From contig QYPU01000022.1 in assembly GCA_007280145.1 (NCBI GenBank), positions 1-33,243 of the forward strand: DNA of 33,243 nucleotides, read 5' to 3'. The notes beneath the pieces were generated by a model, which worked only from the letters and a program-made list of their open reading frames with translations, searched no databases and was not told the origin of the DNA. A program made the position numbers and the translations under genes. This DNA is from Dehalococcoidia bacterium (GTDB lineage: Bacteria > Chloroflexota > Dehalococcoidia > GIF9 > UBA5629). Positions 1-33,243 of the stretch are shown here, piece after piece (within the stretch, counting starts at the first letter, position 1; every line of letters begins with the position of its first letter).

Positions 1-489
1 GTAATAGGAGCCATGGTCATCATTTTGCTTGTTCCCAAATCAGCTCCTCTCATCGGCATGTTTATGTTTGGTAATCTATTGATGGCCAGCGGGGTTACTG
101 ATAGATTGGCTAAAACCGCCAGTGAATCCTTTATGGATATTCTTACTATCCTCCTTGGCGTATCCGTTGGGGCATCAATGCCAGCAGTACTGTTTCTCAG
201 GCCGCAGACCTTATTTATTTTCTTCCTGGGTGTGATAGCTTTTGCTATGTCTACTGCTGCCGGCACGCTGTTAGGCAAACTAATGAATGCTGTATCCAAG
301 GAGCCGATTAATCCGATGATAGGGGCTGCTGGCGTTTCGGCAGTGCCTATGTCCGCCCGCGTGGTCCAAAAACTGGGTCAGGAGGCGAACCCAAGAAACT
401 TTCTCCTGATGCATGCCATGGGGCCAAATATAGCTGGGGTTATCGGCACAGCTGTAGCTGCCGGTATATTTCTAGGCATGCTGGGATAA
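1..489 (+). CDS. Na+-translocating decarboxylase beta subunit (OadB/GcdB/MmdB family), C-terminal part; the 5' end lies outside the window
   Basis: The frame is open from base 1 (VIGAMVII...) and stops at 487-489. The protein is hydrophobic. The block [22 protein letters not shown]...[23 protein letters not shown] is typical of this beta-subunit family. Confidence 0.8.
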
Positions 490-626
490 TTAGGGTATGT
501 TTGGTGTGCTCCCCAAAGACAGGGGGCGAGCTGCTTGTCTATTACGTATGATTTGTGATACTACCGTCGGAATGTGTAGAGACAGAGATTAGCCATCAAC
601 CGGTGATGATTGACCCAGTTCAATGG

Positions 627-656
627 TTGGCATTCAGCTATAGAATGTGTTAAAAT
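627..656 (+). promoter_or_regulatory. Putative sigma70-type promoter for the CBS/antiporter pair
   Basis: TTGGCA (627-632), an 18-nt spacer, then TAAAAT (651-656). It lies about 30 nt upstream of the RBS CAGGAGGTGG and the ATG at 689. Confidence 0.4.
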
Positions 657-688
657 CTCAGACCGTGTGCTATTTTTGAATTCAGGAG

Positions 689-1135
689 GTGGTCATGGGG
701 AAACAGGTAAGAGAATTGATGAAAACCGTGTTCGACAAGGTCTACGAAGATGAGACAATATACGAAGCGGTAAAAAAAATAGCTGCCAGCGAAAAAACTA
801 CGATTGCCTGTGTTGTGGATAAAGAAGATAGGCTGAAAGGTCTGCTTACCCCGAGGGATATCCTTGAAGCGCTTGAGGTGCGTGACTTTGGATTTGTCAG
901 GGGACACTTCTTTGCTGGCCCTGAGGTTTTGCATCTTCTAACCTCAAAGTATGCCAAGGACATAATGAGCGCTCCAGTGAGCGTTCACGCTAATGATGGG
1001 GTGGAAGAGGCTATAAATGATATGTTAGACCATGGTTTTTATGAATTGCCTGTGGTGAGCGAAGGAATGAAGGTGATAGGGGCAATAAGCTATTTCGATA
1101 TAATTATTGATGTGCTGGAAGGGCACAAGGCCTGA
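689..1135 (+). CDS. CBS-domain pair protein
   Basis: 148 aa with a strong RBS (AGGAGGTGG). There are two CBS-like repeats (TVFDKVYEDETIYEA...IACVVDKEDRLKGLLTPRDIL and IMSAPVSVHANDGVEEA...FYELPVVSEGMKVIGAISYFDII). Its stop overlaps the next start (ATGA at 1133-1137). Confidence 0.8.
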   Translation: MVMGKQVRELMKTVFDKVYEDETIYEAVKKIAASEKTTIACVVDKEDRLKGLLTPRDILEALEVRDFGFVRGHFFAGPEVLHLLTSKYAKDIMSAPVSVHANDGVEEAINDMLDHGFYELPVVSEGMKVIGAISYFDIIIDVLEGHKA

Positions 1136-2421
1136 TGGAAATTGGCATATATTTTAAATTCATACTTAGTTTTGCCTTAATTCTGCTCGCGGCCAGGCTC
1201 GGTGGCGAGCTATTTGAGCGTTATTTAAAGCAACCACCAGTTTTAGGTGAACTGGTAGCTGGAATCGTTATCTCCCCCTTTGCCTTAGGGGGCCTTATTA
1301 ATGACCCGGTGATTCTGAATTTTGCTATGATTCCAGGTGCTTTCGGCCTCCATGAGTTTAGTGTGATGGAGGTTATTTCAGGGATAGCCGTTGTTGCCTT
1401 GCTTTTTGTTGCTGGTGTTGAAACTGACGTCAGGGCTTTCCTGAAGCAGGGAATAACTGGCACCTTAGTAGCTATAGGTGGTGTTATTCTGCCCTTTGCC
1501 CTTGGTTATTTTATTACTATGTGGTTGGCTCCTGGAGCGGGAATAGCTGGTTGGCTGTTCATAGGGGCTACGCTGACGGCTACTAGCATTGGCGTCACCG
1601 TAAGAATATTAATGGAGATGGGCAAACTCCAGACGCGGGCGGGGACAACCATACTGGTTGGAGCTGTAGTTGACGATATAATTGGCATTGTTATTTTATC
1701 AATTGTCATTGGTATAAGCTCTATAGCGAAAGTTGGTGGTGAGGTAAGTATAGCTCATATTAGTTTGGATGCCCTTAGAATCGCGGCGATTGGTTTTGCC
1801 GTATGGTTTGCTTTACTAATCGTTGGGGTCAAGTTCCACAAATATATATCGCGGTTTCTTCTTACCCCCTTTAAGAGATCGGGGACGATGCCCATTTTTG
1901 CTCTCATTGTTGGCTTTCTGATAGCTTATCTGGTTACGCTGGTTGACTTACATCCGGTGGTAGGTGCTTATGTGGCTGGGCTTATGTTTGCCGCCACTGC
2001 TGAACGGGAAGACATTTTAGATAAGACAAGGCCGATAATGCTCTTTTTAGCGCCCTTCTTTTTCTGCTACTTGGGCATGCAAGTTGATACACGATTGCTG
2101 TGGGCTGGGGCTGTACTAGCGGTTATTTTGATAGTAGCAGCTATAATTGGAAAGATGGTCGGTTGTTATATTCCAGCTCGCTTTGCTGGCAAAATGTCCC
2201 ATACGGAGGGAATGATAGTTGGCATAGGGATGGTTCCTAGAGGTGAAGTGGGGTTGATAATTGCGGGGGCAGGACTTTTGGCAGGAGCGATAACACGAGA
2301 CTTGTTTGGTGCTGCCGTTGCAGTTAGCGTAGTTACAACACTTGTGGCACCAGCAATGCTCAAGCCATTTTTCAAGAAACAGCTAGAGGCAGCAGAAGAG
2401 GCTGAAGCACCTGGTAAATGA
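1135..2421 (+). CDS. Cation:proton antiporter (Na+/H+ or K+/H+ exchanger, CPA2/Kef-like membrane domain)
   Basis: 428 aa and polytopic. The N-terminus (LLAARLGGELFERYLKQPPVLGELVAGIVISPFALG) and the later GATLTATSIGVTVRIL and GEVGLIIAG blocks are typical of the Na_H_Exchanger family. It is translationally coupled to the CBS gene. Confidence 0.85.
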   Translation: MEIGIYFKFILSFALILLAARLGGELFERYLKQPPVLGELVAGIVISPFALGGLINDPVILNFAMIPGAFGLHEFSVMEVISGIAVVALLFVAGVETDVRAFLKQGITGTLVAIGGVILPFALGYFITMWLAPGAGIAGWLFIGATLTATSIGVTVRILMEMGKLQTRAGTTILVGAVVDDIIGIVILSIVIGISSIAKVGGEVSIAHISLDALRIAAIGFAVWFALLIVGVKFHKYISRFLLTPFKRSGTMPIFALIVGFLIAYLVTLVDLHPVVGAYVAGLMFAATAEREDILDKTRPIMLFLAPFFFCYLGMQVDTRLLWAGAVLAVILIVAAIIGKMVGCYIPARFAGKMSHTEGMIVGIGMVPRGEVGLIIAGAGLLAGAITRDLFGAAVAVSVVTTLVAPAMLKPFFKKQLEAAEEAEAPGK

Positions 2422-2455
2422 GATGGATAGGTATATTGTTTCTTGGCTTGATGGC

Positions 2456-2484
2456 TTGTTAAACGTGGGTCAAATATATAGAAT
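2456..2484 (+). promoter_or_regulatory. Putative promoter placing the transcription start at about the tRNA-Arg 5' end
   Basis: TTGTTA (2456-2461), a 17-nt spacer, then TAGAAT (2479-2484). The tRNA begins at 2492. Confidence 0.35.
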
Positions 2485-2491
2485 AGATGAA

Positions 2492-2563
2492 GCCCCTGTA
2501 GCTCAGGGGATAGAGCACCGGCCTCCGGAGCCGGGCGCGAGGGTTCGAGTCCCTCCAGGGGCG
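2492..2563 (+). tRNA. tRNA-Arg (anticodon CCG)
   Basis: A cloverleaf was folded by hand: acceptor GCCCCTG/CAGGGGC, D arm GCTC-AGGGGATA-GAGC, anticodon arm CCGGC-CTCCGGA-GCCGG (anticodon CCG), T arm GAGGG-TTCGAGT-CCCTC, discriminator G. No CCA is encoded. Confidence 0.9.
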
Positions 2564-2582
2564 TTTAAGGAAATTCGGTAAG

Positions 2583-3470
2583 TTGATGGAAAAAGACGAA
2601 ACTATTGAGATTCGCTGGCATGGAAGAGGTGGACAGGGGGCAGTAACATCAGCTGAGTTGCTGGCACTGGCAGCTATAAACGAGGGAAAATTTGCTCAAG
2701 CTTTTCCCAGCTTTGGTCCAGAGAGAAGAGGTGCCCCAGTCCTGGCTTTCAATCGCATAAGTAATGTCGGTCATATTCGGGTTAGAGCTGCGGTAACAAA
2801 TCCTGATGTTGTAGTGGTTTTAGACCCCGGTTTAATTTATATCACTGATGTCACATCAGGGCTTAAGCAAGATGGCATAGTGGTGGTAAATACCCCTAAG
2901 TCATTAGCTGACATAAAGTCAGAGCTAAGCGGTCCGTGGAAACTGGCGGTGGTTAATGCAACTGTCATTGCCCGCGAGGCGCTTGGAATCCCCATTGTTA
3001 ATACTGCTATGCTCGGGGCGCTGCTAAAGGCTACAGAGATACTTGGATTAGAATCTCTGGTGGAACCGATAAAAGAGCGCTTTGGACCCAGAGCTAAGAA
3101 TAATATTGATGCTTGCCATAGAGCATATGAGGAAACTCTGATGGCTGAGCTGAGTGTTGTTGGGCAAGGACCACGTAAGGCATTCGAAACAGAAAGATTG
3201 CTTTCATGGCAAGAGTTGCTCCCTGGCTGCGTTGTTATCGAGGCAGGGAATGCCAAGCAATATCGTACTGGTGACTGGAAGTCGCAGCATCCAGTCTGGG
3301 ACCAGCAAAGGTGTATCAAATGTGGGATTTGTTCTCTCTTTTGTCCTGAGGGCTGCATCGGGCAAAATAAGGAAGGCGATTTCGAAGCCAACATGTATTA
3401 TTGCAAGGGGTGTGGCATTTGTGCCCGTGAGTGCTGGACAGAAGCGATAACAATGGTCGAGGAAACATAG
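2583..3470 (+). CDS. porG: Pyruvate (2-oxoacid):ferredoxin oxidoreductase, fused gamma and delta (2x[4Fe-4S]) subunits
   Basis: The N-terminus (IRWHGRGGQGAVTSAELLALAA) is typical of POR gamma. The C-terminus has two ferredoxin motifs (CIKCGICSLFCPEGC and CKGCGICARECWTEA). The start is either TTG 2583 or ATG 2586. Confidence 0.9.
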   Translation: MMEKDETIEIRWHGRGGQGAVTSAELLALAAINEGKFAQAFPSFGPERRGAPVLAFNRISNVGHIRVRAAVTNPDVVVVLDPGLIYITDVTSGLKQDGIVVVNTPKSLADIKSELSGPWKLAVVNATVIAREALGIPIVNTAMLGALLKATEILGLESLVEPIKERFGPRAKNNIDACHRAYEETLMAELSVVGQGPRKAFETERLLSWQELLPGCVVIEAGNAKQYRTGDWKSQHPVWDQQRCIKCGICSLFCPEGCIGQNKEGDFEANMYYCKGCGICARECWTEAITMVEET

Positions 3471-3472
3471 CA

Positions 3473-4651
3473 ATGGCAACAAAACGAATAGGGATGGAGG
3501 GTTCTTTTGCTATAGCTGAGGCTGTTAAACTAGCCAATGCTGATGTTGTAGCTGCCTATCCTATTACTCCGCAAACACACATAGTCGAACGTCTAGCTGA
3601 ATTGGTAGCTAACGGTGAATTAAATGCTGAATATATACCGGTAGAATCGGAGCATTCAGCAATGAGTGCTTGTCTTGGCTCTTCTGCTGTTGGTGCCAGA
3701 ACCTTCACTGCCACAGCTGGGCAAGGCCTTGAACTGATGCATGAGGTGCTGTATGTTGCTTCGTCATTACGGCTGCCAATAGTTATGACAGTGGCTAACC
3801 GAGCACTCTCGGGACCCTTGAGTGTCTGGGGTGACCATTCTGATGTTATGGCAACTCGGGATTGTGGTTGGATTCAAATATTTGCTGAAAATGTTCAGCA
3901 GGTCTTTGATTTGGTTCTATGTGCTTTTCATATCGCTGAGGACCCATCGGTTCTCTTCCCGACAATGGTTCATGTTGATGGCTTTCACCTTTCCCATGTT
4001 ATAGAGTCTCTGTATCTACTTGAGCAGGAGGAGGTGGATAAATTTCTACCCAAATATCACCATCCCTATGCTCTGAATCCAGATAAGCCGGTAACTATAG
4101 GTGCTTTCGGCCCACCTAATATCTATACTGAAACTAAGAAGCCACAGGATATAGCCTTGAGGGCTTCCAAGAAGGTAATTCTGCAAGTTTGGCGAAAGTT
4201 TAGCGAACTCACCGGACGTTACTATTCTCCTGTGGAAAGCTATAAGGCAAAGGATGCTGATGTATTACTATTGGTTATGGGCAGCTTTAGCGAGACTGCC
4301 ATGATGGCTATAGATAAAATGCGAGAAGAGGGGCAAAAAGTAGGATTGATAAGGCTGCGTTTATGGCGGCCTTTTCCCTTTGATGAATTTCGTCAGGCAG
4401 TAGCCCAAGCCCAGTTGCTTATTGTTCTTGACCGTGCCCTATCTTTTGGTGGCCCTACTGGGCCAGTTTGTTCTGAAATTCAGGCAGCTCTTTATCCGCT
4501 GGAGACGAGGCCGAAGATTATTAGCTTTGTCGGTGGTCTTGGCGGCAGAGATATTTCTGTCCCAACGTTTGAAGATATAATTCGCCGTGGGATGGCTAAA
4601 GCGAAACAAGGGCGTCTTGATGAACTAGAAATGATTGAGGTGAGAGAATAG
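3473..4651 (+). CDS. porA: Pyruvate:ferredoxin oxidoreductase alpha subunit
   Basis: MATKRIGMEGSFAIAEAVKLANADVVAAYPITPQTHIVE... is a typical PorA N-terminus. ATG 3473 follows the RBS GAGGAAA and lies 2 nt after the porGD stop. I prefer it to the tracked GTG 3431, which would overlap porGD by 40 nt. Confidence 0.9.
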   Translation: MATKRIGMEGSFAIAEAVKLANADVVAAYPITPQTHIVERLAELVANGELNAEYIPVESEHSAMSACLGSSAVGARTFTATAGQGLELMHEVLYVASSLRLPIVMTVANRALSGPLSVWGDHSDVMATRDCGWIQIFAENVQQVFDLVLCAFHIAEDPSVLFPTMVHVDGFHLSHVIESLYLLEQEEVDKFLPKYHHPYALNPDKPVTIGAFGPPNIYTETKKPQDIALRASKKVILQVWRKFSELTGRYYSPVESYKAKDADVLLLVMGSFSETAMMAIDKMREEGQKVGLIRLRLWRPFPFDEFRQAVAQAQLLIVLDRALSFGGPTGPVCSEIQAALYPLETRPKIISFVGGLGGRDISVPTFEDIIRRGMAKAKQGRLDELEMIEVRE

Positions 4652-5577
4652 TGGAAAGCTTGGCTATATATGCCCCACGCCTGGTAACTACCAAGGAGTA
4701 CCTTGCTTCAGGGCATCGTGCCTGTTCAGGATGTGGTGAAGTCTTAGCTGTAAGGCTTACATGCAAGGCTTTAGGCAGAAATGTAATCATTGTAAATGCC
4801 ACTGGCTGCATGGAAATTGTTTCCTCCCAACTCCCCTATACTTCCTGGGAAGTACCTTGGATTCATACTCTGTTTGAGAATACTGCCGCTGTAGCTTCAG
4901 GGATAGAAGCCGGGATAAAAGTTCTGAGCCGTAAGGGGGGATATTCTCAAAAAACCAAGGTAGTAGCTATGGCTGGTGACGGGGGCACTATGGATATTGG
5001 TCTCCAGGCTCTATCAGGTGCCTTGGAGAGAGGGCATAACTTTATCTATATTTGTTACGACAACGAAGCCTATATGAACACCGGTATCCAGCGTTCGAGC
5101 GCTACACCTTTTGGTGCTTCTACCACCACATCACCTGCAGGCAAAATAAGCATTGGGCAAACCTCATGGAAGAAAAATATGCCAGCTATTGCTGCTGCTC
5201 ATGATATCCCTTATGTAGCTACTGCTTGCACTAGTTATCCCTTTGACCTGATGAACAAAGTCAAGAAAGCTATGAAAGTTGAAGGGCCGGCTTACATCCA
5301 CGTATTATCTGTTTGCCCCACCGGCTGGCGACTACCTTCTGATTTGACTATCAAGGCAGGACGGTTAGCCGTAGAAACGGGCGTTTTCCCTCTATATGAG
5401 ATAGAAGCAGGTAAGTATACTTTAAATTTTGATTTTCCCCAGCTTCGTCCGGTTGAGGATTACCTGAAGCTGCAAGGGAGATTCCGACATCTCTCCAAAG
5501 AAGTAGTAGCTCAAATTCAGGAGAGAGTAAAGGCTGAATATGCCAAGCTTAAGAGGAAGGTTATCCAGGGTTCGTGA
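4651..5577 (+). CDS. porB: Pyruvate:ferredoxin oxidoreductase beta subunit (TPP-binding)
   Basis: It carries the CSGCGE... FeS/TPP region and the TPP motif GDGGTMDIGLQALSGALERGHNFIYICYDNEAYMNTG. The GTG start overlaps the porA stop. Confidence 0.9.
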   Translation: MESLAIYAPRLVTTKEYLASGHRACSGCGEVLAVRLTCKALGRNVIIVNATGCMEIVSSQLPYTSWEVPWIHTLFENTAAVASGIEAGIKVLSRKGGYSQKTKVVAMAGDGGTMDIGLQALSGALERGHNFIYICYDNEAYMNTGIQRSSATPFGASTTTSPAGKISIGQTSWKKNMPAIAAAHDIPYVATACTSYPFDLMNKVKKAMKVEGPAYIHVLSVCPTGWRLPSDLTIKAGRLAVETGVFPLYEIEAGKYTLNFDFPQLRPVEDYLKLQGRFRHLSKEVVAQIQERVKAEYAKLKRKVIQGS

Positions 5578-6029
5578 TGATGGATGAAAAGGTTATTGCC
5601 GTCATCAACAAATACAATGGAGACAAAGGCCAGCTAATTTCCATACTTCAGGATATCCAGGCTGAATACTATTATCTTCCCAAGGAGGCTTTGGTCCAGG
5701 CAAGCGAAGCTATGGACATTCCCTTAAGCCACGTATATAGTCTGGTCACCTTTTTTAAAGCTTTTAGCCTTGAACCTAGGGGCAAGCATTTAGTTAGTGT
5801 TTGCCTGGGCACTGCTTGCCATGTCAGAGGTGTGGCTAGGGTGCTGGATAAAATTGAACGAAGTTTAGACATCGGGCGAGGTGAAACCACCAAAGACCAT
5901 AAATTCACACTGGAGACGGTCAACTGTATGGGCTGCTGTGCCGTCGGGCCAGCCGTAAAAATTGATGGGGAGTACTTCGGCCAAATGAGTACTGATAAGG
6001 TCGATCCTTTGTTGGCGAAGTTCGAGTAG
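5574..6029 (+). CDS. NuoE/HydC/HndA-like thioredoxin-fold [2Fe-2S] subunit
   Basis: 151 aa. The cysteine pattern VCLGTACHVRG...VNCMGCCAVGPAV is the NuoE-type 2Fe-2S signature. The start (GTG 5574, ATG 5577 or ATG 5580) overlaps the porB TGA. Confidence 0.85.
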   Translation: MMMDEKVIAVINKYNGDKGQLISILQDIQAEYYYLPKEALVQASEAMDIPLSHVYSLVTFFKAFSLEPRGKHLVSVCLGTACHVRGVARVLDKIERSLDIGRGETTKDHKFTLETVNCMGCCAVGPAVKIDGEYFGQMSTDKVDPLLAKFE

Positions 6030-6044
6030 TTAAATAGAGGTAAG

Positions 6045-7910
6045 ATGCTGAATAGACTCTGCTCAAGAAAAGAGTTGGAAGTTCTGCAAAAGGGACTAGT
6101 AAGTAGGATGCAGTCGGAAAAGCTGCGAATTGCTGTATGCAACGGAACAGCTTGTCATCCCTATGGTTGTGTGAAAATCATTGAAGCCTTCAAAACAGAA
6201 CTGGCGAAACAAGGACTGGAAAATAAAGTAGATTTAAAAATCACAGGCTGCCATGGTCTTTGTGAAAGGGGTCCCATTGCGGTTATACGACCAGGTGATA
6301 TTTTTTACCAGCAATTAAAAGTAGAGGATGTGCCTGAGATAATAAGCAAGACAATTGTCAATGGTAATATTATTGATAGATTACTTTATGCCGACCCTGC
6401 TACCGGGAAAAAGCTTGTGTACCAACGAGAGATACCTTTTTACCGAAAGCAGCAAAGACTTATTTTCGGTAGTAATTGTGAAATTGACCCAACCAGTGCC
6501 GAAGATTATATCGCTATAGGCGGTTATACTGCTCTAGCTAAAGCCCTTTTCGAAATGACTCCAGAACAGATAATTGATGAAATTAAGCATTCTGGATTAA
6601 GGGGACGTGGTGGTGGTGGCTTTCCTACTGGAATAAAGTGGGAATCTTGCCGTAATGCTCCAGGAGATATTAGATATGTTATTGTAAATGCTGATGAAGG
6701 TGACCCCGGAGCTTATGCTAATGAAGGTCTACTTACAGGGAATCCACACAGCGTACTTGAAGGGTTAATTATTGGTGCCTATGCTATTGGTGCTCGAGAA
6801 GGCTACGTTTATGTTCGTAATGAATATCCTCTGGCACTAGCCAACATAACGACAGCCATCGAGCAAGCAGAGCAGCTAGGGTTTCTAGGTAACAATATTT
6901 TGGGTTCAGGTTTTGACTTTGATGTCCGTATAACTAGAGGTGGGGGTGCCTTTGTCTGTGGTGAATCCACAGCGCTGATGGCATCTCTAGAAGGTAAAGT
7001 AGGGGAGCCGAGGGCTAAATATGTTCACACGGTGGAGAAGGGGTTGTGGGATAGGCCCAGCGACCTGAATAACGTGGAGACGTGGGCGAATGTGCCGCTA
7101 ATAATCAATAAAGGCGCCGACTGGTACCAGACTATAGGTAGCGAGGGTAATGAAGGGACAAAAATATTTTCTCTAACTGGTAAAGTCAACAATACCGGCT
7201 TGGTAGAAGTACCCATGGGGATAACTCTCCGGGAAATCATTTATGACATTGGTGGTGGGATAAAGGGAGGTAAAAAGTTCAAAGCTGTGCAAACTGGAGG
7301 ACCATCGGGTGGATGCTTGCCTGAAAGCTTGCTTGATTTGCCAGTAGATTTCGATGAGCTAACAAAAGCTGGCTCGATGATGGGCTCTGGCGGCATGATT
7401 GTTATGGATGAAGGTAATTGTATGGTAGATGTGGCTAAGTATTTTCTTACCTTCCTTGAAGAGGAATCTTGTGGCAAGTGCGTGCCATGCCGTGAGGGAA
7501 TCAAGAGAATGCGTCAAATCTTGAATGATATTACTGAAGGCAAGGGCGAAGAAAAAGACATTGACCTTTTGGAGCAGATATCAGCCACTTTAATAGACAG
7601 TTCTCTTTGTGCCTTAGGCACCTCAGCACCAAATCCTGTGTTAACTACTATTCGCTATTTCAGGGATGAATACGAAGCTCATATTAAAGAGAAAAGGTGT
7701 CCTGCCGGTGTCTGTAAGGCGTTAATTCGTTATTACATAATAGAGGAAAAATGCCCGGGCTGTGGTCTTTGTGTTAAAGCTTGCCCCGAGGGAGCTATAA
7801 CCTCTATGGGTAAGGGTAAGAAGAAGCCGGTAGTTCTTGATGAATCAAAATGTATCAAATGTGGTGCTTGCTACGATGTGTGTAGATTAGGGGCTATAGG
7901 CATAGAATAA
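6045..7910 (+). CDS. NuoF/HydB/HndC-like NAD(P)H-binding FMN flavoprotein with extra FeS domains
   Basis: 621 aa. There is an N-terminal extra 2Fe-2S thioredoxin-like domain (CNGTACH...[10 protein letters not shown]). The FMN/NADH site is [13 protein letters not shown] and the N3 cluster is [12 protein letters not shown]. The C-terminus has 2x[4Fe-4S] ([14 protein letters not shown] and [11 protein letters not shown]). Confidence 0.9.
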
Positions 7911-7911
7911 G

Positions 7912-8631
7912 ATGATAACCTTAAGCATTGATGGCCGTGAGTTGAAAGCCGAAAAAGGGCAAACAATTCTCCAGGTAGCTAGCGAAAACGGCATTGATAT
8001 ACCCACTCTCTGCTACCATGAGGCTTTGGAGCCCTATGGTGCCTGTCGGCTATGTGTCGTAGAGATTTTCAAGGGAGGGCGGTCCAGGGTAGTAGCCTCC
8101 TGTCTTTATCCGGTGGAAGAAGGGTTAGAAGTAAAGACCAGTTCACCTCGGGTATTAGATAACCGCAAGATGATATTGGAGCTGCTTTTAGCCCGATGTT
8201 GTAAAAATAAGGTAATACAGGAATTAGCCGCACAGATGGGCATTGAGCAGCCCTCGTTCAAGCCAGAATACCTGGAAGACAACGATTGTATTCTCTGTGG
8301 TTTGTGCGTTAGAGCTTGTGAGCAAGTTGTTGGGGTGAGTGCTATTAGCCTAGTTAATCGTGGGATAACCAAAGAGGTTGCGCCTCCTTTCTTTGAGGCA
8401 GCTACAGCTTGTATCGGTTGCGGCTCCTGCTATTATGTTTGTCCTACTGGTGCCATAAAGATGGAAGATAAGGGAGATACCAGGATAATACATAACTGGA
8501 AGGTCGAGTTTAAACTCAAGAAGTGTAAAGTATGCGGTAATTACTGGGCACCAGAAAAGCAGCTAGATTATATCAGGGATAAATTGCATCTACCTGAAGA
8601 ATTCTTTGATGTCTGCCCCGATTGCAAGTAA
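7912..8631 (+). CDS. Small 2Fe-2S plus 2x[4Fe-4S] protein resembling only the N-terminal FeS part of NuoG/HydA/FdhA
   Basis: 239 aa. It has a plant-type 2Fe-2S N-terminus (ITLSIDGRELKAEKGQTILQVA...CYHEALEPYGACRLCVVE) followed by CILCGLCVRACE and CIGCGSCYYVCPTGA. The C-terminus has CKVCG...CPDCK. There is no H-cluster or molybdopterin domain. The ATG lies 1 nt after the previous stop. Confidence 0.8.
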   Translation: MITLSIDGRELKAEKGQTILQVASENGIDIPTLCYHEALEPYGACRLCVVEIFKGGRSRVVASCLYPVEEGLEVKTSSPRVLDNRKMILELLLARCCKNKVIQELAAQMGIEQPSFKPEYLEDNDCILCGLCVRACEQVVGVSAISLVNRGITKEVAPPFFEAATACIGCGSCYYVCPTGAIKMEDKGDTRIIHNWKVEFKLKKCKVCGNYWAPEKQLDYIRDKLHLPEEFFDVCPDCK

Positions 8632-8662
8632 TCGCACCACCTTGAAGCCTTCTGCTAATTCC

Positions 8663-8692
8663 TTGACTCTGTCAAACTGGTTAACCTATACT
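8663..8692 (+). promoter_or_regulatory. Putative promoter of tRNA-Pro
   Basis: TTGACT (8663-8668), an 18-nt spacer, then TATACT (8687-8692). The tRNA begins at 8701. Confidence 0.45.
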
Positions 8693-8700
8693 TTCTGCTA

Positions 8701-8773
8701 CGGGGTGTAGCGCAGTGGGTAGCGCGCATGGTTTGGGACCATGAGGTCGGAGGTTCAAATCCTCTCACCCCGA
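8701..8773 (+). tRNA. tRNA-Pro (anticodon TGG)
   Basis: Acceptor CGGGGTG/CACCCCG, D arm GCGC-AGTGGGTA-GCGC, anticodon arm CATGG-TTTGGGA-CCATG (anticodon TGG), T arm GGAGG-TTCAAAT-CCTCT, discriminator A. Confidence 0.9.
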
Positions 8774-8801
8774 CTGATTTATCTCCTTCTTGAATCCAGA
8801 C

Positions 8802-9074
8802 TTATCGGCAGAAGGGACATTTAATAGGTGAGTCAATTACCTTGGCTTTAATATAAATGTTGCCGTGGCGAGGGCAGGTGAGTTGATAGTGCGCTCGTAC
8901 TATTTGAAGGTCAGTATCTTCTATCTTCGGCTCTGAAAAATAGCTAATGGTTTCGATTATCCCTTTTGCTCCGTTTCCGTTATAAGATGTGCCACACTTG
9001 GGGCACCGAGTGGCATCAGGAAGTGCAATACATCCACACTTGGGGCACTGGACAGTTTCTTTTACCGCTTGCAT
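8802..9074 (-). CDS. Hypothetical 90-aa zinc-ribbon protein, last gene of the putative lexA operon
   Basis: The N-terminus has CPKCG-x11-CPKCG and the C-terminus has CPRHG-x19-CPFC. It lies 60 nt downstream of orf84 on the same strand. I recognise no family. Confidence 0.55.
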   Translation of the reverse strand: MQAVKETVQCPKCGCIALPDATRCPKCGTSYNGNGAKGIIETISYFSEPKIEDTDLQIVRAHYQLTCPRHGNIYIKAKVIDSPIKCPFCR

Positions 9075-9134
9075 GGCTCAATAAGTCTCCTCTCTTTTAT
9101 AACTGTGCGCTTTTTTGTTTCCTGTATTCCGGTC

Positions 9135-9389
9135 CTAATCGTAGATTTTGCTGAGATACCAGAGGTTGGATGTAACATCACGATAAATGTCGCAAATAAG
9201 GCCCTTGCTTGTCCTGACTCTGAAGTAGTTCTTTAAAAGCTCCTGTGCCCACAATTGCTCAGGCACATGCCATTGCCGATAGATTCTGGTCACACGCTCA
9301 GCCTTTCCATTTCTAGTAATGTTTAGAGGTGTACCTTCAATATTGGTGGTTACTCTCAGTTCCTCTGGTTTTTCAAGTAGTTTAGTCAT
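9135..9389 (-). CDS. Hypothetical 84-aa protein downstream of lexA
   Basis: It has a strong RBS (AAGGAGGT, 6 nt before the ATG). The C-terminal half is rich in W and Y (RIYRQWHVPEQLWAQELLKNYFRVRTSKGLICDIYRDVTSNLWYLSKIYD). It has no TM segment or signal peptide. Confidence 0.6.
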   Translation of the reverse strand: MTKLLEKPEELRVTTNIEGTPLNITRNGKAERVTRIYRQWHVPEQLWAQELLKNYFRVRTSKGLICDIYRDVTSNLWYLSKIYD

Positions 9390-9401
9390 TTCTAACCTCC
9401 T

Positions 9402-9421
9402 TTACATTAACTGGAATGTAA
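9402..9421 (-). promoter_or_regulatory. Perfect 7-bp inverted repeat abutting the orf84 RBS
   Basis: TTACATT-N6-AATGTAA. On the minus strand the 3' arm runs directly into AAGGAGGT. It could be an operator or an RNA hairpin affecting translation. Confidence 0.25.
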
Positions 9422-9467
9422 GCAATTCTTGCCTATCATTACCACAAGTGACTCTTAATTTTTTAGG

Positions 9468-10094
9468 TCATAGTTTCCTAATAACCCCGATAACCCTTCC
9501 TTGGATTTCTATATCTTCTGGGTTCACATATATCGGCTTCATCTGGCTGTTGGCTGGCTGGAGGCAAATCCTCCCAGTTTCTTGGAAGAACCTCTTTAGC
9601 GTTACCTCCTGTTTGTCCTTTAGCCAGGCAGCTACTACATCACCATCTTCAGCAGTATTTGCTGGCTCCATCAAAACAATGTCGCCATCATCAATGAGGG
9701 CATCCATCATTGAGAGCCCGTTCACCTTCAGGGCGTAAACTTCCTTTCCCTGGGTTAACTCTTCAGTTAGCTGTAGCACTTCTATAGCTTCGCTTGTCCA
9801 TGTCTCTGAACTTGGCACAGGAATTGGTTCTCCGGCGGCGATGCTGCCTAAAAGTGGCACCCGAATGGTATTCTTTCTGTCGAGTAGTTGAATGCTTCTA
9901 AAAACCTCAGGGTCCCGGTGAATGTAACCTTCCCTCTCTAATACATTCAAATGATGCTGGACAACTGCAGTAGAGCTTAGACTGCAACCTCTCAGGATAT
10001 CCCTGACTGTCGGAGCGTAGCCCCTGTCGTCAACAAAATCGTGGATAAACTTCAGTATGCGTTGCCTTGTTTGGCTTTTGCCTGGTTTTCTCAT
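9468..10094 (-). CDS. lexA: LexA repressor (S24 self-cleaving peptidase)
   Basis: It has an N-terminal wHTH (RQRILKFIHDFVDDRGYAPTVRDI), an Ala-Gly cleavage site (GSIAAGEPI), the catalytic Ser in VNGLSMMDA and the Lys in VTLKRF. Confidence 0.95.
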   Translation of the reverse strand: MRKPGKSQTRQRILKFIHDFVDDRGYAPTVRDILRGCSLSSTAVVQHHLNVLEREGYIHRDPEVFRSIQLLDRKNTIRVPLLGSIAAGEPIPVPSSETWTSEAIEVLQLTEELTQGKEVYALKVNGLSMMDALIDDGDIVLMEPANTAEDGDVVAAWLKDKQEVTLKRFFQETGRICLQPANSQMKPIYVNPEDIEIQGRVIGVIRKL

Positions 10095-10113
10095 CCTATA
10101 TCCTTTGGTTTCC

Positions 10114-10140
10114 GAACACGTGTTTTATAAACTATTGTTC
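10114..10140 (-). promoter_or_regulatory. Two tandem Gram-positive-type SOS (LexA) boxes between the lexA -10 element and its RBS
   Basis: The minus strand reads GAACAATAGTTT-ATA-AAACACGTGTTC. That is GAAC-N4-GTTT (10129-10140) and AAAC-N4-GTTC (10114-10125). Each box has one perfect and one degenerate half-site. Confidence 0.6.
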
Positions 10141-10148
10141 TACAAACA

Positions 10149-10177
10149 AGTGTACACAAATTTTGTCCTTTTGTCAA
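10149..10177 (-). promoter_or_regulatory. lexA promoter
   Basis: On the minus strand: TTGACA (10172-10177), a 17-nt spacer, then TACACT (10149-10154). The SOS boxes follow immediately downstream. Confidence 0.55.
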
Positions 10178-10453
10178 GACCTTTGAGGTTTAACCTGGTT
10201 ATCATTTGGAATTGCTGCCAATTGAAAGCTGGTAGTTGCCAAAAGCCAGACTCTTTTGAACCGAATCATAGTTATCTGATTCAGTTTGCCTGCTGTCCCA
10301 AGTGATGTGGCAGCTTCTGAGATTAATCAGGGACTGCTAGATAAAGGGTTAGAAGTAATCGGTGCTTCTTTGACCAAGGCTGTGGGGAAAAAGAAGGCAA
10401 TTATAGCAGGCAAGGCTGCTTCGAGCAGACAAAAGTGCAGCATAGTGGCTATT

Positions 10454-11071
10454 CTATTGCTTTACGAGCTCTATACCCTTGTTGAAAGCTTTCATATTAG
10501 CCTCAATCTCTTTAGGAAAGGTCTCTTGTAATATAGGCTCCACTGATTTCTCGTCTAGCGGCAGAACGCCGGAGCCAATAAGGGCGCCGATAAGAATTGA
10601 ATTGGCGAATATAGGACTCCCCATTTTTTGTGCTTCCTCGGTGGCATTTACTATCCATGTTTTGGCCGACAGCTCCTTAATGGCTTCCATCAGCTTATCC
10701 AAGTCCGGGTATTCAGCCTGACCACCGGTGACGTCAATGGAGTATATTGGCCTGGGGTTGATTATAGTGACGATAGCTGGGTTGCCGAACTGCCTCATCA
10801 TTCGCAAGGTTTCCACCGGTTCCATACCGAGGATGATATCAGCATGGCCATCGGGAATGAATGGGCTGTACTGGGTTTCTCTTGAAATTCTGACGTGGCT
10901 CATAACGGGGCCACCTCGTTGGGATGCCCCATAGGTCTCTCCGATAGTCACCAGGTAGCCCTCTTTCACCAGGGCATTGCCAATAATCAGGGATATCATT
11001 ACATTGCCCTGACCACCGACGCCGGTAATAATAAGGTTAAGCGGGTCTTTCACCAATTGTTTTATGGTCAT
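10454..11071 (-). CDS. iorB: Indolepyruvate (arylpyruvate):ferredoxin oxidoreductase beta subunit
   Basis: MTIKQLVKDPLNLIITGVGGQGNVMISLIIGNAL... is a typical IorB N-terminus. I chose ATG 11071 because it overlaps the iorA TGA as ATGA. The tracked upstream ATG 11125 would run 58 nt into iorA. Confidence 0.88.
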   Translation of the reverse strand: MTIKQLVKDPLNLIITGVGGQGNVMISLIIGNALVKEGYLVTIGETYGASQRGGPVMSHVRISRETQYSPFIPDGHADIILGMEPVETLRMMRQFGNPAIVTIINPRPIYSIDVTGGQAEYPDLDKLMEAIKELSAKTWIVNATEEAQKMGSPIFANSILIGALIGSGVLPLDEKSVEPILQETFPKEIEANMKAFNKGIELVKQ

Positions 11072-13005
11072 GCTGCCTCCTTTATGATGGCTCCTTGTGG
11101 GCAGATGTCTGTACATACGCCGCACCCGGTGCAGATTACCTCGTCTATCTTGGACTTACCAACTTTTTTGTCCCATACCAGCCCAGGGCAGAGAAATACT
11201 CTGGTGCATAATCTGTCACAGCCACAGGCCTCTCCAATGCATTTATCTGGGTCTACATGCACTTTATACGGGGGCTTCTCCTTTTTGCCTCTCACTAGTT
11301 CACACTCACGTCGCATTATGGCTACCTTAGCACCGCCGCCCTCGGCCATCATTTCCAGCAGCGTTGCCGTGGTGCTTTCAAGGTCGAAGGGGTCGCAAAT
11401 CTCAACGCGTGCTCCCAATGAGCGGCATAAGGCTTCCATACTTACCACTTTCGTTGGTTCCCCCATGGCCGTCATTCCAGTTCCAGGGTGGGGTTGGAAA
11501 CCGGTCATGGCGGTGGCATTATTATCCAGAATGACAAGGATAAAATTCGACTGATTGTAGATGCCGTTTATCAATGCCGGGATAGTGGCATGGAAGAAGG
11601 TTGAGTCGCCGCACACGGCAAGCACTGGTTGGTTGAAGCCAAACTGTCCGAGTTTCCCTAGCCCGTTAGCTATTCCAGCTCCAGCTCCCATGCAGTGCAT
11701 TGTCCTCACCTGGAAAAAACCGGCAGGTCCCAGTGCCAGGGAGTAGCAGCCAATATCGCCGGTTACAATACCATCGCGCCCGTCCAGCTTGAGCGCGTTC
11801 TTGATTGCCCAGAAGGTAGCGCGGTGGGGACAGCCAGCGCAAAAGGTCATACTTCGTTCGGGAACGGAGCTTTTGGAGAACTCTTCTGCCTTCTTGCCAT
11901 ACTCAACATCGCGAGGTTGGTATGTGATGCTCGTTATGCTGGCTATTGCTTTAATAACCAGGTCTGGGTTTAGCTCTCCGTAGGCATTTATATGTTTCGA
12001 GCGTTTGCCATAGAAGGTAGGGCGTGGGCTATCGGCTGGCAGGTTGGCAACCATTTCCATCACGCTCCGCTCGAGAAAAGGGTCAATCTCTTCTACAAAT
12101 AGGATTTTCCGTGATTTATTCAGATGCTTTTCCACAAACTTTTCTGGTAGGGGCCATAGGGTGCCCAGCTTCAAGATACCTACCTTATCCTCCAGTTTTA
12201 ATGCCTTCACTGCGTCCTGAGAATAGAGCCAGCAGCTGCCACAAGTTATAATCAACAAATCTGCCTTATCTGGCCCCACATAATAGTTGAAAGGTGACGA
12301 TTCAAACTTTTCCTGTGCCTTGTCCAGCTTTAGATGCAGGAAGGCATGCCGCAGTGCACTCGGGACTGGCATAAATGTCGTCGGCATAACATTTCTTAAA
12401 TCGTGTATCTGGTCGAAATATGCCTTTTGTTCTTTCTTGGGCAACTCACCTAATTTTACATTGCCCCTGGCATGGGCAATACGAGTTACGCTCCGGAGCA
12501 TACACAAGGTGCCTGTCTTCTCGGCAAGGTCAAAAAGCCATTTCGTCATATCCTTGGCTTCCTGAAAAGTGCCCGGCTCTACCAGCGGAATATCCAGCCA
12601 CTTAGCTATAGGCCGTGTATCTTGCTCGTTAGAGCTGGAGATAGCCGACGGGTCATCGCAGCTTATCAAGACCAGTCCTCCCTTCCCTATGCCCGCTATG
12701 ACTAAATTCGCCAAGAAGTCAGAGACGACGTTTACCCCGTTCTGCTTCATACTTGCAAGCGCTCGAATGCCGGCGAAAGAAGCTCCAGCAGCAGCTTCCA
12801 TAGCTACCTTTTCGTTTATAGACCACTCTGCGTAAATGCCCATCTTCTTGGCTATTGGCGCCAGGCTGCCCATAATCTCCGATGATGGCGTCCCCGGGTA
12901 GGAGGCAGCAAATCCTATCCCTGCCTCTAATGCACCCCGGGCAATAGCTTCGTTACCGATAAAAAGTTGGCTGGTACCAGGGGCGTCTATATCAATAGTT
13001 GCCAT
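11068..13005 (-). CDS. iorA: Indolepyruvate:ferredoxin oxidoreductase alpha subunit (TPP and 2x[4Fe-4S])
   Basis: 645 aa. The N-terminus is GNEAIARGALEAGIGFAASYPGTPSSEI, the TPP motif is GDSTFFHATIPALINGIYNQSNFILVILDNNATAMTG, and the C-terminal ferredoxin motifs are CIGEACGCDRLC and CTGCGVCTDICPQGA. Confidence 0.92.
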   Translation of the reverse strand: MATIDIDAPGTSQLFIGNEAIARGALEAGIGFAASYPGTPSSEIMGSLAPIAKKMGIYAEWSINEKVAMEAAAGASFAGIRALASMKQNGVNVVSDFLANLVIAGIGKGGLVLISCDDPSAISSSNEQDTRPIAKWLDIPLVEPGTFQEAKDMTKWLFDLAEKTGTLCMLRSVTRIAHARGNVKLGELPKKEQKAYFDQIHDLRNVMPTTFMPVPSALRHAFLHLKLDKAQEKFESSPFNYYVGPDKADLLIITCGSCWLYSQDAVKALKLEDKVGILKLGTLWPLPEKFVEKHLNKSRKILFVEEIDPFLERSVMEMVANLPADSPRPTFYGKRSKHINAYGELNPDLVIKAIASITSITYQPRDVEYGKKAEEFSKSSVPERSMTFCAGCPHRATFWAIKNALKLDGRDGIVTGDIGCYSLALGPAGFFQVRTMHCMGAGAGIANGLGKLGQFGFNQPVLAVCGDSTFFHATIPALINGIYNQSNFILVILDNNATAMTGFQPHPGTGMTAMGEPTKVVSMEALCRSLGARVEICDPFDLESTTATLLEMMAEGGGAKVAIMRRECELVRGKKEKPPYKVHVDPDKCIGEACGCDRLCTRVFLCPGLVWDKKVGKSKIDEVICTGCGVCTDICPQGAIIKEAA

Positions 13006-13036
13006 GTTACTTACCTCCTTGATTTCCTATCTACTG

Positions 13037-14149
13037 CTAGGCCAATAACTTGTCTGCCAGGGCCGGTGATAAACCAACATAGAGCAGGTTCTTTTTATCA
13101 CCACTCCTCTTGATGATTTCCTTTAATGCCCGTTTCTTTTTGAGCAGCGCTGCCTCCTTAAGATGAGCTAGATTCTGCGGAGGCAACTTATCAGTCTCAA
13201 GTTTCCCTTTTGCTTTAGCCATCTCCATAAGCTTAGCGCCAACATCGGTGCGAATAATAACCGTATTCCAACCTTCGATCCCCTCTACCGAGCCAACCGA
13301 AATATCGGCGAACTCTGATGTCATATCCAAACAATAAGCGCAGGTGGGTATGGTGAATTTCCTGATTTGCTCCAGGGGGAACGAGATTTTACCTGACGGG
13401 GTGTAGGCGTCAAACCTGTTTGCTGGAGGCGGTGGAATATCAAATTTGGTTACCCGAGGTAGGTCAAGGTTCTCTCTCAAGAACTGATAGAATCCATCGG
13501 GAGACAGAGCCCAGGTGCAGAACAAGCCGATTACCAGCTTAACATTGTTTATACTAATCCTGTTCTCAGGTGGCTCTTTTTTCATCTTGGTCAGGGCTAG
13601 AGCCTGGCATGGCATGGCAACTATTCCCAAGCTATGGTTGCTGTCTTTTAGGAAATGATTATAGGTTTCCAATATAGGGCATGCCATATAATTGGAGCCG
13701 GCCCCTTGAAGCACCTCCTCCGCACTTTGGGCCAAAAAGGCAATTGGAGTCTTGTCTTCGGATGTCCTGGTTAAGATTGCGTTGTCAATGAGTCCTTCTG
13801 CTAGTGCTAATGATAAGAGTGTGGTTACCGTTCCGCCATATTGCGCTTTCTCTTTAATCTGTGCATCCGTTGACCTTGCTATCAGCACTTCTTTGGTAGT
13901 GCCTAGTTCATCCTCGCTATATGGTACCCCGAAAACTTGCTGGCTAATGGCATCCATATCCGTGTAGGTACGTGGGCAATATTTGTAACACTGCCCTTCT
14001 GATAGGGTACAATTATCTAGAAGCACTATCTTGCCTTTATAGGGTACCAAGTAAGGGCAACCACCAGTACAGGCGCCACATAGAGTGCATAAGTCCTTAT
14101 CTATAACTTCATTCAGTAGCTCCTTGCAGCCTTTAACCTTTGTATCCAT
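13037..14149 (-). CDS. FrhB/FdhB-family (coenzyme F420 hydrogenase/dehydrogenase beta-like) flavo-iron-sulfur protein
   Basis: 370 aa with RBS AGGAGGAG. The N-terminus has CTLCGACTGGCPY. The core blocks (QYGGTVTTLLSLALAEGLIDNAIL, GSNYMACP, SLGIVAMPCQALAL and IGLFCTW) match the FrhB N/C domain pattern. It lies 31 nt upstream of iorA. Confidence 0.75.
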   Translation of the reverse strand: MDTKVKGCKELLNEVIDKDLCTLCGACTGGCPYLVPYKGKIVLLDNCTLSEGQCYKYCPRTYTDMDAISQQVFGVPYSEDELGTTKEVLIARSTDAQIKEKAQYGGTVTTLLSLALAEGLIDNAILTRTSEDKTPIAFLAQSAEEVLQGAGSNYMACPILETYNHFLKDSNHSLGIVAMPCQALALTKMKKEPPENRISINNVKLVIGLFCTWALSPDGFYQFLRENLDLPRVTKFDIPPPPANRFDAYTPSGKISFPLEQIRKFTIPTCAYCLDMTSEFADISVGSVEGIEGWNTVIIRTDVGAKLMEMAKAKGKLETDKLPPQNLAHLKEAALLKKKRALKEIIKRSGDKKNLLYVGLSPALADKLLA

Positions 14150-14195
14150 AAGCTCCTCCTTTTTGGATTATCCTTATTCACCATGCGTCGGAAGT

Positions 14196-14321
14196 TCATG
14201 CTAAGTTCTGTATTGTGCCATCAGGAATAACCGCTACCTTGGCACCCTTTTGGAATTCTAACTCCCTCTTGCCCTCTTCATACCACATCTGTTTGGGAAC
14301 AGATATTGTCTTAGCGCTCAT
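14196..14321 (-). other. 41-codon ORF (MSAKTISVPKQMWYEEGKRELEFQKGAKVAVIPDGTIQNLA); a small gene or a gene remnant
   Basis: I translated it by hand. The RBS AAGAGGG lies 5 nt before the ATG. It is below the size cut-off of the ORF track and I recognise no family with confidence. Confidence 0.2.
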
Positions 14322-14338
14322 TAAGCCCTCTTATATGG

Positions 14339-14515
14339 TCAATCATCTAGGCTAGCCAGTGGTCGTCCCAGGCCGACATTTACCTTAGCATTAATAGACA
14401 CAGGGACTCCCATTTCCTCAGCTATCTTTTTAGCTGGTGTGCTCGCATCCTTTTCTACAACGGAGATAAGGTTGAGGGTAAAGACCGAATCGACCTCAGG
14501 AGCAATATACTCCAC
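14339..14515 (-). other. 58-codon GTG-start ORF within an 86-codon open frame; a small gene or a gene remnant
   Basis: The open frame translates as ...GGRKGKCILCAEVEYIAPEVDSVFTLNLISVVEKDASTPAKKIAEEMGVPVSINAKVNVGLGRPLASLDD. An AGGAGG lies upstream but at poor spacing, and there is no in-frame ATG. Confidence 0.15.
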
Positions 14516-14614
14516 TTCCGCACATAATATACACTTCCCCTTTCTTCCTCCTGGTATTATTGCCGGTGGGCTCAGTACGCAGCCATGTTTTTCTACATTA
14601 ATTCATGTCAGATA

Positions 14615-15748
14615 TTAAAACCCTTCTTGCAACACATTCTTTAGTTCTTCTTTACTTAGCGTTGCTATCCCCAACTCTTCAAGCGATCTTCCTTTCTTCC
14701 AGTAATTTGTTTGATTTACTACTGAACTTAACTCGATGATGGAATTGATGATTGGAGTGTGTACACCAAGCTTATTGGCCAATAATGCTGTGGGAACTAA
14801 GCCATAGGGGACATCTTCAGTGACATATCTGCTTTGCATGGAGGAAGGTTCGGTGGCTGAAGCAAATGCTTTCCTTATGAACTCTTTGGCTTCAGGGCTT
14901 GAAAGTGCAATCCCCGGAATCCCCTCGCACTCCTGCATTAATTCCTCTATCGATTCAAACGCCTTATCAGGGATCTTAGCGTAGCTCGTCACTCCAAGAG
15001 CTTGCTGTAGCTTTACAGCTTCTTCATAAACTGCCTTGATTACCCTCAGTACTGATGCAGTCATACCATCCCTGTAGAGCCGGTAATCACTTTTCAAAGT
15101 CTCAATATGCCCTACATTTAGGATTGAGCCGACTGGATGCAGAGCATAGTTGATATTGGCTATTGCGACGCCCAAGACATTTTCGGAGGGGGCAACTCTT
15201 AAGACATCTTTTAGATCATGAATGACCTTGCCCGTATCCTTTCCAGGGAATGCTGCTAGACTATTACTCAATGCATAGGAAAGTATTCTTACCCGAGAGG
15301 GAGCTATCAATCTTGCTGCATAAGGAAGTGTACTTGCCTCAGCCAAGATGATGTTCCTCTTCATTTTCTCCTGCCTTAACATATTGGCAAACAATAGACT
15401 AGCGTAGTTCCCAGGCCATGCAACTACGTGTTGACCATCTTCCAAGTGAGGCATTATTAAATCAAAAAAGCGTTTGTGCCCAAACGCCGGGATAACCACC
15501 ATTACGTAGCCAACACCTTTTAATGCCTCTTCAACATCTATAGTTGCTTTGTGCAACTTAGCGGTCCTTTCTTGCCCTATTGGATCAATCAGATCTATCT
15601 CTCCCCGCTCTGATGTTGTTTTGAACCTCTCCCTAAACTCAGGTGCCTCACACATATTCACTTCAAACCCTTTGATTGCCAAGTCGGCGGCCATAGCATG
15701 AGCGCCATTGCCACCACCCATTACAGCTATTTTATTTTTCATTTTCAT
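14615..15748 (-). CDS. NAD(P)-dependent opine (octopine/nopaline-type) dehydrogenase family protein
   Basis: 377 aa. The N-terminal Rossmann fold is KIAVMGGGNGAHAMAADLAIKGFEVNMCE. The overall pattern (FPGKD...LHPVGSILN...YRLYRDGMT) is typical of the Octopine_DH family. Confidence 0.75.
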   Translation of the reverse strand: MKMKNKIAVMGGGNGAHAMAADLAIKGFEVNMCEAPEFRERFKTTSERGEIDLIDPIGQERTAKLHKATIDVEEALKGVGYVMVVIPAFGHKRFFDLIMPHLEDGQHVVAWPGNYASLLFANMLRQEKMKRNIILAEASTLPYAARLIAPSRVRILSYALSNSLAAFPGKDTGKVIHDLKDVLRVAPSENVLGVAIANINYALHPVGSILNVGHIETLKSDYRLYRDGMTASVLRVIKAVYEEAVKLQQALGVTSYAKIPDKAFESIEELMQECEGIPGIALSSPEAKEFIRKAFASATEPSSMQSRYVTEDVPYGLVPTALLANKLGVHTPIINSIIELSSVVNQTNYWKKGRSLEELGIATLSKEELKNVLQEGF

Positions 15749-15786
15749 TCTCCTTTGTTCTTTTTTGTATCGCTGATTTTAGCACC

Positions 15787-17094
15787 TCACCCACCAGTAA
15801 ATAGACGGGGCAAGGTCAGGGATAACGCTGGGAAATAAGTGGTAAGAATTACCACTGGCAAGTGCCCAAAAATCATGAAGACTAAAGCGGGCTTAATATA
15901 CTCATTGAAGGGGACCTCCCCTATTCTCCCAGCGATATAAAGAAGAGGAGCTACCGGTGGTGTGACATTACCGAGGCCTATGTTAACGGCTACAATAGCC
16001 GCGAAGTGAAGGGGATCAATGCCGATCTCTTTTGCCACTGGCAGTAGGATAGCAGCAGCTAAAAGGGTGCCCGACCCATCATCCATAATCATCCCAATGA
16101 AAAGCAGCAAAATATTCAACATTGCCAGCAAAACATACTTATTTTCAGAGAAGCGCATCATGATGTTGGCTAAGTCTTTCGGCACTTCTGCCAACACTAA
16201 AATATGGCTCAACGTAACTAGAAAGAAGAATAAAGCCAGGGCACTACCGGTGAAAGAGGCTGCCTGGACTGTACTGTCTACCACGCCACCGAAGTTAGTG
16301 GTACGATACACGAGGAGCATTATCGGAATGCAGTAGATTATACCCACCGCTGCTGCTTCTGTTGGGGTGAAGACGCCTCCATAAATCCCGCCTAGAATAA
16401 TGATAGGCAGGAGAAGGATGAGAGACGCCCGTTTGCCAGTCGCACCTATGTTTTTGCTGTACTCTATGAAGGTATTCTTGGCAGGCGCTGCGATGGGCAT
16501 TCGGCGACACATCAGAGCGTTGATGATAAGGTAGGAACAGATGATCAAAAGGCCTGGTATGATTGTGGCCAAGAAGCAGAGCGAGATAGGCACTTGGCCT
16601 ACCAGACCGTATATTATCATGGGTAAGCTGGGGGGGATTAGCATAGCGATGAGACTGGAGCAAGCCACAATCCCTGTGGCATATCCTCTGGGATAGCCAT
16701 CTTGCGCCATGCGTGGCATTACAATAGGGCCAATGGCACCTATTGCAGCGAGAGCACTACCCGATATGGCCCCGAAAATACTGCATGTGAGCACGACTAC
16801 TGCACCAAGACTGCTCTTCGCTCGTCGTATTATCGACTGAACGAAGTCGATGAGCCTATCTGCCAAACCGCTTCGGCCCATGAGGTTACCGAGCAGGATG
16901 AAAAGCGGGAATGCCAATAACGTAAAGGACCCCAAAAATCGTAGGGCGTGAGGTGCGATCCAATCGAAGCCTAGGCCGTACCCGAATATCAGGATAATAC
17001 TGCCAATACCGAATGCGAAACCCACCGGCACCCTGATTATCATGAGCCCAATAGCCACGATTAGCCCTACAGCTAGAACGATAAATATAGACAC
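15787..17094 (-). CDS. dctM: TRAP transporter large permease subunit
   Basis: The protein is polytopic, with typical DctM blocks (LGNLMGRSGLADRLIDF and GIDPLHFAAIVAVNIGLGNVTPPVAPLLY). I chose GTG 17094, just after AGGAGG and the dctQ stop. The tracked ATG 17202 would overlap dctQ by 100 nt. Confidence 0.88.
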   Translation of the reverse strand: MSIFIVLAVGLIVAIGLMIIRVPVGFAFGIGSIILIFGYGLGFDWIAPHALRFLGSFTLLAFPLFILLGNLMGRSGLADRLIDFVQSIIRRAKSSLGAVVVLTCSIFGAISGSALAAIGAIGPIVMPRMAQDGYPRGYATGIVACSSLIAMLIPPSLPMIIYGLVGQVPISLCFLATIIPGLLIICSYLIINALMCRRMPIAAPAKNTFIEYSKNIGATGKRASLILLLPIIILGGIYGGVFTPTEAAAVGIIYCIPIMLLVYRTTNFGGVVDSTVQAASFTGSALALFFFLVTLSHILVLAEVPKDLANIMMRFSENKYVLLAMLNILLLFIGMIMDDGSGTLLAAAILLPVAKEIGIDPLHFAAIVAVNIGLGNVTPPVAPLLYIAGRIGEVPFNEYIKPALVFMIFGHLPVVILTTYFPALSLTLPRLFTGG

Positions 17095-17102
17095 ACATCC
17101 TC

Positions 17103-17597
17103 CTACGTCTTTTGCTGTAATATCCCCATTTTTTGCAACAACTCCACTAGGAAATGCAAAAACATTAATACAGAGCCAATGACTGAAGGAACTAGCACCC
17201 ACAGCCTAGAAAAATGATAAGTAGTAGTGATCTCTCTACGACCATAGACAAACAAACAGTACTTAGAAGTCAAGTACACAACCACGCCAGTCGCAACGAG
17301 GCTAAGCAATAATGCTAGCAGGTCACAAATCCTCAAGTCCCGTTGGTTTTTGGTAAGAACGGGGAGTATATCAACAGTTATATGGTTTCTATCGTATGTC
17401 GCGTAGCCAAGTCCTATAAAGTAGAGCCACATCGCTAGCAATATGCATAACTCTTCTATGCCGAAGATAGGAGATTGGAATACATAGCGTAGTACCACCT
17501 CGCTAAACATCAGTATAGTTATCAATAAGAATAGAAAGGTTAAGCATCCCTTGTAGATACCAACATAATAGCGTGAGAATTTGTCTGCCAACTCCAA
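17103..17597 (-). CDS. dctQ: TRAP transporter small permease subunit
   Basis: 164 aa with four TM segments. Its position between dctP and dctM, and the segment VVLRYVFQSPIFGIEEL, are typical of DctQ. Confidence 0.8.
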   Translation of the reverse strand: MELADKFSRYYVGIYKGCLTFLFLLITILMFSEVVLRYVFQSPIFGIEELCILLAMWLYFIGLGYATYDRNHITVDILPVLTKNQRDLRICDLLALLLSLVATGVVVYLTSKYCLFVYGRREITTTYHFSRLWVLVPSVIGSVLMFLHFLVELLQKMGILQQKT

Positions 17598-17674
17598 TCC
17601 TCCGAGAATCGCCCTAGTTAGAGGTCACTATGGGACGCAACACCTGAAGCTTACTTGTAGCCCCCACACATATT

Positions 17675-18727
17675 CTAAGAACCATTGGAGACGTGTGCCC
17701 TTACGAAGTCCATTAGTTCTTTACCAATCAACTTTTCTACAACTGGAAATTCTCCAGCACGTGATCTTGAAACAAAAACTTGTAGCTCCGCTGGTGTTAG
17801 GTGAATTACCTCTATACCCTTCGTTTCTAGCTCTTTCTCCATTTGGCCCTCTCTTTTCTCAGCTTCTCGCCAAGAGTAGTCAGCCATTTCGGTGGCACAA
17901 TTCAAGAGTATTTCTTGGGTTTCCTTGTCTAGTGAGTTCCACAGAGGAAGGTTGATAGTGAAAGGCTGTATCTCGAAATGGTCATACGTCAGAATGGCAT
18001 AGTCTATTACATCATAGTACTGTTTGTTCATCAGCTCTAAGTCGAGCCCGTCTGTATTGTCGATAACGCCGAGTTGCAGGGATGTATATAGTTCACCGTA
18101 CGGTATCGGAGTAACAATAAAGCCCATACCCTTAGCCCCTGCCTCATAATTGGCTGCGGTGGGGACTCTCAGCTTTATTGTGGAGGCTTCCTCCGGTGTG
18201 CGAAATGGCTTCTTTCCACATATGTGGGTGAATCCCAAAGGACGCAGGGCTAATACCTTCTCATCAGTATCCTCCATAATCCCGGAGAACTTAACAGTAA
18301 GCCAACCTTCCTCTCCAAATCCTCCATAGGCTTGTCTAGCTTCATCCCAGGTTGATACTACATAACCCGTGTAGGCTATCGCTGCTCGTATATCCGCAAA
18401 AGGATTGCATGGTCCAGCCGTCATGTCTAGTGTACCCATTGAGACAGCTTCATGCATTGCCGCATAGTCCCCAAGTTGGCCCGCTGGGAAAAAATTTATC
18501 TTGATTTTGCCATGTGACTTCTTGTCAACACATCCGATGAACAATTCGCAAGCCTCATATTGCACTGTGCCCTCAGCGTCTATTGAACCAAGCTCGAAAG
18601 TATATGTAGGCTCGGTTACCGGCGTTGCTTTCCCACACCCGCTGATAGTAACAATTAAGATTATCGGTAGCGTAAGAACACTGAAAACCAACAGCCGCCT
18701 TTTGATTGATTTATGCTTAATAACCAT
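17675..18727 (-). CDS. dctP: TRAP transporter solute-binding protein, lipoprotein-anchored
   Basis: 350 aa. It has a signal peptide with lipobox TISGC. The length is DctP-like, and it sits next to dctQM. Confidence 0.8.
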   Translation of the reverse strand: MVIKHKSIKRRLLVFSVLTLPIILIVTISGCGKATPVTEPTYTFELGSIDAEGTVQYEACELFIGCVDKKSHGKIKINFFPAGQLGDYAAMHEAVSMGTLDMTAGPCNPFADIRAAIAYTGYVVSTWDEARQAYGGFGEEGWLTVKFSGIMEDTDEKVLALRPLGFTHICGKKPFRTPEEASTIKLRVPTAANYEAGAKGMGFIVTPIPYGELYTSLQLGVIDNTDGLDLELMNKQYYDVIDYAILTYDHFEIQPFTINLPLWNSLDKETQEILLNCATEMADYSWREAEKREGQMEKELETKGIEVIHLTPAELQVFVSRSRAGEFPVVEKLIGKELMDFVRAHVSNGS

Positions 18728-18755
18728 CTTAATACCCCCTTTAATTCAATTCGGG

Positions 18756-19790
18756 CTAAATCACCCTGATTCTAGTACCTATGCCACGTTCTTTTGCTCT
18801 CTTGTATATCTCATTAGCCAGCATTAAGTCGTGAGCTCCCATTCCTATATGTGTATAGACGATGCGTTCCTGCTCGTTTTCACGTCCCGGTTTTGCTCCT
18901 GTAACGATCTCTCCCATATCACCGTACACATCATCCCTGGAAAGCTCCATGGGGACCTTGCCATCTCCACGGAGGTCTATAAGATGATGCCCGTCGGAAC
19001 TCATGTCACCGAGAACCCACTTATCAGCTTTTTTGCTGAGCATAGGATCGAGATCTAAAAAGCCCATCAGACCTGACACAAAACAACCCGGTGAGATCCA
19101 TGGCTCGAGCACAACGGGCTTTTGTGCAGTAGTGATGATACAGACAATATCAGCTTCCTCAACTGCTTCTTTAGCCGACTTCGTTGAGATTATCTCTAAC
19201 GGTAGAGACTCTGCATCCTGTTTGAATTTAGCTACAGCCTCTGGTTTAATGTCGTATACTTTGGCTACCTTAAGAGGGAACAGTTCATTGAAAGCTGCCA
19301 AATGGGGAATGGCTTCTAGTCCGCACCCGATTAAAGCTATTGTCTGAGAGTTCTTTTTGGCAAGGTATTTTGCTGCGATTGCTGAATGCCCGGCGGTTCT
19401 CAGAACCGTAATTAGTCCGCCGTCGAGTAGGGCGAAGGGTTTGCCAGTTTCCTTAGGGTCACACAAGAGAACGAGAGCGTAACCTAGGGGCTGACCGGGA
19501 GCACGATTGGCAAAATCGCTACCATACTTAATTCCGGCAACATTTATGGTTTTGATAAAGCCTGGCATGGCGACGAAAAAGTTTAAGTTGTCAGGAGGAT
19601 CTATAAAAGAGAACTCTTTTTGAGGCTGAACGACTTGCCCCATTCCACACGCTTTGTAGGTCATATCTTCTAAATCAATGACATCGTTCCAAGAAACCAG
19701 GCCTAGCATGTCTGATCGATTGAGAACTAAAACCTCTACTTGTATGTCAGCTCCTTCACCCCAAATCTCGCTTACTTCTTCTTTGCTCAT
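18756..19790 (-). CDS. Ornithine cyclodeaminase / mu-crystallin family NAD(P) enzyme
   Basis: 344 aa. The Rossmann motif is TIALIGCGLEAIPHLAAF and the N-terminal dimerisation region is typical of the OCD_Mu_crystall family. The RBS is TAGGAGTG. Confidence 0.75.
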   Translation of the reverse strand: MSKEEVSEIWGEGADIQVEVLVLNRSDMLGLVSWNDVIDLEDMTYKACGMGQVVQPQKEFSFIDPPDNLNFFVAMPGFIKTINVAGIKYGSDFANRAPGQPLGYALVLLCDPKETGKPFALLDGGLITVLRTAGHSAIAAKYLAKKNSQTIALIGCGLEAIPHLAAFNELFPLKVAKVYDIKPEAVAKFKQDAESLPLEIISTKSAKEAVEEADIVCIITTAQKPVVLEPWISPGCFVSGLMGFLDLDPMLSKKADKWVLGDMSSDGHHLIDLRGDGKVPMELSRDDVYGDMGEIVTGAKPGRENEQERIVYTHIGMGAHDLMLANEIYKRAKERGIGTRIRVI

Positions 19791-19952
19791 TTGTTAAACA
19801 CTCCTATTTAATGATTTTCTGCTGTGACATGATTCACTGGATATTATGTCTAGTCTAAAAATCAACCAAAAGACATCACCTCCTTCATTCCTAGCGCCTT
19901 AACTGTTTGTTGTCCCTTGATGGCTATCACCCCCCTCGGTACTTCTTATGGC

Positions 19953-19980
19953 GGTGTTCTACAGTACAGAACACCGTTCT
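19953..19980 (-). promoter_or_regulatory. Operator-like palindrome at the predicted transcription start of the OCD-TRAP-opine DH operon
   Basis: GGTGTTCT-ACAGTAC-AGAACACC has perfect 8-bp arms. A third half-site, GTTCT (19976-19980), follows. The element begins 6-7 nt downstream of the -10 hexamer. Confidence 0.5.
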
Positions 19981-19986
19981 GTGGTA

Positions 19987-20015
19987 ATAATAGCAAAAAA
20001 AAAATACCTTGTCAA
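19987..20015 (-). promoter_or_regulatory. Promoter of the OCD-TRAP-opine DH operon
   Basis: On the minus strand: TTGACA (20010-20015), a 17-nt spacer containing T10 (19995-20004), then TATTAT (19987-19992). Confidence 0.55.
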
Positions 20016-20186
20016 TCCCTCTTAACCGCTTAATAGAAAGGTCTTTCAGGGAAGTGCGGCGCCGCGTACGCCCTATGAGTTGTTTTACTAATTACCGGAG
20101 CGTCGACCAGATTATTTACGGAGTCATCAGCCATATCAATCATGGAAGAAAAAACCCTTAACTGAATTTACACAAAAAACTTAACG

Positions 20187-21011
20187 CTACCTAACCGCTT
20201 TAGCAAGTACATCCTGGTAACCTAAATTGACTGAGATTATATCGGCTCCTCTCCAAACACGTTCAATTAATTCTAGGTATCTCTCAGGTGGACAACGGTC
20301 AACAGAGCTGGTAATGCTTAACGAGGCAACAACGACACTATTATAATCACGGATTGGAGCAGCAATGCAGACAATGCCACTAAGCGTCTCCTCCTCATCA
20401 AGAGCATAACCCTGATGATAGACTTTGTTAAGAACATTCTCCAGCTCGGTCGGGTCTGTTATGGTACTCGCGGTGTACTTAGCCAATTTTGTTTCTCGAA
20501 CGATGCGGTTCACCACTTCCTTAGGTGAATACGCTAAGAGAACCTTGCCTGCTGCTGTAGAGTGAAGGGGCAGGGCCCAGCCTATCCTGGGCACAACGAG
20601 AAATGGGGCAGAGGGCTCTATCCTATCGATAATTAAGGCCTGGTCGCCAGCAAAAATGGACAGATGGACTATCTCACCCAACTCCTCTGAAAGCTGTTGT
20701 ATATATCGACGGGCTACAATTCTTAAATCTCTACCCTTTACCCATCGCATTCCTAGTTGGTATGCTTTTAGCCCTAGTCGATATTTGCTATTTTCAGGGT
20801 TTTGCTCAATAAGTCCTTTGTCTTTTAAGGTTTGAAGCAAACTGTGGACTGTGCTTTTTGCCAAGTTTAAGCTTTGGCTAAGCTCGGTAATTCCCACCTC
20901 ATCGTAGCTAACGAAAGACAACAAGATATCCAAAGCTCTGACCACGGACCGATTAGCATTTCTAAGTGCAATTTTCCTTGTCATCCCTAATCTACTTGCA
21001 AAATAAGTCAC
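20187..21011 (-). CDS. IclR-family transcriptional regulator
   Basis: It has an N-terminal wHTH (VVRALDILLSFVSYDEVGITELSQSLNLAKSTVHSLLQTLKDKGLIEQ) and a C-terminal effector domain (GKVLLAY...YALDEEETLSGIVCIAAPI). The start is uncertain: GTG 21011 or ATG 20984. Confidence 0.88.
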   Translation of the reverse strand: MTYFASRLGMTRKIALRNANRSVVRALDILLSFVSYDEVGITELSQSLNLAKSTVHSLLQTLKDKGLIEQNPENSKYRLGLKAYQLGMRWVKGRDLRIVARRYIQQLSEELGEIVHLSIFAGDQALIIDRIEPSAPFLVVPRIGWALPLHSTAAGKVLLAYSPKEVVNRIVRETKLAKYTASTITDPTELENVLNKVYHQGYALDEEETLSGIVCIAAPIRDYNSVVVASLSITSSVDRCPPERYLELIERVWRGADIISVNLGYQDVLAKAVR

Positions 21012-21029
21012 ATTTAACTTGTTTCCCTA

Positions 21030-21045
21030 AACCCACTTGTGGGTT
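21030..21045. promoter_or_regulatory. Perfect inverted repeat in the iclR 5' leader
   Basis: AACCCAC-TT-GTGGGTT, about 30-45 nt downstream of the predicted iclR transcription start. It is a candidate autoregulatory site or an RNA hairpin. Confidence 0.3.
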
Positions 21046-21081
21046 GCCTTCAGGGGTTGTTCATTTTTCCCTTAAAGCAAA

Positions 21082-21110
21082 ATTATAATACTACTGCGTC
21101 CTCCCGTCAA
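21082..21110 (-). promoter_or_regulatory. iclR promoter
   Basis: On the minus strand: TTGACG (21105-21110), a 17-nt spacer, then TATAAT (21082-21087). Confidence 0.55.
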
Positions 21111-21146
21111 GCACCAGCCAAGCATTACCTGTATGAAGTCACTAGA

Positions 21147-21184
21147 GGACATTTCTAATGAGTTAAAGTAGGGGACATTTCTAA
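21147..21184 (+). repeat. Two copies of the 12-bp direct repeat GGACATTTCTAA, 26 bp apart, between the divergent iclR and rpoB promoters
   Basis: Exact copies lie at 21147-21158 and 21173-21184. Confidence 0.6.
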
Positions 21185-21214
21185 AGAGTCTTGACAAAAT
21201 CTCAATTCGACCTC

Positions 21215-21243
21215 TTGACAAGGAATAAATTTGGTGTTATAAT
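21215..21243 (+). promoter_or_regulatory. rpoBC promoter
   Basis: TTGACA (21215-21220), a 17-nt spacer, then TATAAT (21238-21243). A second TTGACA lies at 21191-21196. Confidence 0.6.
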
Positions 21244-21382
21244 TCTTGTTTACGGTATGGAAATGCCTTGTTAGCTTTTACTTATAGCTTCCCCAGTTGC
21301 AAGTTATAACCGCAGTTTATTTCTTGATTAAGATAGTGCAACTGCTGGGGTATTTCTCCCTAACTGTTAAGCGGTAAAACGT

Positions 21383-25051
<3,669 letters not shown>

Positions 25052-25060
25052 GGGAAAAAG

Positions 25061-28000
25061 ATGATTGAGGTTAATGATTTTAATGCCATCCGTATTTCGC
25101 TTGCTTCACCAGAGCAGATTAGAAGCTGGTCTTATGGCGAGGTAACTGAGCCGGAAACAATCAATTATCGAACCCTAAGGCCAGAAAAGGACGGGCTTTT
25201 TTGTGAAAGGATCTTTGGGCCAACCAAAAATTACGAATGTTATTGTGGAAAGTATAAAAAGATACGCTATCGGGGCGTTACCTGTGATAGATGTGGAGTT
25301 ACGGTAGAGCATTCTAGAGTACGCCGGACGCGTATGGGCCATATCGAGTTGGCTACTCCTGTAGCTCATATTTGGTATGCTAAAGGAGTGCCCAGTCGAC
25401 TAGCGTTGCTTCTTGATATTTCTCCCCGGAACTTAGAGCGAGTCCTTTACTTCGCACGGTATATTATTATTTCGGTTGATGAAGCAGCGCGCCAGGGGAT
25501 AATTAAGCAACTTAAAGATAAGCTCTCTGAGCAAACTGCCGAACGAGAGCAGGTGATGGAGAATCAAGTTGCGGAGGTGGAAGCGGAAGCCCAATCGCAT
25601 CTGAAGCAGGAGACTTTGGAGAGAGCAAATGAATTGAGGCGCGGGTTCCTTGATGAAAAAGCTGGGCTTCGGGATGAAATACAGGCGAAGATAGCAGCTA
25701 TAGAAGACATCCAGCCACGAAGGCTTATTAGTGAGAGTCAATACCGAGAATTTAGACGGGGATACGGCGATTTTTTTGAAGCTGGCATGGGGGCTGAAGC
25801 TATTTTACGCATTCTCCAGGATAAGGATATTGATCCTGAGAAGCTACGCCGTGAACTTATTGAAGAGGTTCGATCCAGTTCAGGGCAACGTCGCAAGAAA
25901 GCTAGCAAGCGATTGCGGGTAGTTGAGGCTTTTTGGCGCAGTGGCAATAAGCCTGAGTGGATGATAGTGACTGTGCTTCCAGTGTTACCTCCAGAGCTTC
26001 GCCCTATAGTCCAATTGGACGGCGGCCGATTTGCTACCAGTGATCTTAACGACCTTTACCGACGGGTAATTAATCGCAATAATCGCCTCCGCCGGCTAAT
26101 CGATTTGGGAGCTCCGGAGATTATCATCTGCAATGAGAAACGTATGCTCCAAGAGGCTGTTGATTCGCTTATTGACAATGGGCGAAAGGGACGAGTGCCT
26201 ACAGTTGGTAGCAACCGTAAATTAAAATCACTGTCTGATATGCTTAGGGGCAAGCAAGGTCGTTTTCGCCAAAACCTTTTAGGGAAGCGAGTCGACTATA
26301 GTGGTCGTTCAGTTATTGTTGTTGGGCCTGAATTGAAACTCCACCAGTGTGGCCTGCCTAAGCATATGGCCCTGGAACTGTTCAAGCCTTTTGTTATGCA
26401 TCGCCTGATCGAGCAAGGTTATGCTCATAATATCAAGAGTGCTCGAAGACAGGTGGAGAGAGCTAGACCCGAGGTGTGGGATATTCTGGCAGAGGTGGTT
26501 AAAGAACGTCCGGTGTTACTTAACCGTGCGCCGACATTGCACCGACTAAGTATTCAGGCTTTTGAGCCTGTGCTTATTGATGGCAGTGCCATCCAATTTC
26601 ATCCTTTAGCATGTACTGCTTTTAATGCTGACTTTGATGGCGACCAAATGGCAGTTCATGTACCGCTTTCCCGGGCAGCGGTGAGAGAAGCCAGAGAACA
26701 AATGATTAGCACCCATAACATGTTACTGCCGAGTTGTGGTGAGCCGGTGATGACACCCACCTTGGATATTGTTCTGGGTTGTTATTATCTTACTAATATC
26801 AGGCCTAAGGCTAAGGGCGAAGGGCTGCTTTTCAGTGATTTTGAAGAGGCTAAGCTGGCCTATGAGTTGGGAGTTGTCAGCTTAGATGCTGAAATAGAGG
26901 TGAGAGCTGAGGATGTGGGTGCGCAGAGATTAAAGACTAGCGTTGGTCGGATTTTATTTAACGATGTTTTACCTCCTGAGTTTCGATTTTGTAATCAAAC
27001 GATGGGCAAAGCTGATTTGAAGCGTTTAGTGTCAGACTGCCACCGTTTGTTAGGGGATGCTTCTGTTGCTGTTATGCTTGACAATCTTAAGCAGCTAGGC
27101 TTTGAGTATGCTACCAAGTCGGGTACCACTATTGCTTCAAGTGATGTTGAGGTGCCCCGAAATAAAGCAAAGCTGCTTGAAGAAGGCGATGAGAAAGTCG
27201 CGGTTATTGAAAGCCAGTTTAAGCGGGGGCTAATCACCGACGACGAGCGCTATAACAGTGTTATTCAAGTTTGGACAGAGACTACAGATAAAATTACAGA
27301 GACTATTTCTCAATCGTTAGACCGCTATGGTGGACTCTATATGATGGCAACCTCGGGAGCGAAAGGAAATATTTCGCAGATTAGGCAAATGGCTGGTATG
27401 CGAGGTTTAATGACCGATCCGTCAGGGAGGATAATTGAGTTCCCTATTAAATCGAGCCTTCGCGAAGGACTCTCCGTAATGGAGTATTTCATGTCCACTC
27501 ATGGTGCTCGTAAGGGATTGGCTGATACTGCTTTGAGGACTTCAGATGCTGGTTATCTTACCCGCCGCCTTGTTGATGTGGCTCAAGATTTGATTATATC
27601 TCAAGAAGATTGTGGCACCGAAGAGGGTATTTGGCTGTTTGAGAAGGGGGAGAAGGGATTGTTAGCGTCCCTCTATGATCGTTTGGTTGGTCGTTTAGCT
27701 GCAGCCGACATTAGCGATCCAGCCACTGGTGAGCTCATTGTCTGTAGAAATGAAGAGATTGATGAGGAAAAGGCGAGGCGGATTACCGAGGCTGGCGTTA
27801 CCCAAGTATATGTGAGGTCGCCCCTTTGTTGTCATTCCCGACGGGGCATCTGCCAATACTGTTACGGACGTGACCTTGCTAGAAGAGGGTTAATACAACC
27901 TAGTGTTGCTGTAGGTATTATTGCTGCTCAAAGTATTGGAGAGCCGGGCACTCAGCTAACATTGCGCACTTTCCATACAGGTGGTGTGGCTGGGCTTGAT

Positions 28001-28999
28001 ATCACCAGTGGTTTACCTCGAGTAGAGGAATTATTTGAGGCTAGAGTGCCGAAAGGAGTGGCCATTATTTGTGAAATCGATGGCACTGCTGAGGTGATTG
28101 ATACTCAGGAAGTACGAAGAATTAGAGTTACCAGTTCTGAATCCTATCTGGATGAATATCCGTTGCCGCCAGAAACCGAGGTGCTTGTAGGCAATGGGGA
28201 ATGGGTCGAGGCTGGAACAAGACTTGCTACTTCGGTATCATCGTCGTCTGATGAGTCAGCTCCAGACCAAAAGTTAGCCGTTGTTGAAGAACACCCGGTG
28301 ATAGCTAGAGTTGCTGGTAGTGTAGTTATTGAGGACGGACATTTTTATATTCGGTATGAGGAAAGGGAAGAGCGAGAATATATAGTCCCGTCTGGAAATC
28401 ATATTCGCATTGAATCAGGCGATAAGGTGAAAGCCGGGGGCCAACTTATTGATGGGGCTGTCGATCCTCAAGATATTCTGCGCATTATGGGGAGAGAAGC
28501 AGTACAGCGACACCTGGTTGAGGAAGTGCAGAAGGTCTATCGGTCGCAGGGGGTAAATATAAACGACAAACATATTGAAATTATTACCCGCCAGATGCTC
28601 AGGCGAGTACGTGTCGAATCCCCCGGTGATACAGAGCTTCTATCTGGTGACTTAATTGACCGCTTCGACTACGAGAGCATAAATGCTAAGGTGTTAGCTG
28701 AAGGAGGTGAGCCAGCTACTGCCCAGACTGTCCTACTCGGTATTACCCGGGCTTCATTGGCGACAGATAGTTGGTTAGCTGCAGCCTCTTTCCAAGAGAC
28801 CACTCGAGTGCTTGCTAAGGCGTCAATTTGGGGAAAAACAGACAAGCTTCTTGGCTTAAAGGAGAATGTGATTATCGGCAGGCTTATTCCATCTCAGGTT
28901 TTATCCTTGACTGAGACTGAGGAAACTGAAGAGGTGACCCCGCAGCTAGATACCTCGATGTTGCTGGGGGAAGCACCCCCGGAAGTATCGCTTAGTTGA
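25061..28999 (+). CDS. rpoC: DNA-directed RNA polymerase beta' subunit
   Basis: 1312 aa. It has the zinc motif [20 protein letters not shown], the catalytic [14 protein letters not shown], and the trigger-loop/bridge blocks [26 protein letters not shown]. It starts 9 nt after the rpoB stop. Confidence 0.97.
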
Positions 29000-29046
29000 A
29001 CTAGAGTTGAGGAAATTTAACTATATTCAAAATTGAAGCTGAGGTT

Positions 29047-29084
29047 AGAAGAATCCCCGCCACATGGCGGGGATTCTTCTGTTA
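29047..29084 (+). terminator. Intrinsic terminator after rpoC
   Basis: A 15-bp perfect stem, AGAAGAATCCCCGCC-ACAT-GGCGGGGATTCTTCT, is followed by GTT. The T-tract is partly inside the stem. Confidence 0.65.
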
Positions 29085-29119
29085 ATTGTCATCAGCTTTT
29101 ATTTGCTAGCACTGGGTTG

Positions 29120-29128
29120 TGATATAAT
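29120..29128 (+). promoter_or_regulatory. Extended -10 promoter element upstream of ruvB
   Basis: TGATATAAT, about 30 nt upstream of ATG 29158. A weak TTGCTA lies at 29103-29108 at sub-optimal spacing. Confidence 0.4.
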
Positions 29129-29157
29129 TTTAGTAAGTTTTATTTGGTTTTTTAACG

Positions 29158-30198
29158 ATGCGAGATAGAGAGGTAGCAACACGGATAATATCGGGTAAGC
29201 CCAGCACTGAGGATGTTTCTCTGGATTCTAACCTTCGGCCAAAGCACCTGATTGATTTTATCGGGCAAGATAAGGTCAAAGGTAACCTTGAAATAGCTAT
29301 TGTTGCTGCTCAAAAACGTGGAGAGGCATTAGACCATGTTCTCCTTTACGGGCCACCTGGCTTAGGAAAAACTACATTAGCCTATATTATCGCTGTTGAA
29401 ATGGGGGTCAATATTAAAGTTAGCTCGGGTCCAGCAATAGAGCGTCCGGGGGACTTGGCAGCTATCTTAACTAACCTGCAAAGAGGTGATATCCTTTTTA
29501 TTGATGAGATTCATCGACTTAGCCGAGTGGTAGAAGAAATTCTTTATCCGGCAATGGAAGATTTTGCTATAGATATAGTTCTTGGTAAAGGCCCGGGAGC
29601 CAGAAGTCTGCGCTTAAAGCTACCTCGTTTTACCCTGATTGGAGCTACTACCCGCTATGCTTTAATGAGTTCTCCTTTGAGAGACAGATTTGGTGCTACT
29701 TATCGTCTTGATTTCTATGATGAACTGGCCATAGAGACAATATTAAGACGCTCATCAAGTATTCTTAGTATAGAGGTAAAGGAAGCTGGTTTTAGCCAGA
29801 TTGCCTGCCGGGCTCGAGGAACACCACGGGTAGCTAATCGACTTCTAAGACGAGTGCGTGACTATGCTCAGGTGATGGCAAACGGAGTGGTTACCGAATC
29901 TGTGGCCATTGAGGCGCTTTCTAAGCTGGAGATTGACCACCTTGGTTTGGATGAGATAGACCATAAGGTTCTGCATACTATAATTGAAAAGTTTGATGGC
30001 GGGCCAGTTGGTCTTGATACTATTGCTGCTTCTATCAATGAGGAAGCAGATACTATAATGGACGTTTATGAACCTTACCTCCTTCAACTAGGGTTCCTGG
30101 ACCGGACACCTCGAGGTAGAGTAGCTACTAGACTTGCCTGTGAACACTTAGGGGTTGCTTATAAAAAAGGACAGTCATCTCAGGCAAACTTGTGGTAA
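29158..30198 (+). CDS. ruvB: Holliday junction branch-migration helicase RuvB
   Basis: Walker A is [14 protein letters not shown] and Walker B is [10 protein letters not shown]. The sensor block [21 protein letters not shown] and the C-terminal winged helix are present. Confidence 0.95.
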
Positions 30199-30398
30199 AG
30201 GTTATCGGAAGTCTTTTCCTCTTTGTGTGCGTTGTGCTGCTTCCATGGCAAGTTGTCGTTGAGACCAGGGGGCTTTAGGCCACGATTTAAAGCCGATGTG
30301 TTGACAGAGCTATTGCCTGCTGGAAAAGCTTACCCTTTATTGCCCCCAGCACCATAGTGCATTTACAGCTGGTAGGAAAGATGTGTTAAGCTGGAAGT

Positions 30399-30839
30399 AT
30401 GATGAGCCCTAGAAGTAAAATTATTATCTTGCTTCTCTTGACTACTTTGCTGCTACTAGCTTGCCAACAGCCACCTGGGGTGGCTAAAGTAACTCAGGTT
30501 ATTGATGGCGATACTATTGTCATTGAGGGTGGTTATCATGTGCGTTATGTTGGCATTGATGCTCCGGAGAAGGATGAGTCCTACTACTTAGAAGCAAAGC
30601 AGGCAAATGAGGAACTAGTGGAAGGCAAAAAGGTTAGGTTGGAGAAAGACATTTCAAATAAAGATAAATATGGAAGGCTGCTACGCTATGTTTATGTTGA
30701 CGGCACCTTTGTTAATGCCGAGATGGTAAGACAGGGCTATGCTTGTGCTAAAGCTTATCTACCTGATGTTAAATATCAGGTCTATTTAGAGGCGATGGAA
30801 AAAGAGGCTAGACAGGCAAAAAAGGGAAGCTGGAGGTGA
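30399..30839 (+). CDS. Thermonuclease (staphylococcal nuclease/SNase family), predicted lipoprotein
   Basis: It has a signal peptide with lipobox LLAC. The SNase blocks VIDGDTIVIEGGYHVRYVGIDAPE and DKYGRLLRYVYVDGTFVNAEMVRQGYA are present. Confidence 0.85.
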   Translation: MMSPRSKIIILLLLTTLLLLACQQPPGVAKVTQVIDGDTIVIEGGYHVRYVGIDAPEKDESYYLEAKQANEELVEGKKVRLEKDISNKDKYGRLLRYVYVDGTFVNAEMVRQGYACAKAYLPDVKYQVYLEAMEKEARQAKKGSWR

Positions 30840-30939
30840 AAATAGTCCTTTTCTTTCTTAGGTTTTTGGTTTTGATGATTGGTTTAGTTGATAAGAAGTG
30901 CAAAATCTGGTTTATCCGTCCAGTTTTAGCGAGTTGCAA

Positions 30940-31842
30940 TTAACTTTCTCTTATCCTGCGTTCTATCAATGCCGGCCCAAGAAAAAGAAACAAGGACAGC
31001 AAAATTAGAAGTAGCCAAGTCCAGAAATTGATGGCATTCTCGGTAGCTGAAGCTACTATTGCCAAAACTAGAATTTCAAGGGTTAACAGAGCGCTAGCTT
31101 TAGCCCAGCGTTGTCTGATACGAATGAAAATTGCCACAGTTACTGCCAATGCCATGAAACTCAAAGCGATCCATGGAGCAATCCCATAAAGATGTTCATA
31201 CCACGGGAGCCTTTCCCCTATTCCTAACGTTAATATCCAGCTTAACACTATAGGAATAGGAAGCAACATTAATGATGCAAACAACCAGTCCTTTTTTATA
31301 ATTTGTTTGGTTAGCAAAGCTAGGACAATTATGGCTAGAGGGGCGTAGGCAACAGCTGCAAACCATGTCCAGCCACCAGGTAAGTAAATCAATAGAATAC
31401 CAATAGCTATTACTGGCATCAGGCAATAACCTAGCCAGGGGAATAGCCATATTGGTTTGCTGTGACACCAGCCGTAGATAACGACACCAATGACTGCGAT
31501 TAAAATACCTGCTAACCAGGTTGCGCTTTGCCAGCAGTGCAAAGCGAAGAGTGCGGCAATCAGAAGATGGGGTAAAGCGGCAAATAGAGCTTGCCGCCAG
31601 CTGCCCTGGCTGTATACTTCATATATTTGCCGAGCAATAAGTTGGGGAGAGCCCAGAAGCTGTGCCGCAAGTCCGCTTACATCTTCTTCAGATAGCCCAG
31701 ATTCTCTTAATTCCTGGCTTTTATCCTCGAGGTGTGCTTGGAGTTCTCGCATCACATCGCTTTCAGTTGTAGGATCAAGCCTCAGGTAACCTTTGAACCT
31801 GTCCAGGTAGTTTAACTGGGTTGTCATTGTCCTGTTAGCCAC
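30940..31842 (-). CDS. PadR-associated polytopic membrane protein with an N-terminal cytoplasmic helical module (DUF1700/HAAS-like)
   Basis: 300 aa. The N-terminal 70 aa are soluble (YLDRFKGYLRLDPTTESDVMRELQAHLEDKSQELRESGLSEEDV) and are followed by about 7 TM segments. Its start overlaps the padR stop by 8 nt. Confidence 0.6.
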   Translation of the reverse strand: MANRTMTTQLNYLDRFKGYLRLDPTTESDVMRELQAHLEDKSQELRESGLSEEDVSGLAAQLLGSPQLIARQIYEVYSQGSWRQALFAALPHLLIAALFALHCWQSATWLAGILIAVIGVVIYGWCHSKPIWLFPWLGYCLMPVIAIGILLIYLPGGWTWFAAVAYAPLAIIVLALLTKQIIKKDWLFASLMLLPIPIVLSWILTLGIGERLPWYEHLYGIAPWIALSFMALAVTVAIFIRIRQRWAKASALLTLEILVLAIVASATENAINFWTWLLLILLSLFLFLGPALIERRIRES

Positions 31843-32170
31843 TTGCTGGTTGTATAACTAAGTCCATGGCAGCAGAAAAATTTTGCCATACCGTTAATCT
31901 CTCAGTCAAGGCTTTCTGCCCCTTTTGTGTTATATAGTAATAGCGTCTTTCCTGCCCGGTTGGTAATCTTTGCCATTTACCTTGAATAACCCCAGCTTTC
32001 TCCAGACGGTGAAGAGCCGGATAAAGAGTGCCTTCCTTGAACTGAAAATAGCCGTTGCTCCTTTTTTCTAGTTCTTTTATGATTTGGTAACCATACATTG
32101 GCTGGTAATTAATTAGCCAAAGAAGCAAGGAGTCAGTATTGCCCTTAAGTAATTCACGTCCGTAATTCAC
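31835..32170 (-). CDS. PadR-family transcriptional regulator
   Basis: 111 aa. LLLWLINYQPMYGYQIIKELEKRSNGYFQFKEGTLYPALHRLEKAGVI is the canonical PadR wHTH. Confidence 0.9.
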   Translation of the reverse strand: MNYGRELLKGNTDSLLLWLINYQPMYGYQIIKELEKRSNGYFQFKEGTLYPALHRLEKAGVIQGKWQRLPTGQERRYYYITQKGQKALTERLTVWQNFSAAMDLVIQPASG

Positions 32171-32247
32171 TTTGTCACCTCAGTAAGCTAAAATCTTTGT
32201 TTTAAGGATAGCATTAGCGGCTATTGCCGTCAAATGTGCGGCTTTAA

Positions 32248-32276
32248 TTGACAAAAAATATTTTTGGTTGTATATT
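32248..32276 (+). promoter_or_regulatory. Promoter of the stand-alone 5S rRNA gene
   Basis: TTGACA (32248-32253), a 17-nt spacer, then TATATT (32271-32276), about 33 nt upstream of the 5S 5' end. Confidence 0.55.
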
Positions 32277-32309
32277 TAGTAGTAGCCTGTATTATAGTTC
32301 AATTCTAAT

Positions 32310-32429
32310 CCTCTGGTGGTTAGAGCGAGGTGGAACCACCCGTTCACATCCCGAACACGGAAGTGAAACGCCTCAGCGCAGACGATACTAGGGGGGCAAC
32401 TCTTTGGGAAAATATGCCACTGCCAGAGG
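32310..32429 (+). rRNA. rrf: 5S ribosomal RNA
   Basis: About 120 nt. Helix I pairs CCTCTGG with CCAGAGG. The conserved core CCCGAACACGGAAGTGAAACGCCTCAGCGC aligns with bacterial 5S (compare E. coli CCGAACTCAGAAGTGAAACGCCGTAGCGC). Confidence 0.9.
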
Positions 32430-32571
32430 CTTTTAAGAACCTAGTAGAGCCAGGCTCGTTGTAGTGTACAGAATTTCATAAGTGTTTTGATTTAGCAAGC
32501 TGGATATTACGTGATTTAAATGTGTGGAGATAGATTGAAGCTAGTAGAGGATGTAAAGACTGGGGGTAAAT

Positions 32572-33243
32572 ATGGCTAGCAGGTTTGAGAAGTTTTCAGA
32601 GCGGGCTCGCCGATCTCTGACCCGAGCGCAGGAAGAAGCCCAGCATTTTGGGCACAATTATATTGATACTGAGCATATATTGCTGGGCTTGGTAGCTGAA
32701 GAGGAAGGTGTAGCTAGTAAGGTTTTAAATAACTTAGGTGTGTCAGCAAGCAAGATACGAGCAGCGGTGGAGTTTGTGATAGGGCGGGGAGAAAGAGCGA
32801 GCATCGGTGAAGTTGGGCTTACCCCTCGGGCAAAGAGGGTTATTGAGCTTGCAGTGGATGAGGCACGCCGTCTTAACCATAATTACATTGGCACTGAGCA
32901 TCTTTTATTAGGCCTGCTACGTGAACGTGAGGGAGCAGCCGTCGGAGTTCTGGATAGCTTTGGTATTACACTAGAGCGAGTACAAACTGAGATCGACACC
33001 CTTCTAAGCCAAGGTGCATCTCAGCCCCATGCTGCTGCTCGAGGTACGGCTCGAACACCAGTTTTGGACCAACTTGGTATTGATTTAACCTCTGCAGCTC
33101 GAGCTGGCAAGCTCGATCCTGTCATTGACCGCGATAAAGAGATTGAGCGAGTGATTCAGATACTTAGTCGTCGTACTAAAAATAATCCAGCACTTATAGG
33201 TGAACCGGGTGTTGGCAAAACAGCGGTTGTAGAGGGTTTGGCA
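32572..33243 (+). CDS. clpC: ATP-dependent Clp protease ATP-binding subunit ClpC (Clp/Hsp100), N-terminal 224 codons; the 3' end lies outside the window
   Basis: The frame is open from ATG 32572 to the window end. There are two Clp_N repeats ([33 protein letters not shown] and [33 protein letters not shown]). These are followed by [44 protein letters not shown] (Walker A). Confidence 0.92.

Follow-up and report, generated by a model that had tools for sequence, protein, structure and literature searches.

A block of six genes on one strand, porGD, porA, porB and the genes for a NuoE-like, a NuoF-like and a 239-aa FeS protein, encodes, in the reading that we favor with moderate confidence, a Por-Bfu enzyme, in which a four-subunit-type PFOR is wired to a BfuABC electron-bifurcating module. 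The block lies in a stretch of 33,243 nucleotides from an uncultured Dehalococcoidia lineage, all of which was analyzed and is referred to here as the window. Established directly were the set of genes with their cofactor ligands, the assignment of the proteins to families by sequence, and the conservation of the gene order.

The arrangement was predicted and named Por-Bfu by Schut et al. (2022, Front Microbiol; PMC9304861) as a Type 2 member of the BfuABC family, with Dehalococcoides mccartyi 195 as the prototype; it is therefore not new as a kind. These authors provided co-expression data for the D. mccartyi 195 system, reported its occurrence in Chloroflexi and syntrophic 'Proteobacteria', pointed out a tRNA gene on either side of it, and put forward a pyruvate synthesis linked to NADH and ferredoxin (PMC9304861). 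An earlier note on this DNA, made from the sequence alone, knew of no biochemical characterization of such an arrangement, and our literature search agrees: the two papers found to mention Por-Bfu treat it as hypothetical, and neither biochemical nor structural work on one was found.

The present locus is a further member of this group, with a porG-porD fusion and a full-length BfuB. Its gene content and order are those of the D. mccartyi prototype (por genes, then bfuC, bfuB, and bfuA), and both cassettes lie between two tRNA genes. In both cases, A1, A2, and A4 are the only clusters of BfuA, which carries a Zn finger but ends without a C-terminal helix (PMC12318220). In contrast to the prototype, which belongs to another Dehalococcoidia lineage, there are six genes rather than seven, porG and porD being fused, and BfuA is only about 53-57% identical to its counterparts in Dehalococcoidaceae loci.

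Gene layout and flanking tRNA genes

Table 1. Positions of the por-bfu genes and of the flanking elements in the window
Feature	Position	Strand	Basis and remarks
Sigma-70-like promoter, putative	2456..2484	+	TTGTTA-17-TAGAAT, 7 nt upstream of tRNA-Arg
tRNA-Arg(CCG)	2492..2563	+	ARAGORN, Rfam
porGD	2586..3470 (ATG 2586; alternative TTG 2583)	+	ORF call, Pfam, NCBIfam
porA	3473..4651	+	ORF call, Pfam, NCBIfam
porB	4651..5577	+	ORF call, Pfam, NCBIfam
bfuC (NuoE/HydC-like)	5574..6029	+	Pfam, PDB matches
bfuB (NuoF/HydB-like)	6045..7910	+	Pfam, PDB matches, ligand alignment
bfuA, Type 2 (NuoG N-terminal/WorA-like)	7912..8631	+	Pfam, PDB match
tRNA-Pro(UGG)	8701..8774	+	ARAGORN, Rfam; downstream border of cassette

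When the ORFs were re-derived, the six packed, co-directional genes described in the earlier note were recovered with the same junction coordinates (Table 1), the spacing ranging from a 4-nt overlap to a 15-nt gap. The porA ATG at 3473 has GAGGAAA 8 nt upstream, and the porA TAG (4649-4651) has its G in common with the porB GTG (4651). Three candidate bfuC starts (GTG 5574, ATG 5577, and ATG 5580) overlap the porB TGA (5575-5577). The bfuB ATG at 6045 is preceded by a 15-nt gap containing GAGGT, and the bfuB TAA ends at 7910, with the bfuA ATG at 7912. Every gene of the block is preceded by a Shine-Dalgarno sequence except bfuA, which has only a weak upstream match. These stop/start overlaps are consistent with translational coupling but are no proof of it. 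The same note had seen no internal promoter or terminator; inside the block, both promoter-like (16 versus 11.5 ± 3.8) and terminator-like consensus matches (6 versus 5.6 ± 2.5) occurred at background, and none fell at a gene junction.

The tRNA-Arg(CCG) gene ends ~20 nt before the por start codon, suggesting that it is the transcribed leader of the por-bfu operon, with which it is probably co-transcribed. Almost all of the scanned Dehalococcoidia loci have this tRNA gene equally far from por, the exceptions being L009 and L032, plus L010 and L013, in which the cassette is inverted. The -35 TTG and the -10-like element of the putative promoter are kept at the same position in 12 Dehalococcoidia loci, and this site is the probable promoter of the tRNA-Arg/por-bfu transcript. 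Transcription would thus begin upstream of the tRNA gene, and the 5' end of the mRNA would be made by tRNA 3' processing. On the other side of the cassette, most of the scanned Dehalococcoidia loci have tRNA-Pro after bfuA, and here it has a promoter-like site of its own at 8663-8692.

Cofactor sites of the Por and Bfu subunits

HMM searches on each ORF, proposed in the earlier note as a check, confirmed all of its domains in Pfam. The porGD product is a fusion of the gamma (POR domain) and delta (two [4Fe-4S]) subunits of a 2-oxoacid:ferredoxin oxidoreductase (Pfam POR, 1.4e-37, plus Fer4; NCBIfam PorC_KorC, 213.8 bits, cutoff 81; PorD_KorD, 87, cutoff 60), with the cysteine ligands in place at 243/246/249/253 and 273/276/279/283. 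This fusion occurs in 15 loci, and in 26 porG and porD are separate genes. PorA (alpha) matched POR_N (3.3e-72) and PFOR_II (5e-27), and PorB (beta; TPP and [4Fe-4S]) matched TPP_enzyme_C (1.2e-24), its Cys 25/28/53/222 being invariant in 40/40 homologues. The alpha, beta, gamma, and delta parts of a four-subunit-type PFOR are therefore all present by Pfam, with conserved cysteine ligands. Pyruvate is the likely substrate. PorB passes its NCBIfam equivalog model (435.5 against a cutoff of 405), and PorA (PorA_Arch, 481.5 bits; cutoff 550) and the PorG part (PorC, 206; cutoff 225) score under theirs, so that pyruvate specificity is not certain; the next-best NCBIfam models for the Por subunits are VOR subunits.

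BfuC, which holds the C1 [2Fe-2S] cluster, matched 2Fe-2S_thioredx (7.5e-47), and its Cys 77/82/118/122 are invariant among homologues. Its top PDB matches, 7T2R_C, 8A6T_C, and 9MQX_C, come from bifurcating enzymes, of which they are the BfuC subunits. The central part of BfuB matched Complex1_51K (2.9e-42), SLBB (1.3e-7), and NADH_4Fe-4S (6e-34); the protein carries the FMN/NAD(H)-site motif [10 protein letters not shown] and the B1 [4Fe-4S] ligands C476/479/482/522 (invariant, 40/40). An N-terminal 2Fe-2S_thioredx match at residues 23-102 corresponds to the B5 [2Fe-2S] cluster, with ligands C32/37/69/73 equally invariant (40/40). At the C terminus, a Fer4 dicluster (residues 563-618) contains CxxCxxCxxxC twice (C570-580 and C603-613), corresponding to B3/B4, and this domain aligns with those of all solved BfuB. 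The B2 Zn site, C459/H546/C552/C557 (40/40), aligns at a constant offset of 21 with C438/H525/C531/C536 of A. mobile HydB, and T497 stands in place of C476, as in FeFe-type enzymes. The NuoF-like protein had earlier been credited with three extra FeS domains; the three extra clusters are there, but the extra domains number two and are accompanied by a His/Cys3 Zn site.

The B5, B2, B3, and B4 sites are absent from non-bifurcating NuoF, HoxF, and FdsB (PMC11829005, PMC9304861). As judged from its ligand residues, BfuB here has all four of these discriminators of bifurcating BfuB, and their ligands are invariant among its full-length relatives. Its nine best PDB matches are all BfuB-type (HydB/NfnB/WorB-like; best 9MQX_B, 9e-238), seven of them from enzymes described as bifurcating and the other two being 9BOV and 8OH5. 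We assume that the pyridine nucleotide is NAD(H), since the homologous WorB binds NAD and the homologous Bfu core uses NAD(H); for T. kivui HydABC, the reaction is given with NAD(P)+.

BfuA (239 aa) matched Fer2_4 and a Fer4 dicluster and, as the earlier note had it, neither an H-cluster nor a molybdopterin domain was found in it by Pfam. Its clusters are A1 [2Fe-2S] and A2/A4 [4Fe-4S], and all 16 ligand cysteines are invariant in 40/40 homologues. The A3 cluster was not found: there is no NADH-G_4Fe-4S_3 match in Pfam, and the corresponding region, LLLARCCKNK, is without the H-x3-C-x2-C-x5-C motif. The A5 cluster is absent as well, the four A5-equivalent cysteines forming a WorA-type Zn finger (CxxC...CxxC). 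The best PDB match is WorA (9MQX_A, 4e-51), over the full length and including both CxxC pairs, and BfuA ends one residue past the second CxxC, with no adaptor helix. Alignment to HydA covers only residues 1-~210 of the 571 in HydA, and alignment to NuoG covers only NuoG residues ~1-95, the [2Fe-2S] N terminus. The single-chain AF2 model was poor (pLDDT 62). By these features, BfuA is a small Type-2 form and a predicted pure electron connector.

Comparison with known systems

The closest solved homologue of BfuA and BfuB is WorABCSL, the tungsten aldehyde oxidoreductase of Acetomicrobium mobile, which is bifurcating by experiment (PDB 9MQX; PMC12318220) and is also the third-best solved match of BfuC (E 3.7e-36). 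It likewise has a Type 2 BfuA, in which A3 is missing and four cysteines form a Zn finger, the same BfuB cofactor set, and a third substrate of low potential. Its catalytic module, however, consists of the tungstopterin protein WorL and the polyferredoxin WorS nanowire, with no TPP enzyme, and WorA ends in an adaptor α-helix that recruits this module (PMC12318220). BfuA here has no such helix for recruiting a catalytic module, which we count against the predicted Por-Bfu complex.

The [FeFe]-hydrogenases of the electron-bifurcating HydABC type (T. maritima 7P5H, T. kivui 8A6T, and A. woodii 8A5E) have the same BfuB/BfuC core as this locus, comprising FMN, B1, the N-terminal [2Fe-2S] cluster, the Zn hinge, the C-terminal B3/B4, and C1, whereas the A subunit here ends after the N-terminal FeS domain, with no H-cluster domain and no His-ligated A3. 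An identity as HydABC or as an NAD-dependent FDH was rejected because Pfam found neither an H-cluster nor a molybdopterin domain in the A subunit. The complex I N-module (NuoEFG) is homologous to this locus in NuoE (to BfuC) and in the middle of NuoF (to BfuB), and the [2Fe-2S] N terminus of NuoG resembles BfuA 1-95; NuoF, in contrast, is without the B2, B3, B4, and B5 sites (PMC11829005, PMC9499530). BfuA is without N5 and the large NuoG C-terminal domain, and no hydrogenase, FDH, or nuo genes were found in the window; an identity as a respiratory complex I N-module was thus rejected.

NAD(P)-linked 2-oxoacid oxidoreductases include the phenylglyoxylate:NAD+ oxidoreductase PadEFGHI and the pyruvate:NADP+ oxidoreductase of Euglena and Cryptosporidium. 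Like the present locus, they join the TPP/FeS 2-oxoacid:ferredoxin-oxidoreductase type to a pyridine-nucleotide-reducing flavoprotein, but their NAD(P) modules are of the FAD/FMN reductase type rather than the NuoEF/Bfu core, and bifurcation is not implied.

Synteny and natural variants

A survey of related genomes had also been suggested, and we recovered 80 genome loci with the 239-aa BfuA as query. The order por, bfuC, bfuB, bfuA was found in 42 of the 80, spread over Dehalococcoidia and at least four further lineages (among them Thermodesulfobacteriota/'Deltaproteobacteria', Syntrophomonadaceae, Dethiobacter, Leptospirales, and Bacillota), indicating that the arrangement is not due to chance. 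Pairwise distances of PorB and of the Bfu subunits co-vary (r = 0.75-0.80); together with the synteny, this is evidence of co-inheritance and not of physical contact. Among the loci scanned, all BfuA homologues above ~57% identity with enough upstream sequence adjoin por, except L027. The cross-phylum synteny, the Type-2 BfuA, and the bifurcating-BfuB discriminators support the view, put forward in the earlier note, that the NuoE/NuoF/FeS genes form a pyridine-nucleotide/ferredoxin module whose partner is PFOR, and not a hydrogenase or FDH.

BfuA-like proteins with identities of 44-57% adjoin other partners, such as ACS/CODH genes in the Acidobacteriota locus L061. A large sister clade, common in Dehalococcoidales, has a Por-linked BfuB without the ferredoxin-binding (B3/B4) domain, which is missing in 13 of 40 por-linked BfuB homologues. 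In some loci with Por and BfuA, BfuBC is replaced by a GltD-like NADPH module, and others (L017 and L060) have no BfuBC at all. Ferredoxin coupling is therefore not universal in the family.

Predicted mechanism and alternative explanations

We infer a physical complex, its electron path, an obligate coupling of three substrates, and its physiological direction; the mechanism is modeled on homologous solved enzymes. Electrons from TPP-dependent pyruvate decarboxylation would pass through the PorB [4Fe-4S] cluster and the two PorD [4Fe-4S] clusters to A4, A2, and A1 of BfuA and on to the BfuB/BfuC 'flavobicluster' (B1-FMN-C1). Here, two electrons would be transferred as hydride to NAD+, and two further electrons would travel singly, via the mobile C1 domain, to B3/B4 and ferredoxin. 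The net reaction would be reversible: 2 pyruvate + 2 CoA + NAD+ + 2 Fd(ox) = 2 acetyl-CoA + 2 CO2 + NADH + 2 Fd(red). In the reverse direction, pyruvate would be formed from acetyl-CoA and CO2, with cheap NADH and reduced ferredoxin each supplying half of the electrons, which by our estimate would be feasible only if pyruvate is kept low. The proposal in the earlier note of an NADH-driven supplier of low-potential electrons holds as a hypothesis of the published Por-Bfu kind (PMC9304861) but is thermodynamically incomplete, as by analogy with Bfu logic NADH and reduced ferredoxin would be co-donors (confurcation), or NAD+ and ferredoxin co-acceptors.

Pyruvate (E0' about -500 mV) can reduce both ferredoxin and NAD+ uncoupled, as Schut et al. 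acknowledge (PMC9304861), so the benefit of bifurcation is not evident. The Por-BfuABC complex might work without it, simply as a pyruvate oxidoreductase dependent on NAD+ or a pyruvate synthase dependent on NADH, its extra BfuB clusters being vestigial or regulatory. NAD+ reduction by pyruvate is exergonic alone (potentials in PMC9304861), NAD-linked 2-oxoacid oxidoreductases are known (e.g. the PadEFGHI models in NCBIfam), and the B3/B4-less BfuB common in Dehalococcoidales indicates that Por can stay linked to NuoEF even where the ferredoxin site is missing. We nevertheless regard this as unlikely, given that BfuB here keeps all B2-B5 ligands, invariant among full-length relatives, and that Wor-Bfu, the substrate of which has a comparably low potential, did not reduce either acceptor on its own (PMC9304861). 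It also seems improbable that the block encodes two separate co-transcribed enzymes, an ordinary PFOR and a free-standing BfuABC-like ferredoxin:NAD+ oxidoreductase, balancing the ferredoxin pool via soluble ferredoxin. Although the evidence linking Por to Bfu is genetic only, BfuA lacks the helix by which WorABCSL tethers its catalytic module, and L017 and L060 do without BfuBC, the gene order and tight spacing are conserved across phyla, BfuA stays beside por when BfuBC is replaced or lost, and no function is described for a BfuABC that has no third substrate (PMC9304861).

We give very little weight to a partner encoded elsewhere, be it a hydrogenase, a formate dehydrogenase, or an 11-subunit complex I without its own NADH module. 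The Dehalococcoides-type complex I does lack NuoEFG (PMC11238625), and the 44-57% identical BfuA-like proteins do occur beside other partners, as in L061. Against this, the window holds no gene for any such partner, and the closer BfuA homologues adjoin por with the single exception given above. BfuA is, moreover, without the His-ligated A3/N5 cluster and the entire NuoG C-terminal domain, both of which are needed to reach NuoI in complex I.

Within the favored Por-Bfu reading, the constant position of BfuA beside por, even where BfuBC has been replaced or lost, argues that BfuA serves Por directly. We tentatively suggest, at somewhat less than even chances, that the small Zn-finger BfuA is a dedicated Por docking subunit that accepts different pyridine-nucleotide modules. 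These may be, with the same reserve, a full BfuBC (here, predicted to be bifurcating), a BfuBC lacking the ferredoxin domain, a GltD/NfnA-like NADPH-FAD module, or none. If so, the enzyme described here would be the first flavin electron-bifurcating (or confurcating) pyruvate synthase built on a TPP enzyme, and the natural variants would provide a ready-made deletion series on how Bfu enzymes bifurcate.

The por genes are linked to a predicted Type-2 BfuABC module

Re-examination of the sequence confirmed the six ORFs and their junctions, from the pyruvate:ferredoxin oxidoreductase (PFOR) genes porGD, porA and porB to the NuoE-like bfuC, the NuoF-like bfuB and bfuA, at the positions claimed in the earlier note (table). 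Its domain calls were all upheld by profile checks with Pfam and NCBIfam. The "three extra FeS domains" of the NuoF-like protein need rewording, as its three extra clusters are spread over only two extra domains, and a Zn site is present besides. We also correct the earlier note on porG and porD, which form a single fused ORF in the window. This fusion is confined to the window's clade, with 15 related loci fused and 26 split; the split genes are often in frame with each other and separated by at least one stop codon.

PorB scored above the curated PorB equivalog cutoff of NCBIfam, whereas PorA and PorG fell under their own. Pyruvate is therefore the best-supported substrate, although not a certain one.

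A PDB search placed the best solved relatives of the NuoE-like, NuoF-like and 239-aa proteins among the subunits of Bfu enzymes for which bifurcation has been shown by experiment. The nine best matches of the NuoF-like protein are, without exception, BfuB-type chains from Bfu-like enzymes, led by WorB of the bifurcating tungsten aldehyde oxidoreductase WorABCSL (9MQX_B, 9e-238), with plain NuoF reaching less than half the bits. The best matches of the NuoE-like protein are BfuC chains. The alignment of the 239-aa protein to WorA (9MQX_A) spans its full length (E 4e-51), whereas that to HydA is limited to the first ~200 residues of HydA.

The cofactor sites agree with these assignments. Sites B2 (the Zn site), B3, B4 and B5 tell bifurcating BfuB from NuoF, HoxF and FdsB (PMC11829005; PMC9304861; PMC9499530), and the window protein has all four. 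Its B5 ligands are Cys 32/37/69/73, and B3 and B4 correspond to two CxxCxxCxxxC motifs at 570-613. In the alignment to A. mobile HydB, the B2 site (His546 and Cys 459/552/557) pairs with H525/C438/C531/C536, each shifted by the same 21 positions, and Thr497 occupies the position of C476, as in FeFe-type enzymes. In BfuA, the A1 ligands are Cys 34/45/48/64 and the A2/A4 ligands Cys 126-136 and 167-177; the His-ligated A3 motif was not found in its sequence. A C-terminal CxxC...CxxC (205/208/235/238) aligns with the WorA zinc finger, and the protein ends one residue past the second CxxC and thus lacks WorA's adaptor helix. Together, the ligands and PDB matches argue, at the level of sequence, that the three Nuo-like genes encode a complete Type-2 BfuABC module, the type whose BfuA lacks A3 and A5. 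With the exception of B3/B4, the ligands of the window proteins are invariant in all 40 por-linked homologues. An AlphaFold2 model of BfuA, built from a nine-sequence alignment, was poor (mean pLDDT 62, below 50 over the dicluster region 122-183). At least 24 metagenome contigs encode a BfuA protein identical to that of the window.

Two other assignments for the Nuo-like genes were considered. They could represent the N-module of complex I, which we rejected because BfuA has neither N5/A3 nor the NuoG C-terminal domain. They could also serve a hydrogenase or formate dehydrogenase encoded in the window; this was rejected after Pfam had been run on the window's ORFs with 150 aa or more, among which one gave no match. 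The reading of the earlier note, a module serving PFOR, is supported by the ligands, the PDB matches and the synteny described below.

Features of the window and of loci with altered arrangements (L numbers denote genome loci recovered with the window's BfuA protein)
Feature	Location	Strand	Remarks
porGD	2583 (TTG) or 2586 (ATG) to 3470	+	ORF
porA	3473-4651	+	GAGGAAA 8 nt 5' of ATG
porB	4651-5577	+	GTG start shares its G with porA TAG
bfuC (NuoE-like)	5574-6029	+	GTG/ATG starts overlap porB TGA
bfuB (NuoF-like)	6045-7910	+	preceded by 15-nt gap with GAGGT
bfuA (239-aa FeS)	7912-8631	+	starts 1 nt past bfuB TAA
Na+-translocating oxaloacetate decarboxylase beta (C-terminal part, cut by window start), CBS-pair protein, Na+/H+ exchanger	13-2421		just 5' of tRNA-Arg/por-bfu
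IorA-like (645-aa fused alpha/beta) and IorB-like (gamma)	10454-14149	-	second 2-oxoacid oxidoreductase
Opine/octopine dehydrogenase, TRAP DctM/DctQ/DctP, ornithine cyclodeaminase-family gene, IclR regulator	14615-21011	-	
300-aa ORF	30940-31842	-	no Pfam match
5S rRNA gene	32312-32428		lone
BfuB without B3/B4	L031, L032, L035 (8296-9987), L036, L038, L039, L042, L043, L045, L047, L049, L050, L058		about 558-565 aa
649-aa GltD-like replacement of bfuC and bfuB	L029:3278-5227; L028:1796-3745; L054:22-1674		between porB and bfuA
Inverted por-bfu cassette (Dehalococcoidia)	L010:1090-7374; L013:481-6821		relative to flanking tRNAs
por followed directly by BfuA-like Zn-finger FeS gene	L017:1594-5310; L060:114-3902		no bfuBC within locus
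Fused bfuCB (NuoE-NuoF, 820 aa) and BfuA-like gene	L061:6802-16709		Acidobacteriota, por-less

Conservation of the por-bfu cluster

The earlier note had proposed examining whether por and the nuoEF-like genes stay together in relatives. A search with the BfuA protein retrieved 80 genome loci, onto all of which the six window proteins were mapped; por, bfuC, bfuB and bfuA occur in the window's order in 42. Across the Dehalococcoidia loci with the full cluster, BfuA identity ranges from 84% down to 53%, and the cluster is also found in Thermodesulfobacteriota/'Deltaproteobacteria', Syntrophomonadaceae, Dethiobacter, Leptospirales, Bacillota and Syntrophobacterales. Four of the 80 loci carry por and bfuA without bfuBC, and 17 carry bfuC-bfuB-bfuA-like genes without por, the latter with BfuA identities of at most 57% except for L027 (65%). 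Pairwise distances of PorB and the Bfu proteins co-vary (Mantel test on distance matrices, r = 0.75-0.80), a correlation that shows co-inheritance only and is no evidence of physical contact. Of the bfu genes, bfuA is the one that always adjoins por, even where the NAD(P)H module changes, and this constant adjacency is the best in silico hint that BfuA may serve Por directly.

A tRNA gene as putative leader of the operon

A tRNA-Arg(CCG) gene lies 5' of por in nearly all Dehalococcoidia loci scanned (among L001-L058), and tRNA-Pro(UGG) lies 3' of bfuA in most of them. This layout also holds in the variant loci and was seen in no other phylum scanned. Measured in five loci, the distance from the 3' end of tRNA-Arg to the por start is 18-22 nt (about 20 nt in the window), a gap too short for a promoter, and a conserved -35 TTG and a -10 element stand just 5' of the tRNA (region 2456-2586 of the window). 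tRNA-Arg therefore probably makes up the 5' leader of the por-bfu transcript, an arrangement for which the E. coli tRNA-tufB operon provides a precedent. Inside the six-gene block, a consensus scan gave promoter-like and terminator-like matches at shuffle background and none at the junctions; because the matches are at background, the scan speaks neither for nor against the internal signals that the earlier note had not seen. In two loci, the cassette is inverted relative to its flanking tRNAs: in L010 the strand opposite the cassette carries both tRNA-Pro and tRNA-Arg, the latter only 5 nt past bfuA, and in L013 only tRNA-Arg was detected of the two.

Natural variants of the NAD(P)H module

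In 13 of the 40 por-linked BfuB sequences, the chain ends 2-10 residues past the Zn-site Cys, and the ferredoxin-binding B3/B4 domain is missing altogether; all 13 come from MAGs of Dehalococcoidales/Dehalococcoidaceae. A database search placed the ~563-aa form in a large family, whose best 120 relatives have the same length and in no case a Fer4 domain. The ~563-aa form almost exactly reproduces in nature the T. kivui HydB deltaC-term variant (P565-G630), an engineered protein that had low bifurcation activity (PMC10021017). In the Bfu family as Schut et al. define it, BfuB must have a 4Fe-4S ferredoxin-type domain (PMC9304861), and these proteins would therefore fall outside the family. The matches listed by a protein search with this shorter form were all MAG proteins sharing 79% identity or more, and D. 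mccartyi was not among the few named ones; the published alignment snippet 'CPAKECKAL' suggests, but does not settle, that the D. mccartyi prototype BfuB is full-length.

In three loci, a single 649-aa protein replaces bfuC and bfuB. It fuses the four-helix-bundle [4Fe-4S] region of BfuB/NuoF to an NfnA/StnC/GltD-like FAD-NADPH domain and looks like an NADPH-type Por-linked module. L017, one of the two loci in which por is followed directly by a BfuA-like gene, retains both tRNA flanks, with a thiolase gene next. In the por-less L061, bfuCB and bfuA lie between genes for a CooF-like polyferredoxin and for ACS/CODH beta, CdhD and RACo, in what looks like a Codh/ACS-associated Bfu module. L059, L062, L066 and L067 gave similar matches; gene annotation covers L061 only.

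Proposed mechanism and relation to published work

Schut et al. defined the Bfu family in 2022, listing 'Por-Bfu' as an uncharacterized Type-2 member that may produce pyruvate for gluconeogenesis from NADH and ferredoxin (PMC9304861). The inference of the earlier note, a PFOR coupled to NAD(P)(H) and possibly bifurcating, is therefore essentially a published hypothesis, reached independently. The sole later mention found treats Por-Bfu as hypothetical and describes its BfuA, like that of the window, as having a Zn finger and no adaptor helix (PMC12318220). A full-text search found no biochemical work on Por-Bfu, and a search for D. mccartyi locus tags DET0724-0730 returned nothing; on Dehalococcoid PFOR, bifurcation and NADH, titles and abstracts pointed to metagenomic surveys only. 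As a kind, Por-Bfu is thus not novel, the idea having been published since 2022; the window adds a new member to it, carried by an uncultured lineage of Dehalococcoidia.

Gene content, ligands and synteny are what the sequences show, and anything further about Por-Bfu is our inference. By homology with solved Bfu enzymes, electrons would pass from TPP through the PorB [4Fe-4S] cluster to the two [4Fe-4S] clusters of PorD, and then along BfuA (A4, A2, A1) to the B1-FMN-C1 flavobicluster. There they would be split: NAD+ would receive a hydride, and the mobile C1 domain would carry single electrons to B3/B4, from where they would reach ferredoxin. For every 2 pyruvate, 1 NADH and 2 Fd(red) are expected, in a reaction that would be reversible. 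The acetyl-CoA + CO2/pyruvate couple has an E0' of about -500 mV (table in PMC9304861). By our own estimates, it would lie at roughly -400 mV with about 10 mM CO2 and about 10 µM pyruvate, and NADH and reduced ferredoxin would average about -390 mV; on these values, pyruvate would have to stay low for its confurcating synthesis to be near thermoneutral.

Should Por-Bfu function in the predicted way, the NADH pool and the ferredoxin pool would both be tied to pyruvate/acetyl-CoA interconversion, with which biosynthesis begins in acetate-assimilating anaerobes, Dehalococcoidia among them, and flavin-based bifurcation would extend to TPP enzymes. For energy-starved cells, making pyruvate would then take only half as many of the expensive low-potential electrons; in the opposite, oxidative direction, the coupling would draw pyruvate oxidation forward even with the ferredoxin pool highly reduced. 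The window locus is valuable mainly as a clean, complete example with full-length BfuB and fused PorGD. The natural variants could guide experiments, and together with the tRNA-leader arrangement they are more useful leads than the Por-Bfu finding as stated.

Genomic neighborhood

Neither 16S nor 23S rRNA genes were detected within the window beside the lone 5S gene. The genes at 14615-21011 look like an uptake and catabolism cluster for an opine or amino-acid derivative. With the oxaloacetate decarboxylase beta fragment and the IorAB-like genes, the TRAP transporter and opine dehydrogenase suggest a host that uses organic acids or amino acids and does not live strictly by organohalide respiration. 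Immediately upstream of the IorA-like/IorB-like pair lies an FrhB/FdhB-like gene (F420-hydrogenase beta family), whose product could be another non-standard redox partner of a 2-oxoacid oxidoreductase.

Follow-up and report, generated by a model that had tools for sequence, protein, structure and literature searches.

An IclR-linked TRAP transporter operon pairing opine-dehydrogenase-family and ornithine-cyclodeaminase-family enzymes in a Dehalococcoidia bacterium

The window analyzed here, a stretch of 33,243 nucleotides, carries a cluster of six genes, all on the minus strand, in the order IclR, OCD (ornithine cyclodeaminase)/mu-crystallin family, dctP, dctQ, dctM and Octopine_DH family. All six pass the Pfam gathering score, and coordinates and scores together confirm the genes, order, strand and family assignments that an earlier note had read from the letters. 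The regulator gene (20187..21011) encodes 265 residues from an ATG at 20983, or 274 from a GTG at 21011, with matches to IclR_C (160.9 bits) and HTH_IclR (51.6 bits); the protein reaches no NCBIfam equivalog, the best being BhcR (178 bits against a cutoff of 350). It lies 396 nt upstream of the gene for a 344-residue, NAD-type dehydrogenase/reductase of the OCD/mu-crystallin family (18756..19790; Pfam OCD_Mu_crystall, 179.9 bits). The transporter genes follow: dctP, for a 350-residue TRAP solute-binding lipoprotein (17675..18727; Pfam 159.4 bits, NF037995 also above cutoff); dctQ, for the small membrane subunit (17103..17597, alternative start 17591; Pfam DctQ, 74.4 bits); and dctM, for the 435-residue large permease (15787..17094; Pfam 282 bits, TIGR00786 319 bits against a cutoff of 268). 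The dctM start is taken as called in identical metagenome contigs; the longest reading frame, from a GTG at 17202, would instead overlap dctQ. The last gene encodes an NAD-type dehydrogenase of the Octopine_DH family (14615..15748, alternative start 15742; 375-377 aa, Pfam 116 bits). The genes are separated by 28 nt (OCD-dctP), 77 or 83 nt (dctP-dctQ), 8 nt (dctQ-dctM) and 38-44 nt (dctM-opine dehydrogenase), so that the range of 28-77 nt given earlier holds overall but fails at the dctQ-dctM junction.

The cluster is flanked by core genes, with rpoBC on one side and an indolepyruvate:ferredoxin oxidoreductase (IOR) operon and lexA on the other. GC content is even across the window, and no mobility genes are present. 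The "island" of the earlier note thus stands as a gene cluster and not as an acquired island, which no test run supported. After a 465-nt gap come genes for an FrhB-like Fe-S flavoprotein and for IOR alpha and beta (10454..14149, minus strand; Pfam and NCBIfam matches, with IOR_alpha at 582 bits against a cutoff of 651). RNA depth over these neighbors is low (0-5), and IOR linkage to opine dehydrogenase relatives is not conserved in other genomes; the genes are a possible sink for 2-oxo acids, with no operon membership implied. Arginase, looked for across the whole window, was not found, in line with the earlier reading, and the assignment to an anaerobe of the Chloroflexota fits both the gene content and the named best matches (Dehalococcoidia).

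Metatranscriptome contigs show that the operon is transcribed in situ in lake water. One RNA contig (17168-18963) bridges dctQ, dctP and the OCD-family gene, another (16941-17580) links dctM with dctQ, and a third (15634-15792) covers the 5' end of the opine dehydrogenase gene, the gap and the dctM stop. These contigs are unstranded and may contain some DNA; they show that the OCD-family gene through dctM forms one transcription unit, and they are consistent with the opine dehydrogenase gene being part of it, its co-transcription with dctM resting on a single contig of 159 nt. The single transcription unit proposed earlier is borne out to this extent. The 5' ends of contigs over the OCD-family gene reach 19979 at most, and no run contains RNA between 19980 and 20060, showing that transcription starts near 19980 and that five co-oriented genes follow one promoter. 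The adjacent predicted promoter, TTGACA-17-TgcTATTAT (19987..20015, minus strand), came from a consensus scan with 11 of 12 matches and an extended TG, and its spacer holds a homopolymer that varies between T10 and T9. The IclR gene is transcribed separately (contigs 20061-21070, depth 20-42) and more abundantly than the operon; its contigs end at 21062-21070 in four runs, and the same scan predicts a promoter, TTGACG-17-TATAAT, at 21082..21110 (minus strand).

Judging from the RNA contig ends, the operon would have a 5' untranslated region of about 190 nt (19791..19980, minus strand), which has a folding z-score of -1.2 and no Rfam match even at E≤1. Positions +5 to +29 of the transcript form a perfect 9+9 inverted repeat, CGGTGTTCT-N7-AGAACACCG (19952..19976, minus strand), which contains the sole perfect GTTCT-N7-AGAAC in the window and makes a 5' hairpin stem in the RNA fold. 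We regard this palindrome as a candidate IclR operator. The upstream regulator of the earlier note is present on the same strand, with a transcript of its own and a candidate binding site at the start of the operon.

At its N-terminus, MVIKHKSIKRRLLVFSVLTLPIILIVTISGC, DctP has a charged n-region and a hydrophobic core, and its lipobox reads I-S-G-C. The protein is highly divergent, its nearest relatives among 1.84 billion representatives being 36-37% identical; it keeps the carboxylate-binding Arg, within IKLRVP, and the canonical DGQENP motif is absent. Because no relative exceeds 37% identity, the ligand of DctP cannot be inferred by homology.

The OCD-family protein lies below the cutoff of every NCBIfam equivalog: archaeal alanine dehydrogenase (AlaDH) is the top match at 171 bits, and the scores for SbnB, ornithine cyclodeaminase (PRK07589) and EutC are 161, 102 and 95 bits against cutoffs of 327, 350 and 472. 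Among solved structures it matches the Thermococcus litoralis Pyr2C reductase LhpI (6t3e, 161 bits), SbnB (136 bits) and archaeal AlaDH (134 bits), and ornithine cyclodeaminase (1u7h) at only 61 bits. It carries a four-residue deletion at G-A-D219-G of AfAlaDH, whose Asp219 is the equivalent of the catalytic Asp228 of ornithine cyclodeaminase (PMC4141209). LhpI likewise lacks the catalytic Asp, and SbnB has the same shortened loop. The deleted loop and the missed equivalog speak strongly against a true ornithine cyclodeaminase; judged by its sequence, the protein is of the AlaDH/SbnB/Pyr2C-reductase type. The Agrobacterium logic of the earlier note, in which this enzyme would convert ornithine to proline, fails on these two points, and its caveat that the protein may be a ketimine reductase or an amino-acid dehydrogenase is the better reading. 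An invariant Asp180 at the end of beta-2 makes the enzyme look NAD- rather than NADP-specific.

T. litoralis LhpI prefers the cyclic ketimine Pyr2C and is also active as an AlaDH and as an N-methyl-alanine dehydrogenase (PMC4141209). Unlike archaeal and bacterial hydroxyproline clusters, the window contains no proline-racemase-type dehydratase/epimerase, no ProDH and no characterized AcnX, and the partners of its OCD-family enzyme are an opine-dehydrogenase-fold enzyme and a TRAP system. SbnB splits an N-(carboxyalkyl) amino acid of the opine type by oxidation, but it is biosynthetic, acting with the PLP enzyme SbnA in staphyloferrin B precursor synthesis. Ectoine/hydroxyectoine clusters (UehABC TRAP, EutABC with the OCD-family EutC, EutD/DoeA, EnuR) likewise set a TRAP importer beside an OCD-family enzyme, there for an N-heterocyclic carboxylate; in contrast to them, the window misses the EutC equivalog, has no hydrolase/deacetylase or PLP enzyme, and carries a different regulator family.

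The closest PDB match of the opine dehydrogenase is CENDH, the N-(1-D-carboxyethyl)-L-norvaline dehydrogenase of Arthrobacter sp. 1C (1bg6, E 1e-35). The match is full-length and the Rossmann motif is kept, with His204, Arg307 and Asp312 aligning with the catalytic His202, Arg292 and Asp297, but identity is only about 30%. CENDH favors hydrophobic amino acids and has no known transporter or OCD partner. An invariant Glu34 after beta-2 again makes NAD specificity look more probable than NADP specificity. The enzyme, which has 566 relatives in the genome collection, falls in a large uncharacterized clade found in anaerobes and has weak Pfam matches to ketopantoate and glycerol-3-phosphate dehydrogenases, which share the fold. 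Its closest homologues (47-57% identical) adjoin ABC importers with a PF04392 binding protein, a family whose solved members bind Trp, Tyr or Phe, and aminotransferase or AFOR genes are sometimes in the same loci. These homologues are not adjacent to OCD or TRAP genes, and a 71% identical one has no dctM upstream, indicating that the operon is a lineage-specific mosaic. A group at 37-41% identity is found in Wood-Ljungdahl clusters, indicating that the family is functionally diverse.

The OCD/opine dehydrogenase pair recurs, with or without TRAP genes, in unrelated anaerobe lineages. Locus L092 reads DctPQM-PrpD-HyuAB-OpDH-OCD-SDH-like, with an OCD-family protein 55% identical to ours, and L087 reads kinase-OCD-OpDH-DctPQM; further cases are L082, L086, L100, L102, L120, L154 and L167, and L095 has the same OCD-dctPQM order as the window. 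An opine dehydrogenase lies within 6 kb at 5 of 46 OCD-anchored loci, and TRAP genes occur at 7 of 70 opine dehydrogenase loci. The recurrence of these genes together in unrelated anaerobes argues that their linkage is functional. As in ectoine clusters, EutA-like (Amdase/racemase) genes and DoeA-like (M24/creatinase) ones are found at L100 and L102 too. Some OCD relatives lie near proline-type enzymes: M24/creatinase-prolidase and MR_MLE at L102; DAO, Pyr_redox_2 and AcnX at L086. The AcnX at L095, beside the 55% identical OCD orthologue, lacks Asp203, the binder of the cis-3-hydroxyproline imino nitrogen, and belongs to uncharacterized type II subclasses, so this locus gives proline chemistry no support.

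We consider it somewhat probable that the cluster is a catabolic operon that responds to its substrate, an imported secondary amine bearing a carboxylate: an imino acid or an N-(carboxyalkyl) amino acid of the opine type. IclR would bind the palindrome overlapping the transcription start and be released by the substrate or an intermediate; lipid-anchored DctP would catch the compound, its conserved Arg contacting a carboxylate, and hand it to DctQM for import. The opine dehydrogenase would then oxidize, with NAD+, the bond between the nitrogen and the (D-)carboxyalkyl carbon, giving an imine, which in an acyclic opine would hydrolyze to a 2-oxo acid and an L-amino acid. The OCD-family enzyme would carry out a second C-N redox step, the oxidative deamination of the released L-amino acid, and the 2-oxo acids formed would pass to IOR and a PFOR-like enzyme, the 2-oxoacid:ferredoxin oxidoreductases encoded to either side of the cluster. 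As substrate we tentatively favor an N-(1-carboxyalkyl) amino acid of hydrophobic or aromatic kind. The kinship with CENDH, the PF04392 importers beside the closest homologues, and the aminotransferase/AFOR genes there together with the IOR operon directly downstream here all support such a moiety. The unconserved IOR linkage, the low IOR RNA depth and the lack of OCD or TRAP neighbors beside the closest opine dehydrogenase homologues count against the main reading. No specificity can be transferred, since no enzyme or binding protein reaches a curated equivalog cutoff.

The foremost alternative, which we hold to be unlikely, is conversion of a cyclic imino acid by two stereochemically opposed dehydrogenases. 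TRAP would bring in an imino acid that is D-configured or hydroxylated, for example D-proline, D-pipecolate or a hydroxyproline isomer; the opine dehydrogenase would oxidize the D-configured C-alpha-N bond to a cyclic ketimine (Pyr2C/Pip2C type), and the OCD-family enzyme would reduce this to the L-imino acid, a pair redox-neutral on NAD that would replace the flavin D-amino-acid dehydrogenases of aerobes. The absence of the cyclodeaminase Asp loop, the apparent NAD specificity of both enzymes and the proline-type neighbors at L102 and L086 favor this scheme. The Pyr2C preference of the nearest solved relative (PMC4141209) does so too, and counts against the main reading. The presence of AlaDH and N-methyl-alanine dehydrogenase activities in that same relative, the features of the L095 AcnX, and the absence of proline racemase, ProDH and a P5C enzyme from the window weigh on the other side. 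Opine dehydrogenases make or attack a D-configured N-substituted alpha-carbon, which D-proline, as we reason, would present; yet we know of no member of the family that acts on cyclic imino acids.

A distinctly less probable account is that the two enzymes share no secondary-amine substrate, with TRAP importing an ordinary 2-oxo, hydroxy or amino carboxylate. The opine-dehydrogenase-fold enzyme would be a 2-oxo acid/2-hydroxy acid or amino-acid dehydrogenase, and the OCD-family protein an AlaDH-type ammonia-handling enzyme aiding amino-acid fermentation via IOR and PFOR. The top match to archaeal AlaDH, the fold shared with ketopantoate and glycerol-3-phosphate dehydrogenases, the Wood-Ljungdahl group, and the closest relatives' association with aromatic-amino-acid-type importers, aminotransferase and AFOR rather than OCD are all in keeping with it. 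However, the opine dehydrogenase has its catalytic triad intact, down to the Arg responsible for holding the carboxylate of the 2-oxo acid, and repeated independent OCD/opine dehydrogenase adjacency is hard to explain without a common pathway.

Biosynthesis or a redox sink (an opine-type metallophore or osmolyte, or NADH disposal as by invertebrate opine dehydrogenases) is very improbable. In its favor, opine dehydrogenases can work in either direction, enzymes like SbnB and CntM are biosynthetic, and SbnB is the second-best PDB match. Against it, a TRAP system that has a binding protein serves for import, operons under IclR with such a protein are typically catabolic, both enzymes look NAD- and not NADPH-specific, and the cluster has no CntL- or SbnA-type partner or exporter.

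Nor does octopine/nopaline-like catabolism, yielding an ornithine/arginine-type amino acid for a true cyclodeaminase to turn into proline, have more than a slim chance. The Ti-plasmid occ/noc regions (OccR/NocR, ABC permease, OoxAB/NoxAB, arginase, Ocd) offer a formal parallel, with a regulator beside an importer that depends on a binding protein, an enzyme for the oxidative cleavage of a C-N bond in a secondary amine, and an OCD-family gene. In the window, however, the importer is TRAP and not an ABC opine permease, the regulator is IclR and not LysR, arginase and flavin OoxAB/NoxAB are missing, cleavage would fall to a soluble NAD-type opine-dehydrogenase-fold protein where the Ti plasmids use a flavoprotein oxidase associated with the membrane, the loop with the Asp228 equivalent is absent from the OCD-family protein, which also fails the cyclodeaminase equivalog, and the locus is chromosomal, beside rpoBC, in an anaerobe.

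The operon thus does not reproduce the opine system of Agrobacterium. Opine/imino-acid catabolism, as first proposed, is the most economical reading of an enzyme pair that, often with TRAP genes, recurs in unrelated lineages.

The regulator and operon comprise six open reading frames on the minus strand, from 21011 to 14615, encoding in order an IclR regulator, an OCD/mu-crystallin-family protein (344 aa), DctP (350 aa), DctQ, DctM and an Octopine_DH-family protein (opine DH, 375-377 aa). All six gene families named in the earlier note are present on one strand, each far above its Pfam gathering cutoff. Gene calls on identical metagenome contigs place the starts of IclR at 20983, DctQ at 17591, DctM at 17094 and the opine DH at 15742, and the intergenic gaps along the operon are 28, 77-83, 8 and 38-44 nt. 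The IclR protein carries an N-terminal HTH_IclR domain (51.6 bits) and a C-terminal IclR effector domain (160.9 bits; both Pfam) and reaches no cutoff of the NCBIfam single-function models (equivalogs). Upstream, rpoB and rpoC are divergent neighbors; downstream, beyond a 465-nt gap, lie genes for an FrhB-like Fe-S protein, the alpha and beta subunits of indolepyruvate:ferredoxin oxidoreductase (IOR), and lexA. A PFOR-like gene set and NuoE/F-like genes are found farther left, placing two 2-oxoacid:ferredoxin oxidoreductase systems (PFOR-like and IOR) inside 13 kb of the window. GC content is uniform along the region and neither integrase nor tRNA borders were found at the cluster: we find no evidence of horizontal acquisition, and nothing points to an "island" in the mobile or acquired sense.

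Contigs of several lake/freshwater metagenomes match the locus at 99.99% identity over 10.7 kb, and contig depth reaches ∼200 in one sample. The named best hits of both enzymes are Dehalococcoidia, and the species is absent from the GTDB representatives, among which the top opine-DH match is 55%. In seven lake metatranscriptomes, 50-63% of the sampled 31-mers of the locus were found, and RNA contigs from four of the seven were mapped on the window. Co-transcription, on which the earlier note had staked its reading, is borne out from the OCD-family gene through dctM and is probable for the opine DH: one contig (17168-18963) joins dctQ, dctP and the 3′ end of the OCD-family gene, a second (16941-17580) joins dctM and dctQ, and a third (15634-15792, 159 nt) runs from the dctM stop codon across the gap into the 5′ end of the opine-DH gene. 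In all four runs, contigs of the OCD-family gene end at 19979 at most, those of IclR are separate (20061-21070), and no RNA covers 19980-20060. RNA depth declines along the operon, from 7-15 for the OCD-family gene to 4-9 for dctP and 1-5 for dctM and the opine DH, and is 20-42 for IclR. These are assembler contigs carrying no strand information, and DNA carry-over may contribute in part; their sharp, promoter-matched boundaries, together with depth differences of more than ten-fold between adjacent genes, argue for an RNA origin.

The ends of the RNA contigs match the two highest-ranking promoter-like sites of the minus strand: a consensus-like predicted operon promoter, TTGACA-17-TATTAT (20015..19987), and a predicted IclR promoter, TTGACG-17-TATAAT (21110..21082). 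The inferred transcript contains, between +5 and +29, a perfect palindrome, CGGTGTTCT-N7-AGAACACCG (19976..19952). One 9+9 repeat is no surprise by chance in 33 kb; the weight of this one lies in its position on the transcription start, which makes it a candidate IclR operator. The window contains no second perfect GTTCT-N7-AGAAC, and neither the IclR nor the IOR promoter carries the palindrome, which leaves a wider regulon without support. It is also the sole strong element in the fold of the 190-nt leader, which is otherwise unremarkable (z -1.2) and in which no Rfam riboswitch or leader was detected at the gathering threshold or at E≤1.

Two further observations concern the ends of this transcript. 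The minus-strand T-run in the -35/-10 spacer (19993-20002) is T10 in the window, giving a 17-nt spacer, and T9 in four independent assemblies, giving a 16-nt spacer, the sole difference from the window over 10.7 kb. Short-read metagenome assemblies contain both lengths (run X1, T10; runs X2, X6 and X9, T9), and the variation may reflect an adjustment of promoter strength at the population level, or the site may simply be neutral or assembly-prone. At the other end, RNA contigs 14378-14685 and 14100-14260 extend beyond the opine-DH stop into the 465-nt gap (14150-14614), which contains small ORFs of 58 aa (14515..14339, GTG start) and 41 aa (14321..14196). Rfam searches of the gap were blank at the gathering threshold and at E≤1, and tblastx against all 170 fetched loci gave zero matches, leaving the small ORFs unsupported as gene remnants. 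The gap may represent a long 3′ UTR, read-through to the FrhB-like and IOR genes, small proteins or gene remnants.

By both its domain and its catalytic residues, the last gene product is assigned to the opine dehydrogenase family. The Octopine_DH domain (PF02317, 116 bits; cutoff 30) forms a helical C-terminal part (residues 188-343), a Rossmann dinucleotide motif GGGNGAH occupies residues 11-17, and His204, Arg307 and Asp312 align with His202, Arg292 and Asp297 of N-(1-D-carboxyethyl)-L-norvaline dehydrogenase (CENDH, 1bg6), which we take to be catalytic. The motif and the three residues are invariant among 21 subfamily members; Glu34, which follows beta-2, is also invariant in the subfamily and indicates probable NAD-type cofactor use. 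The predicted activity is NAD(P)H-dependent reductive condensation of a 2-oxo acid and an amine, or cleavage in the opposite direction. CENDH is the top solved relative (E 1e-35), with octopine dehydrogenase distant (E 4e-12). There are hundreds of relatives at 50-57% identity, and the species-level genome collection contains 566 relatives, all from uncultured anaerobes; we know of no member of this large clade with a known function. Literature searches that paired opine dehydrogenase with TRAP, OCD, Dehalococcoidia or PF02317 yielded no relevant paper.

The partner enzyme contains a PF02423 domain (179.9 bits; cutoff 24) and misses the true OCD equivalogs (PRK07589, 102 bits against 350; PRK06407, 34 against 337), as it does the cutoffs for AlaDH (171/409), SbnB (161/327), PRK06141 (129/322), EutC (95/472), BhcD (92/500) and LhpI (67/400). 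Among solved relatives it scores highest with the Thermococcus litoralis Pyr2C reductase TlLhpI (161 bits), followed by SbnB (136), AfAlaDH (134), CRYM (94), BhcD (78) and true OCD (62). With Asp219 of AfAlaDH (1omo) as reference, the numbering of TlLhpI Leu52/Val244 being unreconciled with the 6t3e chain, the protein shows a 4-residue deletion where 1omo has G-A-D219-G. This aspartate is the counterpart of OCD Asp228 (P. putida numbering), active in every cyclodeamination step, and TlLhpI itself acts as Pyr2C reductase, AlaDH and N-methyl-Ala dehydrogenase (PMC4141209). Because the Asp219/Asp228 loop is deleted, the OCD equivalog is missed and the solved relatives rank in this order, the protein is predicted to be a dehydrogenase/reductase of the AlaDH/LhpI/SbnB kind. 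Ornithine cyclodeaminase proper (EC 4.3.1.12), and with it the ornithine-to-proline step of the earlier note, is rejected; the note's second suggestion, a ketimine reductase or amino-acid dehydrogenase, agrees with the ranking and the lost loop. As judged from their sequences, neither enzyme fits a characterised subfamily.

The P, Q and M components of the TRAP transporter are encoded together (Pfam DctP, DctQ and DctM), and the models TIGR00786 (319 bits, cutoff 268) and NF037995 (133 bits, cutoff 50) are both matched. The DctP N-terminus is a lipoprotein signal with lipobox ISGC, consistent with a monoderm Chloroflexota-type cell. In an exhaustive HMMER search, none of 1.84 billion representatives exceeded 36-37% identity to DctP, and its best PDB matches (4p47, an isethionate-binding protein and SiaP) are all remote. 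Its IKLRVP segment aligns with LKIRT of 4p47, and the arginine equivalent to SiaP Arg147, the partner of the ligand carboxylate, is present in 26/26 aligned relatives; the canonical DGQENP motif is missing throughout this divergent DctP subgroup. The predicted ligand carries a carboxylate, and homology transfers nothing further.

To place these genes in context, two sets of 80 loci (L numbers below), one from genomes and centered on opine-DH relatives, the other from metagenomes and centered on OCD relatives, were searched with the window proteins, and their neighbors annotated. OCD-family and opine-DH-family (OpDH) genes lie side by side in nine or more unrelated loci: L092 (DctPQM-PrpD-hydantoinase/oxoprolinase-OpDH-OCD (55%)-saccharopine-DH-like), L087 (kinase-OCD-OpDH-DctPQM), L082 (kinase-OCD-OpDH-MttB), L086 (Bathyarchaeota), L100 (DctM-OCD-PrpD-Amdase/racemase-OpDH), L102 (OCD-OpDH-M24-MR_MLE), L120, L154 and L167. 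TRAP and opine-DH genes also occur together in Desulfobacterales (L039, L041, L049, L043, L042), often with a second tandem opine DH. An opine DH lies within 6 kb in 5/46 OCD loci and TRAP genes in 7/70 opine-DH loci; since both families are rare per genome, we estimate, from no formal test, that this co-occurrence is well above chance. The partner genes (saccharopine-DH-like, PrpD family, oxoprolinase/hydantoinase, racemase-like, M24/creatinase and MR_MLE) all act on N-substituted or cyclic amino-acid derivatives, the PrpD family including iminodisuccinate epimerase, and support a secondary-amine/imino carboxylate as the general class of substrate.

We consider it on balance probable that the operon serves uptake and NAD-linked C-N oxidation of a carboxylated secondary amine. 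Under IclR control, the compound would be imported by the TRAP system, its C-N bond would be oxidised by the NAD-linked opine DH, the OCD-family enzyme would perform a second C-N redox step, and the resulting 2-oxo acids would be handed to ferredoxin-dependent oxidoreductases. A route through a cyclic imino acid, with the opine DH yielding a ketimine for the OCD-family enzyme to reduce, is possible but less likely. One apparent support for it came from L095, which has the window's OCD-dctP-dctQ-dctM order (OCD 55%, DctM 43%, DctP 32% identity) and closes with a two-subunit aconitase X (AcnX; 5524-7235, 428 + 157 aa) in place of opine DH. This AcnX has Ala at the position of AtAcnX Asp203, the imino-nitrogen binder, and lacks the mevalonate-5-phosphate loop of TkAcnX; with landmarks of both the cis-3-hydroxyproline and TkAcnX types absent, it is rejected as a sign of cis-3-hydroxyproline chemistry and dropped as support. 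Its sequence assigns it to the uncharacterised AcnX types IIc-f, subclasses described without landmark residues, and the transporter and partner enzyme alongside could aid assignment of its function.

A related, rather doubtful reading is that, in strict anaerobes, the opine-DH fold serves as an NAD-linked D-imino-acid/N-alkyl-D-amino-acid dehydrogenase paired with an OCD-family ketimine reductase; we hold it similarly tentative that the pair would provide a flavin-free, redox-neutral route for stereo-inversion or salvage of imported D- or hydroxy-imino acids. Coincidental pairing of two enzymes with ordinary substrates is improbable, the two families being adjacent in unrelated loci. The Agrobacterium Ti-plasmid logic proposed in the earlier note is very improbable: the ABC opine permease, the flavin oxidase (OoxAB/NoxAB), arginase and the LysR regulator were found neither in the cluster nor in the window, and true OCD is absent as well; the note's own remark that arginase is missing from the window holds. 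The system would work like an opine/imino-acid catabolic operon, and not as a member of the Ti-plasmid type. A biosynthetic direction, for enzymes that might condense as well as cleave, has just as slight a probability.

Within the favored reading of secondary-amine oxidation, the closest opine-DH relatives bear on the substrate. Dehalococcoidia homologues at 47-57% identity are not adjacent to OCD or TRAP genes and adjoin, in 13-17 loci, an ABC importer with a PF04392 binding protein; some of these loci also contain aminotransferase, PALP, AFOR or MttB genes. The binding protein of one such locus (L012) matches 3lkv and 3lft. Solved PF04392-family binding proteins take L-Trp, L-Tyr or L-Phe (PMC10443332). 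A homologue at 71% identity (P0002) has no dctM upstream, and a 62% OCD homologue (P0122) lies on a 1.6-kb contig whose context is uninformative. Because the closest opine-DH homologues are not beside OCD/TRAP genes and the 71% homologue has no dctM upstream, the window operon looks like a lineage-specific mosaic of an L095-type OCD-TRAP module and an opine DH from an aromatic/hydrophobic amino-acid uptake clade. The PF04392-importer neighbors, the preference of CENDH for hydrophobic amino acids and the IOR operon directly downstream weakly favor as substrate a hydrophobic or aromatic amino acid bearing an N-carboxyalkyl group.

Several neighborhoods are of interest in their own right. More distant opine-DH relatives (37-41%; Syntrophorhabdus, Syntrophaceae, Thermodesulfobacteriota; L046, L047, L052, L053, L055, L058, L061, L063-L065, L068, L069, L072, L073, L079) are encoded immediately ahead of formate-THF ligase, after which come FolD, RACo, a CooC/CbiA-like ATPase, a pterin-binding methyltransferase and CdhD. 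Together these genes make up a Wood-Ljungdahl methyl-branch cluster, and it is pure speculation that an imine-reducing fold there might act on a folate-bound C1 intermediate. On Desulfobacterales-type contigs (L082, L087, L154), an APH/choline-kinase-like phosphotransferase recurs in a conserved triad with OCD-family and opine-DH-family genes; downstream lie TRAP genes, the gene of an MttB-family methyltransferase, or others. Beside OCD-family genes, a protein of ∼375-380 aa with an N-terminal GLGDLGG Rossmann-like motif (L092 13582-14709, L120 6899-8032, L154 3198-4343) has no significant Pfam match and, in L120 only, a faint saccharopine-DH NADP-domain match. In the window itself, 2583-8631 encodes PFOR-like gamma/delta, alpha and beta subunits followed directly by NuoE-like, NuoF-like and 2Fe-2S/4Fe-4S proteins, resembling a 2-oxoacid oxidoreductase coupled to an NADH-linked module. 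At 10454-14149 (minus strand), a 370-aa FrhB/FdhB-like Fe-S flavoprotein with an N-terminal 4Fe-4S motif lies 31 nt upstream of iorA, which is followed by iorB, suggesting an unusual electron-transfer partner for IOR in the host.

Known opine-DH-fold enzymes come from crown-gall plasmids, invertebrate muscle and metallophore synthesis, and one is from Arthrobacter. Here, a compact operon expressed in situ surrounds one member of the uncultured-anaerobe clade with an importer, a partner enzyme, a regulator and a candidate operator, and offers a tractable entry to that clade through four soluble proteins and one defined DNA site. It is a possible source of NAD-dependent secondary-amine dehydrogenases, an enzyme class in biocatalytic use. 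The D-imino-acid reading, if true, would give the opine DH family a new catalytic role, and a clade of hundreds (Dehalococcoidia, Desulfobacterota and archaea) its first function. The identity of the ligand would reveal which nitrogenous carboxylates are scavenged by abundant Dehalococcoidia-like bacteria in lakes.
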